IMG/VR virus record: IMGVR_UViG_3300025708_000007 | Coordinates: 1-64,000 of that record | Length of the DNA: 64,000 bases | Direction: 5' to 3' (one strand) | From: a virus | Lineage: Duplodnaviria; Caudoviricetes | Part shown: in pieces, positions 1 through 64,000 of the stretch | How the letters are laid out: each line of letters starts with the position of its first letter | How positions within the stretch are numbered: position 1 is the first letter of the stretch | Program-made: the position numbers and the translations under genes | The notes under the pieces: generated by a model | Told to the model about the DNA's origin: nothing | The model's input: only the letters and a program-made list of their open reading frames with translations | Database searches by the model: none

Positions 1-108
1 GCGAATATCAAGCAATTTTTTATCATATAATACCAACATTATCGCCATATAATGTTGGCGATAGAATATTACAAATACAGTTGAGAAATAGAAAAAACAT
101 AAATTTTA

Positions 109-363
109 TTGAAGCCGAAGAACTTTCCAAAACAACACGTGGTGAAGGGGGATTCGGACATACAGGAAAATGACATGGAAGAATTTGATTTAAAAGAAGT
201 TAATCCAAAAGAACTTTTTGGAGAGCAAGAACCTAACGTTTATTTGTATAATAATCATAAAAATAATGTTGTAATCACATCAGGCATGAAATGGTATACA
301 AGACTGTGGTATTTAATCAGTAATCCATTTGTCTATCTTTTTACAGGAAAAATACGTTATTAA
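109..363 (+). CDS. hypothetical protein
   Basis: 84-aa ORF, first of a tightly packed + strand run; no recognised motif. Confidence 0.6.
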   Translation: MKPKNFPKQHVVKGDSDIQENDMEEFDLKEVNPKELFGEQEPNVYLYNNHKNNVVITSGMKWYTRLWYLISNPFVYLFTGKIRY

Positions 364-365
364 AT

Positions 366-650
366 ATGGAAAATTGGAATTATCAAAACCCCGCAAATGA
401 CCCAACAGCACAGGCTGATTGGAATCAAACACTTGTTACAAAATTTAATAAAATTGTAGCAGAAAATAACATGGAAATGCGTCCAGTGCATATTTACGCA
501 CCAATAAAATTTAAATCGTTATTTAAAACTTTAGTGTTTTATAATGATGAGGAACTAACAATCGGTGATAAATATGTTGTTTCTTATATGAATGAAAACA
601 ATAATATTGTTAATATTGGGCAAGAAGAAATGGAAATCATAAATTATTAA
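366..650 (+). CDS. small protein resembling part of the major capsid protein
   Basis: DWNQTLVTK is identical to a segment of the MCP at 8258..9913, with further weak collinear similarity. Confidence 0.65.
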   Translation: MENWNYQNPANDPTAQADWNQTLVTKFNKIVAENNMEMRPVHIYAPIKFKSLFKTLVFYNDEELTIGDKYVVSYMNENNNIVNIGQEEMEIINY

Positions 651-669
651 TAATTTTATTTAAAACAAT

Positions 670-867
670 TTGATTATGAAGGGTACAACTGGAATCAAAA
701 TTAGAAGAGAAGGTGCAAAGCAGAGACTTGAAGCACAACTCAAAAGTAACGTGAAACGTGAAAAAGTTAATGGTAAAACAACCGATAATTTTATACCATT
801 AACAACTGGCGATATTGCACGCATTAATCGTGAACTTGATGCAATAAACAATCCAAAGAAAAAATAA
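670..867 (+). CDS. hypothetical basic protein
   Basis: 65-aa ORF in operon-like spacing. Confidence 0.6.
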   Translation: MIMKGTTGIKIRREGAKQRLEAQLKSNVKREKVNGKTTDNFIPLTTGDIARINRELDAINNPKKK

Positions 868-873
868 AATATT

Positions 874-1203
874 ATGAAAGAATTATTTAAAAGACAGTTA
901 GAGGAAAATAATCTTGTAACTGAAGAAATGTTGAAAAATATAAAAATCAAAACCTATAAAAATGGTAATGAAATTAAAATTGGTGATAAAGTTCTATATG
1001 CATTACTTACAGATATGTCTGAAGAGCAAATAAAAGCAAAAACCTATTTTTCCGACATTCCAATGGAAAGAAAAGAAGAACCCCATGAAATTTCGCTTGA
1101 ATTAATCACATTAAATGAAAATCAATTCGATTTATATACTTATGATAATAGGCTTCAAGATAAAACAAACAAAAAAAGTTTACCAATTATTCGATTAAAA
1201 TAG
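874..1203 (+). CDS. hypothetical protein
   Basis: 109-aa ORF, operon spacing. Confidence 0.65.
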   Translation: MKELFKRQLEENNLVTEEMLKNIKIKTYKNGNEIKIGDKVLYALLTDMSEEQIKAKTYFSDIPMERKEEPHEISLELITLNENQFDLYTYDNRLQDKTNKKSLPIIRLK

Positions 1204-1212
1204 TGATAAATA

Positions 1213-1440
1213 ATGAAAGACAAAATTATAATCATTAGTTGCGAATTAAAAAACGCAAAAGATGATATTTTGATTGAAAAGAATGATGACCCGGTATTAA
1301 TCCGGGCAATGAATGAGTTTGGTAAAGGATTGAAAAAAAATAATATTGAGATTTGGGAACAACATGATAATATCATCATTGCTGAAGACGGTTATTATCT
1401 TGCAATTTATCCCGATAGAATAAAAGAAGTTGTTAAATGA
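1213..1440 (+). CDS. hypothetical protein
   Basis: 75-aa ORF whose stop overlaps the thyA start (ATGA). Confidence 0.65.
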   Translation: MKDKIIIISCELKNAKDDILIEKNDDPVLIRAMNEFGKGLKKNNIEIWEQHDNIIIAEDGYYLAIYPDRIKEVVK

Positions 1441-2495
1441 AACAATACTTAGACGTATTACATGATATCCTCGCCAATGGCAGAGAGAAGGAATCTGGCA
1501 GAGCCAATATGCCAAATACTATTGGTTTATCACGTGCAACCATTTTAATGGAAGACATATATGTAAATTTTCCATTACTCACAACCAAGAAAATGTTCTG
1601 GAAAGGAATTGTTGAAGAACTTTTATGGTTTTTACGTGGAGAAACAAACATAAAACCACTTGTTGATAAAGGTGTGAATATTTGGAATGGTGATGCTTAT
1701 CGTTGGTATAAAGACCATTATGTACCATTGGGTGCACCGCCAATGACAATGGAAGAATTTCTTGAAATGGTAAAAGCAGGTCAAAGTGTAACTGTAAGTG
1801 ACCCACAAAATCCACATCCATATGATAAATATAAAAATTATTATTATGGTGACTTGGATAAAGTTTACGGCTATCAATGGCGTAATCAAAATGGTGTTGA
1901 CCAAATCAAGGATATTTATGAAGATTTGAAGAAAAATCCATACGGAAGGTATAAAATATTGGATGCATGGAACAAAAAAGACTTTCCTGAAATGGCTTTA
2001 CCGCCTTGTCATTTGCTTTATCAGTTTATTGTGAGACCGATGACAATAGTGGAAAGATTGGAATTCTATGAGCCAGAACGATTAACTTTTGATGAATCCG
2101 AAGAAAGACACGAATATTTAGATGCATTAAATGTCCCAAAATATTTTCTTGATATGAATATGTATCAGCGTAGTTGTGATACGTTTCTTGGTGTTCCATT
2201 TAATCTTGCTTCAATGTCACTATTACTTCTGATTATGGCAAAAGCCGTTGGAATGGTTGCTGGTGATGCGTTTTGGATTGGTGGTGATACACATTTATAT
2301 GTTAATCATATTCCAATGGTTAATGAGCAATTGTCAAGAGAACCAAAAGATTTGCCACGAATAGTAGTAAAGAAAGAACTCAATTCATTTGAAGACATAT
2401 TGACATTAAAATATGAAGATTTTGAGTTGATTGGATATAATGACCCACATCCTGCAATTAAGGCTGAGTTATTTACCGGATTCAAAAAATTATAA
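1437..2495 (+). CDS. thyA: thymidylate synthase
   Basis: MALPPCH catalytic Cys motif, YQRSCDTFLGVPFN, GDTHLYVNH, LLTTKKMFWK. Confidence 0.97.
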   Translation: MKQYLDVLHDILANGREKESGRANMPNTIGLSRATILMEDIYVNFPLLTTKKMFWKGIVEELLWFLRGETNIKPLVDKGVNIWNGDAYRWYKDHYVPLGAPPMTMEEFLEMVKAGQSVTVSDPQNPHPYDKYKNYYYGDLDKVYGYQWRNQNGVDQIKDIYEDLKKNPYGRYKILDAWNKKDFPEMALPPCHLLYQFIVRPMTIVERLEFYEPERLTFDESEERHEYLDALNVPKYFLDMNMYQRSCDTFLGVPFNLASMSLLLLIMAKAVGMVAGDAFWIGGDTHLYVNHIPMVNEQLSREPKDLPRIVVKKELNSFEDILTLKYEDFELIGYNDPHPAIKAELFTGFKKL

Positions 2496-2502
2496 CTTTT
2501 GA

Positions 2503-2742
2503 ATGATTATATTATACATAGCAATTGGTTTTTTAGCAATAATCGTATTGTTGCAAGCAATGGCATTGTATTATTTTGTCAGAAAAAGTACATATATTTC
2601 TGACAAGGAAAAAGAATTTATTACATTTGTGATTGATATTTTTTCTGAATACGGTGATGATTTGGGTATACAATCCAAAGACGAGCACGAAAAAATTGTT
2701 AAGGAACTTGATAAAATAAAAAAGAAACACTTACGAAAATGA
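2503..2742 (+). CDS. hypothetical membrane protein
   Basis: N-terminal hydrophobic helix IIILYIAIGFLAIIVLLQAMALYYF. Confidence 0.65.
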   Translation: MIILYIAIGFLAIIVLLQAMALYYFVRKSTYISDKEKEFITFVIDIFSEYGDDLGIQSKDEHEKIVKELDKIKKKHLRK

Positions 2743-3014
2743 GAAAACTCGAACAAATTATTGAATGGTATCCAGATGAAGAATTTCTTTCTGCTGATGG
2801 GTTTGAAGAAGCACTGATTGGTGTTGCATACGATAAAATAAAAGGCACGCATGTGCTTGTTTATTCCAGAATGAAATGTATTGAAATTCTCATTGAAAGG
2901 GATAAAATGAGCAAAGAAGAAGCTGAAGAATATTTCGATTTCAATGTAGAAGGTGCGTACATGGGTGAAAAAACCCCAATATATGTTGATGATTTAATGT
3001 TCTTTGAGGAATAA
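2739..3014 (+). CDS. conserved phage hypothetical protein
   Basis: ADGFEEALIG...EEAEEYFDFNVEGAYMGEKTP resembles a small protein common in aquatic phages (recollection, not searched). Confidence 0.7.
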   Translation: MRKLEQIIEWYPDEEFLSADGFEEALIGVAYDKIKGTHVLVYSRMKCIEILIERDKMSKEEAEEYFDFNVEGAYMGEKTPIYVDDLMFFEE

Positions 3015-3029
3015 AAAAACAATAAAAAT

Positions 3030-3062
3030 AGGGGGGTCGTGAAAACGACCCTTCCCTTTTTA
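3030..3062. terminator. bidirectional intrinsic terminator
   Basis: GGGTCGT-GAAA-ACGACCC hairpin flanked by A and T runs between convergent genes. Confidence 0.75.
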
Positions 3063-3087
3063 TTGTTTAATTTGACGTGATTTCTAA

Positions 3088-3225
3088 TTAAAGAACTTTA
3101 ACTGTCATTTCTTCGTTTGAAACCAAAATTGCTGCCAATGCTGCTGCAATAGCTGCTGCATCTGTAAGACCAGTTTCGTTTACGCCTGTTCTAAGGAACA
3201 ATCTAAGAGTTTTCTGTGTTAACAT
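3088..3225 (-). CDS. 45-aa Ala-rich small protein (below ORF-track cutoff)
   Basis: MLTQKTLRLFLRTGVNETGLTDAAAIAAALAAILVSNEEMTVKVL; AGTATTTATA motif (rc at 3259-3268) upstream. Confidence 0.55.
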   Translation of the reverse strand: MLTQKTLRLFLRTGVNETGLTDAAAIAAALAAILVSNEEMTVKVL

Positions 3226-3297
3226 AGCTTTATTGTTTTAATGTAATGTTATTTTTAATATAAATACTGAAAAGAACTTAAACCACCGGAATAAAAG

Positions 3298-3849
3298 TTA
3301 ATTTCCTTTCGTTTCACTTAAAAAAGGAACAACGTCCTCTTTTACAGGTATTCCAACAACAACTTTCCAATATGGTTTAAAGCCACCAATTGTTTTTTTG
3401 GTTTCATCGGTTACATTATTGGCACTTTCCACTTCATAATACCTGCTCTTTTCTCCGCTCATGTTGTATTCAATAATATCACCCCTGTCAATTTCGATTT
3501 GTTTTTCTTCCAATTCTTTAAGATAAATTCCAAATCTTATATTTCCTGCATCATCACGTGCAATACCACCCGGATTCCCACCATAATTTTCTTGTTTACC
3601 GTCTTCAACAGTAACCATAACCTTCAGTCTTACAGGGGCAAAAAACTTCTTGTCTTTAGTTTTGGTTTGACCATATAATGCGTGTGACTTAGATTCAATT
3701 ATATTAATCTTGTGTAATATAACTTCCTGTGCATTATCTGTTTCGAGATAATTTCTACCGTACATTACATCCAAATCGAAAGAATTGTCAGTCATGAACA
3801 AACCCATTCTTTGACTTTCAAGGTCTATAAGTTGTTTTTTCTTTTTCAT
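3298..3849 (-). CDS. putative neck/head-completion protein (gp14-like)
   Basis: LYG motif and IDRGDII..YYEV beta-rich C-terminus; lies two genes from a gp13-like gene. Confidence 0.45.
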   Translation of the reverse strand: MKKKKQLIDLESQRMGLFMTDNSFDLDVMYGRNYLETDNAQEVILHKINIIESKSHALYGQTKTKDKKFFAPVRLKVMVTVEDGKQENYGGNPGGIARDDAGNIRFGIYLKELEEKQIEIDRGDIIEYNMSGEKSRYYEVESANNVTDETKKTIGGFKPYWKVVVGIPVKEDVVPFLSETKGN

Positions 3850-4688
3850 TAGTCAATTATTTTAAAACCTTCAACTTCAAGCGAATTTATCCCATCAACA
3901 AAACTTTGATATTGCCTGTCAATCGCCCAATCAGGTACATTTGACCTATCAACACCAGCTTCAATATCTTTTCTCACTCTTTGTTTTGCCACTTCCGGGT
4001 CAACACTAAATATTTTTGCAAATCCCTCAAATGGCTTATCTACATGAACTTTCATATAGTTCATAAGTCTTTTCCTATCTTCAGATTTTACATTTGTAGC
4101 ATCAAGAATTACGTTTTTACCGTTATTTAGTGCATCGGCAACTCTTTGAAATGCAAGTGCCCAAACTTGTCCATTTTTTGTTTGGTCAGAAATATTTCCG
4201 GTTAATTCCCTGCGAATATCGTCAGGAGATACAACAACAGTGTTGGCATCAGTATTTGCCTTAATCCACGTAGACTTACCACTACCAGAAATACCAACAG
4301 GGAGAAGTAATTTTGGTTTCCTTTCAATTTCAACTTCGCCTATTATTTCGTTTGGTGAATATTTATCTTCATATTTAATTCTCCAATTATATAATTTCTG
4401 AATGCCCCTACTATTAACCACACCGATTTTATCGTCAATGTTTATATTTTTCTTAATTATTTCTTTGGCACGCTCTAAAGTAAACTTCATAACGCTTGGG
4501 TCACTGTGTTTAACTCGATAATCACATGTTCCAAAACTGTCTTTCATTACTCCACTCAAAGAAGTAATGAAACATTTTCCACCGTGACCTATTCTAAAAA
4601 TTGCCCATGTGTTATCTTCAGGTGATTGGAATTCAGGATTAAGTTTTTCCATTACCTCAAAAAGTCGTTGTTTACTGTCTTTTTTCAT
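3849..4688 (-). CDS. P-loop kinase (AAA_33 / polynucleotide-kinase-like) with N-terminal RLFEVM leader
   Basis: GISGSGKST Walker A, VSPDDIRREL, VILDATN, RxxxR lid region. Confidence 0.8.
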   Translation of the reverse strand: MKKDSKQRLFEVMEKLNPEFQSPEDNTWAIFRIGHGGKCFITSLSGVMKDSFGTCDYRVKHSDPSVMKFTLERAKEIIKKNINIDDKIGVVNSRGIQKLYNWRIKYEDKYSPNEIIGEVEIERKPKLLLPVGISGSGKSTWIKANTDANTVVVSPDDIRRELTGNISDQTKNGQVWALAFQRVADALNNGKNVILDATNVKSEDRKRLMNYMKVHVDKPFEGFAKIFSVDPEVAKQRVRKDIEAGVDRSNVPDWAIDRQYQSFVDGINSLEVEGFKIID

Positions 4689-4689
4689 A

Positions 4690-5808
4690 TTAAATTGCTA
4701 TAATTGGGAACATTGGCGGTTGGTAGCCACGTTCTTTGTTAACGTTTTCAGCTATTTTAGCACGAATCTCTGTCATATTTTCCTGACTTAATTTTTCCAA
4801 CTGGTCAAGAATAATTTTTTCAGTATCTTCTTTTAATTTTGTTCCTTCTTCAAGCAAATGGCGATAATCCATTGTCAATTGCTTTTCAGTAACGCCAAGT
4901 TCACCACTGTAAAACCCTCTTATTCCACCAATAACAATTTTTACTTGCGCAATAAGAAGATTTCTTATTTGTTGTTGTGCAACATCATTCATTTTACCCC
5001 ATTCCAAAACCTTTGTTGGCGGGTCTGATGGTAATCTGACAACATCACTGTTTTCTTCCATACATTTATCTCTATCGTTAATGTTTGTGTCATAATACCA
5101 ATACCAAACTTTTCTACCAGCCATATGCTTACCCCATACACCTTGAATTTCATCACGTGAACCGGGTATTGGGTACAAATGTAATACTTTTTCTCCACTT
5201 GCCAAACCAGTAACACGATATGTTAATATTGATTGTAAAACTCTTTGCTTCATTCTTCTATCCTGTGCAGTTAAAAGAGTTGAAAATGTGGGTTGTACAT
5301 ACATTGCTGGACGACCAAGATATGACCAGCCAACCATGCCCGGACTCCAAGCATTTAATGCGAATGGGTCAACTAAGCCACCATCTATTTCTGGCGGTGT
5401 TTCCCACAAAACTTCATTAATTTCTCTACCAGCAGGTATAATATAATGCTGTGTATTTGCTTGTGTAACAATGAAATCACGCTTTAATTCCCAACCAGTT
5501 GCTGCAGGTGCGTTTGTTCCTAAACCAACTTGACGTGAATAAGCATATGTAAATGATTCCATATAATGATTTGATTTAGTTGTAAAAGCAGAAAGAAAAT
5601 CGCTGCTTTCTTTACTTAAACCTTCAAGTCCAATCCATTGCTGTTGTATCAGCCAATTATTCACAATTGATGAATAATCTTCTATAACCATTTCAAGGTA
5701 AGAATCCATCATTTCATCCTTAATTTCAAATGGTCTGAGTGGATATCCCAACGCATGTTTAACCTTGAGATACAGTTTATTTTTATCAACAGTAGTTATT
5801 AATGCCAT
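4690..5808 (-). CDS. putative neck protein (gp13-like)
   Basis: KVKHALGYPLRPFEI N-terminus reminiscent of gp13 (LGxP); upstream GTATTTAT motif; near head genes. Confidence 0.5.
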   Translation of the reverse strand: MALITTVDKNKLYLKVKHALGYPLRPFEIKDEMMDSYLEMVIEDYSSIVNNWLIQQQWIGLEGLSKESSDFLSAFTTKSNHYMESFTYAYSRQVGLGTNAPAATGWELKRDFIVTQANTQHYIIPAGREINEVLWETPPEIDGGLVDPFALNAWSPGMVGWSYLGRPAMYVQPTFSTLLTAQDRRMKQRVLQSILTYRVTGLASGEKVLHLYPIPGSRDEIQGVWGKHMAGRKVWYWYYDTNINDRDKCMEENSDVVRLPSDPPTKVLEWGKMNDVAQQQIRNLLIAQVKIVIGGIRGFYSGELGVTEKQLTMDYRHLLEEGTKLKEDTEKIILDQLEKLSQENMTEIRAKIAENVNKERGYQPPMFPIIAI

Positions 5809-5856
5809 AATTATGCTTATTTCATATAAATACTAAAAAGTTTTTTTAAAAAATGG

Positions 5857-5887
5857 TTTGGTTCAATAGGAAATTTATGTATATTTG
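5857..5887 (+). promoter_or_regulatory. Bacteroidota sigma-A-type promoter
   Basis: TTTG-N19-TATATTTG. Confidence 0.75.
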
Positions 5888-5911
5888 TCAATTAATTAAC
5901 TCATAGTCAAA

Positions 5912-6388
5912 ATGCTCAAAATTGAATACGAAATTGTTTTGAATAAATCGGGCAGACCTTGTATTGGATTAACAAATCAATATGAAGATAAACCTGAAGA
6001 TAAGTTTTTTGCGCTTGAATTGACAAGATACGTTCTTGAAAATGTATATGCTCGTAGAAGCACACAATTTGACATGGAAACTGCCAAGCAAATTGACCAA
6101 GCAATTATACTACTTCAACAGGTTGGTGATGAAATAGCTGAGATTTTATGGCAAAACATGAAGTTTTTGGGAGATACATCATTGCTCTTTAATAAGACAT
6201 ATCATGTTCAAGTCAATACAATTGAAGAAAGAAACCAATTGGGTTTTGGTGGTATCTTGGCTGGTGATAAAATATATCTCAGGCAAGAAGGACTCAGGGT
6301 ACTTGTTACCGATGAAATGAAAATATATGAATTAAAAGGGGGAATTGATAACGAAAATTGGAGCGAAATTATTACACAGAAAATTTGA
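5912..6388 (+). CDS. hypothetical protein
   Basis: 158-aa ORF downstream of a host-type promoter. Confidence 0.75.
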   Translation: MLKIEYEIVLNKSGRPCIGLTNQYEDKPEDKFFALELTRYVLENVYARRSTQFDMETAKQIDQAIILLQQVGDEIAEILWQNMKFLGDTSLLFNKTYHVQVNTIEERNQLGFGGILAGDKIYLRQEGLRVLVTDEMKIYELKGGIDNENWSEIITQKI

Positions 6389-6392
6389 CACT

Positions 6393-7877
6393 ATGACAAA
6401 TAAGCCGACAGAAGAACAGGAAAGAATATTCTTGTTTGTTAAAAAAAGACCAGAAAATATTTTAATTAAAGCATATGCTGGTGCAGGAAAAACCACCACT
6501 ATTGTTGAAGCAGTAAAATTGTTGCCAAAAGACAAAAATATTATGTTCTTGGCATTTAACAAACATATTCAGGAAGAACTTAAAACCAAATTACCCGAAC
6601 ATGTTCGCTGCTATACGACATATGGACTTGGAACTGCAGCGATTAAAAGAAAATACGGAGATAAAATACATTTTGATGAATTTAAAATCGATAAAATCAT
6701 TCTTGCAAAATCAAAAAATTGGGATTTGCACGATGAATTTAAAAGTGATGAAGAAATACTTCTTTATCAAGATTCAATAAAAAAATTGGTTAATCTTTGT
6801 CGTCTAACATTAACATTAAAACCGGAATTCGTACCATATGTTGCCGAAAGATATGATATAAATATCAGTAAACCAAAGGATATAAAAAGAGTACTTAAAG
6901 TACTTGATGAAGCAACAAGCGATAGAAAAAGCTTCGATTATACCGATATGATTTATCTTCCAGCAGTTGATAATGGCATATGGATGTTTCCGCAGGATTA
7001 TGTGTTTGTTGATGAGGTTCAAGATTTGAACAGATGCCAAATCAAAATAATAGAAAAGGTCTTGAAAAAAGACAGGGTGAGTGGAAAACTTACTGGCAGA
7101 TTAATCACTGTCGGTGATTTTTTTCAAGGAATTTATGGATTTAATGCTGCCGATGAAAAATCATTTGAATGGTTCGAAAAATTTCCAAACACCAAAACAT
7201 TACCACTTTCAGTATCATTCAGATGCTCACAAAATGTAATAAAAAAAGCACAGGAAATTGTGCCGGATATTAAAGCACTTCCTGATGCACCGGACGGTGA
7301 AGTAAGGGATGGCGATGTGCTTACTGAAGCGCAGAGTGGCGACTTTGTACTTTGCAGAACTACGATGCCACTGGTGAAACTATTTTTCGAATTTCTCACT
7401 CAGAGAAAAAAAGCAATTATTAAGGGTTCGGACATAGGAATACAACTTATTGACCTAATCGGTAAAATTAACAATCTTCCAAAACTCGTTAATTTCTGGG
7501 AAAATGAGTTGGCTGAATTTCGTAAAGAGTTAAAATCAAGTGGTGTTATTAATCCACGTGAGCATAGTGGATATGTGGCACTTGAAGATAAAGTAACAAC
7601 TTTGTTATTCTTAGCAGGACTTTCGGACAGCGTGGAAGACCTTAAAAGTAAAATCAGAACAATTTTTACTGATGAAATACAGGGTATTTGTTTAAGTACC
7701 GTACACAAAATTAAAGGTTTGGAAGCAAATCGAGTATTTATAGTACGCCCGGACTTACTGCCAATGCAAAATACCAAATCTTGGCAATATATTCAAGAGA
7801 AGAATTTGGAATATGTGGCATATACAAGGGCAAAACTTGAATTAATTTTTGATAGAAATTGGACTGACGAATCTTAA
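6393..7877 (+). CDS. UvrD/Rep-family SF1 helicase
   Basis: AYAGAGKTTT, VFVDEVQD, TVGDFFQGIYGF, STVHKIKGLE, YVAYTRAK; ATG 6393 preferred over the track start 6345. Confidence 0.9.
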   Translation: MTNKPTEEQERIFLFVKKRPENILIKAYAGAGKTTTIVEAVKLLPKDKNIMFLAFNKHIQEELKTKLPEHVRCYTTYGLGTAAIKRKYGDKIHFDEFKIDKIILAKSKNWDLHDEFKSDEEILLYQDSIKKLVNLCRLTLTLKPEFVPYVAERYDINISKPKDIKRVLKVLDEATSDRKSFDYTDMIYLPAVDNGIWMFPQDYVFVDEVQDLNRCQIKIIEKVLKKDRVSGKLTGRLITVGDFFQGIYGFNAADEKSFEWFEKFPNTKTLPLSVSFRCSQNVIKKAQEIVPDIKALPDAPDGEVRDGDVLTEAQSGDFVLCRTTMPLVKLFFEFLTQRKKAIIKGSDIGIQLIDLIGKINNLPKLVNFWENELAEFRKELKSSGVINPREHSGYVALEDKVTTLLFLAGLSDSVEDLKSKIRTIFTDEIQGICLSTVHKIKGLEANRVFIVRPDLLPMQNTKSWQYIQEKNLEYVAYTRAKLELIFDRNWTDES

Positions 7878-7889
7878 TATCTTATAATT

Positions 7890-8210
7890 ATGGAATGGAC
7901 AATTAAAATTGAAGGAAATGAAGTTGATTTGGTAAGTGAGAAAAAACTTCCAATACCAAATCAAAGAATAGTGGTAAAATATGACCCGCAAAAAGATGAA
8001 ATCAAGTTCATGGGACAATATAAGCCACATAATAAAGAATGGACGGTTTTCAGTGAAGAATCATATTCAACAGAAATTGATTTGGAAAAGATTCAGGAAT
8101 TATTGTATAGAACATACAATAAAATGCGTGAACGAGTGAAGGTGTATGAGAATATTGCAGAAGGATTTAATGTAATTAAATTGATTCAAATACCTGAAGA
8201 AGAAGAATAA
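7890..8210 (+). CDS. hypothetical protein
   Basis: 106-aa ORF followed by a terminator. Confidence 0.7.
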   Translation: MEWTIKIEGNEVDLVSEKKLPIPNQRIVVKYDPQKDEIKFMGQYKPHNKEWTVFSEESYSTEIDLEKIQELLYRTYNKMRERVKVYENIAEGFNVIKLIQIPEEEE

Positions 8211-8240
8211 AAAAAAGGGACTGAATTCAGTCCCTTTTTT
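8211..8240. terminator. bidirectional intrinsic terminator
   Basis: perfect palindrome AAAAAAGGGACTGAATTCAGTCCCTTTTTT between convergent genes. Confidence 0.85.
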
Positions 8241-8257
8241 ACTTTATCGAGCATTGA

Positions 8258-9913
8258 TTACTTCAAGTCGCCAATTCCGAAGGTTGTTAAACCATCGCAG
8301 AAAATTCTACCGTAGTAACGGTTAAGAACCATTTTCTTTGCATAACGAGTCATGATACCACGAATCGGTGTGAAATCGAATGGGTTGTACATAACCGGAG
8401 TCAACTGCATTGGTACATAAGGAGCATAAATGTAACCAGTCTCAAGGATTGATGTACCTTTATGTCCGATAAGTACTGTGTTTGCAGGAGCATACGGGTC
8501 ACGGTATACGATGTAACGTCCGCTAAGTGTACCGATTTTTTCGATACCCATGTTGTACTTGTCCTGTTCAGGAGCAGCGTTGCTAACATGGAAGTATTCA
8601 AGGTCATCGAATACTGCACTTACTTCAGGAGATACAACTACCCATGAAGCACCACCACGAAGGGTAGCTTTGTGAATCTGTGCTGAAATCTGGTTAACTT
8701 TTGTTACCAATGTTTGATTCCAGTCTTTCTGAACACCGTAGTATCCAGTAGTCTGCTTACGAAGACCATTGTAGTCCCATCTTGTTGTCCAAGCAGCACC
8801 CCTTCTAAGGTCACGAAGGATTTCACGGTCAATTTCTGCAGCCATCTGTTCTGAAAGAAGAGCGGTTAACTCAGCTTCAGCGTCAATGTTGTGGAATGCA
8901 CTAACGTCCTGTGCAAGTTCAGGTGTCCACATAGCACGCATTTTACGTGTTTCTACAGATACTGTAACTTGGTCAAGTACGAAAGTAACTTCAGCCATTT
9001 TTGAATCTTCTTCAAGGTCGCTGTATACCCTGTATGCATAGCTGAAAGTAGTTGCACTTGTAGCACCACTCAAAGCCTGATAGCCGTCAGTTCCCGGATA
9101 TGTTAAGTCAGCTACTACAACAACATCGCCAGTTTTGCTAACGATACCCTGTCCGTATTTCTGAACTTTTACATTGAAAGGAATAACTGAACTTGCAGGA
9201 ATTGAATCAGCAGCAGTAGGAGCATCCAAATTAGTGTCTGCGAAAATCCTCAAACCAGCAAGGAATGATTCGGTATCCAAAGGAACACCAGCAGGACCGA
9301 TAAGTTTACCATCGTTTGATGTACTGAAACCAGAAATGGTTAAAGTAACGAATTTACCAGTTGTATCAAGAACTGCTGCGCAGTCACCTGTTATAACGGT
9401 AATTTCACCCTTTGAACGGTCAAACAATGAATAACCTTCGTCATTATATTCGGTTGCATAGAATGCATCGTATAATGAACGAGTTTCGAACTGAGTTCTT
9501 GCTGATAAAGCAAGGTCAGCAGCATTACCATAAGCACCATTAGGTGAAGTATGCTCAAGACCAGCCGGAGCAACCCTAACAGAAGTCTTAGGATTGATGA
9601 AGTACAACTTACCGATAGGCAAGTTTAAAGCCTGTACTGAAACGATGTCGTTTGCAAGTAATTTTGCAAATACCCTACGAATTACAGGGAATGCAACAGT
9701 TTCGAACTGACCTGAACTTGCAGAATCAGTTGATTCGTTAATCATGTAAGATAACTGATTTTCGAAAAGCTGTGCGCAGTTTTCTTTTACGTTACCTTCA
9801 AGACCTTCCAACAAACCGATTTTTTCCCAACGGTTGGTTGTTATTTCTCTTTGTTCACGAAGTTGTTTTAATCCAATATTACCAACTTCGGCACTTTCCA
9901 TTAAAAATCCCAT
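8258..9913 (-). CDS. major capsid protein (T4 gp23-like)
   Basis: VQALNLPIGKLY, RKMRAMWTPELAQD, DAEAELTALLSEQMAAEIDREIL, YAPYVP, PIRGIMTRY. Confidence 0.95.
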   Translation of the reverse strand: MGFLMESAEVGNIGLKQLREQREITTNRWEKIGLLEGLEGNVKENCAQLFENQLSYMINESTDSASSGQFETVAFPVIRRVFAKLLANDIVSVQALNLPIGKLYFINPKTSVRVAPAGLEHTSPNGAYGNAADLALSARTQFETRSLYDAFYATEYNDEGYSLFDRSKGEITVITGDCAAVLDTTGKFVTLTISGFSTSNDGKLIGPAGVPLDTESFLAGLRIFADTNLDAPTAADSIPASSVIPFNVKVQKYGQGIVSKTGDVVVVADLTYPGTDGYQALSGATSATTFSYAYRVYSDLEEDSKMAEVTFVLDQVTVSVETRKMRAMWTPELAQDVSAFHNIDAEAELTALLSEQMAAEIDREILRDLRRGAAWTTRWDYNGLRKQTTGYYGVQKDWNQTLVTKVNQISAQIHKATLRGGASWVVVSPEVSAVFDDLEYFHVSNAAPEQDKYNMGIEKIGTLSGRYIVYRDPYAPANTVLIGHKGTSILETGYIYAPYVPMQLTPVMYNPFDFTPIRGIMTRYAKKMVLNRYYGRIFCDGLTTFGIGDLK

Positions 9914-9933
9914 TGTATTAATGTTTTATTTAA

Positions 9934-11490
9934 TTACAAATTATTTTTTTTGCCTCTTTTCTCTATGGTTTCAATGATTCTCTTCATTTTATTGAGATGT
10001 TCATTGTTTTCATAGGCTGTTACTTCTTTTGCTTCATCAAGTTTCTGCTTTGAAGATGGAGCAACTGAGGCTGCTACTTTATCTTCAATAGCTTCAGTTA
10101 AAGTTTTCTTGCCTTCCTTCATTTCTGAAAGGACTGCTTTGTACTTCTTCTGTGATTCAGCAATACTATCAACCTTTTTAAATTCGTTGATAATCTTAAT
10201 CTTATCTTCTTGAGTTAATGCCAATTCTTCATTTACCAAAAGGTTATTTACATGTGCCAAATTGGTATTGAAAACTGCCATTTCTTTCAATTGTGTGCGA
10301 TACTTTTCAAGTGCCGTCTTATAGCTTTCAATCAAAGTTGTAGCTGACTTTTTGAATTTAATGGTTTCATTAACTTTCTTCGTCAACTTCTTGTTTTCAT
10401 CGATTAAACCCTGAAGTTTTTTCGATTCTTTAATCGCTTCCGGTGACTGGTCTTTTTCGCCCTGACTCAAATATTCTTGTCCCGGCAATACTCTACCCGG
10501 CATTGGTCTCCTTTTTGCATAGGTTACACCATGTGCTTCATCAACTTCCTTTTCTGCACCCAATACTGCTTCAACGTCAGCATCGGTAATTGGAGCTTCT
10601 TCTTGTAAATCAGCAGGACTCATTTCATCCGGCTGCAATTGAAGTTCATCAATTAATTTTTCAGTAGGACCTTGATTGTGTAGAGCATCAATCTGACCAT
10701 CACTACCAAATGTTTCCTGACCTGCAGCATGCATTTCATCAACTGGTTTGAATGAGTTAATCATTTCATCGATTTGATTTCTCATACTTACAAGCTGGTC
10801 GAATGCAACACCTTTATTGCCTTTATCCATATATGAAGGAGAAGAAGGTTCAGTAAAATCGGTAATTCTTTCATCAAGATTTTCCATATTTGCTATTTCT
10901 GCTTCAATCTCATCCATTGTAATGATTTCGTCTTCTTCACCAGCACCTTCTATTGCAGTGCCAACACTATCAACGCTTTGTCCTGTCATGTCAAGGTTTT
11001 CTGTTTGAAGTGGTTTCTGAGCTTTTTTTGCTTTTTCTTTGAATGGGTCGCCATCGCCAACAGTATCTGTAACTTTTACAGTTTCATCAACCATTTTTTC
11101 GCCTTTAGCTTTCTCATCGAATGGGTCGCCATCACCAACGGTATCAATGATTTTTACATCTTCTTCTACCTGTGCCACTTGTTTTGCTTTTTCTCCGAAG
11201 GGTTTACCTTCTCCTGCGGTTTCTTTTACGGCTTTTTTAGCCTCTTTTTCTTGTTTCATAACAGTATCATTATTTGATTCAACGTCATCTTTCGATTCTT
11301 TGCTTTCGTCTATTCTCTTATAAGACTCTTTGGTTGATTTATTTTTATTTAATTCTTCCTTTAATAGTTTATTGAATTTATCGGGAAATTCTTCCGCTAA
11401 TTTCTTCTTAGCATTAGCTTCTGCAGCCTCTCTGATTGCATTATAATCAGTTAAAGCTTCTTTTACTATCGATTTTTTATCGTTTGCCAT
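9934..11490 (-). CDS. prohead core/scaffold protein (gp22-like)
   Basis: acidic coiled-coil protein between protease and MCP; many (I/L/V)xE sites; internal DTVGDGDPF duplication. Confidence 0.7.
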   Translation of the reverse strand: MANDKKSIVKEALTDYNAIREAAEANAKKKLAEEFPDKFNKLLKEELNKNKSTKESYKRIDESKESKDDVESNNDTVMKQEKEAKKAVKETAGEGKPFGEKAKQVAQVEEDVKIIDTVGDGDPFDEKAKGEKMVDETVKVTDTVGDGDPFKEKAKKAQKPLQTENLDMTGQSVDSVGTAIEGAGEEDEIITMDEIEAEIANMENLDERITDFTEPSSPSYMDKGNKGVAFDQLVSMRNQIDEMINSFKPVDEMHAAGQETFGSDGQIDALHNQGPTEKLIDELQLQPDEMSPADLQEEAPITDADVEAVLGAEKEVDEAHGVTYAKRRPMPGRVLPGQEYLSQGEKDQSPEAIKESKKLQGLIDENKKLTKKVNETIKFKKSATTLIESYKTALEKYRTQLKEMAVFNTNLAHVNNLLVNEELALTQEDKIKIINEFKKVDSIAESQKKYKAVLSEMKEGKKTLTEAIEDKVAASVAPSSKQKLDEAKEVTAYENNEHLNKMKRIIETIEKRGKKNNL

Positions 11491-11621
11491 GTTCCTAAAA
11501 TCTCGTGTCTAATACTATAATTTTTATATAAATACATCTTTTTCGCAAAAAAGTATTATTTTTAATAAAATTCTTGCAAATTCAAAATTTTATATTTATA
11601 TTTTGGCACATAGAATCTGTC

Positions 11622-12344
11622 TTATAATAAGAACTTATCTATTGCTTTTATTATCTTACTTTCTTCTTCCTTAATCAATATTCCATTTTTGTTAACATAC
11701 CCTTCTTCAAACTCCAACCCGCTTTGTTCTGGAAATAAATAAGCACCGGGTGTACTTGGTGTAGCAACTAAGTCAAAACCTATTAGTTCAAAATCGTTTT
11801 GAACCATATTTTCACCATTAACCTCTTTAAGTGTGCCAACACCACGTGAGGAAATACCTAATTTAATTTTGTTTTGTAAATAAAGAACAATCTTATCGCC
11901 AATAACCGAAACAACACCATATTTAATATATCCCGGAGATACGATAATTTTAAGCTGACCGAATAGCACATTACTTTGTTCACCCTTACCCCACCACATT
12001 TTCGTAATCATATGGGAGATGTTTTGAAGAGAAATTATTGATGAATCTGGATGGTCTGCTTCAGATACTGCACTATTTGTATCAACCAACTGTTGATATG
12101 ATTGTACTTGAGGAACTAAAACGTCTTTAGGATAAACACGTCCATTCTTATTTTTTACACCCCACTTCTGCAGAATACAGTTAATTAATACGGGTTCGTT
12201 TGGTTTGAGTACAAATCCTTCACTTATCATAGTAGGATTTAAATCAGTATTAACATAGCCAGCATCGTGCTCAATCAAAATTCCAAATCCATATTCACCC
12301 GCTTGCAATATTCTACCTTCACTCAACCTAAATATCTTACTCAT
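11622..12344 (-). CDS. prohead protease (gp21-like)
   Basis: KNKNGRVYP, SEADHP, LGISSRGVG, FDLVATPSTPGAY. Confidence 0.93.
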   Translation of the reverse strand: MSKIFRLSEGRILQAGEYGFGILIEHDAGYVNTDLNPTMISEGFVLKPNEPVLINCILQKWGVKNKNGRVYPKDVLVPQVQSYQQLVDTNSAVSEADHPDSSIISLQNISHMITKMWWGKGEQSNVLFGQLKIIVSPGYIKYGVVSVIGDKIVLYLQNKIKLGISSRGVGTLKEVNGENMVQNDFELIGFDLVATPSTPGAYLFPEQSGLEFEEGYVNKNGILIKEEESKIIKAIDKFLL

Positions 12345-12375
12345 TTTGAACAGTCTTTAATATAAATAGTATTAA

Positions 12376-12540
12376 TTATCGATTTGGTACAGTAATAACT
12401 GCTGGCTTTTCTTCATTACTTTTTTTTATTGGTTCTGATGCACTGATGTTCTCAATGAACATACGTGTTTCCATTTGAATTAGAAGTTTTTTGAGATTTT
12501 CATTAACTTCTTTAAGCTTTTCTATTTTGCCCATTGCCAT
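12376..12540 (-). CDS. 54-aa small protein (below ORF-track cutoff)
   Basis: MAMGKIEKLKEVNENLKKLLIQMETRMFIENIS...; fills the gap between 12555..12968 and the protease. Confidence 0.55.
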   Translation of the reverse strand: MAMGKIEKLKEVNENLKKLLIQMETRMFIENISASEPIKKSNEEKPAVITVPNR

Positions 12541-12554
12541 ATGACTTGAAATTA

Positions 12555-12968
12555 TTATTCGGTTTTATTAAAAGATTCGAGGAATTCGTCAAACTTCTTC
12601 AATATTTTTATCGAATCAGCATGGTCTAATTTTTCCTTCAAATCCAAAAGATTAGATACTCCGTTCAACACATGCAATGTTTCTTTTTCAGATTCAATCC
12701 ATTGACGGGTTCTTTCTTCTTCACGTTTAAGCATTTCCAGTCTCAATCTTTCCAATGTCTCGGCATGTTCTTTCCTGATATTATCAACCCTTGCAAGATA
12801 TTGCTGCTGCAATGTCTTTACTTCAGCAGTTTTTAGCTTTATTGTTTTTATAAAGCTCAGAACTACGATAGCAAACACGATTGCCAATGCGACAAACAAA
12901 TAGAAGAATGCATTGTAATACCAAATTGGATGCTGAATTTGTGCTAATATTGTATATAACATCACCAT
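12555..12968 (-). CDS. membrane-anchored coiled-coil protein
   Basis: TM segment AFFYLFVALAIVFAIVVLSF followed by coiled coil. Confidence 0.7.
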   Translation of the reverse strand: MVMLYTILAQIQHPIWYYNAFFYLFVALAIVFAIVVLSFIKTIKLKTAEVKTLQQQYLARVDNIRKEHAETLERLRLEMLKREEERTRQWIESEKETLHVLNGVSNLLDLKEKLDHADSIKILKKFDEFLESFNKTE

Positions 12969-13042
12969 GAAATTTGTTTTATAATAAATACGAGAAAATA
13001 TCCATTTTTCATTGCAGGGTATTTATATTTAAAATCAACGAA

Positions 13043-16000
13043 ATGGCGAGTAATGTAAATTTAATTGACCCTAACGAAATCAACACCACAAACATGGGTA
13101 ACGATAATGTGAATGCTATTCCACAATATCAGGATATGTATATTTTTGCTGAATTGAAAGCAAAAAGCAAAGCAAGAACAGTTATTGTTACAACAAATGA
13201 TGGTAGCGTTAGTCAGGGAACATTAAAAACCGGACTTGAAAAACCAAGAGAAGTTAATTTAATGGGCGTAAATCAAAATGAGGGTGATAACAATCCGAAT
13301 TATTTGAAATTCACCACCAATTATTATGATGGTAGCACTGGTTCATACACTCAATATGAAAGTTTTGGTATAAGTAATATTAAAATTGTTGTAAATTCCT
13401 CATATGTTCCACAAGTAAACATACAATTCGTTGATTTAAGGGGTTTGTCTTTCTTTAATCAAGAAGGTTCACCTTATAGAATATTATTTGATTTTCCACC
13501 GCCAATTTTTGAATTATCGATTAAAGGATATTATGGAAAAACTCTAAGGTATTTACTCCACTTGGTTAAATACACTTCGGAATTTCAATCAGATACCGGG
13601 AATTTCGTAATTGATGCACAATTTGTCGCCATGACATTTGCTCCATTAAGTGATGTGTTGTTTAGGTATGTAGTTAATGGTGCTTTGATGACAAATCCTC
13701 AAGTTGCAGTATCTCCTTCTACTGAAGCAGCACCTGCAAACACTTTTATGTTAATCACACAGTTAAAAAGCCTATATACTGCAGTTACAGATAAAGTTAA
13801 AACTGACAATGATAGCAAAGAATATGACAGAACGTTGCTAAGATTAAATGAGATTGATAATATGATGAGCATGTTGCAAGGATTCAGAGAAAACCCTGAC
13901 TTGTCAGCATTAGGCACATCATATTTGGTGGTAAAAGAAGCAACACCATCACAATGGGAATCTTTTAATAGCTCTGATGATGCTGAAGAAAATCAACCAA
14001 TAACACAATTAGATATATTATCGGACTATGATGAAAAAATCAAAGCAATTTCAACTGATGCTGTGCCTGAAAAAATGGAAGAAAGACTATATATTATAGT
14101 TCCAGTTCAATACAATTTTGAAAGTTTAGCACCAGCACTGTCTGGGAAAACTATTACAAATCAGCAATATATCAATAATACGAAAACTGCTTTTGAAAAA
14201 TACGCAAAAAAATTAATTGAAAATGCTTCGAATACGCTGGGTATTATAAACACCACTCTCGAACCGACAATATCTAAAGCAGAATTTGACAATTATTATA
14301 GTGTTAAAGATAGAACGATTCTTGAAAAAACCACAAAATATGTGGGTATTGATATTACCGATTTTTATCTAATATTATATAAGGAAAAATTTAATTCAAA
14401 TAAAAGAAGGGTTGACTTGTCAAATATTTTAACCACCAAAATTAACAATATGGTGTTTGAGAGACTTGGTATGATGCCAACCATATATAATATATTTAAA
14501 ATCATTTTGGATGATGTGGATATATTTTTTGAAAGATTAAGAACCGTATCAAAAAAAGCAGAAAATGAACACCATATAAATGAAACTAACAAAAGAATTA
14601 TCTTGGGCGATAGCTATAAAGACGTTACTGATAAAATATATGCATTTCCATTAATTGTCGATACTGAAAAAACAGTTTGTGGTGGAAACAAAGAAGAAAG
14701 AGTAGCACCTATAAGATTAAGCAAAAAAACATTAACTCCTTTTCCTGAAATGGAATTTGTTGATGACTTCATCCAAACATTTTTCACTCAAGCCAGATTA
14801 AATTATCTTGCCAACATGAGAGAAAACCAAAATGATGATGGTACTTATGAGTGGATTCCAATATCACCTTTCGACTCAAAGCTTGGAACAATCAATGCAA
14901 ACAGTCCATATTACGATGTTGATAGTTTAACGTATAGGGTTAATACATCTGAAAGCAGTAAATTGGCACAGGTTTTAGAAATTGCATTGAAAAGATTTTA
15001 TGTATTATCACAAAGTTCAATATCTAATGATTTCTATCCTACCACAACGAATAAAACAGTTAAATTGTCCGAATACGTGAAAATGTATGCCACATCTGAA
15101 GCAATTAATTTAGCATTGTCTGTGGCAAATTCAGATTATGGCGATAATATTAAATCATTTGCTGATAAGTATAGACAAAATGTTGGAGAGTTCTATAAGG
15201 AATTGGAAAAACAAGTGCCAACATGGTACGGCTTTTCTGATGATACTATTATCGCAATTAGTGGTGTAACAGGTGATGAACCAGCATATGTTAATAAAAA
15301 TAATCCTGAGTATCTTGGCATTAATTTATATTATGATGATTTAAAGAAGCAAACAATCAATCAGAATTCTGAAAGACCGATTGATAAATTCAAAGCAGGT
15401 GTTCAAAAAAGTGGCTTTGCTGAATTTTTCAGTGGTCGTGATAAAGAAGTTTACTATCAGTTTACAGAACAAAACACATTATTTATTCTCGATAAAAAAA
15501 TAGATAAAAAGGGCAATGATAAGAGTCAAAATATATTTGATGCTGATGGAAATAATATAATAACCAGATATTTGAGCAGTCCTACATTATTTGAAAGCAT
15601 GAGATACTCGAACACTCCTTATATGACCTACTACGATTATCCTGTATTACTTAGTCAGGGAAACAAACGTTTTGCTTCACTGCCAACAGGTACTGTTAAA
15701 GCCAATTTAAAAAGATTTGAAAGTATTGTAGATGTGTGGTCAGAACAATTATCAAAAAGAATTTATATTAACAACACTTCACAATATTTTGATGATTTAA
15801 TATACGATGATATCATCAAAACACCTTCAAAGTTAAGTGCATTATTTATATTATCCAATTTTGGTAACACATTAGGAGCATTCAACAAATATCCGAGTGA
15901 TTTAAATTCACTGATATTTACAACACCTGCTGCAATTGAAGTTCCGAGATACCTACCACTATATCTTGGTGCGTTAATTGATGCATGTGAAGACAATTGG

Positions 16001-18262
16001 ATTGATGACGTTATACAATATTTTACTGGTGGGACGGGTAAGTATTTCTACGATAGAGCAATTTTAATCTTTTGTGATTATTCTGATGTAAACAAATATC
16101 TTTCAACAAAAGACAAAGCAATTCTTCGTAATGCGTTTCTTGATTATTATAATTTTGGCAGTAATACTGGTGAGTATTATTTGAATCTGGTTCGTTTCCA
16201 ACATTTATATGATGCTGTTAGTGGAAGCACCGGAAATAATAAAGAAAAAATATATAAAAGTCATTTAGACCCGGAAGATAACGCTAATGTTACGAAATAT
16301 TATGGCTCTGTATTAAGACCATTGATTGAAAGAATGAATATAATTGTTTTCAGTCAGGATACGTTTGAAATGTCAACCGATTATCCGACAGCATATAAAT
16401 CAATTAAGTCGCTTAATACAAATACGAGTAAAAAAGCTGTTAATGATGGATATTTCACTAAATTCTTGAATGAACTATTCAACCAAATTGAAAACAAAAA
16501 AGCTGATACGATAAAAAAAGAGAATGAGGATGAAAAGAAAAAGAATGATGAGGATATTATCACACAAACATATTACTCATTTAAAAACATAAATGATAAA
16601 TGGTTAACAAATCCAACTAATTCGAAAGTCTGGGGATATCCGTTTAACAGAAACGACAAGAGATTAATTGATTCATTTGTTTTTGTTGACAGGGCAATGA
16701 ATCCTGCTGGGGATACTATGCTTAATGCTGAAATACTTATAGAATTGCTTGATGACCCAAATATTAGTGTATATAGTGTATTGTCACAATTATTGTCATT
16801 AAATGGTTTTGAATTCTTCCCACTTCAAAACTTTATGATTGGACAGGGTGCATGGGAAGAATGCTTTAAAATTGATACAAGTGGCGTAATTGAAGATAGA
16901 CCTGCGTTTGTGTGCATGTATGTTGGTGGTAGTGCAAATTATCCCACAACAGTCCAAAATGGATTTAAAAATGATGGTATTGAAGACTTAGCAAATACCG
17001 ATGCGACAGATTTTTCAACTGAAGAATGCTCCCCTGACTCGAAAAAAGATAATCAATTGGCTGGGAATGATGAGGGTGAAGATAAATTTCCATATCGTAC
17101 TGTTCGTGCATTTAAAGTAAGGTTTGGGGAACAAAACCAGTCGATGTTTACAAACATAAAAATTGATAGTAAAGAATATCCTGAAACAAATGAATCAATA
17201 CAAATTCTTTCAAGATTGGCTGGTGATAATAAAGAACACGCAATACCGAAGGGACAAAACTTGTATAATCTATATGAAAACAGGTCATATAAAGCAACCA
17301 TAATGGGATTGGGAAATGTTATGATTCAACCGACACAATATTTTCAATTAGAAAATGTGCCATTGTTTAATGGCGCATATATTATATTAAGTGTTGAACA
17401 TGATATTACTGCAAATAAGATGACAACCACATTCTCAGGAACAAAAATATTAAAATACCCTGTTCCGAGAGTAAAAGACCCGTTGGCATTTATGGGTTAT
17501 GATGGCGGTGAATCAAGAATGACCAGCACAAGAGAATTATCATCTGGACAGCTTGTTGCTGCAGCACAAGCAACAACTATGTCTAAAGCAAGATTGGCAC
17601 AATTAAATTCAGTATATGGTGTTGACGTTTCAAAATGGCAAGGCGACCTTGATTGGAATGCACTGGCAAATCCAACATATGAAGATGACCCTAAACCAAA
17701 GTTTGCTTTAATTAAAGTAACTCAGGGTACAACAATTATAGATAAAAAAGCAAGTAAAAATGCAAATGGTGCAAAAGCTGAAGGGTTAAAGATTGGATAT
17801 TATCACTACGCACAGCAATATACTGGAAGTGATATTGTGAACGATGCAAAGGCACAGGCACAATTCTTTTTAAATAATATAGCGACACTGCCAAAACCTG
17901 ATTTTCCACTTGTTTTGGATATTGAAGATAATGAACCACAAAATAAACTTTGGGGTTTGATTAAAACAAACAACGATTTGTGGATTAATACTTTTGTTAG
18001 TGAACTAAAAGCAAATGGATATGATACGATTCTTTATAGCAACAAATATTTCTTCCAAGATAAAACGAGCAATAATTTTGGTTCAATTCCATTGTGGCAT
18101 GCACAATATTTACTCACACCGGAAGTAAGTAATCCAAGTATTGCAAGTGGATGGAATGATTGGAAAATTTGGCAATTTAGTTCTCAGGGCAAGGTTAATG
18201 GATATGGTGGTGATGTGGATATTAACGCCATGAAAGAAAGCTTTTATAATAAATATGCATAA
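13043..18262 (+). CDS. large virion structural protein with C-terminal GH25 muramidase (baseplate-hub/tail-lysin-like)
   Basis: C-terminal YGVDVSKWQG, FALIKVTQG, LVLDIED, WKIWQFSS, GDVDIN; ATG 13043 follows GGTATTTATA at 13018-13027. Confidence 0.8.
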   Translation: MASNVNLIDPNEINTTNMGNDNVNAIPQYQDMYIFAELKAKSKARTVIVTTNDGSVSQGTLKTGLEKPREVNLMGVNQNEGDNNPNYLKFTTNYYDGSTGSYTQYESFGISNIKIVVNSSYVPQVNIQFVDLRGLSFFNQEGSPYRILFDFPPPIFELSIKGYYGKTLRYLLHLVKYTSEFQSDTGNFVIDAQFVAMTFAPLSDVLFRYVVNGALMTNPQVAVSPSTEAAPANTFMLITQLKSLYTAVTDKVKTDNDSKEYDRTLLRLNEIDNMMSMLQGFRENPDLSALGTSYLVVKEATPSQWESFNSSDDAEENQPITQLDILSDYDEKIKAISTDAVPEKMEERLYIIVPVQYNFESLAPALSGKTITNQQYINNTKTAFEKYAKKLIENASNTLGIINTTLEPTISKAEFDNYYSVKDRTILEKTTKYVGIDITDFYLILYKEKFNSNKRRVDLSNILTTKINNMVFERLGMMPTIYNIFKIILDDVDIFFERLRTVSKKAENEHHINETNKRIILGDSYKDVTDKIYAFPLIVDTEKTVCGGNKEERVAPIRLSKKTLTPFPEMEFVDDFIQTFFTQARLNYLANMRENQNDDGTYEWIPISPFDSKLGTINANSPYYDVDSLTYRVNTSESSKLAQVLEIALKRFYVLSQSSISNDFYPTTTNKTVKLSEYVKMYATSEAINLALSVANSDYGDNIKSFADKYRQNVGEFYKELEKQVPTWYGFSDDTIIAISGVTGDEPAYVNKNNPEYLGINLYYDDLKKQTINQNSERPIDKFKAGVQKSGFAEFFSGRDKEVYYQFTEQNTLFILDKKIDKKGNDKSQNIFDADGNNIITRYLSSPTLFESMRYSNTPYMTYYDYPVLLSQGNKRFASLPTGTVKANLKRFESIVDVWSEQLSKRIYINNTSQYFDDLIYDDIIKTPSKLSALFILSNFGNTLGAFNKYPSDLNSLIFTTPAAIEVPRYLPLYLGALIDACEDNWIDDVIQYFTGGTGKYFYDRAILIFCDYSDVNKYLSTKDKAILRNAFLDYYNFGSNTGEYYLNLVRFQHLYDAVSGSTGNNKEKIYKSHLDPEDNANVTKYYGSVLRPLIERMNIIVFSQDTFEMSTDYPTAYKSIKSLNTNTSKKAVNDGYFTKFLNELFNQIENKKADTIKKENEDEKKKNDEDIITQTYYSFKNINDKWLTNPTNSKVWGYPFNRNDKRLIDSFVFVDRAMNPAGDTMLNAEILIELLDDPNISVYSVLSQLLSLNGFEFFPLQNFMIGQGAWEECFKIDTSGVIEDRPAFVCMYVGGSANYPTTVQNGFKNDGIEDLANTDATDFSTEECSPDSKKDNQLAGNDEGEDKFPYRTVRAFKVRFGEQNQSMFTNIKIDSKEYPETNESIQILSRLAGDNKEHAIPKGQNLYNLYENRSYKATIMGLGNVMIQPTQYFQLENVPLFNGAYIILSVEHDITANKMTTTFSGTKILKYPVPRVKDPLAFMGYDGGESRMTSTRELSSGQLVAAAQATTMSKARLAQLNSVYGVDVSKWQGDLDWNALANPTYEDDPKPKFALIKVTQGTTIIDKKASKNANGAKAEGLKIGYYHYAQQYTGSDIVNDAKAQAQFFLNNIATLPKPDFPLVLDIEDNEPQNKLWGLIKTNNDLWINTFVSELKANGYDTILYSNKYFFQDKTSNNFGSIPLWHAQYLLTPEVSNPSIASGWNDWKIWQFSSQGKVNGYGGDVDINAMKESFYNKYA

Positions 18263-18266
18263 AAAG

Positions 18267-18291
18267 AAAATGCCCCGATTGGGGCATTTTT
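18267..18291. terminator. bidirectional intrinsic terminator
   Basis: AAAATGCCCC-GATT-GGGGCATTTTT between convergent genes. Confidence 0.8.
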
Positions 18292-19070
18292 TATAAGAGT
18301 TCTTTTTTCAATTCATAGAGACTTATGATATCATCATCAACTTTTTGTCGATTATACGCCATTTCTTTAATTTTTTGAATAGCTTTTGCGATATTATCTT
18401 TTGTCATGTCTTTGTTTAAACCTTCTAATATTAACAGCGTATCGTTTTTAAAGGTTTCGAGCAAATCTTCTTTTTCTTTATCGTTTGAGTTAATTAATTT
18501 TTGAAGCAAATTCTTATCGTCTTCATTTAAAGATTCGTATTTCTCATTGAATTTATTTACTGCAATTTCAATAACCTCTTCATTTATCATGTTCAAATCA
18601 GCGTCTTCATTAACAATATTTCTTGATGATTTTACATGATTTAAAACAACTGTAAATGATTCGTGAATTGCATCAACATCAATTTTACTATTATCATTTA
18701 ACGACTCAGTGATTAAACGGTCAATAGCTGAATATAACTCAACTCTTTTATCACCAATAGAAAGTTGAGTTTCAGAAACAAACGGTAATAATTTTTCACG
18801 TTCTTTGTCAATTTCTTGAATGGTGTAGACTTCAAATAATTTGATGTTGCTGTCAATGTAGCGAGTAGCAGCCAAATCATCTTCAATGTGTTTGTTTTCA
18901 AGATTGTTAAAAACATTGAATTCAAGCTGCAATATCGGTGAATTTTTCACGACACTGAAAAAATCCTGTGTTGCTTTCTTTGATTCCTCAATTAAAGTAT
19001 TACTAAAATAAGAATCTTTTAATTTGTTTGAAATCATCAAATTAACTATTCCTATATTCATGTTTTTCAT
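18291..19070 (-). CDS. hypothetical helical protein in head module
   Basis: 259-aa ORF downstream of portal; own GTATTTAT motif (rc 19090-19099). Confidence 0.75.
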   Translation of the reverse strand: MKNMNIGIVNLMISNKLKDSYFSNTLIEESKKATQDFFSVVKNSPILQLEFNVFNNLENKHIEDDLAATRYIDSNIKLFEVYTIQEIDKEREKLLPFVSETQLSIGDKRVELYSAIDRLITESLNDNSKIDVDAIHESFTVVLNHVKSSRNIVNEDADLNMINEEVIEIAVNKFNEKYESLNEDDKNLLQKLINSNDKEKEDLLETFKNDTLLILEGLNKDMTKDNIAKAIQKIKEMAYNRQKVDDDIISLYELKKELL

Positions 19071-19145
19071 ATGACTTGGCTCAATTTAATATAAATACTC
19101 TAAATAATTATAAACGTTCTTGTTGTCACATTTCCCAATTCAGAA

Positions 19146-21173
19146 TTATTTATCTTCTAAATCAAGATTTTCAATTTCTTCAAAGTCAACATCCACTCCG
19201 GTATCAATAGCACCATGCTGTGTGTTAATGCTTTCACCTACGTTAAGTAAAGTATCGATTTCATTAACCATCTCTAACGCTTTCTTATTCTGATTTTCAA
19301 CGATTGCGTTATTTTCATTAATTACTTTCTTATGCTTTGCTGATTTTTTACGTTCGGGTTCTGCAGTTTCACCGCCAACCAATTTTTCAACGAGCTTGTT
19401 AAATTCATTAACACTCATTCTTCCTTTACCTTCAGCTAAAGGTGGTGCTCCACCAACAGGTGGTGCTGCTGCTTCAGGTGGCATACCGCCACCCATTTCT
19501 GGTGCTCCACCAGCAGGTGCTCCACCAACAGGTGGCATACCGCCACCAGCAGGTGCTCCACCGCCAGCAGGTGGCATTTCTCCACCCGGAGTAGTTGCAC
19601 CCGTTTCAGCACCAATTGGCATTCCTTCAACTGGCTCACCATATCTTGCATCAATATCTGCAAATAAGCCAGTTTTCTTAATATTAACTGGAGAGTCTTG
19701 AAGTTCTTGCATGATGACTTTTTCCATTTTTTGTTGTTTCAAGTCATCAATAATTTCCTTATCACTCATATTCCACAACTTCCTCTTAGCATTGGTGTGT
19801 GACATTGCAGCAATACCACCTTCACCACGTGTTAATTCAGTATATGTTTGTGCTTTATCACGCATTAATTCAGACTTCATTTGTTCTGCCTGAAGCGAAG
19901 GATTGGTAAGCGTTAATTGGAAATTATTTAAATCATCACCAGTGTAACCCAATAAATATAAATGTATCATTGCCATTTTATTGAGTTCCTGAATTATTGC
20001 CTGTTGAATACGATTTACTTTTTTTGCAAAGCGGATGTCATATTGAGCCATATTTTTTCCCGCACCTGCAGCATCTTGGAATGATAAGAAAGGTTTCGGT
20101 ATCCCAAGACCAGTAAATAAATTATCACGAAGGTATTCAATGTCATGTATTTGGTCAAGATTTTGTGCACCCGGAAGTGTTTCAATTCCTGTTTGAGTAT
20201 TTGCATTTCTTACTGGTAAGAAATAATCTTCATCATTGCCAAGAATATTGAAGCGATAATCAATTTGACCATCGTTTGGTGAAACCTGTGCAATCTTTTT
20301 AAATTTGGTAGCAACCTTATAGATATAATCTTCAATATCGTCTTCATCAATATTTCCAACGTCAATTTTGAAAACTTTCTTCTCACCAGCACGAATAATA
20401 CGATAGGTTAACATTGCATCTTCAGCCATTACAAGCTGACGAAAAACTCTACGTACTTTATTAAGTACTGATGAACCATATGGTAAATATTTATCATCAC
20501 CAAGAAGCCTGAAATGAGCAATTTCAAAAACATTAAATTCATCACCAGTCATTCTTTCTCTAAATCTGACTGTTGGTTTACCATTTTGTATTCTTTCGAA
20601 ACGTTCAATTTCATAATTCACTAATTGTTTTACGTGAGTAACACCTTTTTTACGTTCACCATAAAGCAACACAAAATTATCACCATATTTTACAGTATTT
20701 CTTACCCAAAACGGTAAGTTTACATTTACGTTAACAGTATCATAGAAAAATTCTTCCAACATAGTTTTAATTCTTTCTTTGTTGGAATATATGTTGAGCA
20801 TTTTACCATTAAAGCCAATGGTTGTTGCTTCTTCCATAAATAAATCCAATGCACTTGAAATAATTGGATAGTATTCCATACCCTCATAATCAATATATGC
20901 CGGAAGTCTGGCTGCTTCATATTGTAGTGCTTTCTGGAAACCTCTATCAGTGGTTCTGAAAAATTTATTTTGAAGGTCTTTTTTTTGTTGTAACTCCAAT
21001 CCCTTCCTCATTACTTCATCAGGACTACTACCTTTAATAATAACCTTTGGTGGTTGTTTTACTGGTGTGCTTTGCGAAATTGCAGGTTGCTGGTCTTGAA
21101 AACCAAAACCGTCCAGATTCAACATTTTATTAAGCTGTTGATATATAGTACCTTTTTTCTGTTCGTCAGCCAT
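19146..21173 (-). CDS. portal protein (T4 gp20-like)
   Basis: QLVMAEDAMLTYRIIRAGEKKVFKIDVGNI, EDYFLPVR, IETLPGAQNL, IEYLRDNLFTGLGIP. Confidence 0.95.
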   Translation of the reverse strand: MADEQKKGTIYQQLNKMLNLDGFGFQDQQPAISQSTPVKQPPKVIIKGSSPDEVMRKGLELQQKKDLQNKFFRTTDRGFQKALQYEAARLPAYIDYEGMEYYPIISSALDLFMEEATTIGFNGKMLNIYSNKERIKTMLEEFFYDTVNVNVNLPFWVRNTVKYGDNFVLLYGERKKGVTHVKQLVNYEIERFERIQNGKPTVRFRERMTGDEFNVFEIAHFRLLGDDKYLPYGSSVLNKVRRVFRQLVMAEDAMLTYRIIRAGEKKVFKIDVGNIDEDDIEDYIYKVATKFKKIAQVSPNDGQIDYRFNILGNDEDYFLPVRNANTQTGIETLPGAQNLDQIHDIEYLRDNLFTGLGIPKPFLSFQDAAGAGKNMAQYDIRFAKKVNRIQQAIIQELNKMAMIHLYLLGYTGDDLNNFQLTLTNPSLQAEQMKSELMRDKAQTYTELTRGEGGIAAMSHTNAKRKLWNMSDKEIIDDLKQQKMEKVIMQELQDSPVNIKKTGLFADIDARYGEPVEGMPIGAETGATTPGGEMPPAGGGAPAGGGMPPVGGAPAGGAPEMGGGMPPEAAAPPVGGAPPLAEGKGRMSVNEFNKLVEKLVGGETAEPERKKSAKHKKVINENNAIVENQNKKALEMVNEIDTLLNVGESINTQHGAIDTGVDVDFEEIENLDLEDK
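19440..19600 (-). repeat. Gly/Pro/Ala-rich coding repeats in portal C-terminus
   Basis: repeated GGAP/GGGMPP units (GGTGCTCCACCA on + strand). Confidence 0.75.
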
Positions 21174-21255
21174 TTTTATAAATTTTTATATTTTTTTATA
21201 AATACTGCAGTTTTTCGGAAAAGACACGAAAAACTCATTTAAATATAAATACAAT

Positions 21256-23337
21256 TTAATTTTTCTTTTTCTTATCCAATCCATTAAATAACCAAGAATG
21301 TGCGATATATGGATTTAATGGTGATGCGCTGCTTGGTGAAATCATTGGTCTGTTTTTTATGTCTTTCTTTTTTTCGATTTCTTTAATGTCATTTACAGTA
21401 ACAATTGCATTAAGCATTTTTTCGGTCATGCTTTTACTTTGCTTGTATCTTGCCATATCAAAATTCAAAACATATAAACCAATTGACAATCCCATTATTG
21501 AATCATCGTGGAATGAACGTTTATGGTCAGCAACACGGTTTCCGGGAACAGTGACAAAAGTTTTCAATTCATTTAGTAATCTCACAGACCTAATTATCAC
21601 ATCTTCAAGATGAATAGCACGTTGCATCTCAAGTAATACTGAAGCACGGTTATTGCCAATAAAAAATCCGGGAATTAAATCAACAGTAACGACACTACCA
21701 TCACTCAAAGTTTTTTGTCCTTTTTTAATATATCCTTGTAGTCTATCTCTCGATGGTTTATGTGTTACTTCAGCATAATGAATGCTTTCTTCAGGATAAC
21801 CAAATTCAATTAGTTTTTCTACTGTTTGTACACCATAACCACCTGTAATATCAATTACACAATATGCATTATTATATCTTTTACCATACTGATATGCAAT
21901 TTCAGCAAGCATTTGTGGTGTTATTTTACCATAATATTCGGCAACTTGTTCGCACAAATGTCTTTTTATTTTAACCTTCTTTACCTTATCGCCTTTAGTG
22001 ATTATTTTTTCTTCAATAATTTCTTTTATTTTTAACATATTCATGGTTGAATTATCTTCACCATGTCCCGGTGATGCATCAAGTGCCATGATATAATTTT
22101 CACCCGGTAATGGGTCTTCCCAAACCCACAAATTTAAATCAGTGTATTCCTGACGAATTGGCGTTAATACTTCATTTTCTTGAATACGTTTAAGAAATTC
22201 TTCTGCAATGAAGTTATCTCCTGAACCCAAAAATGAGCATAAAAGTTCCTGTGCGATTTTACGCATGTCACCATTTGCATCACGTACTTCAGCTTCGAAC
22301 CAAGGAGAACTTGCTTCCCAACCTTCGGTCATTAAATCAATGCGTTTTTTATAATCCCAATTTTCGTCAACTATTTTTATTTCATTTGATTTACCCTTAT
22401 TTTTCAGCCAAACCAAATCTTTATTATATCTGGGGTCATTATACCACCAAAGTTCAACAGCTTTGAAGTTATTTTCTTTGCTTCTTGCACCCATGAATGT
22501 TTTATAGAATACTGCATCAAGACCAGAAGGAGTACTTACGAAAATAGCTGCACCACCAGTCTGAAGTGTAGGTTTTGCAGATGTCCAGAACTTATCACCT
22601 TTTTCTGTCCATGCAACCTCATCCCAGAATAATAATGTTGGCGTATAACCACGAAGACCTTTTGATGAGAAAGCACCCAATTTTGAATTGTTATCATAAA
22701 TTTTCATTTTCTGGGTGTCTTTCAAATTCTTCTCACTATTTCTTCCGGTTTTCGGTCTAAGCCAACTTGGGCAACTTTCAATAAAGTCAACAACGTCAGC
22801 CATCATTTCGTCACGTGCTGTTTCAAGTTTATCTGCAACAATAGCAACCTGTCTGTTTCTATTAAACATTATGTACCATGCAATATATGCACAAGTGGTT
22901 GTTGAAATACCAGCCTGACGATATTTGTTTGCAACAACAAATCGATTGTCTTTATATGTTTCAACCAATTCTTTTTGAAATTCAAATAATTTAAACGGCA
23001 CAATCATACCACCAGCACCCTGAGTCTGGTCAAAAATGGTTAAATAGGTTTCGATGAAATAAACAGGATTTGTTGCACAACGAACAATTTCTTGTTTTTG
23101 CTCTAAAAGAGTTAATTCACTTGCTTTTTTTGTTAATCCTTCTTCAGTAACAACAATCGGTTCAACATTCCCAATTTTTTTTCTAAGTTCGGCAGCTTTT
23201 TTTCTCGCCTCTTCTTTTTCCTTTTCTTTTTGAAGGTCAAGTGGAATTATTGGTACATGTTCTGGAAATAGGGAATCTTCTTCTTGTTCTTTTTTCTTTT
23301 TTTCGGGGTCAATATTTAAATTTGCATTAATACTCAT
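21256..23337 (-). CDS. terL: terminase large subunit (gp17-like)
   Basis: KYRQAGISTT, LFWDEVAW, VSTPSG, nuclease DASPGHGEDNS and HDDSIMG. Confidence 0.95.
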   Translation of the reverse strand: MSINANLNIDPEKKKKEQEEDSLFPEHVPIIPLDLQKEKEKEEARKKAAELRKKIGNVEPIVVTEEGLTKKASELTLLEQKQEIVRCATNPVYFIETYLTIFDQTQGAGGMIVPFKLFEFQKELVETYKDNRFVVANKYRQAGISTTTCAYIAWYIMFNRNRQVAIVADKLETARDEMMADVVDFIESCPSWLRPKTGRNSEKNLKDTQKMKIYDNNSKLGAFSSKGLRGYTPTLLFWDEVAWTEKGDKFWTSAKPTLQTGGAAIFVSTPSGLDAVFYKTFMGARSKENNFKAVELWWYNDPRYNKDLVWLKNKGKSNEIKIVDENWDYKKRIDLMTEGWEASSPWFEAEVRDANGDMRKIAQELLCSFLGSGDNFIAEEFLKRIQENEVLTPIRQEYTDLNLWVWEDPLPGENYIMALDASPGHGEDNSTMNMLKIKEIIEEKIITKGDKVKKVKIKRHLCEQVAEYYGKITPQMLAEIAYQYGKRYNNAYCVIDITGGYGVQTVEKLIEFGYPEESIHYAEVTHKPSRDRLQGYIKKGQKTLSDGSVVTVDLIPGFFIGNNRASVLLEMQRAIHLEDVIIRSVRLLNELKTFVTVPGNRVADHKRSFHDDSIMGLSIGLYVLNFDMARYKQSKSMTEKMLNAIVTVNDIKEIEKKKDIKNRPMISPSSASPLNPYIAHSWLFNGLDKKKKN

Positions 23338-23413
23338 TTATAATATTTTATAAATAAATACTATGTTTTCATCATTTTTGTAAGGCTCAGTATTTATCTA
23401 AAAATCGTGCCTT

Positions 23414-23791
23414 ATGAGAGACAAAAAACAACATGCTGAATATACAAAACAATGGCGCATAAATAATGCACAACGTGTTAAAGATTATGAAATTGCAAAT
23501 AAGGACAGAAGAAAATTAAATAGTATGAAATCCATATTAAAAAATAAATATGGAATAACAATTGAAATATACGAAAAAATGTATTCAACACAAAATGGCT
23601 GTTGTGCAATTTGCGGTGAGCACCGTGAAATGCACACATCTAATTTAGCCGTTGACCATAATCATGACACCAATGAAATTAGAGGCTTACTCTGCAAAAG
23701 ATGTAATTTATTATTAGGTAGCGTAAAAGATGATGTTCAAATATTAAAAAATGCAATCACTTACCTTATAAAAAACCGCAAGGCGGGGTAA
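23414..23791 (+). CDS. endonuclease VII-like (His-Me) homing endonuclease
   Basis: CAIC...LAVDHNHDTNEIRGLLCKRCNLLLG. Confidence 0.85.
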   Translation: MRDKKQHAEYTKQWRINNAQRVKDYEIANKDRRKLNSMKSILKNKYGITIEIYEKMYSTQNGCCAICGEHREMHTSNLAVDHNHDTNEIRGLLCKRCNLLLGSVKDDVQILKNAITYLIKNRKAG

Positions 23792-24035
23792 ATATCTTGA
23801 TTTATCCCGCCTCGAAACCTTTTCTTCCAATTCCGGTAAGATAGGCAAAAAACGATACACATCTTGGCATACCGTTTTTCGATTTCCTTCCCTCAAATGA
23901 TGGGATGAACTCATGAACGCTGATTAGCGGGTTCAGCGTCCGAAACCTTTATTGATTCCACACCAAAGGTATAGAATTAAACCGAAAACGTATTCATGAA
24001 CCACGTCTTCTTTACTGTTTTACCACGTGGGCAAT
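23790..24035 (-). ncRNA. candidate structured ncRNA (~250 nt)
   Basis: GTATTTAT motif upstream (rc 24044-24053), about 6 consecutive hairpins, terminator-like hairpin at 23780-23814; no convincing ORF. Confidence 0.45.
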
Positions 24036-24051
24036 CAGTTATGGATAAATA

Positions 24052-24543
24052 CTAAAACTTTATCGAAGAGACTTCAATAAATTCGTTATTTTTCAGAACA
24101 ATTTTCCTTGTATTTAAAATCTCTTTAACTTTTCCAAGCGTCATACCATAATGAAATACCATTAATGGCAAATCATCGTCTTCTTTTTCAAACATCTTTT
24201 CATAATCGCCATACTTACTGTCATTAGTTTCATCAACCTGTTTTTCGATTTCATATGCAAGCGCATGAATAGTATGATAGCCATGCATGTATTCTCTATC
24301 AACAGCCTCATGTAAGCAAAATAAATCAAACGTACTTGTTTTTAAACTATAAACTTCGTTAACATATTTTTCGGTTGGCGGTAATGCGTTGTCACATGCG
24401 GGTGAAATATCCCAGCACCATCCTTCAACATCAATATTTTCTGGATTTTCCGAAAAAATGAATTCATATAACCCCTCGCCTTTTGAATTATAACCAATTT
24501 TCAATATGAAAATTAATTTTAATTTTGAATCTTCATCTTTCAT
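24052..24543 (-). CDS. hypothetical protein
   Basis: 163-aa ORF with upstream GTATTTAT motif. Confidence 0.75.
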   Translation of the reverse strand: MKDEDSKLKLIFILKIGYNSKGEGLYEFIFSENPENIDVEGWCWDISPACDNALPPTEKYVNEVYSLKTSTFDLFCLHEAVDREYMHGYHTIHALAYEIEKQVDETNDSKYGDYEKMFEKEDDDLPLMVFHYGMTLGKVKEILNTRKIVLKNNEFIEVSSIKF

Positions 24544-24586
24544 ATCACGATTTTTTCATAAATACTACAAAAACCCGTTCGAAAAA

Positions 24587-24976
24587 TTATATTTCGGGCA
24601 TTGTAATACCATATTCGTTTTTTATTACAGCATCAACGAATAGAAGTGCAAGATTGTATGCTCTGAAGACAAATTTGAAATGTTTTTTATTTTTATATGA
24701 AAAAATTTGTGACGTTAGGGATGCGAACATTAATCCATAAAAGATTGTTGGATTTTCTGTGAAAAATATGGAAAGTATCAGAAGTATCCATGAAATCCAA
24801 TTCCAAACAATCATTTTGCTGAATGCCACGTGAAGGTCAAGTTCGTTTTCTTGTATTAGCAATCTACGATATTCAAAATCGAGATGTGCTTCTGCAAGTC
24901 TCACCATTTCAGCATTTTTCCTTTTACTTCCTCTGAAAAATTTAATTCTGTCGTATTCTCTAATATTACTTTTCAT
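24587..24976 (-). CDS. hypothetical membrane protein
   Basis: two hydrophobic segments. Confidence 0.65.
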   Translation of the reverse strand: MKSNIREYDRIKFFRGSKRKNAEMVRLAEAHLDFEYRRLLIQENELDLHVAFSKMIVWNWISWILLILSIFFTENPTIFYGLMFASLTSQIFSYKNKKHFKFVFRAYNLALLFVDAVIKNEYGITMPEI

Positions 24977-25061
24977 ACGGCATTATACGATAAAGAATTA
25001 AATTTGTTACAAAAAAACCCGACTTTTTTTGAGTCGGGTTCTTATTTTCTTAAATATTTTT

Positions 25062-27506
25062 TTATGCTCTGTTTGCGGGAATATAAATAAGCTTACCTGC
25101 TTGTGAACTTACTTTACCTAATCCATCAGGGTCATTTGCTGCTTGTTTTGCAACATTTATTACATCTTGGAATGCTGCTCTATCAATCATAATTCCCAAT
25201 CCACCATTGTACATGATTTCAGAAGAATATGCTTTTTTCAATGCGCTTCTTGAAAGATTTGGGTCAGCATCAATACTTGCTTTCAATTCTTTTTGCTTTC
25301 TTAATTTACCTTCAACACTTTGATTGAATTTGTTCATCATTCCTGTTATTTTTTCACCAAAACCTTCGTCAACAGATTCATACAATTTGAATTGTTTATC
25401 AATCATTGCATCAAGTTTCTTTATTGTTGGTGATTTTTCGCTTTCATTCAAAACCGCTTTCCTTAAACCAACCTTTTCCTGTAAACGTGCACGAATGTAC
25501 TTTCTAAGTTTTGCTTCAGATTCACTCATTGTGGCTTTTTTTTGCTTTTTTGTTTCATTCACAGTAATGTTTACTGTTGAATCTTTAATTTCAATTTCTT
25601 TTCCACCACTTTCAGTTTCAGGTTCTTCAATTTCAACTTCAGCACTATCTGGTTTTGCAATACCTGCGCCAAGAACATCAGCATCTGCAGCGAAACCAAC
25701 TTCTTCTTTTCCTTCTTCGCCTTCAGGTTCTTCAACTTCATCGTCTTCTTTCAACATTTCCGGTTGAACTTCAACATTAGCTGGGTCTGTACCTTCAGCA
25801 GCCATACCATATTTACCTAAACTTGCACTACCTTTTGCACCGACTTGATTTTGTATTGTTGCTAAAATACTTTTTATGTTGACTGGTTGCTGACCAGCTT
25901 TCTGTAATCTGGTATTTAATGCAGCAATCTGTTTTCCTAAATCAGCAGCAATGGTTTCAAGTTTTTTGATTTCACCCGGAACTTCACCTGCGTGATATGT
26001 TTGCTTAATTGCAGTTGCAGCTTGACCAACCTTTTCTTTACCTGCCTGATATGCTTGACCAACTTTTTCAGCACCTGCCTGTGCAGCTTGACCAACAGCT
26101 TGTGCGCCTTTTTGAATTGCACCACCTACTGCTTGAGCACCTTTTTTAATACCAGCACCTGCTGCTTTACCTAAAGCACCCAAACCACCCCAAAGTTCAT
26201 TCATTTGAGCTAATTTGTCTTCTTCACTGGATTCGCTCATTTGATTAACATAAGGAGTAAGTTTTTCTGCATATTCATCATGACCATAATCACCTTTTAA
26301 TTTTTCAAGCATTTCGGGATTCAATAATAACGCCACCATTTTAAAGTCGCCATCATTCTGACCATCATTATATGCATTTGCATATCCACTAACCAAACTA
26401 CCCATTTCTTCTTCGCCACATTCCATAATAGATTCTTTGGTATAGCCTCTTGATTCGGCATATCTACCGAAACCACCACATTCTGCACAAACACCTTCTT
26501 CTTCAATGCCAGCAGCTTCTTCACCTGCTTCAACATTTTGTCCTAAATCTTCAACTTCATCATCAGGAACAACTTTGAGGATTTTGTCTGCCATTGCTTT
26601 TCTGTCTTCGATTTCAATTTCATCGAATTTGTCTTTAAATGAAGCAAGGAATGAGTTAACATATGATTTGACTTCGCTTGGTTCTAATTCAGTTTTTCTG
26701 ATTTTACCAGTTAATTTACCAAGCGTTTTTTCAATTTCTTTTACTGTAAGACTTTTTTCATCTTCAGGAGATGTTGCATCTGCAGCAGCATCGCCTTCCG
26801 GTTCTTCTCCGGGAATTTCTTCTTCACCACCTTCAGGAGCAGGTTCTTCATCACCTTCACCACCTTCAGGAGCAGGTTCAGCAGGAACTTCTTCTTCGCC
26901 ACCTTCTGGTGCTGGCATTTCAGCAGGAGCTTCTTCACCACCTTCAGGAGCGGGTTCTGCTGAAACTTCTTCACCAGCAGCAGGTTCAGCATCTAAACCA
27001 GCAGCCATTTCAGCATCACCTGCAGCATCAGCAGCAGCCATTGCATCGCCACTTGCATCTGCAGCAGCAGCGTCTGCGGTAGCAGCGTCTAAATCAGCTA
27101 CTTTACTTGCAGCTTGGTCAATTTCTTGCCCAGCAACATCTTCTTTTAAAAGCTTGCTACCATTTTTGTTTAACTTGCTGCCAACACTTTCATTGATGGT
27201 TGCAAATAACATATTTCTATTCTTATCAGCTTCTGCCAACGATTTGTATTGGAATTCAGTGATGTTTGCCAACCCACCGATATATGCAAAATCAGCAACA
27301 TTTGGGTCTTGTTTTAAACCAGCCTTTTTGACATAGTAGTGATGGTTTTCTTTGATAATGCCATAAGCAACACCGTCTGCTGCTCTTTTATAATCAATTA
27401 AAGTACCCAAATTACGTGTTTTTGATTCTTTTACAGAAACTTTGTTTACTTCTGCTAAGTTTTTTAGCCTTTCGAAATAAGCTTCTTTTGAACTATGATT
27501 CTTCAT
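25062..27506 (-). CDS. large acidic putative internal head/core protein
   Basis: 814 aa, very acidic, PAPEGGEE repeats, many INE/LKE/LNE/VNE sites, upstream GTATTTAT motif. Confidence 0.65.
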   Translation of the reverse strand: MKNHSSKEAYFERLKNLAEVNKVSVKESKTRNLGTLIDYKRAADGVAYGIIKENHHYYVKKAGLKQDPNVADFAYIGGLANITEFQYKSLAEADKNRNMLFATINESVGSKLNKNGSKLLKEDVAGQEIDQAASKVADLDAATADAAAADASGDAMAAADAAGDAEMAAGLDAEPAAGEEVSAEPAPEGGEEAPAEMPAPEGGEEEVPAEPAPEGGEGDEEPAPEGGEEEIPGEEPEGDAAADATSPEDEKSLTVKEIEKTLGKLTGKIRKTELEPSEVKSYVNSFLASFKDKFDEIEIEDRKAMADKILKVVPDDEVEDLGQNVEAGEEAAGIEEEGVCAECGGFGRYAESRGYTKESIMECGEEEMGSLVSGYANAYNDGQNDGDFKMVALLLNPEMLEKLKGDYGHDEYAEKLTPYVNQMSESSEEDKLAQMNELWGGLGALGKAAGAGIKKGAQAVGGAIQKGAQAVGQAAQAGAEKVGQAYQAGKEKVGQAATAIKQTYHAGEVPGEIKKLETIAADLGKQIAALNTRLQKAGQQPVNIKSILATIQNQVGAKGSASLGKYGMAAEGTDPANVEVQPEMLKEDDEVEEPEGEEGKEEVGFAADADVLGAGIAKPDSAEVEIEEPETESGGKEIEIKDSTVNITVNETKKQKKATMSESEAKLRKYIRARLQEKVGLRKAVLNESEKSPTIKKLDAMIDKQFKLYESVDEGFGEKITGMMNKFNQSVEGKLRKQKELKASIDADPNLSRSALKKAYSSEIMYNGGLGIMIDRAAFQDVINVAKQAANDPDGLGKVSSQAGKLIYIPANRA
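26800..26990 (-). repeat. PAPEGGEE coding repeats
   Basis: four imperfect copies of (E/M)PAPEGGE(E/G). Confidence 0.75.
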
Positions 27507-27584
27507 TTTTATATTTTTATAATAGCTATTATGTACTTTACATTTTTTTATAAATACTTAATTAAGAACAAAAAAATACTAAAC

Positions 27585-27830
27585 TCATATTATTTCATAG
27601 TTTTCGTTTATGATTTTGTGCTTAACAAGCATTTCATATACCCTTGGGGTTATTAATTTTTTTCTCTTGTAATTTTCAATGACAGACTGGTTAGCTTTCT
27701 TATGTGAAATGCTTTCGTTCAAAAATTTTGCATTTTTATGCAAATTTTCAACAATCTCATAAAAAACCTTTTCGGCTTTCTTCTTTTCAACAAACTCGGC
27801 TAATTGCTCTTTTGTGACTATAATTTTCAT
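27585..27830 (-). CDS. hypothetical protein
   Basis: 81-aa ORF overlapping the upstream stop. Confidence 0.7.
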   Translation of the reverse strand: MKIIVTKEQLAEFVEKKKAEKVFYEIVENLHKNAKFLNESISHKKANQSVIENYKRKKLITPRVYEMLVKHKIINENYEII

Positions 27831-28657
27831 AATTCGTTGTCAATAAATTCCTTTAAACTTAATTCTTGTGTTAAGTATTCGTTTTTAAGTTCAATCATCT
27901 TGCCAAGATATCCGGTATTTCTTAAAACTTTAAAAACGAGATTTTCAACTGAGTATTCACCCGCTCTATCAAGTCCGGTCTGTCTATATTTTTTTACCTT
28001 ATCCTTAATTTTTTCATATTTTTTCAAAAAATCTTCGCTATTAGCATGCTTTTCCAAATCATCAATTGCATTCATATAATCGGCAGATTTTAATTGAACA
28101 TCTGCAGTATCAATATTTACAATCTTCTTTGTTGGCTTATTAATCCATTCATTTCTATATAGCGAATATGTGCCCGATGCATGATGTGGTTCAGCACTGT
28201 CTTGAAAATACATTTCAACGTCATGTCCTTTCACTTGAATTGGAAGGGTATCATTCCACAATGTTTTTTTTAATTTAAAAAAGTCACCGACAAAATCTTT
28301 ATTTTCTGAAACCTGTCCAAAATCCAAAACAATATGAACATCCAAATCCGAATTTTCATTATAATTGAAATTTGCCATACTGCCAGTTAGCATAATGTCA
28401 TTGAATTTAAGATTTTCAACATCACTAAACTCAATGAATCTTTTAGCATTCATCAGCAATGCTTTTCTAACTTCAGGTTTCATTTTCTCGCTCTCATCCC
28501 AAATAAGCGGAGATAATGTATCGTGCATTTGAAGTGATGAAACATCAACGCTATCTGGTTCAATAACTTCTTTCAATACGTCAGAAACGTTCTTTTTTGA
28601 CCAGAATTTACATGACCAGCATCTTGGATTTTTCTTATTCTCAGCTTCGTTATGCAT
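27827..28657 (-). CDS. Pol-beta-superfamily nucleotidyltransferase
   Basis: LTGSMANFNYNENSDLDVHI (GS...DxD) plus third Asp in HDVEMY. Confidence 0.8.
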   Translation of the reverse strand: MHNEAENKKNPRCWSCKFWSKKNVSDVLKEVIEPDSVDVSSLQMHDTLSPLIWDESEKMKPEVRKALLMNAKRFIEFSDVENLKFNDIMLTGSMANFNYNENSDLDVHIVLDFGQVSENKDFVGDFFKLKKTLWNDTLPIQVKGHDVEMYFQDSAEPHHASGTYSLYRNEWINKPTKKIVNIDTADVQLKSADYMNAIDDLEKHANSEDFLKKYEKIKDKVKKYRQTGLDRAGEYSVENLVFKVLRNTGYLGKMIELKNEYLTQELSLKEFIDNEL

Positions 28658-28659
28658 GA

Positions 28660-28959
28660 TTATTTTTTCTTGGTAAATACTTTTAATAATTCTTCAGCTA
28701 CCATTTGAACATCTTGTTGAACGTTCTGTCCTCTCGGCTTTCTTTCAACAAACAGTCTATATAGTGTATCAATCACTTCGTAATCGTATTCTCTCATTAA
28801 TTCATCAATAACGGCTTTAAGTTTTTCAGCCTTTAATTGATATTCTCTATCATACTCGTCTTCGCTACGATTTAAAACACCTTCATTTACTTTGAAATCA
28901 GAGTTTAATTTAACCATGTTTTCAAATAATAGCTTTTTTATATCCTTTTGCTTTTTCAT
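28660..28959 (-). CDS. hypothetical protein with RLFEVM-like leader
   Basis: MKKQKDIKKLLFENMVKLNSDFKVNE N-terminus. Confidence 0.7.
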   Translation of the reverse strand: MKKQKDIKKLLFENMVKLNSDFKVNEGVLNRSEDEYDREYQLKAEKLKAVIDELMREYDYEVIDTLYRLFVERKPRGQNVQQDVQMVAEELLKVFTKKK

Positions 28960-28975
28960 ATAAGATAAATACTTA

Positions 28976-30100
28976 TTAATGATACAATAAAAAGGTTCTT
29001 TTTACATCTTTTCTTTGTGCTGCAATATCACCCTGTCCTTTTGGCAATACAATAACATCAAAAACACCTTGAGAACCTTCAGGTATTTTTATTAAGTCAT
29101 CATACATTATTAAAGTATTGATGTCTGCATTATACTTATCAGCAATTCTTTGCTTTAATGTAGCAATGCTGTTTTCGTCTTTTGGTATTAATTTGCCTTT
29201 ATCGTCCACAGCAAAATGCGGACCTTTTCTAATAAACAAATCATTAAAAATATCTGAGGACACTATTTCAGATGTTTTTGCTTGCGTTAAATCAACCTTC
29301 CCTTTTTCTTTTTCGGTAGCATCGACAGAAAAATTCAAGGTCACATCAGGGTCATTCAAGTTATAAACATCACCCATTTTCGTATGCGCATATGAGCCAA
29401 AATTATATCCTTTGCTTTTTAATTCACGTGTTATATCTGCAGCAATTTGAAAATATTTTTTTGAGAAAAAATCACCAGCATCATTCCATCTGAAAAGTAA
29501 TTTTTTACCTTTATTTTTCAATGCCACTATTTCAATTTCACGCCTCAATATTTCTTTAAATTCATCTGGTTTATTTAACAACAGGTTTAAAATTCTTGTT
29601 TGCTTTACAAATATTGATGGTATTAAAACATATCTTCCACGTCTTGCATAGCACACTCTCTGGCAAGAACCTGCACCGGGACAAGTGTTTATAATATAAA
29701 ATTCTTTATTATCCATATCATATACTAACCCACGCAATGCAGGTATGCCGATATTAAATGTTATTGAATTATCAGTACCAGATTTTCCCATTTTTTCGTT
29801 TTGACTGATAATATTTGGGGGGTATGCTGTTATGTTATCAATAAAAGCCTGTACATCAATTTCTCCTTTTTCATCAAACGGAATTGCTTTATTGTGTACA
29901 AGTAACGATGATTTAGTTCTTTTATCTGAAGGCAATTCCTGATTAGACAATACTTTATTGAGATATTCTTTCAATGCCTCAACATTCATACATTCTTTTG
30001 AAACATCACTGAATTCACCTTCCCAATCAATTTCGTTCAATGACATCCCGCCAACACTTTCCATTAATTGAAAAAGTCGTTTCTTATTATCCTTATCCAT
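28976..30100 (-). CDS. GP88-like Cys-cluster protein with RLFEVM-like leader
   Basis: TCPGAGSCQRVCYA and LFRWNDAGDF motifs resemble the phage GP88 family (recollection). Confidence 0.6.
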   Translation of the reverse strand: MDKDNKKRLFQLMESVGGMSLNEIDWEGEFSDVSKECMNVEALKEYLNKVLSNQELPSDKRTKSSLLVHNKAIPFDEKGEIDVQAFIDNITAYPPNIISQNEKMGKSGTDNSITFNIGIPALRGLVYDMDNKEFYIINTCPGAGSCQRVCYARRGRYVLIPSIFVKQTRILNLLLNKPDEFKEILRREIEIVALKNKGKKLLFRWNDAGDFFSKKYFQIAADITRELKSKGYNFGSYAHTKMGDVYNLNDPDVTLNFSVDATEKEKGKVDLTQAKTSEIVSSDIFNDLFIRKGPHFAVDDKGKLIPKDENSIATLKQRIADKYNADINTLIMYDDLIKIPEGSQGVFDVIVLPKGQGDIAAQRKDVKRTFLLYH

Positions 30101-30172
30101 TGAAAATCATTTTTTATAAATACTCATTTCTATTTAAATAGCATTAGTATTTATATTAAATTCCAGTACGAA

Positions 30173-32020
30173 ATGAATTTAGAATGCTTAAACGACATAA
30201 TTACCGACAATTTGGCAATACACATTGATTTAACTAACATTAAATCATGGATTGATTGGAATACGGGTTTAACTGCATTTAGCTTAACCAAATGGGCAGG
30301 TGCAATTTCAGACAATATTAATCTTATTGATTTCGGTTTAACTGGTTTCGATAACGGAAGAACCGATATTATATGGAGCGGATTTACATTAACACCCAAC
30401 GACACATTATTTTCAATGCACAGGGTTGGTTATAATGAAGTACAAAACCCAACAACCGGACAAACAAGTGGTATTACGGTAACAACGGAATATCTTCCAA
30501 TGAGCGCAACTTCAGTAACTGGTGGTACTTCAAATTATTTTGATTTGGCAGGTGGTTATTTGCAAGGATTCTTTAAATTGAATGGATTTAATTATCAATT
30601 GTTTCCGGCACGCTATAATACGGGTATTACGATTGAAACACTATTATATCTATATCCAGATTCAGAAGGTATTTTCTTAATGATGGGTGCTCGTGCAGAA
30701 GACAAATATAATCCATATTTTTCTGGCGAAACAATGACAGGTATAACAACAACTGGCGTAACAACAAGTTTTGATAATTACTTGGATGCAATTCAGGAAA
30801 ATCAAACAATAAAGAGTGGATTTGGTGTTTTTGAGGAAAGAATGGAAGTTACATATTCACAACCCAATCCGCTCGATAACATAAAAAATAATGTAATTGC
30901 TTTCGAATTAACTGAAGACAAGCATTTGGCTTACAAATATATCAATAAAGACGGCTTAATTGTAACAAACGCTTCGGGTGCAATAATTGAAAGAACTGGT
31001 TTTACATGGATTACAATAACATTCACACCTGATTCAATAATCGAAGACCCGGATTTGCTTGAATGCGCAAAACAAAGAACTGGCAAATTAAAATTCTTCG
31101 TTAACGGACGCAGTGTTTGGACAATTAACGAATTCCCCGAATTTTATTTTAAAGCACTTATTAATGACAAAGAAAAACAAATAGGTGTCCCATATTCAAT
31201 TAGCTGGGGCGGTGGTTCATTTGGCTTAAAACATTCATGGCATTATGATTATCAAACATACGAATTATATACGGGACAAGACACAGCATACATTGAAAAT
31301 AATTTCTTTGTTGAAGCAAATCCAATTCCGGCAGAATGTTATATTCCCCCAACAGGAAGCACATATTTAAGTGGTTTATCGTTAAGTGCTGACAGTCAAA
31401 CATTTTATGGCGTTGATGAATGTAATCCAATGGTAATGATTCCAATGACAGTAATGCGCATTGAATTTACTGGTACAACGGGAAATTCATATTATATCAA
31501 ATATAATCATCCTGTTTCAGTTTTATCAAACAGGGATTGTGTAGTTGAATTGTCGGTATTTGATGCTGGTTTCTTCAGAATCGGTGCAACCAAAAAAATA
31601 TCAATATTGCCATACGGTAATGTTGACGTTAATATTATCAGCGAAACAGTATTTGATTCTGGTTTTGGTATGTGGAAACCATTGAAATGTGTATTCAGAA
31701 TAAATGATAATACTGGTCAGCAATTCATCAACATTGGAATATTAATCGAATCCAGTGATACTTTTAATGCCGATGTACCGTTATTTGTAACCGGGTTTGG
31801 TTATACTGCAGCAGACATATTAGTACAAGACCCAAGAAAAAACAACCTAACAATAGAGCAAAATTTTGATTCAGCATTTATCGGTGGAATCCAAAAATTG
31901 AGGATTTACGATAATGCGTTAACATCATCTGAAGTATTACATAATATATATTGGGAAACGAAAAACAACCCATATCAAAATATTGTTGTAAGTAAGGGTG
32001 GTAGAATTATCTATCGTTAG
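30173..32020 (+). CDS. putative virion structural protein (beta-rich, possible LamG-like parts)
   Basis: Thr/Gly-rich; FIGGIQKLRIYDNALT C-terminal motif typical of LamG; AGTATTTATA at 30146-30155. Confidence 0.55.
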   Translation: MNLECLNDIITDNLAIHIDLTNIKSWIDWNTGLTAFSLTKWAGAISDNINLIDFGLTGFDNGRTDIIWSGFTLTPNDTLFSMHRVGYNEVQNPTTGQTSGITVTTEYLPMSATSVTGGTSNYFDLAGGYLQGFFKLNGFNYQLFPARYNTGITIETLLYLYPDSEGIFLMMGARAEDKYNPYFSGETMTGITTTGVTTSFDNYLDAIQENQTIKSGFGVFEERMEVTYSQPNPLDNIKNNVIAFELTEDKHLAYKYINKDGLIVTNASGAIIERTGFTWITITFTPDSIIEDPDLLECAKQRTGKLKFFVNGRSVWTINEFPEFYFKALINDKEKQIGVPYSISWGGGSFGLKHSWHYDYQTYELYTGQDTAYIENNFFVEANPIPAECYIPPTGSTYLSGLSLSADSQTFYGVDECNPMVMIPMTVMRIEFTGTTGNSYYIKYNHPVSVLSNRDCVVELSVFDAGFFRIGATKKISILPYGNVDVNIISETVFDSGFGMWKPLKCVFRINDNTGQQFINIGILIESSDTFNADVPLFVTGFGYTAADILVQDPRKNNLTIEQNFDSAFIGGIQKLRIYDNALTSSEVLHNIYWETKNNPYQNIVVSKGGRIIYR

Positions 32021-32024
32021 AAGT

Positions 32025-32237
32025 ATGAGCGCATTAGAAAGATTGACAGAAATTTATCAGGGTTGGAAGAATTTTGCTTTTCCAAATCCCGAAACTGAAG
32101 AAATGGCAAAAAAAAGAATCACAATCTGTGTTGATTGTGATAAACTAAAAAGGAATAATACATGCGCACTCTGTGGCTGTTATATGCCAGCAAAGGTAAG
32201 AAGTCCAAAATCACATTGCAGATTAAAAAAATGGTAG
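32025..32237 (+). CDS. small Cys-rich (zinc-binding) protein
   Basis: CVDC...CALCGC...CRLKKW. Confidence 0.7.
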   Translation: MSALERLTEIYQGWKNFAFPNPETEEMAKKRITICVDCDKLKRNNTCALCGCYMPAKVRSPKSHCRLKKW

Positions 32238-32654
32238 TTATACCTTATTGGTTGTAATTAAGTAAGTATTTTCCAAAGCCTTGCCATGAAATTCATTATC
32301 TTCTAAGCAAATTTTAGTATATGCTTCAAGAAGTACTGTCTTATCCCCAATTTCAAGCTCAAGACCACCATTAATACATGTTATACAACCAATATAATCT
32401 CTCTTTCTGTGTTCAAGAATTGCACCTTTTGGGATAAAAAAGAATACTACCTTTTCATCTGGTTTGTTTACGTTAATTATTCTTTTATATCTTATTTTAG
32501 TGTTGTCATCACAACTATCCCAATCGGTGAAAAAACGAATAATAAAGCCATCCTCAATTTCATGAACTGCCGGAAATCTATCTAACATTTCATTTCTTAA
32601 TTTAAGAATCTGCTTATTGATTTTGTCTAATATTTGTTTTTTTTCGTCTGTCAT
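32238..32654 (-). CDS. hypothetical protein (cupin-like C-terminus possible)
   Basis: ATG 32654 abuts the upstream stop at 32656; beta-rich. Confidence 0.65.
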   Translation of the reverse strand: MTDEKKQILDKINKQILKLRNEMLDRFPAVHEIEDGFIIRFFTDWDSCDDNTKIRYKRIINVNKPDEKVVFFFIPKGAILEHRKRDYIGCITCINGGLELEIGDKTVLLEAYTKICLEDNEFHGKALENTYLITTNKV

Positions 32655-32655
32655 T

Positions 32656-33300
32656 TTAACAATAAGGTGATTTTGACATATTATTATAACGACTACTATT
32701 GTCTTCAATAGATAGCGTTCTGTTTTCAATAAAACCTTCAGTATATTCTCTAATAAACAGTGTTTGAATGTTACGTGGGGCATGTTTAAATGCAAGGAAA
32801 TCTATTTCATCACCATCGGGACTCCACATGGTCACTTGAATATCATCCCAATTTAAGTGTGTGAAATACGCCTCACCTTCAGCTTCTCTATCAGTATCAG
32901 GTGTACCACCAAGTCTTGCAGGTGTATAATAACCACCCTTTCCAATTGAAATTTTGTCTGAATCAAAAATCAATGTAAATTTTACAGGTGCTTGTGTTTC
33001 ATCATGTTTATATTCAATTTCAAGACCATAAAATAATGTTAAGTACGATGCGTCACCAAAATCATTTTCCCAATCACCATCAATTGTTGCATCCGTTACA
33101 TTAATTTTTATTTTTCTATTTCTTTCAGTTTTTCTATAATCATTGATACTGAGTAATGAATCACAAATAAATTGCTTTTGAAAATCTTCACTCGACAACA
33201 ATCTCAAATCGTTTTCTTCTTGAAGACGTTTTTCACTACCTAAAAAATCAAAATTGGAAATCTCTTCGTTGATTATTTTTATAAATTCTTTCTTTTTCAC
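32656..33300 (-). CDS. hypothetical late protein
   Basis: MKKKEFIKIINEEI N-terminus; GTATTTAT motif (rc 33315-33324). Confidence 0.7.
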   Translation of the reverse strand: MKKKEFIKIINEEISNFDFLGSEKRLQEENDLRLLSSEDFQKQFICDSLLSINDYRKTERNRKIKINVTDATIDGDWENDFGDASYLTLFYGLEIEYKHDETQAPVKFTLIFDSDKISIGKGGYYTPARLGGTPDTDREAEGEAYFTHLNWDDIQVTMWSPDGDEIDFLAFKHAPRNIQTLFIREYTEGFIENRTLSIEDNSSRYNNMSKSPYC

Positions 33301-33501
33301 AAAGCAAAATTTATTATAAATACTTATTACTTTATATAAATGCAGAAAAATTTGTGCTATCCAAGTATTTATGAAATGAAAGGGTCATTGCTTAATAGTG
33401 ATATTAAGTTAGGTCAGATAAAGTTAGATGTGACTTTTAAAATTTTATCGCCTGATAGGGGTTATGTAAAATTTTAGACTTGACTTTTCAAAAGAAAGAT
33501 T

Positions 33502-33540
33502 AAACGCACCTTGTTATCATATATAAGGTGCGTTTTTTTT
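33502..33540 (+). terminator. intrinsic terminator insulating tRNA operon 1
   Basis: AAACGCACCTT...AAGGTGCGTTT followed by a T run. Confidence 0.75.
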
Positions 33541-33578
33541 CACAAAAAAATATTTTTTTGAAAAATTTTTCGAAAAAG

Positions 33579-33609
33579 TTTGTATTTATGATTTTAAGTG
33601 CTATATTTG
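33579..33609 (+). promoter_or_regulatory. Bacteroidota sigma-A-type promoter of tRNA operon 1
   Basis: TTTG-N19-TATATTTG. Confidence 0.8.
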
Positions 33610-33642
33610 CACTATCATTTTTTAAGATTTATTGCTATAGTT

Positions 33643-33717
33643 ATGGAGAATTTTGTACATATTCAACCCCAGCCACAACAGCATCCACAAGATGGTGAAT
33701 GGGGAACATGTGCTTAA
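33643..33717 (+). CDS. attenuator leader peptide 1 (His/Gln/Pro-rich)
   Basis: MENFVHIQPQPQQHPQDGEWGTCA; upstream of Pro/His/Gln tRNAs. Confidence 0.8.
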   Translation: MENFVHIQPQPQQHPQDGEWGTCA

Positions 33718-33752
33718 TTTTTCGAAGATGAAGTTTTGAGTTAAACATTGTG

Positions 33753-33783
33753 AACCCCATTCTGAAAAGAGTGGGGTTTTTTT
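33753..33783 (+). terminator. attenuator terminator 1
   Basis: AACCCCATTC-TGAAAA-GAGTGGGGTT+T5; 5' arm is also complementary to GAATGGGG (33697-33704). Confidence 0.85.
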
Positions 33784-33796
33784 GTTCTTTGAAATT

Positions 33797-33871
33797 CTGG
33801 GTGTTCCGCAGATGGCTATACGGGCGTGCCTTGGAAGCACGTGTTCGCTGGTTCGAATCCAGCTACCCAGA
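33797..33871 (+). tRNA. tRNA-Pro(TGG)
   Basis: cloverleaf; CGTGC-CTTGGAA-GCACG; GTTCGAATC T-loop. Confidence 0.9.
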
Positions 33872-33877
33872 CAACAC

Positions 33878-33953
33878 GGTGAGCGTAGTTCAGTTGGCAG
33901 AACACCAGATTGTGGTTCTGGTTGTCGCTGGTTCGAATCCAGTCGTTCACCCA
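33878..33953 (+). tRNA. tRNA-His(GTG)
   Basis: cloverleaf; CCAGA-TTGTGGT-TCTGG; encoded G-1, C73. Confidence 0.92.
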
Positions 33954-34123
33954 AAAATATCGATGATTTTATCTATATTTTCAAAATATCGATGAATTTA
34001 TCGATAAAATGAAAATATCGCTTAATTACACGATAATTGTATTTATCACGTAAACAAGTGATAAATAAGTTCTTTGAATTAATGAAAAAATGGGATTTGA
34101 AAAATTTTCAAGTATTTATTTAC

Positions 34124-34531
34124 ATGAAATATCCTAAGATAATAAAACGTTGTCCTATTTGTGATAAAGAATTTGAAACAAAATCGGGACACCCCAAAGA
34201 AAAAACAGTTTGTTCACATTCTTGTGCAAACACATATTTTCGGTCTGGAACTTCAAATCCTAATTACAAAAATGATGATGAATTAACTGGTGTTGCGAAA
34301 TACATTAGAATTTGTTTTCGATATCATCCTAAAAAATGCGTCTGCTGCAATGAAACAAATATTGTGGAAGTGCATCATTATGATAATAATAAAGAAAATA
34401 ATTCACCCGAAAACTTAATACCTTTATGTCCAACACATCATCAATATTGGCACAGTAGATTTAGACATTTGATTAAAACAAAGATTGATAAATATATTGT
34501 GGAATTTAAAAAAAATTTTATCGGGGTGTAG
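34124..34531 (+). CDS. HNH homing endonuclease
   Basis: CPIC, CSHSC, CVCC...EVHHYD...NLIPLCPTHH; track start 34037, ATG 34124 preferred. Confidence 0.8.
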   Translation: MKYPKIIKRCPICDKEFETKSGHPKEKTVCSHSCANTYFRSGTSNPNYKNDDELTGVAKYIRICFRYHPKKCVCCNETNIVEVHHYDNNKENNSPENLIPLCPTHHQYWHSRFRHLIKTKIDKYIVEFKKNFIGV

Positions 34532-34594
34532 CGCAGTTGGTAGCGTACCTGCTTTGGGAGCAGGGGGTCGTCAGTTCGAGCCTGACTACCCCGA
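34522..34594 (+). tRNA. tRNA-Pro(TGG)
   Basis: cloverleaf; CCTGC-TTTGGGA-GCAGG. Confidence 0.93.
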
Positions 34595-34596
34595 CT

Positions 34597-34671
34597 GTGT
34601 TAGATGAAGATATTGGTTCTCTTCGCCTGATTGTGACTCAGGCTTCTGCGGGTTCGATTCCCGTCTAACAC
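34597..34671 (+). tRNA. tRNA-His(GTG)
   Basis: CCTGA-TTGTGAC-TCAGG; G-1, C73. Confidence 0.85.
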
Positions 34672-34679
34672 CTAATTAT

Positions 34680-34752
34680 TGTCTCGTGGTGTAACGGCTA
34701 ACATGGCTGACTCTGACTCAGGAGATTGCAGGTTCGAATCCTGCCGAGACAA
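34680..34752 (+). tRNA. tRNA-Gln(CTG)
   Basis: T1:A72 acceptor; loop CTCTGAC. Confidence 0.88.
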
Positions 34753-34756
34753 CAGT

Positions 34757-34849
34757 GGTGACAGATATAAAAAACTGCACGAGAAACAGACACGAGTGGG
34801 TTAAGAGTTGTTTTAATACCCGCAATGGTTGCCAGTACCTAATGTCACC
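34757..34849 (+). ncRNA. 93-nt structured element, copy 1
   Basis: 7-bp terminal stem GGTGACA/TGTCACC; core near-identical to 39727..39819. Confidence 0.7.
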
Positions 34850-34854
34850 CAAAT

Positions 34855-34937
34855 TGACCTCTGGCAGAATGGTTATTGCATCGGTCTTTGAAGCCGACAC
34901 CCTTTGTGGTTTACAGGTTCGAGTCCTGTGGGGTCAA
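34855..34937 (+). tRNA. tRNA-Gln(TTG) with long variable arm
   Basis: TCGGT-CTTTGAA-GCCGA; ~14-nt variable region. Confidence 0.75.
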
Positions 34938-35010
34938 CAAAATATATTTTTTTGCATATATTTTAATATGTTTGCATAAAATTATATTTATTTACATATA
35001 TTTGCATAAT

Positions 35011-35165
35011 TATTGTTACGTGACGAAGCGATTCGTAATTAAGCCTTTGACTGTAAACCTTCACAGGGGTTCGGTTGCTTTCAGGATATAGTTCACTGGT
35101 TATGTGGAAAGTAACACTGTGTTAAGTGATAACTTAATGAAAGTAAAGACAGTCCCGTAACAATA
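35011..35165 (+). ncRNA. candidate 155-nt multibranch ncRNA
   Basis: TATTGTTACG/CGTAACAATA closing stem with internal hairpins. Confidence 0.5.
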
Positions 35166-35168
35166 CAT

Positions 35169-35242
35169 TGACCCGTAGTGTAATTGGTTAACACGTCTCA
35201 CTTTGACTGAGAAGACTACAGGTTCGAGTCCTGTCGGGTCAA
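35169..35242 (+). tRNA. tRNA-Gln(TTG)
   Basis: TCTCA-CTTTGAC-TGAGA; T1:A72. Confidence 0.93.
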
Positions 35243-35712
35243 CTTTTTTTACGACAATGCGTTGGTAATGTTGCGTTACAGTTAGGACATAAAATTCTTA
35301 GATTTTCAATTCTATGGTCTGAATTATCACCATTAATATGGTCGAGAATTAAACTTATATGTTCACCGTTCCAATTTTCATTCTGACCACATTTTTCACA
35401 AATACGTTTTTTTAATCCTTCTTCATATAATCTATTCTTAATATTACCCAAATTTGTATAGGTTGAGCCAGACACTAAAATTTCGATTGTTGAAATTTTG
35501 CGAGAATTATTTAATTTGGTGTTTGTTCTCATATACCGTTCTACTTTTGATTCGAAATGTGAAATATCAATATCATATAATTTAATATATTTCTTTAGTG
35601 TAGGTCTCGAATTTCCTTTAATTCCCAATCCCAATTTTTGAAGTATTTCGGTATAATTTTTCGAGTTTTTTACAATAGGTTCAAAATTTTCTCGCAAATA
35701 TTTTGTTTTCAT
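35239..35712 (-). CDS. HNH homing endonuclease
   Basis: CEKC...LILDHINGDNSDHRIENLRILCPNC. Confidence 0.88.
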   Translation of the reverse strand: MKTKYLRENFEPIVKNSKNYTEILQKLGLGIKGNSRPTLKKYIKLYDIDISHFESKVERYMRTNTKLNNSRKISTIEILVSGSTYTNLGNIKNRLYEEGLKKRICEKCGQNENWNGEHISLILDHINGDNSDHRIENLRILCPNCNATLPTHCRKKS

Positions 35713-35777
35713 ATTTTATTTTTTTAACTTCGTGGTTTATTTTAAAATAAATAGTTAAAAATAAAAAAACAACAACG

Positions 35778-36179
35778 ATGAGTTACAATTTATTTCTTGA
35801 CGACTTCCGCATGCCAAAAGATGCTTTTGACTACATGCATTTACCAGTCTATATTCAAAAAGAATGGATTGTGGTTCGTAATTACCATGCATTTATTTCA
35901 TTAATTGAAGGAAAAGGAATTCCCGAAATTATATCTTTTGACCATGACCTTGCAGATGAACATTATGATTATCAGGAACATCTTGATGGTGATTATTATG
36001 ATATAATGACTGAAAAAACAGGATACCATTGCGCAAAATGGCTCATTGATTATTGTATTGATAACAATAAAGAACTTCCTGCAACGATTCTTATTCATTC
36101 GATGAATCCTGCTGGAAGTCTTAATATTAAATCTCTTTTCGATACCTATTATAAGTATCACGAAAAGGGTTTATTGTAA
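35778..36179 (+). CDS. cyclic-phosphate-processing receiver-like domain protein
   Basis: LFLDDFRMP, ISFDHDL, KTGYHCAKWL, IHSMNPAG pattern (family recalled, not searched). Confidence 0.65.
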   Translation: MSYNLFLDDFRMPKDAFDYMHLPVYIQKEWIVVRNYHAFISLIEGKGIPEIISFDHDLADEHYDYQEHLDGDYYDIMTEKTGYHCAKWLIDYCIDNNKELPATILIHSMNPAGSLNIKSLFDTYYKYHEKGLL

Positions 36180-37325
36180 TTATCTTCTGCCACCACTTGA
36201 ACTTCTACCTGCTGAACTGCTGGATGAAGAACTTCCCGAACTTCTACTTGCCCCGGACGAACCAGAACTGAAAGAAGAACTGTTTCTGCTTTGATTCGAA
36301 TAACTACTTGAACTTCTATTGTATGATTGTGGAGTACTTGATGAAGGACGTGAATAGCTGTTCGAACTTCTTGAAGTGGATGGTGTCGAATATGACGGTC
36401 TGCTACTATTTGTAGAAGGACGAGAATAAATCGGTTTATCCTGATTTGAAGGAGTAGTTGTGCGAGTTTGCGTTTGGGTACGTGTCTGAGTAGTTGACGA
36501 TGAACGAGTATATGTGCGATTTGGTGTTGTATTATTATAACTTGGTCTTGTACTCATACGTGGGTTTTCGTAAGAAGGAGTATATGTTCTTCTACTTTCA
36601 CTATATGTTGGCTTATTCTGCGGATTAGTGGCAACAGTACGTCTTTCTTGTGTTGCTGTAACAGTACGTGTTTGTGTCTGATTTTGAGCAACACTGATTC
36701 TTCTTGTTGGTTGACTAAGCGTCATTGTTGAAGGGCGTTCTCTACGACCATATTCAATATTGTTATAATACGGCTTTGATTGATTCCAACTATAATAATT
36801 GTAATTAATTGTTTGATATCTTGGTGTATACCAATACCTATATGGTTGATGCCAATACCAGTGTGAATAATATGGATACCCCCAACTATAATATGGATAA
36901 TACCAATCATAATAGAATGGGTCATACCATCCATAATTCCAACTCCAATACCATGAATCATAATAAAATGGTGAGTAATGATAACTATACCAAAAGCTAA
37001 AACTTCCGTGATGATACCTATTAATTAAATTTGCATAGTAATAATCATCGCTGTAATAATAATTGTTAACGATGGTTTTTTGTTGTTCCTTTTTAATTTC
37101 TCTTTTTTCTTGTCTTAAAAATTTTTGTTGCTGTTTGATAGTATCTAATTTAGCGTTATAATAGAGGTCATCAAACTCTGGTTTTTCTGCAACCTTCAAT
37201 GTGTCACCAAATTTTGCAGCTTCTTTAGCTTCCCAATACTTCTCGTAATCGGATTTTTCTCTAACTTGTGCAATTAATGCACCAGTTAAAAGTAATGCAA
37301 TTATTGTTAAGATTAATCTTTTCAT
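36180..37325 (-). CDS. secreted/envelope protein with Tyr/Trp-rich and Ser/Thr/Arg low-complexity regions
   Basis: signal peptide MKRLILTIIALLLTGALIAQ; YW-rich middle; S-rich tail. Confidence 0.75.
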   Translation of the reverse strand: MKRLILTIIALLLTGALIAQVREKSDYEKYWEAKEAAKFGDTLKVAEKPEFDDLYYNAKLDTIKQQQKFLRQEKREIKKEQQKTIVNNYYYSDDYYYANLINRYHHGSFSFWYSYHYSPFYYDSWYWSWNYGWYDPFYYDWYYPYYSWGYPYYSHWYWHQPYRYWYTPRYQTINYNYYSWNQSKPYYNNIEYGRRERPSTMTLSQPTRRISVAQNQTQTRTVTATQERRTVATNPQNKPTYSESRRTYTPSYENPRMSTRPSYNNTTPNRTYTRSSSTTQTRTQTQTRTTTPSNQDKPIYSRPSTNSSRPSYSTPSTSRSSNSYSRPSSSTPQSYNRSSSSYSNQSRNSSSFSSGSSGASRSSGSSSSSSSAGRSSSGGRR

Positions 37326-37407
37326 ATCTTGTGTGTTTAAATAAATAAAACAATTTTCGTGCCGGAATTATTAATATCTTTATGGTATTTATTATAAATA
37401 TTTGATT

Positions 37408-38121
37408 ATGAAAAATCGGGGTGGTAGACAAAGACTTTTTGAAGTTCTGGCAAAAGTAGACCCAACTTTCAAACCCAAAGCAGGTACTGGTGCAAAGCTA
37501 TATGTAAAGCCATCGGATGTGCCGTTACAAATCATTGATTGGGCAAAATCAATTGTTGGCGGTGGCTTTCAAAACAATATAACAATACAAAAATCAACAG
37601 GTGCTGTAAAACTTGGTATGCCTTGGCATGATGCTGATAGAGAAACACACCAATATTTTAAATTAATGGATAATGGTGCTGCTGAAATGGGAAATCCAGT
37701 ATCAAGGTCAGGCTGGTCAGAAGTAAATATGGGTGATAGTTATGGTGAAGTTCCAATACCGTCAGGTTATGTTTTAGCAACAGTTGGTACATATCCAAAA
37801 AGGCTTAGAATAGTAACAAACCCGGATGCGATGGATGTGCTTTCAAATAATGATGAAGCATTAAACAAACTTTCTGATGAAGCATTGGTTGCGTTACACC
37901 AAGCAAAATCATATAAATCGTTTGCCAGACAAAAATTTAATAATAGTGTTTATGAGGAATTATTATCATCTGGATTAATGAACAAACAAAGAGCAATAAC
38001 AATTGATGGAAGAAATTTCATTAGTTCTCCAGAAGCCATTAAAAAATTAAAAAACATTAAAGAAAAAGATGAAAAGGAAAATGGCAGATGGAGTGCGAAA
38101 TATTATATGCCAAGTATTTAA
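37408..38121 (+). CDS. hypothetical protein with RLFEVM-like leader
   Basis: MKNRGGRQRLFEVLAKVDPTFKPK; GGTATTTATT at 37384-37393. Confidence 0.75.
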   Translation: MKNRGGRQRLFEVLAKVDPTFKPKAGTGAKLYVKPSDVPLQIIDWAKSIVGGGFQNNITIQKSTGAVKLGMPWHDADRETHQYFKLMDNGAAEMGNPVSRSGWSEVNMGDSYGEVPIPSGYVLATVGTYPKRLRIVTNPDAMDVLSNNDEALNKLSDEALVALHQAKSYKSFARQKFNNSVYEELLSSGLMNKQRAITIDGRNFISSPEAIKKLKNIKEKDEKENGRWSAKYYMPSI

Positions 38122-38136
38122 TATAAAATAAATGTT

Positions 38137-39060
38137 ATGAAAAAAGATAGCAAACAAAGACTTTTCGAAGTTATGAGCAGACTTGATAAAACATTCAAGC
38201 CAAAATTGAATGAAATTTTTGGGGAAGAACCAGAAGAATTCGTCCCACACGGCACATATACTGTTTCGAATGCAGGTGGTTATGAAATTATGTTAAACGA
38301 TGCGGGTGATGCTGCCAAAGTACGTGATGCGTTTGGCTCAGACAACCCAAAAACTTCAGATTGGTTAGAAATAGAATACACGCCTGATAATGAAACTGGC
38401 GAAAGTGAACCAGTTATTGACCCAAATGGTTATAACATTCCTTTAAATCAGGTTATGAGATTACAAGAAGAAGCAAATGTTAATGAAGAACAAACCAGAC
38501 CATTATATGATATTGCTCAAGAAATCTATCAGGACTGGAGACCAGTTCATCCATATGCAAAACCATATCTTGAAGCAATGTCAACATTGAATTCAATAGA
38601 TGATAACTATATGATGGATTCAGGTAGAAGTATTGTTTCATATTTTCTTTCAAATGCAAGTCAATGGAAAGGTGAAACAGCAAAACGCATTAAAATTGAA
38701 TTGAAAAAAATGTTAGGAATGCGAGAAGGTAGTAGATTAAATGAAACTGGTGAATGGGCAGGTGATGAAGATGATATAGCATGGATAGATGCTCTCAAAT
38801 CTGAAGTACAAAAAATCGAATCAGAAACTGATGGAAAATTAAAATTGGTCGAAGTCAGGGGTTTCGATAAATATCAAGGACCTTACGCCATTGTTGATAT
38901 TGAAGGAAGAAAATACAAAATCTGGACAGTTGGTGGTGAATATGATAGCGATTTACTTTGGATTGAAAATTATCCCATTGACAATACTTCAAGTGAGGAT
39001 ATGAATGCTGGTTTTATGGGTACAACAAAAACAATTATTAATATGTTGAAACAGAACTGA
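38137..39060 (+). CDS. multidomain protein with RLFEVM leader
   Basis: MKKDSKQRLFEVMSRLDKTFKPKLNE; internal LQE/VNE/LNE junctions. Confidence 0.8.
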   Translation: MKKDSKQRLFEVMSRLDKTFKPKLNEIFGEEPEEFVPHGTYTVSNAGGYEIMLNDAGDAAKVRDAFGSDNPKTSDWLEIEYTPDNETGESEPVIDPNGYNIPLNQVMRLQEEANVNEEQTRPLYDIAQEIYQDWRPVHPYAKPYLEAMSTLNSIDDNYMMDSGRSIVSYFLSNASQWKGETAKRIKIELKKMLGMREGSRLNETGEWAGDEDDIAWIDALKSEVQKIESETDGKLKLVEVRGFDKYQGPYAIVDIEGRKYKIWTVGGEYDSDLLWIENYPIDNTSSEDMNAGFMGTTKTIINMLKQN

Positions 39061-39104
39061 TTGCAAAACTTGAAAAATTATTTTTAAAAATAATTGAAAA
39101 AAAG

Positions 39105-39135
39105 TTTGTTTATTTTGAAACATTTTTTATCTTTG
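39105..39135 (+). promoter_or_regulatory. Bacteroidota sigma-A-type promoter of tRNA operon 2
   Basis: TTTG-N19-TATCTTTG. Confidence 0.8.
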
Positions 39136-39200
39136 TATCGTATAATTGCAAAACAAATAGTATTTAAATAAAAAGTATTAACAATTAAAATTCAAAACGA

Positions 39201-39296
39201 ATGAAAAGAATGCTCGACATATCAGTAATGGCAGTAGCCTTGAACGCAGTCCTATTATGGGATGCAGTAGAGGATGCGCTATGCAAAGTCGGGTAA
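39201..39296 (+). CDS. attenuator leader peptide 2 (Val/Ala/Leu/Asp/Glu/Trp)
   Basis: MKRMLDISVMAVALNAVLLWDAVEDALCKVG; upstream of Asp/Glu/Val/Leu/Ala/Trp tRNAs. Confidence 0.8.
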   Translation: MKRMLDISVMAVALNAVLLWDAVEDALCKVG

Positions 39297-39333
39297 TTTG
39301 TATTCATATACAACCTCCTTTCTAAATGAAAAG

Positions 39334-39365
39334 ACCCGACTTCCCTACAAGCCGGGTTTTTTTTT
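39334..39365 (+). terminator. attenuator terminator 2
   Basis: ACCCGACTT-CCCTAC-AAGCCGGGT+T run; 5' arm perfectly complementary to AAGTCGGGT (39286-39294). Confidence 0.85.
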
Positions 39366-39375
39366 GAAAGGAGAA

Positions 39376-39393
39376 GTTCTTTGACATGCTGGA
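39376..39393 (+). promoter_or_regulatory. boxA-like antitermination site
   Basis: GTTCTTTGACATGCTGGA, identical at 61012-61029. Confidence 0.55.
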
Positions 39394-39398
39394 AATTT

Positions 39399-39474
39399 GG
39401 TGCTGGGGTCTGCTTGGCGTGGACGCATGACTGTCACTCATGATATCAGGAGAGTTCGAATCTCTTCAGCACCG
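39399..39474 (+). tRNA. tRNA-Asp(GTC)
   Basis: CATGA-CTGTCAC-TCATG; G73. Confidence 0.9.
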
Positions 39475-39479
39475 CATAC

Positions 39480-39597
39480 GGTCTTATAAATAATTACCCT
39501 GAGTAAATCGGGTAGCCGATGTACACGGTTTGGAACGATTCGGAAAGCAAGCATGCATTGCTCGATGAGGGGGGGTTCGAATCCCTGTAAGACCGCA
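39480..39597 (+). ncRNA. tRNA-like RNA (acceptor + T-arm, non-tRNA interior)
   Basis: GGTCTTA/TAAGACC stem, GGGTTCGAATCCC, interior hairpins. Confidence 0.55.
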
Positions 39598-39602
39598 ATT
39601 TC

Positions 39603-39672
39603 GAGGTCGTAGTTTAATGGTTAGAATGCCACCCTGTCACGATGGAGAAGGGGTTCGAATCCCACGGCTTCG
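39603..39672 (+). tRNA. tRNA-Asp(GTC), degenerate
   Basis: loop CTGTCAC; short, imperfect T-stem. Confidence 0.6.
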
Positions 39673-39726
39673 GCAAATTTTACTGTTAAAGCAGTAAAAA
39701 GTGCCATATATGATACTAAAGATAGT

Positions 39727-39819
39727 GATGACCGATGTAAAAAACTGCACGAGAAACAGACACGAGTGGGTTAAGAGTTGTTTTAATACCCGCAACGGTT
39801 GCCAGTACCCAAGGTCATC
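39727..39819 (+). ncRNA. 93-nt structured element, copy 2
   Basis: GATGACC/GGTCATC terminal stem with two compensatory changes relative to copy 1. Confidence 0.7.
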
Positions 39820-39824
39820 CAGAT

Positions 39825-39898
39825 GCTGCGTTCGGCAAGATGGTTAAGCCGTAAGACCTTCAATCTTACATGCATGGGTTCGAGTCCCATACGCAGTA
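39825..39898 (+). tRNA. tRNA-Glu(TTC)
   Basis: TAAGA-CCTTCAA-TCTTA. Confidence 0.88.
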
Positions 39899-40013
39899 CA
39901 AGTGAAATCGAAATGTCGTAAGATAGTAGTAGTTAAGTCTACCGATTTTTGTGGTTTTGAGCACGAGACGCTCATGTAATAGGGCATACACTCCCTTTCC
40001 ACCACTTACTTAT

Positions 40014-40085
40014 GCTCGATTCTTCTAACGGTAAGGAAAACTGACTCTCAATCAGTTAATGGCAGTTCAATTCTGCCATCGAGTA
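40014..40085 (+). tRNA. tRNA-Glu(CTC)
   Basis: ACTGA-CTCTCAA-TCAGT. Confidence 0.85.
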
Positions 40086-40087
40086 CA

Positions 40088-40165
40088 ATTGGTCGGCTCG
40101 TCTAATTGGTTAGGACATCACCCTTTCACGGTGAAGATTTACGGGTTCGAGTCCCATACGCAATA
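40088..40165 (+). pseudogene. tRNA-Glu(TTC) with disrupted acceptor stem
   Basis: TCACC-CTTTCAC-GGTGA intact; acceptor strands pair poorly. Confidence 0.6.
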
Positions 40166-40262
40166 CAATGTTGAGGTGGTATTACACAGAGAAAAGAAAG
40201 TCTCTGCAGAGAACCTAAAAAATAATGGCTGCATGCGGGTGAAAATCCCGTCAACGTTAAAT

Positions 40263-40334
40263 GTCCGGTTCGTCTAACGGTTAGGACACCACCCTTTCAC
40301 GGTGAAAATACGAGTTCGATTCACGTACCGGATA
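40263..40334 (+). tRNA. tRNA-Glu(TTC)
   Basis: loop CTTTCAC; acceptor GTCCGGT/ACCGGAT. Confidence 0.88.
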
Positions 40335-40374
40335 CTATAAATCGGCACTAAATTCAATTTGCTGCCGAAAATTT

Positions 40375-40448
40375 GCTTCCTTAACTCAGTCCGGGAGAGT
40401 GTCTGTTTTACATACAGAAAGTCGCAGGTTCAAACCCTGCAGGAAGCA
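40375..40448 (+). tRNA. tRNA-Val(TAC)
   Basis: TCTGT-TTTACAT-ACAGA. Confidence 0.88.
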
Positions 40449-40641
40449 CAAAATGCCAAAGACTTGGGATAACATTCTCTTAAAGGGAAACCGGAGTAGT
40501 GATAGCTTAAACGAAGGGGTTTCATAGTCAATGGTAACAGCGAAAAGATAGCCACTCAGTAACTGTTGGGTGAGTAATGTAAGGGTTAAGCATGCCGGAG
40601 CGAAAGCCGGAAGATAAGGTTCGAATCCCCCACCCCAAAAT

Positions 40642-40719
40642 GCACTCTTAGCTCAGTTGGTTCAGAGCGTGTGCCTTACAAGCACAGGGTCGGGGGTTCG
40701 AATCCCTCAGAGTGCACCA
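40642..40719 (+). tRNA. tRNA-Val(TAC)
   Basis: TGTGC-CTTACAA-GCACA; encoded CCA. Confidence 0.95.
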
Positions 40720-40795
40720 AAATGAAAAATATGCTCAAAAACAAAAAAATATTATACTTTTGAGCATATGTTAGTATTTATTGTAAATTATTATC

Positions 40796-41293
40796 ATGGA
40801 AAGCTGTATTTTTTGTGGACATAGCAATATCGTTAGGGCAGGTAAAAATAAAAGGGGTAGTCAAAGATATATTTGCAGAAAATGTGGTAAATATTTTAAC
40901 GAAAATACTGACCCAAACATTGGAGTTATATTAAATGGTAAAAAATATTGTTCTAAGTGTAAAACATTTAAGTTAGTATCGGAATTTCAATCAACAAATG
41001 GTAGATTACGTTATTGTTGTAAAAAATGTGCATCAAAATCAAGTAAAGCAAGATTCAGAAATCATAATATAACTGAATTTGAATTCGTTAATTTAATCGA
41101 TAGTCAAAAAAATATGTGTCCAATATGTGGGGATAAATTTAAATCATATAAACATGCAATTATTGACCATAATCATAAAAATGGTAAAAATAGAGAATTA
41201 TTATGTTCTAAATGTAATACGTTGTTAGGTATGTGTAATGATAATATTGATATTCTCAATAGTGCAATCAATTATTTATTAAAACACAATTAA
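40796..41293 (+). CDS. endonuclease VII-like homing endonuclease with N-terminal zinc ribbons
   Basis: CPIC...IIDHNHKNGKNRELLCSKCNTLLG. Confidence 0.82.
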   Translation: MESCIFCGHSNIVRAGKNKRGSQRYICRKCGKYFNENTDPNIGVILNGKKYCSKCKTFKLVSEFQSTNGRLRYCCKKCASKSSKARFRNHNITEFEFVNLIDSQKNMCPICGDKFKSYKHAIIDHNHKNGKNRELLCSKCNTLLGMCNDNIDILNSAINYLLKHN

Positions 41294-41350
41294 TTTATCG
41301 GTATATTTGCCTATAAAGATATATTATCGGCTCTACAACCGATAAAATTT

Positions 41351-41433
41351 CCTCAAGTGTTGTAATTGGGTAGCCAAGCCAGACTAAGAATCTGGTGTCG
41401 AAAGATGTGTGGGTTCGAGTCCCACCTTGAGGA
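41351..41433 (+). tRNA. tRNA-Leu(AAG)
   Basis: CCAGA-CTAAGAA-TCTGG; long variable arm; A73. Confidence 0.88.
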
Positions 41434-41439
41434 CAAAAT

Positions 41440-41526
41440 GCGGATGTGATGGAATGGTAGACATGATACGCTTAGAACGTATTGCGAAGTAATAGTAGCG
41501 TGGGGGTTCGAGTCCCTTCATCCGTA
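41440..41526 (+). tRNA. tRNA-Leu(TAG)
   Basis: ATACG-CTTAGAA-CGTAT; long variable arm. Confidence 0.92.
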
Positions 41527-41532
41527 CTAAAT

Positions 41533-41607
41533 GCTGGTGTAGCCGAATGGTAAAGAGGCAACTGTTTTAGAAACAGAAATTTGTGGGTTCGACTCCCACC
41601 ACCAGTA
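41533..41607 (+). tRNA. tRNA-Leu(TAG), short variable loop
   Basis: CTGT-TTTAGAA-ACAG; A73. Confidence 0.78.
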
Positions 41608-41837
41608 CAAAGATGTTAATAAATAGAGTTGAGGGGCAGTAAGAGTGGTAATGAAAAGTCCTGAGAACCACCACCAGTTTGTTAACATTGAGAGAGGCGC
41701 ATGACAGATTCGAGCAGGGATGACTGCGTAGCCTGTACCAAGTGTTCTTAAAAGTGAAGGAGTAATACCTTCAGGCGCATTATTTCGAACTGCAAAGGGG
41801 TAATGGTCGAATTACTAATAAGGTACTACTCTCATTT

Positions 41838-41911
41838 GGGGTCGTAGCTCAATTGGCAAGAGCACCTGCCTTGCACGCAGGGGGTTGAGGGTTCGAGTCC
41901 CTTCGACTCCA
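41838..41911 (+). tRNA. tRNA-Ala(TGC)
   Basis: CCTGC-CTTGCAC-GCAGG; G3:U70. Confidence 0.95.
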
Positions 41912-41914
41912 CAA

Positions 41915-41994
41915 AATGAAATACAGAAAGTCTGGGTCAAACCCCAGAGAGACGTAAAATGTCGAGAAGTGTGACGGCACGTCTGTATTTCATT
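41915..41994 (+). ncRNA. candidate 80-nt four-way-junction RNA
   Basis: perfect 13-bp closing stem AATGAAATACAGA/TCTGTATTTCATT enclosing three hairpins. Confidence 0.55.
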
Positions 41995-41998
41995 CTTT

Positions 41999-42070
41999 GG
42001 GGCAGTAACTCAACGGCTGAGTGCTTGACTTGCAATCAAGTGTATGCGGGTTCGAATCCCGTCTGCTCCA
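41999..42070 (+). tRNA. tRNA-Ala(TGC)
   Basis: CTTGA-CTTGCAA-TCAAG; G3:U70. Confidence 0.92.
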
Positions 42071-42151
42071 CAAAATTGGTTGGAATTATTCCGTCAATTC
42101 TGTAATAAGAGCGTCAACAGCTACGGCATTAACTCTTTCCAATTTTAACAT

Positions 42152-42232
42152 GACCCCTTGAATTATGCAAAATAGGCACAGCAGACAGGCTTAAACCCTG
42201 ATTCTTTGTGGGTTCGAGTCCCACAGGGGTTA
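42152..42232 (+). tRNA. tRNA-Leu(TAA), atypical D region and short variable loop
   Basis: CAGG-CTTAAAC-CCTG; GACCCCT/AGGGGTT acceptor. Confidence 0.65.
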
Positions 42233-42241
42233 CAAATTTAC

Positions 42242-42315
42242 GGCACAGTAGTCCAACTGGCAGAGATACCCGCCTCAAAAGCGGTTCAGTGTGGGTTCGA
42301 ATCCCACCTGTGCTA
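42242..42315 (+). tRNA. tRNA-Leu(CAA), short variable loop
   Basis: loop CTCAAAA; 5-nt variable loop; A73. Confidence 0.82.
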
Positions 42316-42366
42316 CAAGCACGCACACAATGAATCGAAAATAAATTTTCGAAGTATTTATGATAT

Positions 42367-43035
42367 ATGATACCACTATATACACAAACGGAATTTGATT
42401 TAGCAAAAGATAATGATAAATTACCTTGTAAATGTGTTGAATGTGGTAAAATTTTTTATAAACTGAAAAGGGTGATAAAAAGAACATTCATTGGCTACGA
42501 TAGAAACATTGGTGATTATTGTTCAAGAAGATGTGCTCGATTATCAAAAAAATCGAGTGCAGATGTTGTTTGCAGTAATTGTGGAAAATCTTTCAATAAA
42601 GTAAAAAGTCAAATTAAAAGAAGCAAAAATCATTTTTGTTCTAAATCATGTTCTGCAATTTATAATAACGTCCATAAAAAACATGGAACACGAAAATCCA
42701 AACTTGAAAAATGGTTGGAATATAATCTCACCAAAATATACCCAGACTTAAATTTTCATTTTAATTGCAAAGACACCATTAATTCAGAACTTGATATTTA
42801 TATTCCATCATTAAAATTAGCTTTTGAATTAAATGGAATATACCATTACGAACCAATATATGGTGAGGATAAACTTCAACAAATTCAAAGCAATGATAAT
42901 CGTAAATTTCAAGCCTGTTTGGAAAAAGGTATCGAACTATGTATTATTGATACTTCACAACAAAAATATTTTAAAGAACAAACATCACAAAAATATTTAA
43001 AAATCGTACAAGAAATAATAAACACACATCGGTAG
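42367..43035 (+). CDS. zinc-finger + PD-(D/E)xK/Vsr-like putative homing endonuclease
   Basis: CVEC, CSRRC, CSNC, CSKSC; ELDIYIPSLKLAFELNG. Confidence 0.75.
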   Translation: MIPLYTQTEFDLAKDNDKLPCKCVECGKIFYKLKRVIKRTFIGYDRNIGDYCSRRCARLSKKSSADVVCSNCGKSFNKVKSQIKRSKNHFCSKSCSAIYNNVHKKHGTRKSKLEKWLEYNLTKIYPDLNFHFNCKDTINSELDIYIPSLKLAFELNGIYHYEPIYGEDKLQQIQSNDNRKFQACLEKGIELCIIDTSQQKYFKEQTSQKYLKIVQEIINTHR

Positions 43036-43097
43036 TTCAGTGGTAGAACGTTGGTCTCCAAAACCAAATGTCGGGTGTTCGAATCGCCCCCGGTGTG
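43026..43097 (+). tRNA. tRNA-Trp(CCA)
   Basis: TTGGT-CTCCAAA-ACCAA. Confidence 0.92.
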
Positions 43098-43103
43098 CTA
43101 AAT

Positions 43104-43178
43104 GTGTCTGTCGTCTAATGGCTAAGATATTGGCTTCCAAACCCAAGGATGAAGGTTCGAGTCCTTCCAGACATGCCA
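43104..43178 (+). tRNA. tRNA-Trp(CCA)
   Basis: loop TTCCAAA; encoded CCA. Confidence 0.85.
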
Positions 43179-43212
43179 AAACACGGAATAAAACCGTGCC
43201 AATTTTCGTAAT

Positions 43213-43335
43213 GAAACGGTGAAAAAATCGCAGGTGCGAGGCACAATCACCGTTGGAGTCCAAATCCGACACAGATACCACTGAGGGCAGAAGTGTACCC
43301 AAGAGCAATATCAGTTAGTGGTTCGTCACCGTTTC
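43213..43335 (+). ncRNA. candidate 123-nt structured RNA
   Basis: GAAACGGTGA/TCACCGTTTC 10-bp closing stem; internal ACCACTGA/TTAGTGGT stem. Confidence 0.45.
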
Positions 43336-43400
43336 AGAAAGTTTCAGTATTTTGTAACATTTTCAAATTTATTTCGTATAATCATTAAAAAGAAAGGAGC

Positions 43401-43624
43401 ATGCCTTCAAAATAACATTTAAATATCGCAAGACTTGGTGGTGGAGATTTGTACATTACAATTATTTTCACAAGCAATTGTTCAGAAAATATTATGTGCA
43501 AAGAAAAAGAGCACTTACCGAAAAGGAAATCAAGAAGTATAAACGATATCAGAAAATCGATGACTTGATAACTTTAAGAAAAGTAGATTGGTTGCGAGAA
43601 TTTATATGGCGATTAGAACCATAA
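43401..43624 (+). pseudogene. basic protein gene interrupted by a 1-nt frameshift
   Basis: ATG CCT TCA AAA TAA; one extra A in the run at 43409-43412 joins it to a ~70-codon start-less frame (…ITFKYRKTWWWRF…). Confidence 0.4.
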
Positions 43625-43653
43625 TTTTGTATTTATTGATAAAAGTGAAAATT

Positions 43654-44085
43654 ATGAAAAAAATATTGTTTCTTTTAACTCTGGTGATTATTGCAATGTT
43701 TTTGATGTCACAGACACAAACAACAAGGCAGAAAGAAGTTTATTATCAGGATAAATTTGCTGAAATCATCAAAGGCAGCACAAGCGTTACATTATGGGAT
43801 AAAACTGAAGTCGATATTCTTACCGACACATTTGCAATCGAAGTTGATTTTTCTGAGAAATGGGCAGAAAGCATAGGTCAGTCATTATATTATGCTGAAA
43901 TGACAAATCGTAAAGCAGGTGTTTTACTTGTTGTAAATAGTAATCTCGATGAAAGATTTATCAGAAGACTAATGACCGTTGCTATGAGAAAAGACATTAC
44001 TGTTTGGTTAATGGACTATACCACAGAAAAATGGTGCAAAGTTGATAGATTTGTTGAATATTCTTATTCATACGAATTTAAATAA
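43654..44085 (+). CDS. secreted/membrane-anchored protein with PD-(D/E)xK-like motif
   Basis: signal-like N-terminus; EVDILTDTFAIEVDFSEKWAESIGQSLYY. Confidence 0.6.
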   Translation: MKKILFLLTLVIIAMFLMSQTQTTRQKEVYYQDKFAEIIKGSTSVTLWDKTEVDILTDTFAIEVDFSEKWAESIGQSLYYAEMTNRKAGVLLVVNSNLDERFIRRLMTVAMRKDITVWLMDYTTEKWCKVDRFVEYSYSYEFK

Positions 44086-44126
44086 CACTTGTTTGTTTCA
44101 GAAAAAAGAATTAAATTTGTCACCCT

Positions 44127-44861
44127 ATGTATATCATTGCAAAGAAAAAGGACTATTATGATGGCGTTGCTGGAAGTACTGGCATTGACAAAACCATTGT
44201 TTATGACCGTCAAATAGTTGAACTTGAAAGGGACGAAATACCCACTGAGTTCAGGAAAAGGGGTTATTATACTAAAGAAAACAACCCATTATATCTTTTA
44301 AGCAATGCCAGCATAAAAAAAGAATATCAGGAAACATATCCAAAAGGTGCATATTTCATTATTGGATTTTGTGGTAAACTTTATCTGGGGTGGAAATTCT
44401 ATAGTTTCAAAAAGAATTGTGAGTATAATGATTATGAAAACATTAATACTTTAATAACATACGATTTGGACTATATTAAAGAAATCCTTGAAGAAAAAAC
44501 TTGGTATGGTGTCACTGCTGACCAAATCGAAAGTGTATTAAATTTTAATGCAACGGATTGGTTCAGAAAATTTAATGCTCCTTGTTTTGTTTACGATTAT
44601 GATTATGGCAGAACACACCTTGATGAAAAATATTGGAGAAGTGATAATGTTTCAAAATTTATAATCAATCCTCTTTTAAAAGACTACGAATTTTATAAAG
44701 TATTTGATTCATTTCAAGCATTTCAGGAAGTTTCGATGTTCATAGGCGGTGTACTTGGCAAGGAAGAAAAAGATATTGTAGAAGTTGCGGATAAATATAA
44801 AATTGCGCAACATGGTTTTGATAAATGGAGTTTCAGAAAAATGCCAAAAAATGAAAAATAG
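44127..44861 (+). CDS. conserved phage hypothetical protein
   Basis: KKDYYD N-terminus and KIAQHGFDKWSFRK C-terminus. Confidence 0.75.
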   Translation: MYIIAKKKDYYDGVAGSTGIDKTIVYDRQIVELERDEIPTEFRKRGYYTKENNPLYLLSNASIKKEYQETYPKGAYFIIGFCGKLYLGWKFYSFKKNCEYNDYENINTLITYDLDYIKEILEEKTWYGVTADQIESVLNFNATDWFRKFNAPCFVYDYDYGRTHLDEKYWRSDNVSKFIINPLLKDYEFYKVFDSFQAFQEVSMFIGGVLGKEEKDIVEVADKYKIAQHGFDKWSFRKMPKNEK

Positions 44862-45051
44862 TGTTACGGATGAAAATGATAATCCAATTGGATTGATGGA
44901 ACAAATAAGAAAGCAATCTGAAGAGAACAAAAAAATTGAAATTAATCTCGAAGAAAAATTAAGTGAGCCTTGGAAAAAACCCAATATTGACACAATATAT
45001 GGTGGAATTGAATTTATTGAAAAATTTAATGAAGAGTTAAATGAAACATAA
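44851..45051 (+). CDS. hypothetical protein
   Basis: 66-aa ORF overlapping the upstream stop. Confidence 0.55.
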   Translation: MKNSVTDENDNPIGLMEQIRKQSEENKKIEINLEEKLSEPWKKPNIDTIYGGIEFIEKFNEELNET

Positions 45052-45121
45052 TTGAAGACTTTATTCATGAAGTCAGATACAGTATTTCTTTAATGGATGG
45101 TACGCATCCTTGACGTTCTTT

Positions 45122-45494
45122 GGGGCAGTTTGGTTTTGACAGCATGCTTGAATGGTATGTAAGCAAGTCGTAGTTTGAGCAACACTACGTAAAAACAGGT
45201 TCAAAACAATAAATGCAGAGGATATAATGTCCATTCCTACTTCTCTAACGAGAGGTCGCTTATTTGTAGAGAGTGCTGAACTCGCAATGGTAGCGTAAGG
45301 AAGCAGCAAACGCAGCAAAAACCTTCCAAATAAACCCATCTCGATGGAACTTGTTATTTTAACAGAGAGATAAGGAAGTAAAATAAAACAGTGGATAAAA
45401 AATAAATGTTTTGCTGATTTAGAAAAATCAGATAAACTTGTAGAAAACGTATTGGGCACATGACTGCACACGGGTTCGAATCCCGTCTGCTCCA
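45122..45494 (+). ncRNA. ssrA: tmRNA
   Basis: 5' GGGGCAGTTTGGTTTTGACAGC, 3' GGGTTCGAATCCCGTCTGCTCCA, G3:U70; resume GCA at 45215 after ATAAAT; tag AEDIMSIPTSLTRGRLFVESAELAMVA* to 45298. Confidence 0.92.
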
Positions 45495-45519
45495 CTAAAA
45501 CATTTAAAACATTGAAATT

Positions 45520-45957
45520 ATGAGTGACCATAGTAAACAAATAGAATTACTGGAAAAACTTCTCAATTCTGAGGAAGGTAAAGCCTCTATGAAAAAATTT
45601 TTCAACGATTTGGCAGATAAGAAAAAAATTGCTGAAGGTCGTTATAGGAAATTTGAAAAATGGCTTGAAACTCACGATTTAGATGAAATAATGCAACGTC
45701 TTGAAAAAGAACATTGTGTTGAATGGCGTAATAAGTGTTATAATAATGGTTATGAACCATATCCAAATAACAAACTTGCTTTTTTAATTGATTATGTCGT
45801 TCATAATTATTATTCAATTAGCGTACCGCAAATTGAAAGCGAACATTTCGCAAATCAATCTTGGTTTTTCAAAGGATACTATATTAATATGACTTGGGGT
45901 CAGGGAGTGTTCACGCAAATATTTGACAGCAAATTCAATCAAATTATTGCGCTATGA
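45520..45957 (+). CDS. hypothetical protein
   Basis: 145-aa ORF. Confidence 0.72.
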   Translation: MSDHSKQIELLEKLLNSEEGKASMKKFFNDLADKKKIAEGRYRKFEKWLETHDLDEIMQRLEKEHCVEWRNKCYNNGYEPYPNNKLAFLIDYVVHNYYSISVPQIESEHFANQSWFFKGYYINMTWGQGVFTQIFDSKFNQIIAL

Positions 45958-46268
45958 AAATATATCACAACAAATTGGTGAGAGATAAAATACTGAAGAC
46001 ACTAAAAAAATCTGGTGTTGGTCATAAATATCATATTGCAAAAGACGATACTGAATTTCTTGAAAAACTTAATGAAAAACTTCGGGAAGAAATACAAGAA
46101 TTTAATGAAAAACCAAGCATTGAGGAATTTGCGGATATACTACAAGTACTTGAAACCATTGCAAGATTTCATAGTTTTGATTTGAATGAAATTAAAGAAG
46201 CAAAAGCCAATAAATTCTATAATAAAGGTGGCTTTAATAATAGAATTGTTTTGGAAGAAACGAATTAA
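45954..46268 (+). CDS. MazG-like nucleoside triphosphate pyrophosphohydrolase
   Basis: HNKLVRDKI, LREEIQEF, SIEEFADILQVL (EExxE...EExxD). Confidence 0.78.
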   Translation: MKIYHNKLVRDKILKTLKKSGVGHKYHIAKDDTEFLEKLNEKLREEIQEFNEKPSIEEFADILQVLETIARFHSFDLNEIKEAKANKFYNKGGFNNRIVLEETN

Positions 46269-46295
46269 CTGAAACTTTTTGCGGTAAAAATAAAC

Positions 46296-46385
46296 GGGGG
46301 TGTGATGAAATTGGTAGCACATACGGGACTTAAAATCCCGTGGGCAGTAATGCCCGTGTCGGTTCGAGTCCGACCACCCCTACCA
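46296..46385 (+). tRNA. tRNA-Leu(TAA)
   Basis: CGGGA-CTTAAAA-TCCCG; long variable arm; encoded CCA. Confidence 0.95.
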
Positions 46386-46497
46386 AAACATTTGGTAGCA
46401 TTGCTACAAATAAACAAAGGCGGGTGTGGTGTCCCAACATCGGCAATTTAGATGCAATTGTCGGTAGCATGAGTTCGAGTCTCACCACCAAATGTTT
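46386..46497 (+). ncRNA. tRNA-like RNA with T-arm and long hairpin
   Basis: AAACATTTGGT/ACCAAATGTTT stem, GAGTTCGAGTCTC T-arm, 10-bp hairpin with 7-nt loop. Confidence 0.5.
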
Positions 46498-46512
46498 TTA
46501 AATTAAAATGAT

Positions 46513-46695
46513 ATGTTGTCATACGGAAAAAATAAGAAAATGCGTGAAAACTATCCTGACAATCATCCCAAGAAAGGATATGTAAACTGGTGGGAAGTTG
46601 AACTTGGAGATATTGATAAAGGTCGTGAACGTCAAGAAGCAAAACGTAACATAAAAAAAGAATTAAATGATGAAACTATTGGCAGGAATGATTGA
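46513..46695 (+). CDS. hypothetical protein
   Basis: 60-aa basic ORF. Confidence 0.55.
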   Translation: MLSYGKNKKMRENYPDNHPKKGYVNWWEVELGDIDKGRERQEAKRNIKKELNDETIGRND

Positions 46696-46781
46696 AATGT
46701 TCAGAATGTTGTTTATTAACAGTTATGATGACCCATACACTGAATACCTTTCGGAACAACCGGGTATTTATGTTCACATAA

Positions 46782-47078
46782 GTGATGTTTATGATAATGT
46801 TTAGAGAAATGCGTAAAGAAGTTAAGTTTTTATCAAAAGAAATTAAATTTGCAATTCGTAAAGAAATTCGCAAAGAATGCCGTCAGGAAGCAATACGAAT
46901 ACTTGAACTTGCAGAGGAAAAAGACCGTGAGGATTTTCTTAAATATCATAAAGAAGACCAAGGAAACATTTGCTGTATGGTGTTGGATTTTGCAAAGAAA
47001 AAATTAGTTGAAAAGGGTGTTATGGAACAAAAACCAAACGATTGTTTTGAAGACCCGACAATACATTTGGAAAAATGA
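46782..47078 (+). CDS. hypothetical protein
   Basis: 98-aa ORF. Confidence 0.55.
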   Translation: MMFMIMFREMRKEVKFLSKEIKFAIRKEIRKECRQEAIRILELAEEKDREDFLKYHKEDQGNICCMVLDFAKKKLVEKGVMEQKPNDCFEDPTIHLEK

Positions 47079-47196
47079 AAATCAAAAAGAATTTCAATCC
47101 CAATGATTGTGGTTGTGGTAAATCTTTAAAAACTAAGGATTCTCGAAGAAAAAATACCACACCAAAACGAATAATAAAGAAAAAAAGTAACCTCAA

Positions 47197-47742
47197 GTGA
47201 TGGATAATAAATCATATTCATATTTGTTGGGGCAGTATTTAGGTGACGGCTGTGTTTCTGAAACAAAAAGAACGTATAGATTACGTATTTTTAATGACGT
47301 TAAATATAATCATTTAAATGACTATATATTTCAAACAATACAAAAAATATTTCCAAACAATAAGGTGAATACATGTTTTTATCAAAATCATGTTATTACT
47401 TATGTTTATTCAAATGAAATTCCCAAATTATTTCCACAACACAATCTGGGATTAAAAAAAAATAGAAAAATTCAATTATATGACTGGCAAATAAAAATAT
47501 TGGACTATAAATATTTATTTGCAGGATTGTTGCATTCAGATGGTTGTATTTATTTTGACAGAGGATATAAAATGTGTGTATTTACTAACACTTCATTAGA
47601 CATATTGGACATTTTTAAAGATTGTTGCGATAAATTAAATATTGAATACACCATCAATAAAAATAGGATACAAATAAGAAAAAGAAAATCTAATGATTGG
47701 ATTGAAGAAAATGTTGGTGATAAAAATATAATTAAAATATAA
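47197..47742 (+). CDS. LAGLIDADG-family homing endonuclease
   Basis: two motifs YLLGQYLGDGC and LFAGLLHSDGC. Confidence 0.85.
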   Translation: MMDNKSYSYLLGQYLGDGCVSETKRTYRLRIFNDVKYNHLNDYIFQTIQKIFPNNKVNTCFYQNHVITYVYSNEIPKLFPQHNLGLKKNRKIQLYDWQIKILDYKYLFAGLLHSDGCIYFDRGYKMCVFTNTSLDILDIFKDCCDKLNIEYTINKNRIQIRKRKSNDWIEENVGDKNIIKI

Positions 47743-47743
47743 T

Positions 47744-47817
47744 GCCCAGATGACGGAATTGGCATACGTATTAGATTCAAAACCTAAGTTTTGTGGGTTC
47801 GACTCCCACTCTGGGCA
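47744..47817 (+). tRNA. tRNA-Leu(CAA), short variable loop
   Basis: loop TTCAAAA; 5-nt variable loop; A73. Confidence 0.8.
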
Positions 47818-47837
47818 CTAAAAAAAATGTATTGGTT

Positions 47838-48341
47838 ATGGCAAAAATACTCAAAGTTCCAATGAAAGGACAATGGTATGATTTTGATTGCGGTGTTGCT
47901 ATAACATATTCAATATTAAGATATCTCAAAATAAAGGTTAGTTATGAAGATGTTTTAAAAACATCAAAAGTGTGCCCGGTAAATGGCATAAAGCCAAACA
48001 AGCTTATCAATTTGTTTAAAAAATTTGGATTGAATGCTGTTTGCGAAAACGATAAAAACATTAGATTCTTAATCAAACAAATAAATGCCAATAATCCAGT
48101 AATTGTATTAATTCAATGTAGAAAAGAATATAAAAAGTCTTGGGCGAGTACGTGGGCACACGGACACTACGTTGTGGTAATTGGTTACGATAAAAACAGA
48201 GTATTTATATTTGACCCGTCAATGGGTGGTAGCATAAAAACATTTACACATAAACAATTTTATGGTCGTTGGCATGATTATTCAAAAAATAATACTTATA
48301 TTCGAACCGTAATTTATATTGATGATGAAAATGAGAAATGA
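47838..48341 (+). CDS. C39-like cysteine peptidase
   Basis: QWYDFDCGVA (Q...C), HGHYVVVIGYD, FDPSMG. Confidence 0.8.
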   Translation: MAKILKVPMKGQWYDFDCGVAITYSILRYLKIKVSYEDVLKTSKVCPVNGIKPNKLINLFKKFGLNAVCENDKNIRFLIKQINANNPVIVLIQCRKEYKKSWASTWAHGHYVVVIGYDKNRVFIFDPSMGGSIKTFTHKQFYGRWHDYSKNNTYIRTVIYIDDENEK

Positions 48342-48376
48342 AAGGGCATCAGTCTTTTAAGTTAATTACTTAAAAG

Positions 48377-48700
48377 ATGAAAGCAAAAAAAATCTCAGAC
48401 GAAACCACTAATCGTGGTGAATTCAATCGTGCATACAAGTTTTATCTTGAGCACAGTGGCAAAATTAGCTGTAGTTATTGTCGTTACAATCGTGGCGAAA
48501 ATTCAAATCAAAAATGGTATGGTGGTTATCTTTATGATGACATGGAAATTTGTCGTGGTAAAAGAAAGGGAACAAATACCAGATTTCCAAACTGGAAACT
48601 TGTTTCAAAAAATAAAAAACAGTGGATGGAAAAGCCAATCAAAATGAAAAAAAGATATTTTGGTGGGTATACCAGAATTTATATCGACATTGTTTGGTAA
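48377..48700 (+). CDS. hypothetical basic protein
   Basis: CSYCRYNRGEN and NWKLVSKNKKQW motifs. Confidence 0.7.
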   Translation: MKAKKISDETTNRGEFNRAYKFYLEHSGKISCSYCRYNRGENSNQKWYGGYLYDDMEICRGKRKGTNTRFPNWKLVSKNKKQWMEKPIKMKKRYFGGYTRIYIDIVW

Positions 48701-48712
48701 TGTCGATTATTT

Positions 48713-48785
48713 GGCGGGATAGCTCAGTTGGTAGAGCGATGGAGTCATAACCCATAGGTCGTGAGTTCGAATCTCACTCCCGCTA
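48713..48785 (+). tRNA. tRNA-Met(CAT) (elongator; Ile2 not excluded)
   Basis: GGCGGGA acceptor; loop GTCATAA. Confidence 0.88.
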
Positions 48786-48789
48786 CAAA

Positions 48790-48818
48790 TAAAAAAACCC
48801 ATCGAATTCGATGGGTTT
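48790..48818. terminator. terminator ending tRNA operon 2 / convergent genes
   Basis: AAACCCATCGAATTCGATGGGTTT palindrome. Confidence 0.75.
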
Positions 48819-48833
48819 ATGTTTCCAGTGTGT

Positions 48834-49100
48834 TTACTTTTTCTTTTTTTCTTTTTGCTGTTTGATGTATGCTTTGATAACTTTATCCAATCCGAAGAAT
48901 TTCCAGAAAATCCAATATCCCAAAAGGATAAATCCCCAAAGTCCAACCAGTGTTGCAGCACCCGATTTTCCAGCATCGTCTAATTTACCATATGCAAATA
49001 ATACAACAAATACGTTTACTATTTGAATCCACGCAACTTTTAACCAAGGCAGTGCGGTTTCTTTTGCCCATTTTTTAATTTTTTCCCAAAGATTTTTCAT
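48834..49100 (-). CDS. two-TM membrane protein (holin-like topology)
   Basis: two hydrophobic helices and a basic C-terminus. Confidence 0.65.
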   Translation of the reverse strand: MKNLWEKIKKWAKETALPWLKVAWIQIVNVFVVLFAYGKLDDAGKSGAATLVGLWGFILLGYWIFWKFFGLDKVIKAYIKQQKEKKKK

Positions 49101-49127
49101 TTTATTATTTTTACCATAATGTTATTT

Positions 49128-49526
49128 TTATTTATAATCAGGACTTATTTTGTATGATTTTGCTGTAACATACCCGCTTGATGCACTCTTGCCTGTTGGA
49201 ACAATTGCACCCATATCAATGAGTGATTTTGCAACTGGTTCATTTTCGCTCCAATCTTTCAAGAAAAATTCGTCTTCAGCAAGTTGCGCTGATTCCGGCA
49301 TATTAACCGAAATCATTGCAAATGGTTCGCCATTGGTAGTGATTAGTTCAACGGCAAGTGCATTGTTGTCCCTATACCTGTCAAATTCGAAATATACTTC
49401 ATCATCTTCACCCCAAAGATTAAGTGTGAATGTTTTCTGCGGACTTTCATTCAATTTTCTTTTCTTAAATGTTTTATCAAGTCTGCCCATGACTTCATAA
49501 AGTCTTTTTCTATCTGTATTTTTCAT
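49128..49526 (-). CDS. DUF4313-like protein with RLYEVM leader
   Basis: MKNTDRKRLYEVMGRLDKTFKKRKLNE; then YRDNNALAVEL...EPFAMISVN...DEFFLKDWSENE. Confidence 0.7.
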   Translation of the reverse strand: MKNTDRKRLYEVMGRLDKTFKKRKLNESPQKTFTLNLWGEDDEVYFEFDRYRDNNALAVELITTNGEPFAMISVNMPESAQLAEDEFFLKDWSENEPVAKSLIDMGAIVPTGKSASSGYVTAKSYKISPDYK

Positions 49527-49530
49527 ATTA

Positions 49531-50364
49531 TTAAATTATTTCAACTAATTCCCACTCACTTGAATTTTTGGGTGATTGAATTTCTTCCGAAACCACTACG
49601 GATGAACCTCTTTTTATTCTTAACTCTTTGATGATATCATCATTCAACAATTGTTCAAGAACCGCATCTGATAGTGGCGATGAGGTAAATCCTCTTGCAA
49701 ATGTCCTTGAAATCCTATAACGTTGTAATTCAGGATTTTTTGATTTAACAACTGTAATTTCCAAATCACTCAATCTTCCTTGATTTACAAATTTTTCCAT
49801 TAAGTTGAATAGATGGTCAGATTCTTTATTATAAACTTCCGGTGTCGTTACAGTAACACTATATTGTTTATTCATGTGAATAATTATTGCAATCAAATCT
49901 TTTTGTCTGACATTATCAGACACGTTGATTTCACCTTCATGTGTTGCAGTTATTTTAAATCCATATCCCATACCATTTATTCTTCTTGCTTCACGTTCAA
50001 ACGAAAATCCATGATTTCCGTTTTCCTTAAAAATAAGAAATTGCTTCACGTGAATCATTTCGTGTGCAAATGTATTTAAAAATTCTCTATATGGCAACTT
50101 ATAAAAGGTGGAAATTGCTAAATTTTTTACAATTATTTCACGTGTGTATCTATTAATCAATGCCTGTACCTTACCAAGCGGTCTCATTTTCATTAACACC
50201 AATGGAACTTTTGGTAATTGATTATCAAAAAGCAATAGATTTAATCTATCGTATTCCTCTTGCAGATTAATCTTGTTCAAATCAACGATTTCATCATCAG
50301 CATACTTGCCATATTCAGTAATAAAACCACCGATTTCTTCTTTTATGATTACATTTAATTTCAT
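49531..50364 (-). CDS. SprT-like zinc metalloprotease domain protein
   Basis: NTFAHEMIH (HExxH) and HGFSF second ligand region. Confidence 0.78.
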   Translation of the reverse strand: MKLNVIIKEEIGGFITEYGKYADDEIVDLNKINLQEEYDRLNLLLFDNQLPKVPLVLMKMRPLGKVQALINRYTREIIVKNLAISTFYKLPYREFLNTFAHEMIHVKQFLIFKENGNHGFSFEREARRINGMGYGFKITATHEGEINVSDNVRQKDLIAIIIHMNKQYSVTVTTPEVYNKESDHLFNLMEKFVNQGRLSDLEITVVKSKNPELQRYRISRTFARGFTSSPLSDAVLEQLLNDDIIKELRIKRGSSVVVSEEIQSPKNSSEWELVEII

Positions 50365-50367
50365 CTA

Positions 50368-50826
50368 TTAACCAAATATTACATCACATTTCATTGTACT
50401 GAAATCTATTTCAACTTCTGTTGGATATACTCCATCACCAAAAACTCTGTCTGTAATTGAAGTATTAAATTCCCACTGATACTTCGCAACATCAAGCTGT
50501 GCTTCTTGGTCGGGTACATTTTCATCTGATGATACGATTTCATAATATATTGTGCCTACAATGCCATCAATCATAACCATCATGCTTTTAATTCCATAAT
50601 CCCTGATTTCTGGTATAATGTGCCATTTCACATCAACCTTCTGACGATAAGCATCAACATATTCTGCTTGTGGATAAAATTTTTCTTTTAAGCCGTCAAT
50701 ATGAACCTCAACATTTTTTGAATAAAATGACCAATCATCATCAGTCATTTCATTCATTTTGGGTTTATACGATTTATCAATAGCTTGCATAACTTCAACA
50801 AGCCTTTGTTTTTTATTGCCTTTCAT
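50368..50826 (-). CDS. hypothetical protein with RLVEVM leader
   Basis: MKGNKKQRLVEVMQAIDKSYKPKMNE; ATG 50826 lies downstream of the GTATTTAT motif (rc 50847-50856). Confidence 0.75.
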   Translation of the reverse strand: MKGNKKQRLVEVMQAIDKSYKPKMNEMTDDDWSFYSKNVEVHIDGLKEKFYPQAEYVDAYRQKVDVKWHIIPEIRDYGIKSMMVMIDGIVGTIYYEIVSSDENVPDQEAQLDVAKYQWEFNTSITDRVFGDGVYPTEVEIDFSTMKCDVIFG

Positions 50827-50890
50827 GTCGTGGAATAACAATTTTTTATAAATACTTGACAACGATTAAAATTCTATATAAATTCGCAGC

Positions 50891-51397
50891 ATGTTACAAG
50901 AATACACTTCAGCAAAATCATGCATTAAACAAGTTCCGGCTGGTTTTAAAATTGTTCACAAATATTTTGGCTGGGAAGAAAATACCGTTAATCTTGATAT
51001 TGGCGGTGGAAAATATGATTTAATGACTAATAGATTAAAAGAATTGGGTGTGACAAATTTAGTGTTTGACCCATATAACCGAAGTATCACCCACAATATC
51101 AAAGTTGTGAATAAGATATTCAATAATGATGTGGATACGGTTACAATCTTTAATGTTTTAAATGTAATAAAAGAACGTGAAATTCAATTAAACGTATTAA
51201 AGCTTGGATTTAACGCACTTAAAAAGGGTGGAATGGTATTTGTCAGGTCAACATATATGAACTCAAATAAAGCCTCTGGTGTGACAAAATCGGGCACATT
51301 TCAACATTACCTCACCCAAGGACAATATCTCGAAATAGTAAAAGAAGTTTTTCCAAACGCCCAATTAAAATACGGCATAATTTACGCAACAAAATGA
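50891..51397 (+). CDS. small SAM-dependent methyltransferase-like protein
   Basis: NLDIGGGKYD motif I, FDPYN, VTIFNVLNVI. Confidence 0.7.
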   Translation: MLQEYTSAKSCIKQVPAGFKIVHKYFGWEENTVNLDIGGGKYDLMTNRLKELGVTNLVFDPYNRSITHNIKVVNKIFNNDVDTVTIFNVLNVIKEREIQLNVLKLGFNALKKGGMVFVRSTYMNSNKASGVTKSGTFQHYLTQGQYLEIVKEVFPNAQLKYGIIYATK

Positions 51398-52258
51398 TTA
51401 GAGATTACAATAAAGACCATTGCTGGCAATATGATATCAGATTAAATAACCTTGAAGAAGATTTAATATTGGCTGGTTTAACTGCAGATGATGTAAGTAA
51501 TCTTAATGTCACTGATTTTGTTTTACAGCACGAAGACAAGGAAATCTGCTATGAGGAAGTAAAGTCTTTCATTGAAAGGCACGAATGGCTTGGAAGAATG
51601 AGTTTATATCCAACAAATATTTTTACCGCAAGATATAATGGCATTTTAGCGGGTGTGGTTATAATGGATATGCCAAGTGTGTTTTCAAAAATGCTTGGCG
51701 ATGAAACAAGAAAAATTGAAAGATTAATAAGCAGGGGGGGCATGTATCAGTTGGTCGCCAAAAAATTTGGGAAGTTCTTTAATTATGTTTGCCATAAAAT
51801 GGATGGTAAAAAACACCAGATTTCGTTTGTTTGTGGCGTATTCGGATATTGAGGCAAAAGAATTGGGAACAATATATCAAGCATGCAACTTTTATTATAT
51901 TGGTAAGAAATCTGGTGCAAAGAAACAATATAAAATAGAATCAGGCAGGTGGGTTTCCGATAGATATTTCAGAGCAAGGTCTGTATATAAAAGACTGGCG
52001 AAAGAAGATGGAATTGTTTGGCAGGATGAATGGCAAATTGGTGATAGTGTTAAATTTGATAAAATGCCGGAAGATGTTGCCAAAAGAATAAAAATGCTAT
52101 CGAAAAATTATCTCAATTCTTGTGAGAGTAGGGAAATAATGCCAAAGCATAAATATGTTTATGTCTTAGGCGAAAACAAGGCAGAAACGAAGTATTTAAG
52201 AAAAATGTTTATAAGTAGAAATAAAATTTACCCTTATCCGAAAGAAAGAGGTAATTAA
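51394..52258 (+). pseudogene. Mom-like DNA-modification acetyltransferase split by a G7 frameshift
   Basis: removing one G from 51734-51740 fuses 51394..51852 and 51767..52258 (RLISRGACISWSPKNLGSSL...VAYSD...GTIYQACNFYYIG). Confidence 0.7.
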
Positions 52259-52295
52259 TTGTAACATTTTTAAATATTCTTCGTATAATTGCATT

Positions 52296-53390
52296 ATGAA
52301 GTTAAATTACAAAATATTAGAAAAGGTCGATTGGAAAGTCTTGCAGACTTACATTGATAACAGTCTTATTGTCGCAAATAAGCATCCAGAATATGACATT
52401 TGGATATTGAACTATTCACCAAAAGTTCAATCTAAGAAATTCTGGGATGAATATACTTTATCTGCACGTGGACTCGTTATTGATGCAGAGGGTAATATTG
52501 TTGCACGTCCATATCAGAAGTTCATGAACCTTGAAGAACATGACCCAGCAGACATTGATATGTCTCAGGAATATGAGGTTTTTGAAAAGGTAGATGGGTC
52601 ATTAATCATCCTTTTCTATTACGAACCACGTATGCAATGGATTTTTGCTTCAAGAGGCTCATTCATTTCAGAACAGGCATTGGAAGCACAGAAAATGTTC
52701 AACCACACTGTTCAGGAAAAAATGAGTTCAAAATATACTTATTTGTTTGAAGTCTTATATCCAGAAAACCGTATTGTGGTTGATTATGGTAGCAGAAGGG
52801 AACTTGTGTTACTTGGAAAAATGAACACCACTACGGGTGAAGAATGCCCATACGAATATCTTGTTGACAAATATTCAAAGCATTTTACTGTCGTGAAAAG
52901 AATTGACGTAAGACTCGATAATTTATCCGAATTAAAAAGGCTTGAAGAAGACAACAAGGAAGGGTTCGTGGTGAGATTCAAGAACGGTTTCAGGGTTAAA
53001 GTCAAATTTAACGAATACGTTAGATTGCATGGTATTCTAACAAATGTTTCAAACATAACTGTTTGGGAACATTTGGTGAATAACTACAATTTTGACCAGT
53101 TACTTGACAGAGTGCCAGACGAATTTTATGGTTGGCTACAAAGAGTCGTAGCGTCATTGCAAGGAAAATACGATGAAATTGAAAAAGAATCGTTGAAAGA
53201 ATTCGTGAGAATTTACCACACCAATGGTATTATTGAACGTAAGGATTTTGCAATGGAAGCTTTGAAATCGGACTACCGTTCGATTCTTTTCAAAATGTAC
53301 GACAAAAAACCATATGAATCGATAATCTGGAATATGGTGCGTCCTGTATATAGTAAGCCATTCAAGGATGGTTTCGAATATAGTATATAA
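52296..53390 (+). CDS. ATP-dependent RNA ligase (T4 Rnl1-like)
   Basis: motif I EKVDGS, ARGLV, YLFEVLYPENRIVVDY, EGFVVRF, RVKVKFNEY. Confidence 0.88.
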   Translation: MKLNYKILEKVDWKVLQTYIDNSLIVANKHPEYDIWILNYSPKVQSKKFWDEYTLSARGLVIDAEGNIVARPYQKFMNLEEHDPADIDMSQEYEVFEKVDGSLIILFYYEPRMQWIFASRGSFISEQALEAQKMFNHTVQEKMSSKYTYLFEVLYPENRIVVDYGSRRELVLLGKMNTTTGEECPYEYLVDKYSKHFTVVKRIDVRLDNLSELKRLEEDNKEGFVVRFKNGFRVKVKFNEYVRLHGILTNVSNITVWEHLVNNYNFDQLLDRVPDEFYGWLQRVVASLQGKYDEIEKESLKEFVRIYHTNGIIERKDFAMEALKSDYRSILFKMYDKKPYESIIWNMVRPVYSKPFKDGFEYSI

Positions 53391-53420
53391 AAAAAAGCTA
53401 CCAAACGGTAGCTTTTTTTA
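53391..53420. terminator. bidirectional intrinsic terminator
   Basis: AAAAAAGCTACC-AAAC-GGTAGCTTTTTT. Confidence 0.82.
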
Positions 53421-53421
53421 T

Positions 53422-53991
53422 TTATCGTATTCTTTCTTTATTGTCACCCATGTAGGTGTATTTAAATGCCGGATTCTTTAATAATGCACTTCCTGCAGCA
53501 ATTGCAGCAATTCTTTCTTCCAACATTGGAATTATAGGGGGTGGCGTACCAGAAGGTATTGAAATATATTGTGCAATTTCTTCGTAAGGCACAACTTCCC
53601 AATCCAACGTATATACAGTATGAAATGTTGCATCTTCCTGTGGAACAATTGGGAAATATCTACCGTTAGGTCCTTCCACCATTATTTTCACACCCTCAAT
53701 TGGCTTGTATTCAGTTGTACCGCCAACAAATTGGAAATTAGGGTCTTTACGCAACATTGATTCTTTGTATGTTTCTGCCCATCTGAACTTATAGGGTTTG
53801 TGTTTAAAAATCCTACCAAAATATGGATTTGGGTTTGTTCTTGAACCCAATGTCTTTGGTGCTCGTGCTGGATATGTATAATATACGTATCCAAAAGAAT
53901 ATTTTTGTGGGTCTCTACCCATAAATTCGAGAAAATCCTCTACGGTTGTAATTTCACGACCTTCACTAAGTTCGTATATAAAATTTCCCAT
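53422..53991 (-). CDS. hypothetical late protein
   Basis: 189-aa ORF; GTATTTAT motif (rc 54008-54017). Confidence 0.75.
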   Translation of the reverse strand: MGNFIYELSEGREITTVEDFLEFMGRDPQKYSFGYVYYTYPARAPKTLGSRTNPNPYFGRIFKHKPYKFRWAETYKESMLRKDPNFQFVGGTTEYKPIEGVKIMVEGPNGRYFPIVPQEDATFHTVYTLDWEVVPYEEIAQYISIPSGTPPPIIPMLEERIAAIAAGSALLKNPAFKYTYMGDNKERIR

Positions 53992-54063
53992 AAATCTTTA
54001 ATTTTTCTATAAATACTTTCGACTCACTGAAAACAATTTTGTATTTATATTAAAAGCAACACT

Positions 54064-54867
54064 ATGAAACTATTTAATTTTTTAAAAAGAAAAAACAAAA
54101 TCGAACCACAGGTTAGTGGAAATAAATTAGGACTTGGTTGGAAACGTGATTTACCTGACCCAAGAGACTTTAAATTTAAAGTAACTGCACCAATTCCATT
54201 ACCAAGTTTGGTTGATTTAAGACCAAAATGCCCACCAATTTATAACCAATATGAACTTGGTTCATGTACAGCAAATGCAATGGGTGCTGCATTTCAATTT
54301 GAACAAATGAAGCAGGGAAAGAAAAATTTCATGCCTTCAAGACTTTTTATTTATTATAATACCAGAGCAATTGAGGGTACAATTAATTCCGATGCAGGTG
54401 CAACCATGAGAAATACAATGAAAAGTTTGGTTGATAAAGGCACTTGCCCTGAAACAAAATGGGATTATAATACCAGCAAATTTGCAGAAAAACCAAATTT
54501 CTGTTGCTATCAGATAGCAAAGGATAATCAAGTTCTTCAATATTTGAGAGTAACGCATGATTTAACAGAAATAAAACAATGCCTTGCTTTGGGATACACC
54601 GTTGCATTCGGTATGATACTATTTAATTCATTCATGTCAAACGATACTGCTGCAAACGGAAATGTAATTATGCCATTGCCAAATGAATCATCAATTGGCG
54701 GTCATGCAGTACTTGCTGTTGGATATGATGAAGAGAAGAAAGTATTGATAATGAGGAATAGTTGGGGCGTAGAATGGGGTGATAAGGGTTATTTTTATCT
54801 ACCATACGAATATATAACAACACCCAACTTAGCTGCTGACTTTTGGACAATTAGACTGGTTGAATAA
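54064..54867 (+). CDS. papain-family (C1A) cysteine peptidase
   Basis: QYELGSCTANA, GGHAVLAVGY, RNSWGVEWGDKGYFYL. Confidence 0.93.
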   Translation: MKLFNFLKRKNKIEPQVSGNKLGLGWKRDLPDPRDFKFKVTAPIPLPSLVDLRPKCPPIYNQYELGSCTANAMGAAFQFEQMKQGKKNFMPSRLFIYYNTRAIEGTINSDAGATMRNTMKSLVDKGTCPETKWDYNTSKFAEKPNFCCYQIAKDNQVLQYLRVTHDLTEIKQCLALGYTVAFGMILFNSFMSNDTAANGNVIMPLPNESSIGGHAVLAVGYDEEKKVLIMRNSWGVEWGDKGYFYLPYEYITTPNLAADFWTIRLVE

Positions 54868-54895
54868 AAAAATATTGAAAATTTTGTAACATTTA

Positions 54896-54926
54896 TTTGT
54901 TTTTATCGTATTTATCCTTACATTTG
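54896..54926 (+). promoter_or_regulatory. Bacteroidota sigma-A-type promoter of tRNA operon 3
   Basis: TTTG-N19-TACATTTG. Confidence 0.8.
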
Positions 54927-54954
54927 TAACCTCAAACTTTGTAAAAACATTTTT

Positions 54955-55044
54955 ATGATGACTATTTTTGGAACATATTATTACGGTAAAAAATCTTATA
55001 AGAAACAACTTATAGGAATCGGGAATACTATGTCCAAAAATTAA
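54955..55044 (+). CDS. attenuator leader peptide 3 (Tyr/Lys-rich)
   Basis: MMTIFGTYYYGKKSYKKQLIGIGNTMSKN; upstream of Tyr/Lys tRNAs. Confidence 0.85.
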   Translation: MMTIFGTYYYGKKSYKKQLIGIGNTMSKN

Positions 55045-55072
55045 ATGGTTTTGATTTTAATCTGACATGAAC

Positions 55073-55101
55073 AACCCGATTCCGAAAGAGTCGGGTTTTT
55101 T
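55073..55101 (+). terminator. attenuator terminator 3
   Basis: AACCCGATT-CCGAAAG-AGTCGGGTT+T run; CCCGATTCC also pairs with GGAATCGGG (55015-55023). Confidence 0.85.
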
Positions 55102-55113
55102 ATTTTGTATATT

Positions 55114-55195
55114 CGGCAGAATGGTAAGTGGGTGAAATCACAGGTCTGTAAAACCTTCGCCATTGGCTATGGGGGTTCGAATCCCTCTCTGCCGA
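55114..55195 (+). tRNA. tRNA-Tyr(GTA)
   Basis: loop CTGTAAA; long variable arm. Confidence 0.88.
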
Positions 55196-55244
55196 CTGAA
55201 AGAGTTTAGGCATTTTCTGTATCGCTGACTGAAATATCCAAATT

Positions 55245-55318
55245 GACTTCGTATCCGTAGTGGCTTTCGGACTTGACTCTTAATCAAGGATACGTGGGTT
55301 CGAATCCCACCGAGGTCA
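55245..55318 (+). tRNA. tRNA-Lys(CTT)
   Basis: CTTGA-CTCTTAA-TCAAG. Confidence 0.88.
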
Positions 55319-55323
55319 CAAAT

Positions 55324-55406
55324 GGGAGTGCGCTATCGTTGGAGAGATAGGCTTGTCTGTAAAACAAGTGCCATTGGCTGAGTTGGTTCGAATCCTATCG
55401 CTCCCA
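55324..55406 (+). tRNA. tRNA-Tyr(GTA)
   Basis: CTTGT-CTGTAAA-ACAAG; long variable arm. Confidence 0.88.
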
Positions 55407-55413
55407 CAAATTT

Positions 55414-55486
55414 GCGCTTGTAACTCAGTTGGTAGAGTAACGGACCTTTAATCCGTGAGTCGTGGGTTCGACCCCCACCGGGCGCA
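55414..55486 (+). tRNA. tRNA-Lys(TTT), C at position 33
   Basis: ACGGA-CCTTTAA-TCCGT. Confidence 0.82.
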
Positions 55487-55493
55487 CAAATAT

Positions 55494-55567
55494 TCTCCTA
55501 TAGCAAACAGGATGTATTGCCCCGCTCTTTTAAAGCGGTGGGTCTGGTTCGATTCCAGATAGGAGAA
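55494..55567 (+). tRNA. tRNA-Lys(TTT)
   Basis: CCGCT-CTTTTAA-AGCGG. Confidence 0.82.
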
Positions 55568-55655
55568 CAGACAAGCATTGTGTTCATACTAACATTTAAT
55601 TAATGAATATAATGCTTTTTCGTTTTGCAATGTATTTATCATAAAAGTATTTTTT

Positions 55656-56300
55656 ATGTATCATTGCAATAAATGTGATAAAAACTTCGAAAATCGGTAT
55701 TCTTATATAGCACATTGCCGAATTCATTCCAATTATGTAAGACCCAAAAATCCAAATTCAAGACGAAATAAACCACCCAAAACAATATGTATATATTGTG
55801 GTAAAACTTTTCAGAATGGACGTAGTTTAGGTGGACACATGACCCATTGCGAATTAAATCCAAATCATAATCTTATTTTACAAAACATGTCCAAAGCAAG
55901 TCCAAAACGAAAATGGTCAGAAGAAGATAAAAAGAAAATTAGTAGAAGAATGATTGAATTTTTAATGAAAAATCCAGACAAAGTACCATATAAATTAAAT
56001 CATTCAAGTAAAATGAGTTATCCTGAAAGAGTATTTGAAAATGCATTAAAATCAGCAAATATTTCAGGTTGGACATACAATTACCAAAATGGAATTTATT
56101 CATATGACTTTGCGTTTCCAGTTTTGAAAATAGATGTGGAAATTGATGGAAATACACATATCCAAGAAAAGGTGAGAAATATTGATAAACGCAGGGATAA
56201 ATTTAGTACCAATAATGGTTGGATTGTAATTCGTTTTACCGCAAATGAAATTAAAGAAGATGTTTTGAAATGTATAAATACATTAAAAACATTTCTTTAA
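55656..56300 (+). CDS. C2H2 zinc-finger + DUF559/Vsr-like endonuclease
   Basis: CNKC...HCRIH, CIYC...HMTH; YDFAFPVLKIDVEIDGNTH...RDKF. Confidence 0.8.
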   Translation: MYHCNKCDKNFENRYSYIAHCRIHSNYVRPKNPNSRRNKPPKTICIYCGKTFQNGRSLGGHMTHCELNPNHNLILQNMSKASPKRKWSEEDKKKISRRMIEFLMKNPDKVPYKLNHSSKMSYPERVFENALKSANISGWTYNYQNGIYSYDFAFPVLKIDVEIDGNTHIQEKVRNIDKRRDKFSTNNGWIVIRFTANEIKEDVLKCINTLKTFL

Positions 56301-56412
56301 GTATTTATATTCCCCATTGTTTTTATTTAGTCTAAATAAAAATAACTTGCATTTTTAAATAAAAGATGTTATATTTGGGGAAAATAACTTTTAAGTTTAA
56401 GTATTATGAAGC

Positions 56413-57237
56413 ATGACTAAAAAGAAAAAAGTAACGACAACCGTTACGACTACCGTTACTGAAGAAATAATTTCTTCGAACGAAAAAACTCAAATTATCT
56501 GTATTCTTGACCGTTCTGGCTCTATGTCAGAGAACGGTGTAATTTATGAAGCAATCAATGGCTTCAACGAGTTCCTTAAAAAACAAAGGGAGCTAAAAGA
56601 CAAAGCAACACTCACTGTTGCACTATTCGATGACCAATATCAGTTACTTTATGATGATGTTGACGTAAAAGATGTTCCAGACATCACATACGACACTTGG
56701 ACACCAAGAGGGATGACAGCATTGCTTGATGCAATTGGTAAAACAATCAACGCTGTAAAGGCAAACCGTATTAAATTAGGCTCAGAAAAACCCGATAAAG
56801 TATTGGTTTGCATTGTTACTGACGGCAAAGAAAATGCAAGTCAGGAATATGTTGCAAGACAAGGCAATAAAGGCGATGTGATAAAAAAACTTATTAAAGA
56901 ATGTGAAAATGAAGGCTGGAATTTCATTTATCTTGCTGCAAATCAGGACGCATTTGATGTTGGCAGCACATTTGGTGTAAGTTATGGAAATACCTACAAT
57001 TTTGCTGCAACTGCTGCTGGCGCATCTGCAATGAGCATGACGTTAAATAACGCTACTGTATCATACAGAAGCATGAGCACACAAGACGCTGGCTATCAGA
57101 AAAAAGCAAAAAATCTTATTGCTGATTTAGGCGAACAGGATGAAAAAGATGACTCACAAGATAGTGATAATAATACTGTAACTGGTACGGCTACAGGTAA
57201 TGTTACTTTTGATGTAAATAATATGTCACACACATAA
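56413..57237 (+). CDS. von Willebrand factor A domain protein
   Basis: MIDAS motif DRSGSM, GMTALLDA, IVTDGKEN. Confidence 0.9.
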   Translation: MTKKKKVTTTVTTTVTEEIISSNEKTQIICILDRSGSMSENGVIYEAINGFNEFLKKQRELKDKATLTVALFDDQYQLLYDDVDVKDVPDITYDTWTPRGMTALLDAIGKTINAVKANRIKLGSEKPDKVLVCIVTDGKENASQEYVARQGNKGDVIKKLIKECENEGWNFIYLAANQDAFDVGSTFGVSYGNTYNFAATAAGASAMSMTLNNATVSYRSMSTQDAGYQKKAKNLIADLGEQDEKDDSQDSDNNTVTGTATGNVTFDVNNMSHT

Positions 57238-57275
57238 TTATTTTTCTGTTTTTTTTCGTATCTATTTCCGTTTTA

Positions 57276-57302
57276 AAGGGTGTTTTCCGACACCCTTTTT
57301 TT
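57276..57302 (+). terminator. intrinsic terminator
   Basis: AAAGGGTGT-TTTCCG-ACACCCTTT+T run. Confidence 0.75.
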
Positions 57303-57446
57303 GTTAAAAGTTTCAGCCATAGTGGATTAAAAAAACGTGAAAAATTTTTTTAAAAATAATTGTGAAATGTCAAGAATCCCTTGTATTTATGGTTGCCTTT
57401 GCATATATTTGCAAACATAAAATTTCATAAAAAATTATAAAAAATT

Positions 57447-60014
57447 ATGACAGAAAAATCGCAAAAAATTTATTCAAAACAGGAAATAGAAAAATCAACA
57501 TTACAGTATTTTAAGGGTGACGAACTGGCAACAAAAGTCTGGCTTACAAAATACTGCTTAAAGGACGAAAAAAACTATTACGAATTAAACCCGGATGAGA
57601 TGCACAGAAGACTTGCCAAAGAACTCGCAAGAATCGAAGCAAAATATCCAAACCCTCTCACAGAAGAACAAATTTATGAAACATTAAAAAATTTCAATAG
57701 AATTGTACCACAAGGGTCTCCAATGTCAGGTATTGGCAATGATTTCCAAGTGGTATCTTTATCCAATTGTTTCGTTATTGGTAATAAGGGTGAATCAGAT
57801 TCCTATGGTGGAATATTAAAAATAGACCAAGAACAAATACAATTAATGAAACGCAGAGGCGGTGTCGGACACGATTTGTCCCACATTCGTCCAAAAGGAA
57901 GTCCGGTGAAAAATAGTGCAATTACCAGTACGGGTGTTGTACCTTTCATGGAAAGATATTCAAATAGCACAAGAGAAGTCGCACAAGACGGTAGACGTGG
58001 CGCACTTATGCTTAGTATTTCAATAAAACATCCAGATTCCGAAGCATTTATTGATGCAAAAATGACACCGGGAAAAATAACTGGCGCAAACGTATCGGTA
58101 AAAATTGATAATGATTTCATGGAGTGTGCAATGCAAGGGACTACATACACTCAAATGTTTCCTACAAAGGGACATCCAAAAATGATTAAAGATATTGATG
58201 CGCAAAAACTTTGGAAAAAAATTATTCACAATGCTTGGAAATCTGCCGAACCGGGAATACTTTTCTGGGATAAGATTATGGAAGAAAGTGTTCCAGATTG
58301 TTATGCTGATGAAGGATTCACAACCGTAAGCACAAATCCTTGTGGCGAAATTCCACTATGTCCATACGATAGTTGTCGATTGTTAGCAATTAATTTGTTT
58401 GGATATATTAAAAATCCTTTCACCAAGGAAGCAGAATTTGATTGGGATTTGTTTGAAAAAGATGTCATTATTGCTATGAGATATATGGATGACATCATTG
58501 ACTTGGAAGTTGAAAAAATTGATGCAATTCTTGAAAAAATCAAGTCTGACCCCGAAGATGAATTTCTTAAATTAACTGAAATCAACCTTTGGAATAATAT
58601 CAAGGAAATGACGCTTAAAGGTAGAAGAACCGGACTTGGTGTAACTGCTGAAGGTGACATGCTTGCAGCTTTGAATTTACGTTATGGAACTGATGAAGCA
58701 ACAGATTTTAGTGAAAAAGTACATAGAACATTAAAATTAAAAGCATATCGTTCAAGTGTTATTATGGCAGAAGAACGTGGCGCATTCTCCGTTTGGAATG
58801 GCGAACGTGAAACAAAAAATCCTTTCATTCTTAGAATAGCTGCTGAAGACCCAGAATTGTTTGAAGATATGATGAAATATGGACGTAGAAATATTTCATT
58901 ACTCACAATTGCACCAACTGGTACTGTTTCAATCATGACACAAACAACTTCGGGTATTGAACCAGCATTTGAAGTGTTTTACAAACGTAGACGTAAAATT
59001 AATCCACAGGAAAAAGATGTTCGCATTGATTTTGTTGATGAAGAAGGAATTGCGTGGACTGAATATCCAGTCTTTCACCATAAATTCGAAACATGGCTTG
59101 AATTGAATGGATATGACGTTAATGTTGTAAGAACAATGGATAATGCGCAACTCGATGAAGTTGTGAAAAAATCGCCATATTATAAAGCAACGGCAAATGA
59201 TGTCGATTGGTTAAAAAAGGTTGAAATGCAGGGTCGTTTACAAAGACACGTAGACCACTCAATTTCAGTGACAGTCAATCTCCCAAGTGACATTACTGAA
59301 GAAATGGTGGCAAAAGTTTATGAAACCGCATGGAAATCTGGCTGTAAGGGTTGTACTGTCTATCGTGATGGTTCACGCAGTGGTGTGTTAATCACTGAAG
59401 AAAAGAAAACAAAAGAAAGTGAATTTCATGATACGCATGCGCCAAAACGTCCTAAGAGATTAAAAGGTGAAATTCATCGTTTTCAAAACAGTCTTGAAAA
59501 ATGGATTGCAGTTGTTGGATTAAAAGACGGCAGACCATATGAAATTTTCACAGGTAAAAATGAAAACGGCTTGAGTTATCTGCCAAACAATTTAAAAGAA
59601 TGTGAAATTGTTAAGCAAATCTTTGAAGTTGAAGAACCAGATGAAAATGGTAAATTGGTTAAAGTCAGAAAAAAAAGATATGACATTGAATATATTGACG
59701 CTAATGGCGAAAGACAAGTACATACTGGCTTAAATCATGCATTCAATCCTGAATTCTGGAACTATGCAAAATTCATATCTGCAGTTCTCAGGCATGGAAT
59801 GCCACTTCTTTATACGTGGGAATTAATTGATTCATTGAACTTTAAAGAAGACTATATCAACACTTGGAAAAATGGTGTTGCTCGTGTGATAAAGAAATAC
59901 ATTAAAGATGGTATTGAAGTAAATAAAAAATGCCCGAATTGTGGTAGTGACCATTTGGAATTTAAAGAAGGTTGCCTCACATGTATGGCATGTGGAAACA
60001 GTAAATGCGGTTAA
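57447..60014 (+). CDS. nrdJ: class II (adenosylcobalamin-dependent) ribonucleotide reductase
   Basis: SLSNCF, RRGALM, TNPCGEIPL, TIAPTGT, VDHSISVTVN, KGCTVYRDGSR, C-terminal zinc ribbon. Confidence 0.93.
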   Translation: MTEKSQKIYSKQEIEKSTLQYFKGDELATKVWLTKYCLKDEKNYYELNPDEMHRRLAKELARIEAKYPNPLTEEQIYETLKNFNRIVPQGSPMSGIGNDFQVVSLSNCFVIGNKGESDSYGGILKIDQEQIQLMKRRGGVGHDLSHIRPKGSPVKNSAITSTGVVPFMERYSNSTREVAQDGRRGALMLSISIKHPDSEAFIDAKMTPGKITGANVSVKIDNDFMECAMQGTTYTQMFPTKGHPKMIKDIDAQKLWKKIIHNAWKSAEPGILFWDKIMEESVPDCYADEGFTTVSTNPCGEIPLCPYDSCRLLAINLFGYIKNPFTKEAEFDWDLFEKDVIIAMRYMDDIIDLEVEKIDAILEKIKSDPEDEFLKLTEINLWNNIKEMTLKGRRTGLGVTAEGDMLAALNLRYGTDEATDFSEKVHRTLKLKAYRSSVIMAEERGAFSVWNGERETKNPFILRIAAEDPELFEDMMKYGRRNISLLTIAPTGTVSIMTQTTSGIEPAFEVFYKRRRKINPQEKDVRIDFVDEEGIAWTEYPVFHHKFETWLELNGYDVNVVRTMDNAQLDEVVKKSPYYKATANDVDWLKKVEMQGRLQRHVDHSISVTVNLPSDITEEMVAKVYETAWKSGCKGCTVYRDGSRSGVLITEEKKTKESEFHDTHAPKRPKRLKGEIHRFQNSLEKWIAVVGLKDGRPYEIFTGKNENGLSYLPNNLKECEIVKQIFEVEEPDENGKLVKVRKKRYDIEYIDANGERQVHTGLNHAFNPEFWNYAKFISAVLRHGMPLLYTWELIDSLNFKEDYINTWKNGVARVIKKYIKDGIEVNKKCPNCGSDHLEFKEGCLTCMACGNSKCG

Positions 60015-60015
60015 T

Positions 60016-60198
60016 ATGATAATATTGGAAAACAAAATTATTGGTGAAAAGTACGTTGCAGGATATTACCTGACAATGGAAGATTTAAAAAGGCTTGTAA
60101 GAGATTTTCAAGCAGATTGTCACGATGGATTCATAAGTAATGATGAAGCATATCTTGAACAGTGGCTTAAAAAGCACGAACGAATCGAAAAAAAATAA
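60016..60198 (+). CDS. hypothetical protein
   Basis: 60-aa ORF directly after the nrdJ stop. Confidence 0.6.
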   Translation: MIILENKIIGEKYVAGYYLTMEDLKRLVRDFQADCHDGFISNDEAYLEQWLKKHERIEKK

Positions 60199-60275
60199 GC
60201 AAAAACCCCGGAAAGCCAGTATTTTCGGGGTTTTTTATTGTTTGTTGTAGTATTTATTATAAAAAATTATAAATC

Positions 60276-60491
60276 ATGGAAACTGTGTTAACAATATTGT
60301 TACTTTACATATTGGGAGTGACAATTTATACTATCTTGGTAAGAAAAAGTCCAACAAATAAACATGTGCCGAACTTTAATTATAAGTCAACAATAATTGA
60401 TGGAATGAAAGGGATGGCTATTGGTTTTGCAGTTGTCGGTGCATTATATTTTATCTTAGGACAAATTTTAACTTGGGTTCATATACATTGA
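60276..60491 (+). CDS. two-TM membrane protein
   Basis: two hydrophobic helices; AGTATTTATT upstream. Confidence 0.65.
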   Translation: METVLTILLLYILGVTIYTILVRKSPTNKHVPNFNYKSTIIDGMKGMAIGFAVVGALYFILGQILTWVHIH

Positions 60492-60546
60492 ATATTAACG
60501 AGTTAGATTTTTTCTGTAAAAAAAATGAAAAAAATATTGAAAATAA

Positions 60547-60577
60547 TTTGGTATTTATGAAACATTTTATACCTTTG
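60547..60577 (+). promoter_or_regulatory. Bacteroidota sigma-A-type promoter of tRNA operon 4
   Basis: TTTG-N19-TACCTTTG. Confidence 0.8.
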
Positions 60578-60646
60578 CATCGTATTTAGGTAAAAATGAG
60601 TTTATGAAAAAACCTTTTTATTATTAAAAACAAAAAAAATAAAACA

Positions 60647-60781
60647 ATGAAACGAATAGCGTACATATTAGTATCGAGTCTAACGACAACCAGTCGTATT
60701 GGAGAAGGTACATTTTGCTCAGATTTCGGCAGAAATAATATTGCGGATACGGGTTCAGGTTTTATTGACTTAAAAAGATAA
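60647..60781 (+). CDS. attenuator leader peptide 4 (Thr/Ser/Ile/Gly/Phe/Cys/Asn/Arg)
   Basis: MKRIAYILVSSLTTTSRIGEGTFCSDFGRNNIADTGSGFIDLKR. Confidence 0.75.
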   Translation: MKRIAYILVSSLTTTSRIGEGTFCSDFGRNNIADTGSGFIDLKR

Positions 60782-60814
60782 GTAGGTAGTAAAATAAAAC
60801 TGAAATAAAATCAG

Positions 60815-60846
60815 AACCCGGAATCCAAAAAAGTTCCGGGTTTTTT
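60815..60846 (+). terminator. attenuator terminator 4
   Basis: AACCCGGAAT-CCAAAAAA-GTTCCGGGTT+T run; GAACCCG pairs with CGGGTTC (60750-60756). Confidence 0.85.
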
Positions 60847-60871
60847 GTTTTTAATGCGTTCTTTACATATT

Positions 60872-60943
60872 GCCAAGTTAGTTTAACGGATAGAATCTCT
60901 GTGTGGTATTCAGGGGATACAAGTTCGATTCTTGTACTTGGCT
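60872..60943 (+). tRNA. tRNA-Thr(GGT)
   Basis: GCCAAGT/ACTTGGC acceptor; loop GTGGTAT; imperfect anticodon stem. Confidence 0.7.
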
Positions 60944-61035
60944 CAAAAATATAAGTCTTACAGCTTATAAACACCGAATATAAGGTTTATGTCTTATATT
61001 TACCGTAAGATGTTCTTTGACATGCTGGATTACCT

Positions 61036-61120
61036 GTCGGGTTGCCTGAGTGGTTGAAAGGGGCGGTCTGCAAAACCGTTTGCTTAATTGCACACGTGGG
61101 TTCGAATCCCACATCCGACT
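61036..61120 (+). tRNA. tRNA-Cys(GCA) with long variable arm
   Basis: GCGGT-CTGCAAA-ACCGT; U73; TGC-TTAATT-GCA variable hairpin. Confidence 0.85.
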
Positions 61121-61210
61121 CTACGGTTCAACAAACTAATGGCGTTGAATTTTATACGCATGCATGCCAATACGTATGAAAGGAAGGGTGAAACCCCCTT
61201 CACTGCACTT

Positions 61211-61296
61211 GTTCGGGTTGCTTTAGTTGGTCGAAAAGTCCTGCCTGTTAAGCAGACGGAGAAATCCCACCGCAGGTTCGAATCCTGCCCCGAACG
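61211..61296 (+). tRNA. tRNA-Asn(GTT) with long variable arm
   Basis: CTGC-CTGTTAA-GCAG; G73; GGA-GAAA-TCC variable hairpin. Confidence 0.8.
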
Positions 61297-61359
61297 CAAA
61301 TCTTTTTCATACTTTCGACTATTTATTATAAATAATGAGATAATTAATTAATCGAAAGT

Positions 61360-61953
61360 ATGAAAACAAAAGATAGTGTAATTAAACTAAGACTTTCTGG
61401 AAAAAGTTATGGCGAAATAAGTAAAATGCTGAACATTTCTAAACCCACAGTATCCTACCATTGTATAAATGCCGGATTGAATGAACCAATTGATGGTCGT
61501 AAAATATTGAATGAGGCTGAGAAAATTGAACTTAATGAATATTATAAATCACATACTATTTTCGAAACAGCAGAAAAATTTAAGATATCAAGAACAACTG
61601 TTCTTGCAAACACTGAAAATAAGAGACTGGTATTGTGTGAAATTGAAAAAAGAAAAAGAAATTATGAAAAGGTAAAAAATAGGCGACAACGGCTTAAAGA
61701 GATGGGTGTTGAATATTTAGGTGGAAAATGTATGAAATGTGGGTATGATAAATGTATTGCTGCGTTAGAATTTCACCATAGAAACCCAGAAGAAAAAGAA
61801 TTTGGAATATCACGTTATCAAAATTTGAGTTGGTCAAGAATTATTGTTGAATTAGATAAATGTGATTTACTGTGTTCTAATTGTCATAAAGAATTACATT
61901 ATGAGGAACATTGGGATGTATCACCTCTGCCTGATAAGCAGTCGAAAGTGTAG
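61360..61953 (+). CDS. HTH + HNH homing endonuclease
   Basis: CMKCGYDKCIAALEFHHRNP...KCDLLCSNCHKELH. Confidence 0.88.
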   Translation: MKTKDSVIKLRLSGKSYGEISKMLNISKPTVSYHCINAGLNEPIDGRKILNEAEKIELNEYYKSHTIFETAEKFKISRTTVLANTENKRLVLCEIEKRKRNYEKVKNRRQRLKEMGVEYLGGKCMKCGYDKCIAALEFHHRNPEEKEFGISRYQNLSWSRIIVELDKCDLLCSNCHKELHYEEHWDVSPLPDKQSKV

Positions 61954-61989
61954 TTTGGTTGCACGTGGGTTCAAATCCCACCTTCCCAA
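61912..61989 (+). tRNA. tRNA-Ile(GAT)-like, D-arm missing
   Basis: CTGC-CTGATAA-GCAG; GTGGG-TTCAAAT-CCCAC; only 6-8 nt between acceptor and anticodon stem. Confidence 0.5.
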
Positions 61990-62027
61990 CAAACCTTGAC
62001 GAAGGTTTAACGTTGCAACGTTGAAAT

Positions 62028-62108
62028 GGCTACCTGTGGTTAGCATAGCTGGCAATGCTGCCCCCTGAAATGGGTGAAGGTGAGTTCAAGTCTCACACGC
62101 AGGAGTCA
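62028..62108 (+). pseudogene. degenerate tRNA-like element (GAA loop)
   Basis: good D-arm and T-arm; weak anticodon and acceptor stems. Confidence 0.4.
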
Positions 62109-62115
62109 TTTATTT

Positions 62116-62200
62116 GGAGAAGTGTCCGAGTGGTTTATGGTGGCAGTCTTGAAAACTGCTGGATGTAACAGTCCCGTGGGTTCGAATCCTACCTTCTCCG
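62116..62200 (+). tRNA. tRNA-Ser(TGA)
   Basis: GCAGT-CTTGAAA-ACTGC; long variable arm; G73. Confidence 0.95.
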
Positions 62201-62274
62201 CAAAGTCGTGTGCATTGGACTATCATCACACGATTTTCACATCAAAAAGGAGTCATGACCCGGTTTGATGTCAG

Positions 62275-62430
62275 GGTTCTGGGTTGCATAAGAGGCTGCC
62301 CTGATGTTCAGTGGCGAAATCATGTACTCGCATTTGGCAGTGCGAATAGTACACGATAAGTAGTTGAGAGACATCCAAGTTAGTTGAAATACTTTCGGGG
62401 GACGTGAGTATGAGGCTCACACCAGAACCA
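62275..62430 (+). ncRNA. candidate 156-nt structured RNA
   Basis: GGTTCTGG/CCAGAACC closing stem; T-arm-positioned GTGAG-TATGAGG-CTCAC hairpin. Confidence 0.45.
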
Positions 62431-62434
62431 AAAT

Positions 62435-62506
62435 GGAGCGGTAACTCAATGGTAGAGTGTCTGCCTGAAGAGCAGATGGTTGCAGGTTCAAGTCCTGCCC
62501 GTTCCA
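62435..62506 (+). tRNA. tRNA-Phe(GAA)
   Basis: TCTGC-CTGAAGA-GCAGA. Confidence 0.93.
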
Positions 62507-62552
62507 CCGAAACGGTTCGCACTACACGATATGGAGAGTAGGAAGTGCAAAT

Positions 62553-62714
62553 GGGGAGATAGGGTTATTTGGTAGACTCGTCAGTGTGAAAACTGAACTA
62601 CGAAAGTAGGTAGTCCTCATGAGGGTTGTTGTTAACGTGCGCACAATTCTAACAACGCTTCCACTGAATGTGAGTAATGACGAGAGGTTGGTGGTTCAAA
62701 TCCATCTCTCCCCA
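62553..62714 (+). ncRNA. tRNA scaffold carrying a ~100-nt structured insert
   Basis: GGGGAGA/TCTCCCC acceptor, D-arm, T-arm GGTGG-TTCAAAT-CCATC; no 7-nt anticodon loop. Confidence 0.6.
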
Positions 62715-62761
62715 CCGCAACGGTTCGCACTACACGGTGATTAACGAGGAAGTGCAAAATT

Positions 62762-62835
62762 GTTGGGTAGTTTACAATGGGCAAAACGTCTGCCATGCGC
62801 AGGTGGACAAGAGGGTTCAAATCCTTCTCCAACAG
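62762..62835 (+). ncRNA. tRNA-like RNA with non-canonical anticodon arm
   Basis: good acceptor, D- and T-arms; middle arm folds as 7 bp + ATGCGCA loop or 5 bp + 5-nt loop. Confidence 0.5.
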
Positions 62836-63000
62836 CAATTAAGAACTGGTCGCACGGGTGTTTGTCCTAACCAGAAAAACATTGTTCACCGAATAGGTGA
62901 GTATCCGAAAGTGGGCGATTCGGAGTGTGAAAATTTTTTATAGGTCGGGTCACAGAGGGCGTGGCTTGGGTAACTGTCTCACAAGGCATCCTGTAAATAC

Positions 63001-63073
63001 GGTGCGGTAGCTCAGTTGGTAGAGCAATGGACTGAAAATCCATGTGTCGGCAGTTCGATTCTGCCCCGTACCA
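63001..63073 (+). tRNA. tRNA-Phe(GAA)
   Basis: ATGGA-CTGAAAA-TCCAT. Confidence 0.95.
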
Positions 63074-63118
63074 CCCCCATCCATGCGGTTCGCACTACAC
63101 GAAGTAGGAAGTGCAAAT

Positions 63119-63191
63119 GCAGGAATAACTCAATTGGCAGAGCGTCAGCCTTCCAAGCTGAAAGTTGCGGGTTCGAATCCCGCTTCCTGCT
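63119..63191 (+). tRNA. tRNA-Gly(TCC)
   Basis: TCAGC-CTTCCAA-GCTGA; U73. Confidence 0.95.
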
Positions 63192-63245
63192 CAAAATGGG
63201 TCTGAGGGAGTCCCTTAAAGGTATAAATAACCTGTCCCTCTCCAT

Positions 63246-63319
63246 AGTGGTGTAGCTCAATTGGTTAGAGCACTCGGCTTATACCCAAGAGGTTGGGGGT
63301 TCAAGTCCCTTCACCACTA
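63246..63319 (+). tRNA. tRNA-Ile(TAT)
   Basis: loop CTTATAC; A73. Confidence 0.85.
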
Positions 63320-63456
63320 CAAACGCAGTGCTCACAGTCTCGCAAACTGTTATAAAGGAGTAGTTAAACCCGAAATCGGTTCTCGAAATCGGCTGCGTTT
63401 TATTTTTTTGGTTAACAATTTGTGTTAACCACGTATTTATGCATAAATTGTATTTT

Positions 63457-63801
63457 ATGATTAAAGAATGTAAAAAACATGGGTTAACTGAATTTAGTTG
63501 TGTTGGAAATGGTAATGGCACAAAAAGATGGCGATGCAAAAAATGTGTTGTTGATGCAGTAACCAAAAGACGAAGAGTTTTAAAAGAAAAAGCAGTTGCA
63601 TATAAAGGTGGAAAATGTGAAAAGTGTGGATATGATAAATATATTGGAGCACTTGAATTTCATCATCCTGAAAATAATAAAGAATTTGGAATCGGTCAAA
63701 AAGGATATACAAAAAGTTGGGAAGCAATAAAAAAAGAATTGGATAAATGTATGCTTGTTTGTTCTAATTGTCATAAAGAAATTGCTGCTGGTATAATATA
63801 A
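63457..63801 (+). CDS. HNH homing endonuclease
   Basis: CEKCGYDKYIGALEFHHP...KCMLVCSNCHKEI; paralog of 61360..61953. Confidence 0.88.
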   Translation: MIKECKKHGLTEFSCVGNGNGTKRWRCKKCVVDAVTKRRRVLKEKAVAYKGGKCEKCGYDKYIGALEFHHPENNKEFGIGQKGYTKSWEAIKKELDKCMLVCSNCHKEIAAGII

Positions 63802-63875
63802 GCTTCGGTAGCTCAGTTGGTAGTAGCATCTGACTGTTAATCAGAGGGTCGCAGGTTCAAGTCCTGCCCGGAGCG
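63802..63875 (+). tRNA. tRNA-Asn(GTT)
   Basis: TCTGA-CTGTTAA-TCAGA; G73. Confidence 0.95.
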
Positions 63876-64000
63876 CAAAAAAGATTTGGAATCATCATTT
63901 TAATTATTATCTTTGTTTTTTAATTTTTATAAAATGTACGAATATCCAAAGCTTAGTGAACGGTACTTTTTCTGGAAAAGATTGTATCAAAAATTGAAAA

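Follow-up and report, generated by a model that had tools for sequence, protein, structure and literature searches.

The window analyzed here (the whole 64,000 nt stretch of DNA from a giant uncultured phage, positions 1 to 64,000 of IMG/VR record IMGVR_UViG_3300025708_000007) carries in its tRNA arrays two copies of an element that is kept in shape by selection. Its + strand RNA has a terminal helix (positions 1-7 with 87-93 plus 10-11 with 84-85), an 11-bp hairpin (positions 40-67) and an unpaired strand at positions 12-39. We consider it probable that this is a previously undescribed, non-decoding RNA of about 93-95 nt occupying a tRNA slot, namely a minihelix derived from tRNA-His that is excised by the tRNA-processing enzymes. 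The two 93-nt copies of the original prediction were recovered exactly, they are the only ones in the whole 91-kb record, and their parts are as follows:

34757-34849, + strand: element copy 1, 93 nt, with CA at 34850-34851 and a trailer AAU that runs to 34854; flanked by tRNA-Gln(CUG) and the long-arm tRNA-Gln(UUG); CM score 121.9 bits
39727-39819, + strand: element copy 2, 93 nt, with CA at 39820-39821; tRNA-Glu(UUC) begins 5 nt downstream; CM score 123.2 bits
39727-39737, + strand: 5' strand of terminal helix P1 in copy 2, in which positions 1-7 pair with 87-93 (39813-39819) and 10-11 with 84-85 (39810-39811), and G8 and A9 face A86 in an internal loop; pairs 2-92, 7-87 and 11-84 are double-changed and none is broken; in copy 1, 34757-34767 with 34840-34849
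39738-39765, + strand: A/C-rich segment of 28 nt (positions 12-39, UAAAAAACUGCACGAGAAACAGACACGA), predicted unpaired, with CACGAG twice; in copy 1, 34768-34795
39766-39793, + strand: P2 hairpin (positions 40-67), 11 bp, pairs 43-64 and 44-63 double-changed; in copy 1, 34796-34823
39797-39809, + strand: P3, a T-arm-like hairpin (positions 71-83, GGU/UGCCAGU/ACC); in copy 1, 34827-34839

The two copies differ at seven positions (2, 7, 11, 70, 84, 87 and 92), six of which make up three compensatory pairs. The terminal stem reads GGTGACA...TGTCACC in copy 1 (34757-34763/34843-34849) and GATGACC...GGTCATC in copy 2 (39727-39733/39813-39819), each followed by CA, and it contains both of the compensatory pairs first noticed there, 2-92 (G-C/A-U) and 7-87 (A-U/C-G). 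The roughly three interior differences that had been counted are positions 11, 70 and 84, and 11-84 (A-U/G-C) is a third compensatory pair that had been overlooked. In a simulation with 7 random substitutions, the probability of at least two double-changed, unbroken pairs in the 7-bp stem was P = 4e-5.

These differences are between only two sequences, but does the fold hold in homologues? Among 8 distinct sequences the 23-pair structure is 100% paired (184/184 cells), compared with 35-48% for slid controls; both sides have changed in five pairs (2-92, 7-87, 11-84, 43-64 and 44-63), there were at least six independent compensatory events and no disruptive substitution, and pair 7-87 occurs as three pair types. 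The covariation on which the original prediction had staked itself is present. Pair 41-66 alternates between U·G and U-A, and G49·U56 is invariant; both would be mismatches on the opposite strand, so the fold is that of the + strand, and the claim of a selected, strand-specific structured RNA stands. The MFE z-scores of the two copies are unremarkable (-1.4 and -1.6). Of the interior hairpins proposed earlier, GGGU...ACCC was right and is lengthened by covariation to the 11 bp of P2, whose 2-nt bulge at 60-61 and 4-nt loop at 51-54 vary freely; CUG/CAG is invariant in all sequences compared; and GCAA/UUGC has to be given up, as its pair 66-76 is broken in 4/8 sequences while 41-66 remains paired. 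The P3 sequence is invariant in the homologues and its hairpin is a prediction: the RNA probably holds a 3-bp hairpin with a 7-nt loop at 71-83, and together with pairs 10-85 and 11-84 this would give a split 5-bp stem. The A/C-rich strand is identical in 13/13 copies, although invariance of positions 19-40 was forced by the search patterns and only positions 12-18 were free of that constraint.

Ten further copies were found in a related IMG/VR phage, in metagenome contigs and in one mis-binned MAG contig. All homologues are at least 90% identical and belong to a single clade. The copy-1 type comes from a single lineage (its variant lies also at L023:7925-8019, in a contig 99.2% identical to the window), and the copy-2 type has further representatives in G001 and in nine contigs from metagenomes or MAGs. 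A search of the complete related phage G006 found no element, and it is therefore dispensable for the clade.

Neither copy overlaps any ribozyme, riboswitch or sRNA of Rfam 15 at E<=10 in a covariance-model search. ARAGORN made no call, and the Rfam tRNA model (RF00005) had no match at E<=10 in a 6-kb search, in agreement with the earlier statement that there is no anticodon loop; positions 12-39 allow just the 3-bp CUG/CAG in place of D and anticodon arms. With no match to an Rfam family or by a tRNA finder, we count the element, on these comparisons, as a new RNA family known from one jumbo-phage clade alone. The companion statement that there is no T loop was partly correct: a canonical T arm (5 bp, UUCRANY loop) is absent, but GGU-UGCCAGU-ACC is a T-arm-like hairpin whose 3-bp stem reaches 5 bp only via 10-85 and 11-84, and its CAGUACC is shared with a phage tRNA-His lineage that has an odd T loop.

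The neighbors of the two copies are the following:

34037-34531, + strand: HNH homing-endonuclease ORF, 225 nt upstream of copy 1
34855-34938, + strand: long-variable-arm tRNA-Gln(UUG), immediately 3' of copy 1
39675-39726, + strand: conserved 52-nt spacer 5' of copy 2, with palindrome ACTGTTAAAGCAGT and motif AGTAAAAAGTG..ATATATGATACT
39825-39899, + strand: tRNA-Glu(UUC), anticodon loop CCUUCAA, downstream of every copy-2-type element

The motif AGTAAAAAGTG..ATATATGATACT occurs once in the window and is a candidate promoter at most. Degenerate tRNA-like stretches are also present in the arrays (partial tRNA hits at 40100-40157 and 61912-61989). The tRNA genes of the array have T at -1 in 29/37 cases, G at +1 in 26/37 and C after N73 in 35/37, usually as CAAA(A)T. 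The element reads agt|G...C|CAAAT, which fits this pattern only with C93 as N73 paired to G1. It thus has a covarying acceptor-like helix of 7-8 bp, a tRNA-like leader (U at -1, G at +1) and a CAAAU trailer, and, since it lies in tRNA slots with the leader and trailer pattern of its neighbors, it fits excision by the tRNA machinery, of the kind known for T4 rnaC/rnaD.

Which tRNA do the ends resemble? The G1:C93 pair is invariant in all copies and followed by CA, the top five pairs of copy 1 are those of the tRNA-His at 33879 in the window, and that tRNA comes first among 38 in likeness to either copy's ends. The string CAGTACC-N6/7-CACCCAAAT, a match spotted post hoc, is common to the element and to the tRNA-His lineage with the odd T loop GUCAGUA; the latter lies in tRNA arrays, adjoins Pro and Gln tRNAs in 3/5 contigs (L063, L065 and L069), and one of these (L063) bears the tmRNA tag of the element's clade. 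Comparison of the interiors of element and tRNA-His found no similarity. We infer that the ends are best read as an 8-bp acceptor helix like that of tRNA-His (with G-1:C73) that stacks on a split T-like stem of 5 bp, because C-A-A-A-U follows C93 (C74 in 35/37 tRNAs) and because of the tRNA-His 3'-end identity. Like tRNA-His, minihelix-His and microhelix-His, the element would have a terminal G:C followed by C-A, about 13 layers and a 7-nt loop; unlike tRNA-His, it lacks D and anticodon arms, and counting against this register are the G·A at 7:66, the bulged A9 and a T stem interrupted by a 59-nt insert. We know of no precedent for a T stem split in this way.

The proposed explanation is then as follows: the terminal helix and split stem-loop would imitate the 13-layer acceptor/T minihelix of tRNA-His, with G1:C93 as G-1:C73, 2-8/86-92 as the acceptor stem, 81-85 as the 3' strand of the T stem and 74-80 as the T loop, and with the D and anticodon arms replaced by the 28-nt A/C-rich strand plus the 11-bp hairpin. 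Its origin was probably one of the clade's own tRNA-His genes. The element would be co-transcribed with the tRNAs, cleaved by RNase P 5' of G1 (with U at -1) and trimmed 3' at the tRNA-type CAAAU trailer, after which CCA could be added, and its paired ends would stabilize the RNA. Two modes of action seem most likely: it could occupy a reader of acceptor ends, for example HisRS or some toxin or nuclease of the host directed at tRNA 3' ends, or it could present the invariant 28-nt strand to a protein.

HisRS aminoacylates 13-bp minihelices that bear G-1:C73 (PMC9976931). G1:C93 plus CA appears to match this identity mark, which makes the synthetase decoy among the partners suggested originally more specific, as a HisRS decoy, and plausible; a decoy for a nuclease or toxin is possible. 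A Ro-type protein partner, also suggested, finds no backing, in that no TROVE gene was found in G000 and G001 (fragments) or in the complete G006 and the Ro-associated YrlA gave no match (below). No phage HisRS gene was found, nor any trans target of the element in 91 kb. The genes of the complete relative G006 include one for a CCA-adding/RNA-repair polyvalent protein. A bolder version, which we hold to be a long shot, makes the element one of a set of anticodon-less, tRNA-derived minihelices in jumbo-phage tRNA arrays that serve as acceptor-end decoys or sensors: once RNase P had cut the RNA and CCA had been added, its tRNA-His-type G-1:C73 end would accept histidine or titrate a host factor (a toxin that modifies or trims CCA ends, or HisRS itself), and the 28-nt strand would recruit a second partner.

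Several known RNAs invite comparison. T4 does, as the original prediction stated, carry stable non-tRNA species in its tRNA cluster, where rnaC and rnaD are annotated; these are the stable RNAs called species 1 and 2, neither of which has yet been given a function (PMC9697503). Both resemble the element in being small non-tRNA RNAs head-to-tail with tRNA genes on the tRNA strand, adjoined by a homing endonuclease gene (segB in T4), and rnaC also has paired ends and a T arm in annotation and folds. However, rnaC is 139 nt long with a canonical GGUUCGAAUCC T arm, where the T-like arm of the element is non-canonical and split, its G:C end is of tRNA-His type and its A/C-rich strand is invariant. 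The element model R1 had no match in T4 AF158101 68000-75000, so no homology to rnaC or rnaD was found. Viral tRNA-like structures (TLS; 3' in plant viruses, histidine-accepting in tobamoviruses), mascRNA and the tmRNA tRNA-like domain, all of them acted on by RNase P, the CCA-adding enzyme or synthetases (PMC9976931), are likewise non-decoding copies of the tRNA acceptor/T half; they differ in belonging to genome 3' ends or to eukaryotic or larger RNAs, none is a cassette in a phage tRNA array, and none matched the element in Rfam. YrlA (RF02553) is a small RNA with a long terminal stem and a tRNA-like module, and some YrlA genes are phage-borne (PMC4201824), but it gave no match even at E<=10. 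The allo-tRNAs with 8/4 or 9/3 acceptor/T branches, known also from the tRNA clusters of phages and in some cases of tRNA-His type (PMC5389517), share an extended acceptor helix, a T stem of 3 bp, a long hairpin immediately preceding the T arm and a length of about 90 nt; unlike the element they retain D and anticodon arms, into which the 28 nt that separate its P1 from its P2 are unable to fold.

Could the structure serve only in cis? A structured spacer might insulate or guide the folding and processing of an unusual downstream tRNA (the long-arm Gln-UUG, or Glu-UUC with its CCUUCAA loop) or shield the Glu operon transcript at its 5' end, with no role as a free RNA. A tRNA lies 3-5 nt downstream of every copy, and spacer, copy-2 element and tRNA-Glu move as a single conserved block: 39673-39900 is 91-97% identical in five contigs and about 90% in L017, while the other window matches of block-bearing contigs are shorter and mostly less alike (68-100%). 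The same slots in G006 and G001 are filled by other, non-homologous structured elements (for example L009:12104-12231, with a 12-bp terminal stem and z = -3.0), as a general spacer function would allow. On the other hand, an insulator requires a fold and not an invariant unpaired 28 nt or tRNA-His-like ends, in L014 and L026 the same long-arm Gln tRNA has no element before it (there tRNA-Gln(UUG) lies 4 nt after tRNA-Gln(CUG)), and many phages that have a tRNA-Glu with this loop lack the element. We therefore regard a purely cis role as unlikely, though the best placed of the rivals.

It is still less probable that the element is a selfish or hitch-hiking DNA cassette, spread among tRNA slots and phages by homing-endonuclease recombination, with the 7-bp ends as terminal inverted repeats. 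The Gln slot does hold the element in the window and L023, is vacant in L014 and L026 and carries other elements in G001 and G006; the HNH ORF is restricted to the copy-1-bearing contigs (window and L023); and the block is conserved far beyond its flanks in arrays that are mosaic. Yet comparison of the filled and empty Gln sites found no target-site duplication, which together with the compensatory changes and G·U pairs also sets the element apart from MITE-like elements in spite of its inverted ends. DNA-recognized repeats need no covariation, but every stem change is compensatory, the interior helix P2 covaries as well and the G·U pairs make the fold strand-specific. Mobility accounts for the spread and not for selection on the fold, so a mobile cassette and the processed minihelix can both be true. 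A decaying tRNA pseudogene or functionless, chance duplicated spacer, to which the degenerate tRNA-like stretches and modest z-scores might point, is disfavored and very improbable given the unbroken 23 pairs, the P value from the window copies alone and an element that is 98% conserved in L014 and 96% in L011 (G001) where the adjacent DNA is about 70-82% identical.

Phage tRNA clusters have been known to encode stable RNAs other than tRNAs ever since T4 species 1 and 2, and the tRNA-His-like minihelix would be a compact new example of that type, its fold well supported and the RNA itself predicted. It displays a clear division of labor, with ends like those of tRNA-His, an unpaired strand that never varies and a hairpin tip free to do so, and the naturally filled and empty sites allow comparison. 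If it is merely a processing aid, the gain would be a modest one for RNA family catalogues; should minihelices of this kind turn out to be decoys in conflicts over tRNA ends, they would help to explain the large and oddly composed tRNA arrays of giant phages.

The 93-nt element occurs exactly twice in the 90,967-bp IMG/VR record whose first 64 kb form the window, in both cases precisely where the original prediction had placed it:

34757-34849, + strand, element copy 1
39727-39819, + strand, element copy 2

The record is a jumbo-phage fragment, since its estimated completeness is only 28%. From ~33.8 kb on, the window carries a tRNA array in which 41 tRNA genes and one tmRNA share the + strand, with homing-endonuclease ORFs of the HNH and endonuclease VII types interspersed among the tRNA genes. 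The two copies differ at positions 2, 7, 11, 70, 84, 87 and 92 of 93; their comparison confirms the two compensatory pairs that had been predicted in the terminal stem (2/92 and 7/87) and adds a third at 11/84 (A-U vs. G-C). The probability that seven random substitutions would give at least two double-changed, unbroken pairs in a 7-bp stem is P = 4e-5.

Pattern scans, which force invariance of element positions 19-40, turned up a single copy-2-type element in a related IMG/VR phage (G001, locus L004) and nine further elements in metagenome contigs, and all of the homologues are at least 90% identical. Among the source samples are activated-sludge assemblies (UPTA01) and IMG 3300048838. The copy-1 type is also present in contig L023, which belongs to the same phage lineage as the window because the two are 99.2% identical. 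One element lies on a 5.9-kb contig (L026, CAYPJS010000146.1) that is binned into an "uncultured Anaerolinea sp." MAG and is plainly a fragment of a phage tRNA array; either this contig was mis-binned or the MAG points weakly to the host.

The structure was scored on the eight distinct sequences of an alignment (A5), with the following paired regions in element coordinates on the + strand:

1-7/87-93 and 10-11/84-85, P1, the terminal helix
40-50/55-59 and 62-67, P2, an 11-bp hairpin
71-73/81-83, P3, a T-arm-like 3-bp hairpin with a 7-nt loop

Standard pairing is found in 184/184 cells of these three helices, and in a control in which the partners were slid by 1-3 columns pairing fell to only 35-48%. 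Both sides have changed at five pairs, 2-92, 7-87 (three pair types), 11-84, 43-64 and 44-63, and pair 41-66 alternates between U·G and U-A; the other variable columns are in the P2 loop (51, 52), a bulge (61) and the linker (68-70). The G·U pairs at 49-56 (invariant) and 41-66 would be mismatches on the opposite strand, and therefore the selected fold is that of the + strand transcript. A GCAA/UUGC hairpin, also proposed originally, does not hold up, as its closing pair is lost in four of the eight sequences. The CUG/CAG option and P3 show zero variation among the eight and hence give no covariation signal either way, and a pseudoknot of 18-23 with 74-80, all bases of which are invariant, is possible on paper.

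No Rfam 15 family lies over either copy at the gathering threshold or at E ≤ 10, and ARAGORN calls no tRNA on the element. Exact P2 and P3-region patterns matched nothing, or G001 alone, in IMG/VR, and blastn of the element against 50,697 phage records gave no match. A covariance model of the element (R1) found nothing at E ≤ 1 in the syntenic arrays of relatives whose proteins are 70-78% identical, the complete 357-kb phage G006 among them, nothing in 11 other phage arrays with the same tRNA-Glu and nothing in the T4 tRNA region. These comparisons indicate that the element is a real and new RNA family of narrow distribution.

Several other identities were considered and rejected. Antisense action was dropped: against the 91-kb record, shuffled queries gave 10-11-mers and RNAduplex energies at least as good as the element's best. 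A Ro-type protein had been suggested as partner; the element has no match to YrlA (Rfam, E ≤ 10) and no Ro gene was found in the 91-kb record, G001 or the complete G006, so that a Y RNA identity falls away. Mimicry of a CRISPR repeat was considered because the element's ACGAGAAAC resembles a type III crRNA tag, but this tag lacks a preceding hairpin, and the one MAG searched, that holding L026, has no repeat-like match. The segment GGGUUAAG...CCCGCAACG resembles 16S rRNA helix 37; this likeness was set aside, since L004 and L017 have other bases there.

Both copies occupy slots among the tRNA genes: copy 1 is 3 nt downstream of tRNA-Gln(CUG) and 5 nt upstream of a long-arm tRNA-Gln(UUG), and copy 2 is 5 nt upstream of tRNA-Glu(UUC). 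The Gln slot is vacant in L014 and L026, where the gap is 4 nt, and in G001 and G006 it holds different, unrelated structured fillers. The filled site minus the empty site is GT + element + CA, and comparison of the filled and empty Gln sites revealed no target-site duplication. The spacer, the element and tRNA-Glu together form a 228-nt block, with 91-97% identity in five contigs and ~90% in L017; elsewhere these contigs match the window over shorter stretches and mostly at lower identity (68-100%). At two larger loci, L014 and L011 (the latter from G001), the element is 98% and 96% identical, respectively, and the adjoining DNA ~70-82%. Since block and element are more conserved than the flanking DNA, the arrays are mosaic and the element cassette moves by recombination, which accounts for its spread, not for the conservation of its fold. 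An HNH ORF 225 nt upstream of copy 1 co-occurs with it.

Other features of these arrays were observed. The Pro-His-Gln tRNA block is flanked on both sides by HNH endonuclease ORFs (window 34037-34531 and 35239-35712), and in L016 and L020 the copy-2 block is preceded, at a distance of ~350 nt, by a homologue of the second ORF; this placement fits a shuffling of array cassettes by endonucleases. The G006 fillers of the window's element slots are unrelated sequences (L009:12104-12231 and L009:8632-8730); one is an RNA of 128 nt whose terminal stem has 12 bp and whose MFE z-score is -3.0. Conserved upstream of the Glu tRNA operon (window 39675-39726; L004:300-400; L034) is a motif made up of an imperfect palindrome and, after it, AGTAAAAAGTG..ATATATGATACT; it could be a promoter or operator, and is present singly in the window and as two in tandem in two relatives. 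The tRNA-Glu(UUC) at window 39825-39899 has the anticodon loop CCUUCAA, with C in place of the expected U33; this is no one-off, being found also in 10 of the IMG/VR loci L033-L046, and the motif AGCC-N3-AGACCTTCAATCT retrieves such genes in many phage contigs. Finally, ~110-120-nt tRNA "top-half" elements (window 39479-39598 and L011:8089-8198), which resemble T4 rnaC, have 7-bp acceptor-like stems (GGUCUUA/UAAGACC and GGUCUUC/GAAGACC), a canonical GGUUCGAAUCC T arm and a large unrelated interior.

The tRNAs of the array share a processing pattern, with T at -1 (29/37), G at +1 (26/37) and C after N73 (35/37), mostly as CAAA(A)T. The element's boundaries read agt|G...C|CAAAT, and would match this pattern only if C93 is N73 paired with G1, the G-1:C73 pair that marks tRNA-His. 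In that register the acceptor stem is 2-8/86-92 (7:66 being G·A), the T-stem 3' strand is 81-85 (5 nt), the loop is 74-80 (7 nt), and a 59-nt insert divides the T-stem 5' strand into 10-11 and 71-73. The window's tRNA-His at 33879 has the same top five pairs as copy 1 and, for the ends of either copy, comes out top among the 38 compared, with a modest lead. CAGTACC-N6/7-CACCCAAAT is, as noticed post hoc, common to the element and a tRNA-His lineage with an odd T loop:

L046:4307-4383, odd-T-loop tRNA-His
L052:970-1046, - strand, odd-T-loop tRNA-His
L063:12060-12136, - strand, odd-T-loop tRNA-His
L065:5679-5755, odd-T-loop tRNA-His
L069:10304-10380, odd-T-loop tRNA-His

These have G-1:C73, the non-canonical T loop GUCAGUA and an acceptor stem with two U·U mismatches, or a single one in the case of L046 and L065, and were missed by ARAGORN (the Rfam tRNA model gives L046 32.6 bits). 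They lie within tRNA arrays; in L063, L065 and L069, three of the five contigs, they are neighbours of the Pro and Gln tRNAs, and L063 has the tmRNA tag of the element's clade. The similarity between the interiors of the element and tRNA-His is not significant. Because of this dissimilarity and the post hoc nature of the CAGTACC match, we hold the chances that the element descended from a tRNA-His gene to be about even. HisRS accepts both 13-bp minihelices and 8-bp microhelices with G-1:C73 as substrates for charging (PMC9976931); no phage-encoded HisRS was found. G006 encodes a 1507-aa polyvalent protein (L070:2463-6986, - strand) with ART-PolyVal, GNAT acetyltransferase, CCA-adding nucleotidyltransferase and "Swiss Army Knife" RNA-repair HAD domains, and therefore the clade invests in tRNA 3'-end maintenance.

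The element thus has a selected, strand-specific fold, a position in tRNA slots and tRNA-like flanks. The closest known kind is T4 rnaC and rnaD, non-tRNA stable RNAs of unknown function that adjoin segB in the T4 tRNA cluster (PMC9697503); the element is like them in its way of working, but is not homologous to them and differs in architecture. It is probably co-transcribed with the tRNAs, cut by RNase P 5' of G1 and trimmed 3' at the common trailer, possibly with CCA addition thereafter, and its paired ends would supply stability. Tentatively, it might act through its His-type end, by being charged by HisRS or as a decoy for HisRS or for a toxin that targets acceptor ends; the invariant 28-nt A/C-rich strand, in which CACGAG occurs twice, might act in addition or instead.

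Follow-up and report, generated by a model that had tools for sequence, protein, structure and literature searches.

An element in an uncultured large phage of Bacteroidota most probably (estimated probability, about 0.78) represents a ribosome-mediated (i.e., leader-peptide) attenuator that, with an rRNA-type boxA, gates one of the tRNA arrays of the phage. We refer to the element as attenuator 2 and to the genes behind it as array 2. As judged from the sequence, the phage probably makes the array 2 tRNAs when ribosomes read the codons of the leader slowly. Such a ribosome-mediated attenuator had been proposed in the original prediction, and the proposal is borne out by the anatomy of the element (i.e., an open reading frame [ORF] between promoter and genes, enrichment of cognate residues, a terminator, and an antiterminator overlapping the stop codon), by three sister elements in the same genome, and by 22 relatives that retain the frame, the composition, and covarying helices. 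Attenuators of this class are known; what is new here lies in the target and the logic.

A tRNA-rich contig of a Bacteroidota phage

The window (i.e., the whole stretch of DNA analyzed; 64,000 nucleotides) is AT-rich (G+C content, 33%) and corresponds to the initial 64 kb of one contig of 90,967 bp; some of the scans described below cover the whole contig. ARAGORN identified 42 tRNA-type genes in the window (41 tRNAs and one tmRNA), all of them on the plus strand and arranged in four blocks, the fourth of which runs past the window end to 70.5 kb of the contig. A tRNA with the anticodon CTA (i.e., an amber suppressor) is encoded at 73.3 kb of the contig. Attenuator 2 is located between a 307-codon ORF, which ends at position 39060, and the first tRNA-Asp gene, which begins at position 39399 (Table 1).

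The promoter type and the identity of the boxA element, both described below, point to a host in Bacteroidota, and only probably to Bacteroidales in particular. A tblastn search with the 307-aa upstream protein matched only a short domain in actinophages and was of no help in placing the phage; a blastn search of the leader region against the deposited phage genomes of INPHARED yielded no match.

Table 1. Positions of attenuator 2 features, array 2, and associated signals in the window
Feature	Position	Strand	Remarks
Promoter, Bacteroidota type	39105..39135	+	TTTG at 39105-39108, 19 nt, TATCTTTG at 39128-39135
Leader ORF	39201..39296	+	31 codons; ATG at 39201, TAA at 39294-39296; peptide MKRMLDISVMAVALNAVLLWDAVEDALCKVG
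Region 1	39211..39218	+	TGCTCGAC; covers codons Leu5-Asp6; pairs with region 2 (anti-antiterminator) in minimum-free-energy folds
Region 2 (antiterminator)	39286..39294	+	AAGTCGGGT; last T is the first base of the TAA stop
Spacer hairpin	39298..39313	+	TTGTAT/ATACAA; between stop and terminator; in every fold of the window
Outer helix, 5' strand	39313..39323	+	ACCTCCTTTCT; equals the last 11 nt of Bacteroidales 16S rRNA; single match in the window
Intrinsic terminator	39334..39365	+	Arms 39334-39342 and 39349-39357; T-run to 39365
Outer helix, 3' strand	39366..39373	+	GAAAGGAG; helix possible only in read-through transcripts
boxA-like element	39376..39394	+	GTTCTTTGACATGCTGGAA; presumed NusB/S10 loading site, by sequence
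Array 2 (predicted regulated unit)	39399..48786	+	18 tRNA genes, one tmRNA gene, about ten plus-strand ORFs
Weak promoter-like site	40755		Upstream of an endonuclease VII gene
Weak promoter-like site	41302		49 nt upstream of a Leu tRNA gene
Weak promoter-like site	44112		Upstream of an ORF
tmRNA gene	45122..45495	+	Inside array 2
CAT tRNA gene	48713..48786	+	Last gene of array 2
Two-way terminator hairpin	48795..48818	.	Ends the plus-strand unit; genes beyond are on the minus strand

The leader ORF and its match to array 2

Array 2 encodes tRNAs for Asp (two genes), Glu (three; anticodons TTC twice and CTC), Val (two), Leu (six; AAG, TAG twice, CAA twice, and TAA), Ala (two), and Trp (two; both CCA), together with one tRNA with the anticodon CAT. 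The corresponding seven residues (Asp, Glu, Val, Leu, Ala, Trp, and Met) have a background frequency of 0.36 and account for 22 of the 30 leader residues after the start (binomial P = 4 × 10^-5). The best window of the leader contains 12 cognate residues out of 12, a value matched by no other member of the set of 520 small ORFs of the 91-kb contig, which includes the leader itself. Codons 4 to 24, which specify Met, Leu, Asp, Val, Ala, Trp, and Glu, are the presumed sensing codons.

The original prediction had extended this correspondence to individual codons, and its pairings can be read in the window. The Leu codons of the leader (CTC at 39213, TTG at 39240, CTA at 39252 and 39279, and TTA at 39255) have counterparts in the four Leu anticodons AAG, CAA, TAG, and TAA, all of which are present downstream; the reading of CTC by Leu(AAG) would require a putative modification of A34. 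The GAG codon (39270) likewise has its Glu(CTC), and the single TGG (39258) its two Trp tRNAs. For the internal Met codons (ATG at 39210 and 39228), the CAT tRNA that had been suggested as their partner is present and is without initiator features, and its anticodon leaves Met and Ile2 identities indistinguishable. The codon-level match thus stood for Leu, Glu, Trp, and Met in the window; it failed for GTC and GCC, and it was not demonstrable across the family of relatives. Under strict wobble rules, a tRNA of array 2 is available for only 19 of the 30 leader codons; those without one include two GTC codons, one of which is the structural GTC of the antiterminator, and one GCC codon. On these sequences, the match between leader and array is at the level of amino acids (i.e., tRNA families) and not at that of codons, and the choice of codons in the leader probably serves RNA structure in part.

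Mutually exclusive helices around the stop codon

The antiterminator is the perfect nine-pair complement of the 5' arm of the terminator, ACCCGACTT (39334-39342). The 3' arm, AAGCCGGGT (39349-39357), forms one A·C mismatch with the same 5' arm (39339/39352). The ORF, the antiterminator, and the terminator had been located correctly to the base in the original prediction, and the overlap of the antiterminator with the stop codon, its nine pairs, and the mismatch in the terminator stem are all seen in the sequence as it had described them. The fold of positions 39190 to 39370 has a z score of -3.4.

Duplex energies in the window are -13.7 kcal/mol for the antiterminator (2:3) and -9.7 kcal/mol for the 1:2 helix, and about -8.3 to -8.6 kcal/mol for the terminator (3:4). 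The expectation that the antiterminator would be more stable than the terminator therefore holds in the window (-13.7 versus -8.6 kcal/mol) but is not a rule of the family, since the terminator is often the stronger of the two helices in relatives. With a terminator as weak as that of the window, basal read-through may be high according to these energies, a point against the attenuator reading.

When the position of the ribosome was imposed on the fold as a footprint, the outcome depended on that position. The 1:2 helix and the terminator formed when no ribosome was present, and the terminator also formed when a footprint at the stop codon masked region 2. When the footprint was placed on Glu24 or covered region 1, the antiterminator formed instead. 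With a mid-ORF footprint (Leu18 to Trp20), the thermodynamic optimum was still the 1:2 helix plus the terminator, so that sensing at those codons needs a steric or kinetic argument. A 1:2 helix closed around a mid-ORF ribosome is probably sterically disallowed, which favors a race between ribosome and polymerase as the model.

Beyond the stop codon, the transcript has additional features. The 3' strand of the outer helix pairs with CCTCCTTTC (39314-39322), and the resulting helix encloses the terminator. The 5' strand matches the tail of Bacteroidales 16S rRNA; the 3' end of the 16S rRNA of Odoribacter (L150) is ACACCTCCTTTCT. A conserved 16S-like motif, CTCCTTTC, is found between the stop codon and the terminator. 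Pairing of this motif with the conserved GAGGA of the leader or with the 5' untranslated region was considered and dropped; the pairings are short and not conserved. At the site of the spacer hairpin, relatives carry a hairpin of another sequence (GTAATA..TATTAC type) as seen by eye.

Promoter, boxA, and extent of the unit

The promoter pattern TTTG-N17-21-TAnnTTTG has 14 matches in the window (5.6 expected), and plus-strand matches stand upstream of the leaders of all four tRNA blocks. A matrix built from 21 homologous leader promoters matches the 91-kb contig only at 39128 and 60570; this matrix is too specific (it misses the promoters of attenuators 1 and 3) to exclude internal promoters.

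The 19-mer of the boxA-like element occurs exactly in more than 120 bacterial genome contigs, nearly all of which are from Bacteroidota. In Odoribacter and Butyricimonas, it lies within the 16S-23S spacer, approximately 100 nt upstream of the 23S rRNA gene, and for 78 of 117 instances a 23S rRNA has its 5' end 29 to 157 nt downstream. The phage element is therefore of the rrn type, by its match to the 19-mer of host-type rRNA operons; it is identical to the spacer boxA of Bacteroidales, and a hairpin precedes the element in both settings. The boxA consensus is UGCUCUUUAACA in Escherichia coli and AUGAUCUUUGAAA in Bacillus subtilis (PMC13753749), and the phage 19-mer contains the UCUUU core common to the two (PMC13753749). 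Like the boxA sites of rRNA operons (i.e., a boxB-like hairpin plus boxA, bound by NusB/S10) and the nut sites of phage lambda, the phage module heads a long untranslated operon. Unlike those sites, it stands behind a regulated terminator in a tRNA operon, and its Nus binding is putative.

The hairpin and boxA would probably render the polymerase resistant to termination across the array, most of which is untranslated, and control of the whole 9.4 kb by the attenuator is plausible because of this element. No plus-strand terminator (hairpin plus T-run) was found between 39365 and 48797. The terminator that had been predicted near 48790, after the last tRNA gene, was identified as the two-way hairpin listed in Table 1. 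A single transcript from 39.2 to 48.8 kb (9.6 kb) is thus a plausible product, as far as the signals in the DNA indicate. The ORFs of array 2 mostly encode homing endonucleases (Endo VII, HNH, and LAGLIDADG) and a C39-like peptidase. A pattern scan found no full promoter motif inside array 2, and a relaxed scan returned three weak intergenic TAnnTTTG sites (Table 1), which could make distal genes independent of the attenuator. Control by the attenuator is predicted most securely for the first seven tRNAs.

Probable sister attenuators in the same genome

Each of the other three tRNA blocks has a leader of its own. A Gln/Pro/His leader stands upstream of the block with the Pro, His, and Gln tRNAs, a Tyr/Lys leader upstream of the block with the Tyr and Lys tRNAs, and a Thr/Ser/Arg/Gly/Phe/Cys/Asn/Ile leader upstream of the block with the tRNAs for these eight (block 4, which contains the Gly tRNAs and Ile[TAT]). 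The true pairing of leaders with blocks has the best score among the 24 permutations. The four sets of leader and array include all 20 amino acids without overlap, the three sister attenuators accounting for the 13 that are not represented in array 2, and the four elements serve as built-in specificity controls for one another. Homologues of attenuators 1 and 3 were also found in relatives.

An Rfam scan of positions 33000 to 64000 at the gathering score returned the tRNAs and the tmRNA only and nothing at the attenuators; in particular, no T-box match was obtained at attenuator 2.

Relatives of attenuator 2

Relatives were recovered from IMG/VR contigs of many different samples with the upstream protein and the boxA 19-mer as probes. 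The 19-mer identified 77 IMG/VR stretches, approximately 25 of which carry a leader of the attenuator 2 type. Such leaders are found on contigs of up to 364 kb, and a probe-matched contig of 675 kb is without one. As far as these sequences indicate, the family is widespread in large uncultured phages. An initial filter that demanded a stop codon adjoining region 2 yielded 22 distinct homologous leaders; a looser filter yielded 25 relatives (including a few truncated or near-duplicate sequences), with the stop codon 0 to 24 nt after region 2.

All 22 relatives keep the ATG and the frame over 27 to 31 codons, and their stop codons are TAA (21 leaders) or TGA (one leader) and never TAG. This conservation bears on the possibility that the element is an RNA switch that works without translation, under the control of an RNA-binding protein (from phage or host) or of uncharged tRNA, as in a T-box, with the ORF being incidental. 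Such a switch would agree with the conservation of the alternative helices and with the conserved 16S-like CTCCTTTC between the stop and the terminator. We nevertheless consider it highly improbable. The leaders fall into at least four length classes, each a multiple of three, that all retain frame, start, and stop; the variation seen at the three codon positions agrees with selection for amino acid families; and no Rfam family, T-box included, reaches the gathering threshold here.

The composition of the leaders supports the attenuator reading. In the core of the family leaders, 409 of 450 residues (91%) belong to the set D, E, V, L, A, W, and M. The proportion of cognate residues falls to 5% at codons 2 and 3 and to 42% in the last six codons of the 22 relatives; the last six codons of a leader are unusable for sensing, as a ribosome stalled there already covers region 2. 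Across relatives, the middle of the leader changes in residue order while its composition stays the same. In the codons around the invariant Trp, G is almost invariant at position 1, and position 2 varies more than any other; Asp, Glu, Val, and Ala replace one another freely. Gly, by comparison, accounts for 19% of GNN residues in phage ORFs and is absent from the 248 GNN codons of the family. As read from the alignment, this codon pattern fits selection for any amino acid of the leader's own block, and it is unexpected from an ordinary protein or a purely structural RNA.

Codon usage within the leaders differs from that of the phage. The leaders prefer codons seldom used by the phage (CTA, GTC, GCC, and GAG), and CTT, which makes up 26% of genomic Leu codons, is found in none of the 139 Leu codons of the family, despite Leu(AAG) or Leu(GAG) tRNAs being common in the arrays. 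In relatives, Leu(GAG) replaces Leu(AAG), which fits a slot for the reading of CTY codons. The frequent GTC and GCC codons of the leaders have no strict-wobble tRNA in most arrays; GTC accounts for 24 of 69 Val codons in the family, and Val(GAC) is present in only 2 of 11 arrays. Codon-anticodon covariation was slightly higher with a leader's own array than with the arrays of other phages (0.634 versus 0.618; permutation P = 0.012); relatedness and the truncation of arrays at locus ends confound this comparison, and we do not count it as support.

The arrays themselves have a conserved block order (Asp, Glu, Val, Leu, Ala, [Leu], Trp, and then Leu[TAA], Leu[CAA], and CAT). In one relative (L018), no Val tRNA is found in the 3 kb of array examined, and the leader is without Val codons except for the GTC of the antiterminator, which speaks for the attenuator reading. 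In another (L021/L038), the array is reduced to Asp, three ORFs, Trp, tmRNA, Leu, Leu, and Met; L038 thus also has a tmRNA. The Glu, Val, Ala, and Leu(TAG) genes have been lost from this array, and the leader still contains the corresponding codons. The retention of Val, Ala, and Glu codons without those tRNAs speaks against the attenuator reading.

The same relative is in keeping with a different proposal, namely, that a translation-coupled attenuator senses the general state of translation (i.e., ribosome availability, global amino acid starvation, or a postinfection timer) and not particular tRNAs, with the amino acid match being a historical by-product. A race between ribosome and polymerase integrates over the whole ORF, and codon-level matching is weak, as would be anticipated for a sensor of this kind. 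We judge the proposal to be unlikely, given that the division of the 20 amino acids among the four leaders is exactly that among the four arrays; a general sensor would need neither this nor the exclusion of Gly from 248 GNN codons nor a composition that is kept while the order drifts.

The ends of the leaders are conserved (MKNLLDIL ... LLW ... VG). A non-cognate ATA (Ile) codon is conserved at leader position 7, an observation that counts against the attenuator reading, as does the lack of strict-wobble tRNAs for GTC and GCC in most arrays. We considered whether the CAT tRNA might be a tRNA-Ile2, which would explain this codon, and rejected the idea; Met and Ile2 are indistinguishable here, and Ile(TAT) is already present in array 4.

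The Trp residue and an E-D pair are nearly invariant as well and stand at a fixed distance (approximately 11 codons) before the stop. In TnaC, the corresponding features are W12, D16, and a stop at codon 25, and a nascent-peptide arrest of the TnaC type, in which a small molecule would cause Trp and the acidic residues to halt the ribosome at the stop codon, might be envisaged. We attach the least credence to this explanation. A ribosome held at the stop codon of the leader would cover the antiterminator and favor termination, which is the opposite of TnaC logic; moreover, the Trp codon is accounted for by the two Trp tRNAs of the array, and the other three leaders are without such a motif.

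Covariation of the helices

Both halves of the terminator/antiterminator switch are supported by compensatory changes in the relatives. For the antiterminator (2:3), 91% of cells were paired and four pairs had changed on both sides; for the terminator (3:4), 92% of cells were paired and five pairs had changed on both sides. In neither case did any of 500 shuffles reach the observed covariation. In L057, regions 2, 3, and 4 have changed together (GTCGAGA, TCTCGAC, and GTCGAGA, respectively). For the 1:2 helix, 98% of cells were paired, only one-sided changes were seen, and 431 of 500 shuffles reached the covariation; this lack of double compensations in the 1:2 pairing is a further observation against the attenuator reading. 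The outer helix could not be aligned by column, and the energies of pairing with a sequence's own partner were compared with those of pairing with the partners of other sequences (means, -10.2 and -7.4 kcal/mol, respectively; permutation P < 2 × 10^-4).

The last two codons of the family are part of the antiterminator and for that reason are constrained to GTC GGG. This constraint is relevant to the explanation that the product of the ORF is a short hydrophobic peptide with an independent function, that the hairpin is a leaky terminator, and that the tRNAs arise from read-through or from unrecognized promoters. The Val/Ala/Leu-rich composition of the leader, which is also typical of small membrane peptides and in that respect weighs against the attenuator reading, is compatible with such a peptide, as are its conserved ends and the weakness of the terminator in the window. 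In contrast, acidic residues are scattered in the hydrophobic stretch, the order of residues is not conserved, and the antiterminator formed by the GTC GGG end shows covariation with the terminator arm. The window contains three other, unrelated leaders that fit their own arrays, and a promoter would not fit in front of the first tRNA gene: the gap between the end of the T-run and that gene measures 33 nt and contains no promoter motif. On these grounds, we find a peptide of this kind very unlikely.

Proposed mechanism and comparison with known systems

In the ribosome-mediated attenuator that we propose, host RNA polymerase would start at the TTTG/TAnnTTTG promoter and transcribe the leader. 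If the leader were left untranslated, region 1 would pair with region 2, the terminator would form, and transcription would stop. If translation were fast, the ribosome would arrive at the TAA and cover region 2, and the terminator would likewise form. If codons 4 to 24 were decoded slowly (i.e., if the charged tRNAs were scarce), region 2 would remain free to pair with the 5' arm of the terminator, and the polymerase would read through. The outcome would be determined by a race between the translation of codons 4 to 24 and the passage of the polymerase over the 69 nt from the stop codon to the end of the T-run. A polymerase that reads through would then transcribe a hairpin and boxA module copied from the host rRNA operon. 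The supply of precisely those tRNA families would in this way be under negative feedback, and the three sister attenuators would exert the same control over the 13 remaining amino acids.

Leader-peptide attenuation is the textbook link between amino acid synthesis and tRNA charging in bacteria. Its paradigms, trpL and hisL, respond to a single amino acid, while the leader of ilvGMEDA responds to Ile, Leu, and Val and thrL to Thr and Ile. Attenuator 2 resembles the enterobacterial elements in its short translated ORF rich in the codons to be sensed, in its mutually exclusive 1:2 (putative), 2:3 (antiterminator), and 3:4 (terminator plus U-run) pairings, in the predicted occlusion of region 2 by a ribosome at the stop codon, in the termination predicted without translation, and, as in trpL, in a stop codon that precedes the end of the T-run by about 70 nt. 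It differs from them in that one leader would sense seven amino acid families and in that it is viral, has a boxA after the terminator, and shows no sequence or Rfam similarity to them. The genes downstream set it apart from the trpL/hisL/ilvL/pheM class, as they encode tRNAs, tmRNA, and homing endonucleases. Since the phage element would regulate tRNA and tmRNA genes and not biosynthetic enzymes, its loop would feed back on the decoding molecules themselves.

Two other systems come close to this arrangement. In E. coli, the pheM leader governs pheST, which is a case of attenuation of an aminoacyl-tRNA synthetase. Attenuator 2 is like pheM in being a leader-peptide attenuator over a translation component that serves the sensed codons; pheM, however, senses one amino acid and regulates a synthetase protein, whereas the products of the phage unit are tRNAs. 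With T-box riboswitches, attenuator 2 would share tRNA-dependent read-through at a terminator/antiterminator pair, but a T-box binds uncharged tRNA directly, needs no translation, and regulates synthetase or amino acid genes.

In a full-text search of the literature, leader-peptide attenuation was found for amino acid operons, synthetases, resistance genes, and Mg2+ transport, and a description of it for tRNA genes was not found; the mention of a "tRNA operon" in one paper concerns supercoiling (PMC3082878). The same device appears to control tRNA genes in this virus, which would constitute a direct feedback on decoding capacity. If this is true, it represents a form of tRNA gene regulation of which we found no published case, it explains how large phages with dozens of tRNAs time the production of these tRNAs, and it provides a ready-made, amino acid-specific sensor of decoding speed for Bacteroidota.

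A more far-reaching scenario, which we put forward tentatively and regard as rather doubtful, is that the four attenuators act as an alarm for tRNA depletion. If the host tRNAs of a family were lost (e.g., through anticodon-nuclease defenses or phage-induced decay of host RNA), only the matching array would be switched on. Array 2 would add a mimic of the rRNA operon, in that the 16S 3' tail, the hairpin, and the spacer boxA would recruit the antitermination, and perhaps the processing, machinery of host rRNA, and its tmRNA, the rescuer of stalled ribosomes, would itself be induced by ribosome stalling.

The distance between the terminator and boxA varies among the relatives, three of which (L008, L031, and L057) carry an insertion of 30 to 40 nt at this site, a feature that weighs against the attenuator reading. 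By eye, the insertion of L031 resembles the leader promoter.

16S rRNA tail-like motif and boxA-like elements

An 11-nt motif at positions 39313 to 39323 of the window (ACCTCCTTTCT) is identical to the 3' terminus of Bacteroidales 16S rRNA (compared with L150 [4320 to 4339], an Odoribacter locus carrying the 3' end of the 16S rRNA). The matched stretch is the anti-Shine-Dalgarno tail. In the window and in the relatives of alignment A1 (22 distinct IMG/VR sequences with a leader homologous to that of attenuator 2), the motif lies 3' of the leader stop codon and 5' of the terminator. Most of the 22 relatives retain CTCCTTTC, including even those in which the partner strand of the outer helix (i.e., the pairing around the terminator) pairs with bases upstream of the motif instead. 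Pairing alone is therefore insufficient to explain the conservation of CTCCTTTC. Leader RNAs that end at the terminator would leave the motif unpaired.

The boxA-like sequence GTTCTTTGA(C/A)AT is also present 3' of the attenuator 1 terminator, and further copies lie within tRNA blocks 1 and 4; a variant belongs to attenuator 4 (see the table). Attenuator 3 carries no boxA-like element, and its block is short (450 nt).

Features in the window and the genome contig
Feature	Position	Remarks
boxA-like GTTCTTTGA(C/A)AT	33784, 34069, 39376, 61012	
boxA-like variant GTTCTTTACAT	~60853	Attenuator 4
Homing-endonuclease-type ORFs	40796-41293, 42367-43035, 47197-47742, 34037-34531, 35239-35712 (minus strand)	
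Cyclic-phosphate-processing receiver domain ORF	35778-36176	PF20274 match, E = 9e-22
Weak/partial Rfam tRNA matches	40100-40157, 61912-61989	Not called by ARAGORN
Phage tmRNA	45122-45495	Within block 2; tag peptide ends ...AELAMVA
tRNA, anticodon CTA (amber suppressor)	73291-73366 (genome contig)	Beyond the window

Genes in and around the tRNA blocks

Block 2 contains a tmRNA gene in the window and likewise in relative L038 (6903 to 7267). Therefore, a ribosome-rescue RNA would sit behind an attenuator that ribosome stalling opens. The genome contig also encodes an amber suppressor tRNA (see the table). TAG terminates none of the leaders: each of the four leader ORFs in the window has TAA as its stop codon, as do 21 of the 22 attenuator 2 relatives.

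The tRNA genes are interspersed with homing-endonuclease-type ORFs (i.e., endonuclease VII with a zinc ribbon, HNH, and LAGLIDADG types). The PF20274 ORF, which may be linked to RNA repair, lies directly 3' of the Pro/His/Gln block. The two weak Rfam matches may represent tRNA remnants; the first tRNA-Asp of block 2 (39399 to 39475) also has a low Rfam score (40.8 bits). In L038, from the same phage as L002 and L021, three block 2 ORFs (3453 to 5309) replace the Glu, Val, Leu, and Ala tRNAs of the others, and the "tRNA-Asp" called by ARAGORN matches the Rfam tRNA model more weakly than E = 0.1.

Related elements at other loci

In three loci (L031 [7800 to 7850], L057, and L008), an insertion of 30 to 40 nt separates the terminator from boxA. 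The inserted sequence in L031 is similar to the leader promoter's downstream half (TTGTAACA ... TCTTTG); it is a possible second promoter, from which transcription would bypass the attenuator.

Among 120 bacterial-genome loci with the boxA 19-mer, two (L086 and L188, in genome_contigs) carry an attenuator 2-type leader. The L086 contig (5.9 kb) was assigned to an Anaerolinea bin; it probably represents a piece of phage DNA placed in the wrong bin. In other phages (L006, L014, and similar loci), one mixed leader (e.g., starting with MQTQMNHIIENCF... or MRTTMVHISSFKQQ...), with its own antiterminator and terminator, precedes the tRNAs; L014 has a promoter 3' of the terminator.

Elsewhere in the window, a hairpin (AACCCGACT ... 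AGTCGGGTT; 25016 to 25040) with an arm sequence identical to that of the attenuator terminators is surrounded by minus-strand genes.

Follow-up and report, generated by a model that had tools for sequence, protein, structure and literature searches.

The window analysed here is a 64,000-nt stretch of phage DNA that opens a contig of 90,967 bp and 33.5% G+C, which carries 50 tRNA genes and a tmRNA gene, all on the + strand. Within the window, an operon of five tRNA genes for tyrosine and lysine is likely gated by a ribosome-mediated (leader-peptide) transcription attenuator. Such a device had been proposed in an earlier note made from the sequence alone. All the features which that note lists are present at the positions it gives, and the proposal is well supported by the anatomy of the locus, by its conservation and by leader composition that follows array content across lineages. 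The last of these, the tracking of array content by leader composition, is the strongest evidence for an attenuator.

Anatomy of the Tyr/Lys leader

The features of the locus and of three related modules in the contig are listed in Table 1. A Bacteroidota-type promoter lies upstream of the leader ORF, which places the leader on the transcript; the ORF starts 28 nt past the -7 element. This distance is 22–40 nt in homologous leaders and 70 nt in one relative. The spacer of the promoter contains GTATTTAT, which occurs at 35 sites on the + strand and 20 sites on the - strand of the contig, compared with an expectation of ~6–7 per strand. Of 23 distinct homologous leaders, 21 have the -7 element and 22 have GTATTTAT in the promoter spacer. 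This phage-wide motif may be a phage-specific promoter element.

Table 1. Coordinates of the Tyr/Lys locus, its gated array and the sibling modules
Feature	Position	Strand	Detail
T4 Rnl1-type RNA ligase gene	52296-53390	+	PF09511, E 1.4e-21
Bacteroidota-type promoter, TTTG-N19-TAnnTTTG	54896-54926	+	same pattern upstream of all four leaders
GTATTTAT	54908-54915		in promoter spacer, between TTTG and TAnnTTTG
Leader ORF	54955-55044	+	29 codons and TAA stop; 4 Tyr and 5 Lys codons
Regulatory codon run YYYGKKSYKK	54976-55005	+	codons 8-17; conserved across relatives
Region 1	54994-55002	+	5' arm of the 1:2 anti-antiterminator hairpin; overlaps Ser-Tyr-Lys codons
Region 2	55009-55023	+	55009-55017 pairs with region 1; 55015-55023 (GGAATCGGG) pairs with region 3
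Region 3	55073-55083	+	terminator 5' arm 55073-55082; partner of region 2 55075-55083 (CCCGATTCC)
Region 4	55088-55097	+	3' arm of terminator hairpin
Intrinsic terminator T tract	55096-55106	+	
tRNA-Tyr(GTA)	55114-55196	+	gated array (55114-55568)
tRNA-Lys(CTT)	55245-55319	+	gated array
tRNA-Tyr(GTA)	55324-55407	+	gated array
tRNA-Lys(TTT), C33	55414-55487	+	gated array
tRNA-Lys(TTT), canonical	55494-55568	+	gated array
Sibling module A	33579-33779	+	promoter; Pro/His/Gln-rich 24-codon leader 33643-33717; terminator 33752-33779
Sibling module B	39105-39359	+	promoter; 31-codon leader 39201-39296; terminator 39332-39359
Sibling module D	60547-60844	+	promoter; 44-codon leader 60647-60781; terminator 60813-60844

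The regulatory run consists of the codons TAT TAT TAC GGT AAA AAA TCT TAT AAG AAA, so that Tyr or Lys accounts for eight of ten consecutive codons. As the earlier note had it, the run lies ahead of GGAATCGGG, both AAA and AAG are present (as are TAT and TAC), and the five downstream tRNAs are those given in Table 1. We compared the leader with all ATG-initiated ORFs of 15–70 codons in the six frames of the whole 91-kb contig (n = 840). It is the only one with seven or more Tyr and Lys residues in a 10-residue window (it has eight), and it directly precedes the contig's only Tyr/Lys array. Over the whole ORF, Tyr and Lys make up 9/28 residues against an expected fraction of 0.14 (binomial p 0.012). 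Stalling on a poly-lysine A tract was considered and rejected, the longest A run in the leader being 6 nt.

Three competing helices can form in the transcript: 1:2, 2:3 (the antiterminator) and 3:4 (the intrinsic terminator). The complementarity between GGAATCGGG, inside the ORF, and CCCGATTCC, which underlies helix 2:3 and had been pointed out before, is exact over 9 nt; a perfect complement of this kind arises in 0.1% of 5000 shuffled sequences (p 0.001). The 9-bp 1:2 hairpin was absent from the earlier note, as were the promoter and the lack of space for a second one ahead of the tRNAs. The terminator hairpin (55073-55097) has 10 pairs and a 5-nt loop and is followed by the T tract. Both the 1:2 hairpin and the terminator were recovered independently in the RNAalifold consensus structure, and compared with 200 dinucleotide shuffles the folding of the whole leader has a z-score of -4.5 and that of the 2:3 segment a z-score of -4.9.

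The first tRNA gene begins 17 nt past the terminator stem. The gap between the T tract and this gene is too short to hold a promoter, and the tRNAs would thus be made only by read-through of the terminator. Computationally, the locus has a small ORF between promoter and terminator, a cluster of sensed codons, mutually exclusive helices placed for a stall, and a terminator directly upstream of the genes with no promoter between, all of which are features of attenuators. It departs from them in one respect: the regulated genes are five tRNAs, not genes for the synthesis, charging or import of amino acids.

Leader codons, array content and conservation

Three other tRNA arrays of the contig are preceded by modules with the same order of elements: promoter, small ORF, in-ORF complement of a terminator arm, terminator and tRNAs. 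The array behind leader A encodes Pro, His, Pro, His, Gln, Gln and Gln, and codons for these amino acids occupy 10/23 positions in the leader (binomial p 1e-5); its complementary arm is 8 nt long (p 0.0056). The array behind leader B begins with Asp, Glu, Val, Leu, Ala and Trp and ends with Met, at a terminator at 48797; its leader has 22/30 own-array codons (binomial p 3e-5) and a 9-nt arm (p 0.0004). The array behind leader D (Thr, Cys, Asn, Phe, Ser, Arg, Gly and Ile) extends past the end of the window, and 30/43 codons of its leader are own-array codons (binomial p 1.6e-4). The four arrays partition the 20 amino acids without overlap, the three siblings accounting for the other 18, and each leader is enriched for the amino acids of its own array and not for those of the others.

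The correspondence holds where tRNAs are grouped differently. The Lak megaphage LR756502.1 (locus L010) has another grouping of amino acids, and each of the four arrays seen there has a matching leader and a terminator. A leader rich in Lys, His and Phe precedes the Phe, His and Lys array, a leader containing SSRSRSS precedes Arg and Ser, and leaders rich in the same residues precede the arrays for Glu, Tyr, Ile, Gly and Ala and for Asn, Leu, Val, Ile and Thr. When leaders and arrays are cross-tabulated in two 4x4 tables, one for the contig and one for this megaphage, the array's own amino acids are the most enriched in 8/8 rows. Arrays have also been re-partitioned in other relatives, with leaders rewritten to match: array D corresponds in L302 and L271 to two arrays, each with a matching leader, and in L284 a QPQPQHH leader stands ahead of Pro, His and Gln. 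Thus, across three groupings, a leader contains Tyr and Lys codons if Tyr and Lys tRNAs lie behind it, and only then.

Homologous leaders were collected in two ways. The first set was drawn from IMG/VR contigs by means of a neighbouring papain-like peptidase gene and a DNA pattern, and yielded 23 distinct Tyr/Lys leaders, including close relatives that are not independent samples. In all 23 the ORF is in the same place ahead of a Tyr/Lys array. The DNA pattern fixes both arms of helix 2:3, so that in this set these arms are invariant by construction and pair-level covariation in the antiterminator is not visible. The second set was anchored on the ribonucleotide reductase (RNR) gene 1.9 kb downstream, which is independent of the leader, and comprises 78 loci. 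These lie on contigs of up to 675 kb, which indicates that the window is a fragment of the genome of a huge phage. In this set of related huge phages, a Tyr/Lys-rich leader is present at 24/24 starts of Tyr/Lys arrays. A DNA search of a phage genome collection returned tRNA-level matches and three Lak-type megaphage records only, with no close relative.

Conservation among relatives extends to the leader, the promoter and the arms but leaves out the ~45 nt that separate region 2 from region 3. Both the 1:2 helix and the terminator show compensatory changes. At the top of the 1:2 hairpin, 18 sequences have a G-C pair and five an A-U pair, with no sequence unpaired; at one position of the terminator stem, 20 sequences have A-U, and C-G, U-A and G-U each occur once. 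In L192, the only member added by a scan with a leader-codon pattern among the matches listed, an A-to-G change in region 3 is matched by a T-to-C change in region 4, and region 2 tolerates it as a G-U pair. The divergent loci L302 and L271 retain the four-region design with entirely different arm sequences, that is, conservation at the level of helices.

In one group of relatives, a codon is deleted in frame within the Tyr/Lys run. In L069 and L112, a 1-nt shift alters the peptide over region 2 but keeps the RNA arm and leaves the Tyr/Lys run in frame; the arm is thus read in another frame and appears to be conserved as RNA. As far as sequence comparison can tell, relatives look as expected if constraint acts on the codons as such and on the arms at the RNA level.

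These observations bear on the view that the ORF encodes a functional micropeptide, the conserved peptide being the point and the RNA helices incidental. Conservation does reach beyond the Tyr and Lys codons, for example to FGT before the run and IGN.MSK after it. However, the codons conserved past the run are those of region 2, and it is there that L069 and L112 change the peptide and keep the arm. The C-termini and stop positions vary, in the divergent members L302 and L307 only the Tyr/Lys run is shared, and the sibling leader peptides are unrelated to one another, each matching its own array. We regard a micropeptide as highly improbable.

A constitutive terminator or insulator, with a small ORF present by chance and the tRNAs made by fixed, leaky read-through, would also account for parts of the layout, given that intrinsic terminators are common between genes here and that small ORFs are plentiful in such AT-rich DNA (840 in the contig). 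It is nonetheless very unlikely: the Tyr/Lys run is unique among these ORFs and immediately precedes the one Tyr/Lys array, a complement inside the ORF to the terminator arm would arise by chance with a probability of 0.001, the leader is found at every one of the 24 independently sampled arrays, and composition follows array content in eight modules from two distant phages.

T-box riboswitches work without translation, by direct binding of uncharged tRNA and the reading of one specifier codon; like the proposed phage switch, they sense the state of a specific tRNA and decide between terminator and antiterminator on that basis. A protein-independent, T-box-like element that binds tRNA without leader translation would suit a location before tRNA-related genes and a terminator/antiterminator choice. 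At gathering score, Rfam models matched only tRNA and tmRNA in 30000-64000, with no T-box. At E values up to 10, the matches in 54870-55125 were at chance level, all far below gathering scores, and again included no T-box; a T-box or other known RNA family was rejected on this ground. Moreover, several amino acids would be sensed through in-frame codon runs, start and stop are conserved, and indels are in frame. In-frame codon runs and indels point to decoding by a ribosome instead of pairing with a single specifier codon, and such a riboswitch is exceedingly improbable.

Several further observations concern the arrays themselves. A palindromic, apparently bidirectional terminator (48797-48816) directly follows tRNA-Met (48713-48786); it marks the end of operon B, so that leader B would gate ~9.5 kb, including the phage-encoded tmRNA (45122-45495) and several protein genes. 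At 73291-73366, 9 kb beyond the window and outside the four attenuated arrays, the contig encodes a tRNA of the amber suppressor type (CTA anticodon). A near-identical stretch of ~75 nt, bordered in both copies by short inverted repeats, is found immediately 5' of tRNA-Gln(TTG) at 34855 (approximately 34770-34845) and immediately 5' of tRNA-Glu(TTC) at 39825 (approximately 39745-39815). Rfam gives no match for it at gathering score; candidates for its nature are an intron-like insert, a processing signal and a small RNA.

T-arm-like and acceptor-like sequences that were not called by ARAGORN lie in the inter-tRNA gaps at 39476-39601, 40087-40262, 42072-42241, 61900-61999 and 62509-62760, and at 40100-40157 and 61912-61989 Rfam gives weak matches to tRNA. 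The number of tRNAs in the arrays, counting interrupted or degenerate ones, is probably higher than the 42 listed. Homing-endonuclease-like genes (47197-47742, 55656-56300, 61360-61953 and other ORFs) are interspersed among the array tRNAs and are of LAGLIDADG, zinc finger plus DUF559 (Vsr-like) and HTH/HNH-like types, which fits the variable array spacing among relatives.

C33 is found on one of the two tRNA-Lys(TTT) copies (55414-55487) and on tRNA-Glu(TTC) at 39825-39899, each of which has a canonical duplicate in the same array. In related huge-phage loci (L236–L311), C33 is present in 69/533 tRNAs, among them Lys, Asn, Arg, Ser, Thr, Gly and other isoacceptors. It could serve to evade anticodon-loop nucleases or be a decoding peculiarity of the lineage.

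Ribosome models and the proposed signal

We infer that the leader is translated and that its translation is coupled to transcription, and likewise which way, and by how much, the switch responds. In the proposed mechanism, transcription would start from the TTTG-N19-TAnnTTTG promoter and a ribosome would load on the 29-codon leader. With Tyr-tRNA and Lys-tRNA plentiful, the ribosome would pass the Tyr/Lys run and cover region 2; behind it, region 1 would re-pair with region 2, leaving region 3 free for region 4, and the resulting 3:4 terminator would end transcription 17 nt before the first tRNA gene. With slow decoding of TAT/TAC or AAA/AAG, the ribosome would stall on the run and cover region 1, so that region 2 would be free to pair with region 3 once the latter is made. 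The terminator would be blocked, and the antiterminated RNA polymerase would continue into the five tRNA genes. The tRNA products would relieve the stall, and this negative feedback would adjust tRNA supply to the demands of decoding.

The ribosome was modelled as a 30-nt unpaired mask in two settings, the full transcript at equilibrium and a transcript cut short ahead of region 4. In the first, the terminator has a probability of 1.0 without a ribosome, 0.00–0.15 with the A site on Y10 to Y15, and again 1.0 from K17 onward; the modelled equilibrium fold thus flips from terminator to antiterminator when the A site is on codons 10–15. On the cut transcript, ribosomes up to K16 allow helix 2:3 to form (0.95–1.0); its probability falls over K17–Q18, and ribosomes from L19 to K28 block it (0.0). 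In all four leaders, the boundary for 2:3 in this model lies close to where the main cluster of regulatory codons ends. For the Tyr/Lys leader, this behaviour accords with the logic of trp-type attenuators.

At the last codon and the stop codon, 2:3 returns to 0.78 in the cut-transcript model. A ribosome at the stop codon leaves region 2, the end of which is 19 nt upstream, uncovered, and termination in the replete state would therefore depend on timing, the 1:2 hairpin or steric exclusion. Equilibrium mask folding reproduced the switch for the Tyr/Lys leader and in part for leader B, and not for A or D. We take the equilibrium failure for A and D as a limit of the model that does not count against these siblings; it is what a kinetic choice would give, though no proof of one.

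The earlier note had gone further and suggested that the Tyr/Lys module is an inducible counter-defence. Any sensor of decoding would respond to tRNA cleavage, which makes counter-defence a possible use of the device. The same switch might then have been selected mainly because an anticodon nuclease that cuts tRNA-Lys or tRNA-Tyr stalls the leader ribosome and so triggers a burst of phage tRNAs, some of them resistant to cleavage. This would refine, rather than replace, the attenuator explanation, and we consider it rather unlikely.

As far as the papers cited here cover it, the background on which the suggestion drew is sound, in that tRNA-Lys is cut by PrrC and repaired by T4 ligase (PMC10264068), and retron-Eco7 PtuAB degrades tRNA-Tyr and PrrC is countered by phage tRNA-Lys (PMC11555353). 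Both tRNAs are documented nuclease targets replaceable by phage tRNAs (PMC11555353; PMC10264068). The locus itself offers two leads for counter-defence, and only leads. An Rnl1-type ligase gene lies 1.5 kb upstream of the promoter, and homologues of 60–73% identity are found 0.1–2.5 kb upstream of the Tyr/Lys leader in 21/21 loci where one was found. In addition, one of the two tRNA-Lys(TTT) copies has C33 in place of the near-universal U33, with the canonical copy adjoining it. With low probability, then, the module may be an infection-time alarm within a sense-and-replace circuit, the C33 tRNA-Lys possibly staying uncut and the ligase resealing what is cut.

Other evidence argues against a dedicated Tyr/Lys counter-defence module, which is unsupported in the form proposed. 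The same architecture gates all four arrays and thereby 20 amino acids, and the pairing of Tyr with Lys is specific to the lineage: in LR756502.1, Tyr is grouped with Glu, Ile, Gly and Ala, and Lys with Phe and His, each behind its own matching leader. C33 is spread over many isoacceptors in this group of phages and is not specific to Lys, and the synteny of the ligase may reflect general collinearity among relatives. Together with its three siblings, the Tyr/Lys attenuator would split the tRNAs for 20 amino acids into four separately sensed operons. Since the siblings cover the other 18 amino acids, the best reading of the four attenuators is a general, demand-driven control of tRNA supply.

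Known attenuators and tRNA supply in huge phages

Leader-peptide attenuators of amino-acid operons include trpL, hisL and pheL of E. coli and Salmonella and the multivalent thrL (Thr/Ile) and ilvL (Ile/Val/Leu), in which two or more amino acids are sensed by one leader. The phage leader shares with them a promoter, an ORF with sensed codons, regions 1–4 forming mutually exclusive helices, and a terminator before the genes. It differs in being phage-borne, in belonging to a set of four leaders that partition 20 amino acids, in having no sequence relationship to them and no Rfam match, and in that the regulated genes are tRNAs instead of enzymes. Accordingly, extra tRNA and not extra amino acid would relieve the signal. 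The pheST (phenylalanyl-tRNA synthetase) operon is controlled by an attenuator with the pheM leader, which is likewise a leader-peptide device on genes of the decoding machinery, but pheST encodes a synthetase.

Caillet et al. (1985) reportedly described an attenuator-like sequence upstream of the E. coli tRNA-Phe gene pheV. This is the nearest precedent beside a tRNA gene that we know of, and unlike the phage leader it is said to lack a terminator. We know of no working attenuator of a tRNA gene. Transcripts of pheV and pheU have been reported to be monocistronic with 3–4 nt leaders (PMC7049720). A search of the full-text literature found no description of a leader-peptide attenuator before tRNA genes of a phage or a cell.

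In Bacteroidota, the likely host phylum, the Bacteroid-trp RNA motif of Weinberg et al. (2017) is said to be a predicted Trp leader-peptide attenuator, which suggests that leader-peptide attenuation operates there. That motif has a single-amino-acid leader before trp genes, and it had no match here in the Rfam scan.

The tRNA-rich region of phage T5 provides a comparison for the function of such arrays, as its strongly expressed tRNA-Tyr defeats retron-Eco7 (PMC11555353). Both in T5 and here, phage tRNA-Tyr and tRNA-Lys could replace depleted host tRNAs. High expression in T5 is reported to come from a strong promoter (PMC11555353), whereas the Tyr/Lys array of the phage studied here would depend on a sensor of decoding.

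Leader text predicts operon content, which aids the annotation of tRNA islands in uncultured megaphages, and the compact, amino-acid-specific sensors could find new use in reporting on tRNA availability. The reasons for which phages carry tRNA genes are debated, and the regulation of these genes is largely unexplored. The giant uncultured phage described here probably makes its Tyr and Lys tRNAs when the corresponding codons are decoded slowly. If this is true, a textbook form of bacterial control would extend to a new class of genes, those of the decoding machinery, and there would be an experimental route to the tRNAs that become limiting in infection, be it through codon-usage mismatch, host shut-off or tRNA-cutting defences. 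Huge phages would then gauge the speed of decoding for each codon family and make tRNAs on demand.

Follow-up and report, generated by a model that had tools for sequence, protein, structure and literature searches.

A predicted leader-peptide attenuator, with a leader rich in eight amino acids, in front of the largest tRNA operon in a jumbo-phage genome

The enterobacterial leaders thrL (Thr, Ile), ilvL (Ile, Val, Leu), trpL, hisL and pheL each combine a short ORF that is rich in the regulatory codons with an intrinsic terminator, and in each an antiterminator competes for the 5' arm of the terminator, so that the read-out of the device is the speed of the ribosome at the cognate codons. Leader-peptide attenuation also governs the pheST operon of E. 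coli, in which the pheM leader controls phenylalanyl-tRNA synthetase, the supplier of the aminoacyl-tRNA that is sensed. tRNA genes are usually described as being controlled by growth rate and the stringent response. Our search of the literature on tRNA genes and operons, phages and Bacteroidetes, which left most subscription journals outside its range, brought up no description of leader-peptide attenuation of such genes, and in the literature searched we found no tRNA genes that are gated by a sensor of their own product.

We describe here a locus, referred to as unit D, that is built from the same kinds of elements and that stands before tRNA genes. Its sequence makes it probable that unit D is a ribosome-mediated (leader-peptide) attenuator over the largest tRNA operon of a jumbo phage. 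The window, by which we mean the whole stretch of 64,000 nucleotides that was analysed, covers the opening 64 kb of an IMG/VR record of 90,967 bases (~91 kb) rated as 28% complete, which implies that the record is a fragment of a jumbo-phage genome of roughly 325 kb. The window has a G+C content of 34% and carries 41 tRNA genes and a tmRNA gene as called by ARAGORN, all of them on the + strand between 33.8 and 63.9 kb. A megablast search of positions 54800-63900 against the INPHARED public phage genomes returned short tRNA matches only, indicating that this phage has no close cultured relative in that collection. Relatives were found by way of the neighbouring ribonucleotide reductase gene, which led to 95 related IMG/VR stretches and to tRNA arrays in about 30 loci; whole tRNA arrays were taken from five relatives whose genomes are complete (321-363 kb), and each of these arrays gave 42-65 tRNA matches. 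A neighbour-gene search with the protein encoded at 38137-39057 recovered 5 loci only. The features of unit D and its operon are as follows.

60547..60577, + strand: predicted Bacteroidota-type promoter of unit D, with -33 element TTTG, a 19-nt spacer and -7 element TACCTTTG
60647..60781, + strand: leader ORF D, with an ATG start and 44 codons before the stop; the untranslated stretch 5' of it is A-rich
60745..60766, + strand: 5' arm of the antiterminator, within leader codons 33-40, with the core CGGGTTC at 60750-60756
60805..60826, + strand: 3' arm of the antiterminator, overlapping the terminator 5' arm at 60813-60824
60813..60852, + strand: intrinsic terminator D, a 12-bp stem (AGAACCCGGAAU / GUUCCGGGUUUU) with a loop of 8, then T6GT5
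60872..63876, + strand: part of operon D within the window, with tRNA genes for Thr(ggt) at 60872, Cys at 61036, Asn at 61211, Phe at 62033, Ser(tga) at 62116, Phe at 62435, a marginal Arg(gcg) at 62761, Phe at 63001, Gly(tcc) at 63119, Ile(tat) at 63246 and Asn at 63802
61360-61953 and 63439-63801: HNH-like ORFs between the tRNA genes of operon D
65649 to 70421 (record positions, past the window): further tRNA genes of operon D for Thr(tgt) at 65649, Thr(cgt) at 65739, Gly(gcc) at 68340 and Ser(gct) at 70421
66916-67544 (record positions, past the window): tRNA genes for Arg(tct) at 66916, Arg(cct) at 67304, Arg(tcg) at 67388 and Arg(acg) at 67467

The gene that lies 5' of unit D encodes the large subunit of ribonucleotide reductase and has a terminator of its own at 60201-60235, from which it follows that the hairpin at 60813 is not the terminator of that gene. 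The + strand of the 91-kb record has only 8 occurrences of the promoter motif TTTG-N17-21-TAnnTTTG, 4 of which are situated just 5' of the four leaders described in this report. Among the relatives, 20 of 21 D-type leaders have TAnnTTTG at most 150 nt upstream, against an expectation of 0.125. The predicted start of the unit D transcript is near 60585.

The leader of unit D reads MKRIAYILVSSLTTTSRIGEGTFCSDFGRNNIADTGSGFIDLKR, and its make-up is exactly that counted in the preliminary description of this DNA, i.e., 5 Thr, 5 Ser, 5 Ile, 5 Gly, 3 Phe, 2 Asn, 1 Cys and 4 Arg in the ORF at 60647-60781. The cognate residues (C, F, G, I, N, R, S, T) account for 30 of the 43 positions after Met (binomial p = 1.4e-4 against the phage proteome), and the same cognate fraction is reached by 23 (4%) of the random small ORFs of the record, for which the comparison set consisted of 570 ORFs of 20-60 codons from the 91 kb. 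Composition by itself is modest evidence for leader D, because its eight-amino-acid set is large; the strength of the case lies in the architecture of the unit, in its three sister units and in the relatives. The two ATA codons and the ACC codon that had been singled out earlier are codons 4 and 7 and codon 15, respectively, and the tRNA genes that had been matched to them are present, Ile(tat) at 63246 for ATA and Thr(ggt) at 60872 for ACC. Anticodons encoded by the phage itself can read 27 of the 30 cognate codons, and the three ATT codons of the leader have no cognate phage tRNA because Ile(gat), which most of the relatives possess, is missing from this genome.

The leader frame is conserved as a frame. 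It has no stop codon in any of the 17 D-type homologues, and the other two frames have 1-5 stops each; the mean cognate fraction over these 17 sequences is 0.80 in frame versus 0.33 and 0.46 out of frame. The conserved columns of the leader are all cognate residues, and many of them show synonymous codon variation (Thr as ACA/ACC/ACT, Arg as CGT/CGC/CGA, Gly as GGA/GGG/GGT). Other columns hold a single codon in the D-type leaders (AGT, AGA, TCA, GGC and ATA). Every leader of this type consequently samples both codon boxes of Ser, Arg and Gly, and ATA too, for which the operon has tRNAs of the corresponding classes. In leader D itself the boxes sampled are Ser TCN and AGT, Arg CGN and AGA, and Gly GGA and GGY, with both tRNA classes present.

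Downstream of the leader, a pattern scan places the terminator hairpin at 60813-60844, with 12 pairs (5 of them G-C) and a loop of 8. The terminator taken alone has a folding energy of -16.8 kcal/mol (z -4.2), it ends 20 nt 5' of the tRNA-Thr(ggt) gene, and homologues of it are present in all of the relatives. The complementarity between CGGGTTC at 60750-60756 and GAACCCG at 60814-60820, as reported in the preliminary description, is exact, and it proved to be the core of a longer pairing, 60745-60766 with 60805-60826, of -24.3 kcal/mol (z -5.0, with 0 of 200 shuffles as good, for the segment 60735-60826 folded with the terminator 3' arm left out). Since the antiterminator and the terminator share positions 60813-60826, the two structures are mutually exclusive. 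In an alignment-free duplex test, the unit D antiterminator scores z -3.8, and the median z for an upstream complement of the terminator 5' arm is -3.6 for 45 tRNA-proximal terminators versus 0.15 for 35 others from the same regions (Mann-Whitney p = 1.4e-12). Terminators were counted as tRNA-proximal if they lie at most 350 nt upstream of a tRNA gene, and nearly all of these belong to leader units.

The two antiterminator arms also co-vary among the relatives. When 19 D-type units were aligned with MAFFT, 78% of the cells in the antiterminator helix proved to be paired, as compared with 12-58% for slid registers, and 5 of its pairs change on both sides; the terminator helix was left out of these counts, as the alignment puts its 3' arms out of register. 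The arms of one relative (G002), CGAGTCTTT/AAAGACTCG, take the place of CGGGTTC/GAACCCG here, and further co-changed pairs of arms are GGGGTT/AACCCC in L041 and GTGTCGGG/CCCGACAC in L012. The elements, their conservation, their co-variation with the content of the operon (see below) and the alternative pairings are all to be read directly from this family of sequences.

The preliminary description had predicted that Arg tRNA genes would be found beyond the window, immediately downstream, on the strength of the Arg codons in the leader. When the rest of the record was scanned with ARAGORN and Rfam, four Arg tRNA genes were indeed found at 66916-67544, together with two more Thr, one Gly and one Ser tRNA genes, and the array continues with amino acids of the leader only. 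The outcome that the same description had named as refuting, an array going on with amino acids foreign to the leader and lacking an Arg tRNA, is therefore not what the record shows. All of the tRNAs of operon D, up to and including Ser(gct) at 70421, are for one or another of C, F, G, I, N, R, S and T. The accompanying statement that no canonical tRNA-Arg exists up to 64000 holds in essence, in that ARAGORN does call an Arg(gcg) gene at 62761-62836, but a marginal one: it was missed by the Rfam tRNA model in a 31-kb search and reached 30.6 bits (cut-off 29) in a local search, where its anticodon loop was seen to be shortened. A tRNA with a CUA anticodon lies much further along the record, after Ser(gct).

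No convincing terminator was found on the + strand from 60852 to ~72500 of the record, where the one weak pattern match is near 64659, and over the same interval there is no real minus-strand gene, all of the real ORFs being on the + strand. Approximately 6 kb of inserted ORFs, homing-endonuclease-like and unknown, separate leader D from the Arg tRNA genes. Given these insertions and a candidate internal promoter at 63885, inside the operon, control of the distal genes by unit D may be partial. In a compact relative (L053), tRNA genes make up the entire D operon, over 2.6 kb, which suggests that the ORF insertions in the genome studied here are probably secondary.

Unit D is one of four units of promoter, leader and terminator, and the four tRNA operons behind these units divide all 20 amino acids between them. 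The other three, with the genes that follow them, are listed here.

33579..33781, + strand: sister unit A, with promoter, leader 33643-33717 (MENFVHIQPQPQQHPQDGEWGTCA) and terminator 33750-33781, then Pro/His/Gln tRNA genes
39105..39361, + strand: sister unit B, with promoter, leader 39201-39296 (MKRMLDISVMAVALNAVLLWDAVEDALCKVG) and terminator 39330-39361
3' of the unit B terminator: operon B, with Asp/Glu/Val/Leu/Ala/Trp tRNA genes, the tmRNA gene, Leu and Met
54896..55101, + strand: sister unit C, with promoter, leader 54955-55044 (MMTIFGTYYYGKKSYKKQLIGIGNTMSKN) and terminator 55069-55101, then Tyr/Lys tRNA genes

Cognate residues make up 10 of 23 positions in leader A (p = 1e-5), 22 of 30 in leader B (p = 4e-5 in the ten-genome comparison given below) and 9 of 28 in leader C (p = 0.011), and the antiterminator duplexes of these units score z -3.3, -3.6 and -4.4, respectively. 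Tested within this genome, every leader is enriched for the amino acids of its own operon and for those of no other (p = 1e-5, 2e-4, 0.011 and 1.4e-4 for A to D), the off-diagonal tests being non-significant throughout. When + strand terminators were searched for blind, these four units were recovered at the start of the corresponding four blocks in every genome scanned. For 36 of 37 leaders from ten genomes or contigs, the best match is the leader's own operon, and this becomes 37 of 37 once the exception is corrected: leader C of L040 had appeared to stand before a Leu(gag) gene, an ARAGORN miss that the Rfam model and direct reading of the sequence replace with tRNA-Tyr(GTA) and tRNA-Lys(TTT). 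Over 8 genomes, the association between at least two residues of an amino acid in a leader and a tRNA for that amino acid in the operon has an odds ratio of 25.5, computed from rows that are not independent of each other.

The correspondence between leaders and operons follows changes in tRNA content from one relative to another, most tellingly in L071 and L040, where block D and its leader are both split (described below). Block B of L067 is devoid of Ala tRNA genes, and its leader has 1 Ala versus 5 in leader B of the window. A counter-example is operon D of L076, which includes a Gln tRNA gene although its leader lacks Gln codons. In L012 and L067, the place of Ile(tat) is taken by genes called Met(cat), which probably encode tRNA-Ile2.

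The attenuator reading of unit D is thus supported by the sequence on several counts: the unit has a promoter of its own, an open and conserved leader frame, a terminator and a mutually exclusive antiterminator, the tRNAs of its operon are those for the eight amino acids of its leader, and the contents of leader and operon co-vary across the relatives. From these elements we infer a switch that would be coupled to translation and would operate in the following direction. Transcription would proceed from the promoter at 60547-60577, and the 44-codon leader would be translated while it is being made, on the assumption of close coupling between transcription and translation in the presumed Bacteroidota host. 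A ribosome that is slow at a Thr, Ser, Ile, Gly, Phe, Asn, Cys or Arg codon within codons 10-32 would leave 60745-60766 free to pair with 60805-60826, whereby the terminator would be blocked and RNA polymerase would enter the tRNA genes. With fast decoding, the ribosome would be over or just past 60745-60766 during synthesis of the terminator, the hairpin at 60813-60844 would form and transcription would stop at the T-run. The tRNAs produced would relieve the stall, and the result would be a negative feedback in which the tRNA set is made when its cognate aminoacyl-tRNAs are short and is turned off when they are plentiful; the three sister units would do likewise for the other twelve amino acids. 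Candidates for the physiological trigger are the depletion of host tRNAs, whether through host shut-off or through the action of anticodon nucleases, and the codon demand of the phage itself. At roughly even odds, we would extend this picture to all 20 amino acids, in which case the four leaders might constitute a codon-class-resolved sensor of decoding capacity through which the phage would replace the tRNA sets lost from its host, and only those.

In two features unit D departs from the classical attenuator. One is that it has no supported protector (1:2) hairpin, so that read-through would be the default when the leader is not translated. The other is its geometry: since 22 nt separate the end of the antiterminator core from the stop codon, a ribosome on the stop codon would cover only the inner extension at 60758-60766, and the blocking of the core by a ribosome that is finishing the leader would depend on timing or on steric hindrance. 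In units A and B the arms end 0-10 nt from the stop codon, and by this distance these units fit the classical picture better than unit D does.

RNA of this phage is present in environmental samples. Six metatranscriptome runs from activated sludge contain 39-52% of the words of 54800-64000, and four runs were examined as assembled contigs, which convey no 3' ends, strand or levels. In these, contigs of the tmRNA are 238-927x deep versus 2-20x in their surroundings, an excess that indicates the presence of phage RNA. Two contigs, 60278-60972 and 60601-60912, from two runs of two different studies, span the leader, the terminator and the tRNA-Thr gene at a depth of 8-9x. They are compatible with read-through and lend it weak support, as this depth is background-like and might reflect carry-over of DNA. 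A contig of a variant strain stops at 60832, inside the terminator, and we did not count it as evidence of termination.

An alternative that we regard as unlikely assigns the same attenuator hardware to a different task, namely to sensing the general status of translation or amino acid starvation, or to timing the stage of infection. As a timer, the unit would be off while translation in the host is healthy and would come on as it declines, with read-through as the default and shut-off only upon efficient translation of the leader. The absence of a convincing protector pairing favors such a scheme. A protector (1:2) hairpin appears in the fold of the full unit D transcript, but its duplex is no better than shuffles (z 0.14) and it was dropped; a protector pairing that joins the antiterminator arm to the 5' portion of the leader ORF is unsupported in most units, and only class A reaches z -2 to -3.3. 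As a consequence, an untranslated leader D should read through, unlike that of trp. It is also established for the trp and his attenuators that a stalled ribosome is blind to the difference between a tRNA that is missing and one that is uncharged, and a ribosome stalled in leader D would be equally unable to distinguish the two. A general sensor would, however, have no need for four leaders that each mirror the amino acids of their own operon, nor for sampling both codon boxes of Ser, Arg and Gly, nor for keeping track of a re-partition of the tRNA genes such as has taken place in L071 and L040. In these two relatives block D is split in two and the leaders are split likewise: the leader that is rich in Thr, Arg and Ile (MKNLIKITRITRKRRTTSSNGFIV) precedes tRNA genes for Thr, Thr, Arg (four) and Ile (two), and the other, which is rich in Asn, Phe, Ser, Gly, Leu and Cys, precedes those for Asn, Phe, Ile, Ser, Gly, Leu and Cys.

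We consider it very unlikely that the ORF encodes a small functional peptide, with the hairpin as an ordinary terminator or insulator and the match to the tRNAs as incidental. Leader D does have a peptide core that is conserved at the amino acid level (STSSRNG..IFCS.F.GRN), and a composition equalled by 4% of random small ORFs could be had without any relation to tRNAs. Against this, four unrelated leader sequences match their own operons in 37 of 37 cases, and terminators elsewhere do not have an upstream complement. The conserved residues of the leaders that are not cognate coincide with the antiterminator arms, which they represent as codons (EWG in A, VG in B, IGIG in C and DTGSGF in D). 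Moreover, an ordinary terminator before the tRNA genes, combined with a promoter that lies only 5' of the peptide, would silence those genes.

An RNA-only switch of the T-box kind, binding tRNA directly and leaving the ORF irrelevant, is extremely improbable for unit D, even though T-box leaders also sense tRNA status through a terminator/antiterminator pair: a search of 60400-61000 with the Rfam models at E <= 1 turned up neither a T-box nor another riboswitch, the leader frame is open with a frame-specific composition in all 17 homologues, and a single specifier codon cannot specify eight amino acids. It is just as implausible that the leader is a chance ORF beside the terminator of the upstream gene, since, for all the small ORFs to be expected in AT-rich DNA (570 of 20-60 codons in this record), a separate terminator at 60201-60235 serves the ribonucleotide reductase gene, unit D has its own promoter, and the upstream-complement test, the matching of leaders with operons, the frame-specific signal and the co-variation of the arms all speak against coincidence.

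Returning to the attenuation of tRNA genes, the sensor of decoding capacity that the four leaders might constitute would, if real, amount to demand-driven tRNA homeostasis by a virus and to a regulatory principle that, in the literature searched, is undescribed for tRNA genes in any organism. If the four units work as their sequences imply, the tRNA arrays of the phage would be expressed on demand, each operon being switched on by slow decoding of its own codons. Such a scheme would bear on the question of why large phages carry nearly complete sets of tRNAs, on how phages deal with defence systems that cleave tRNAs and on the design of compact, portable sensors for tRNA availability. The large tRNA sets of phages are thought to replace host tRNAs that have been lost to nucleases or host shut-off (PMC10264068, PMC11464382, PMC11555353), and the abstracts of these three reports are about the purpose of phage tRNAs rather than about transcriptional control that senses demand. 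Replacement of nuclease-cleaved host tRNAs would be a plausible selective reason for control of the unit D type.

Among the described systems, thrL and ilvL resemble unit D in that they combine several amino acids in one leader, whereas unit D would combine up to eight and, in addition, several isoacceptor classes. The only cis-regulatory match of unit D in Rfam is to Thr_leader (RF00506), at 18.3 bits and an E of about 0.7, below the gathering score of 55 for membership in that family, and by sequence unit D belongs to none of the Rfam leader families. The enterobacterial attenuators have their antiterminator arm after the stop codon, in contrast to unit D, in which the arm is inside the ORF, and the supported 1:2 protector hairpin that unit D lacks is typical of trp and his, although it is not universal. 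The setting differs as well, being a phage with Bacteroidota-type promoters. T-box leaders likewise sense tRNA status and operate a terminator/antiterminator switch 5' of translation-related genes, but they bind uncharged tRNA directly, without translation and with one specifier codon, and unit D has no T-box features. The closest parallel in the logic of the target is pheST, which, like unit D, places under the leader a component of the translation apparatus that sets the supply of the aminoacyl-tRNA being sensed; there, the component is a synthetase for one amino acid, encoded in a bacterial chromosome, and in unit D it would be the tRNAs themselves, for eight amino acids. The point of novelty of unit D is that the genes downstream of it are tRNA genes and homing-endonuclease-like ORFs, and not genes for biosynthesis or charging, so that where the enterobacterial attenuators regulate biosynthetic enzymes, unit D would exert its feedback on the tRNA supply.

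The tRNA genes of operon D, the operon headed by leader D and carrying Thr, Cys, Asn, Phe, Ser, Gly, Ile and Arg tRNAs, have HTH/HNH and NUMOD3/endonuclease-I-like ORFs that resemble homing endonucleases inserted between them, and more compact relatives, such as locus L053, carry the operon without these insertions. The features of this region, including those in L097, the piece of the same record beyond the window, are:

60276-60491: 71-codon ORF between the terminator of the ribonucleotide reductase gene and the leader D promoter
61360-61953, 63439-63801 and L097 4921-5541: homing-endonuclease-like ORFs
62761-62836: tRNA-Arg(gcg), called by ARAGORN
63885-63915: fifth good match to the promoter motif TTTG-N19-TAnnTTTG, 3' of tRNA-Asn and 5' of ORF 64023
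L097 9291-9366 (record 73291-73366): CUA-anticodon tRNA at the array's distal end, labelled 'Pyl' by ARAGORN

Through the candidate promoter, the distal part of operon D could be transcribed independently of the attenuator. The ORF upstream of leader D has a hydrophobic C-terminal half and no match in Pfam.

The Arg(gcg) call reaches only 30.6 bits in Rfam (cut-off 29), with an anticodon loop that is shortened, so that the tRNA may be degenerate or of an unusual form; the complete relative G002 and locus L071 give comparable Arg(gcg) calls. The CUA anticodon is of the amber suppressor type, and the tRNA that bears it is kept in L071 and all five complete relatives (G001-G005). Related loci also encode some tRNA-Lys-like genes with additional bases in the D-arm region, which ARAGORN misses or calls wrongly; direct reading of the gene called 'Leu(gag)' in L040 shows a UUU anticodon loop.

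L040 9005-9094, L019 about 2800-2900, L039 about 8360-8450 and L064 about 7470-7570: tRNA-Lys-like genes

Operon B includes a phage tmRNA gene, with no terminator between it and leader B, and in four activated-sludge metatranscriptomes the depth of the tmRNA contigs was 238-927x versus 2-20x for its flanks.

45122-45495: tmRNA, 3' of leader B

A repeat block and a motif near the tRNA genes:

L011 7985-8130, also L005, L020, L049, L057 and L059: repeat block of about 180 nt, units (A/G)TGAAAAAC(A/G)
33785-33800, 39377-39392 and 61013-61028: motif TTCTTTGACATGCTGG

The repeat block, which the window lacks, lies in several relatives 3' of the leader C terminator and 5' of the first Lys/Tyr tRNA. 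The motif stands immediately 3' of attenuator terminators or shortly 5' of a tRNA, and in the relatives L011, L062, L064 and L076 copies resembling it are found ahead of tRNA-Cys. It might serve as a signal for processing or pausing.
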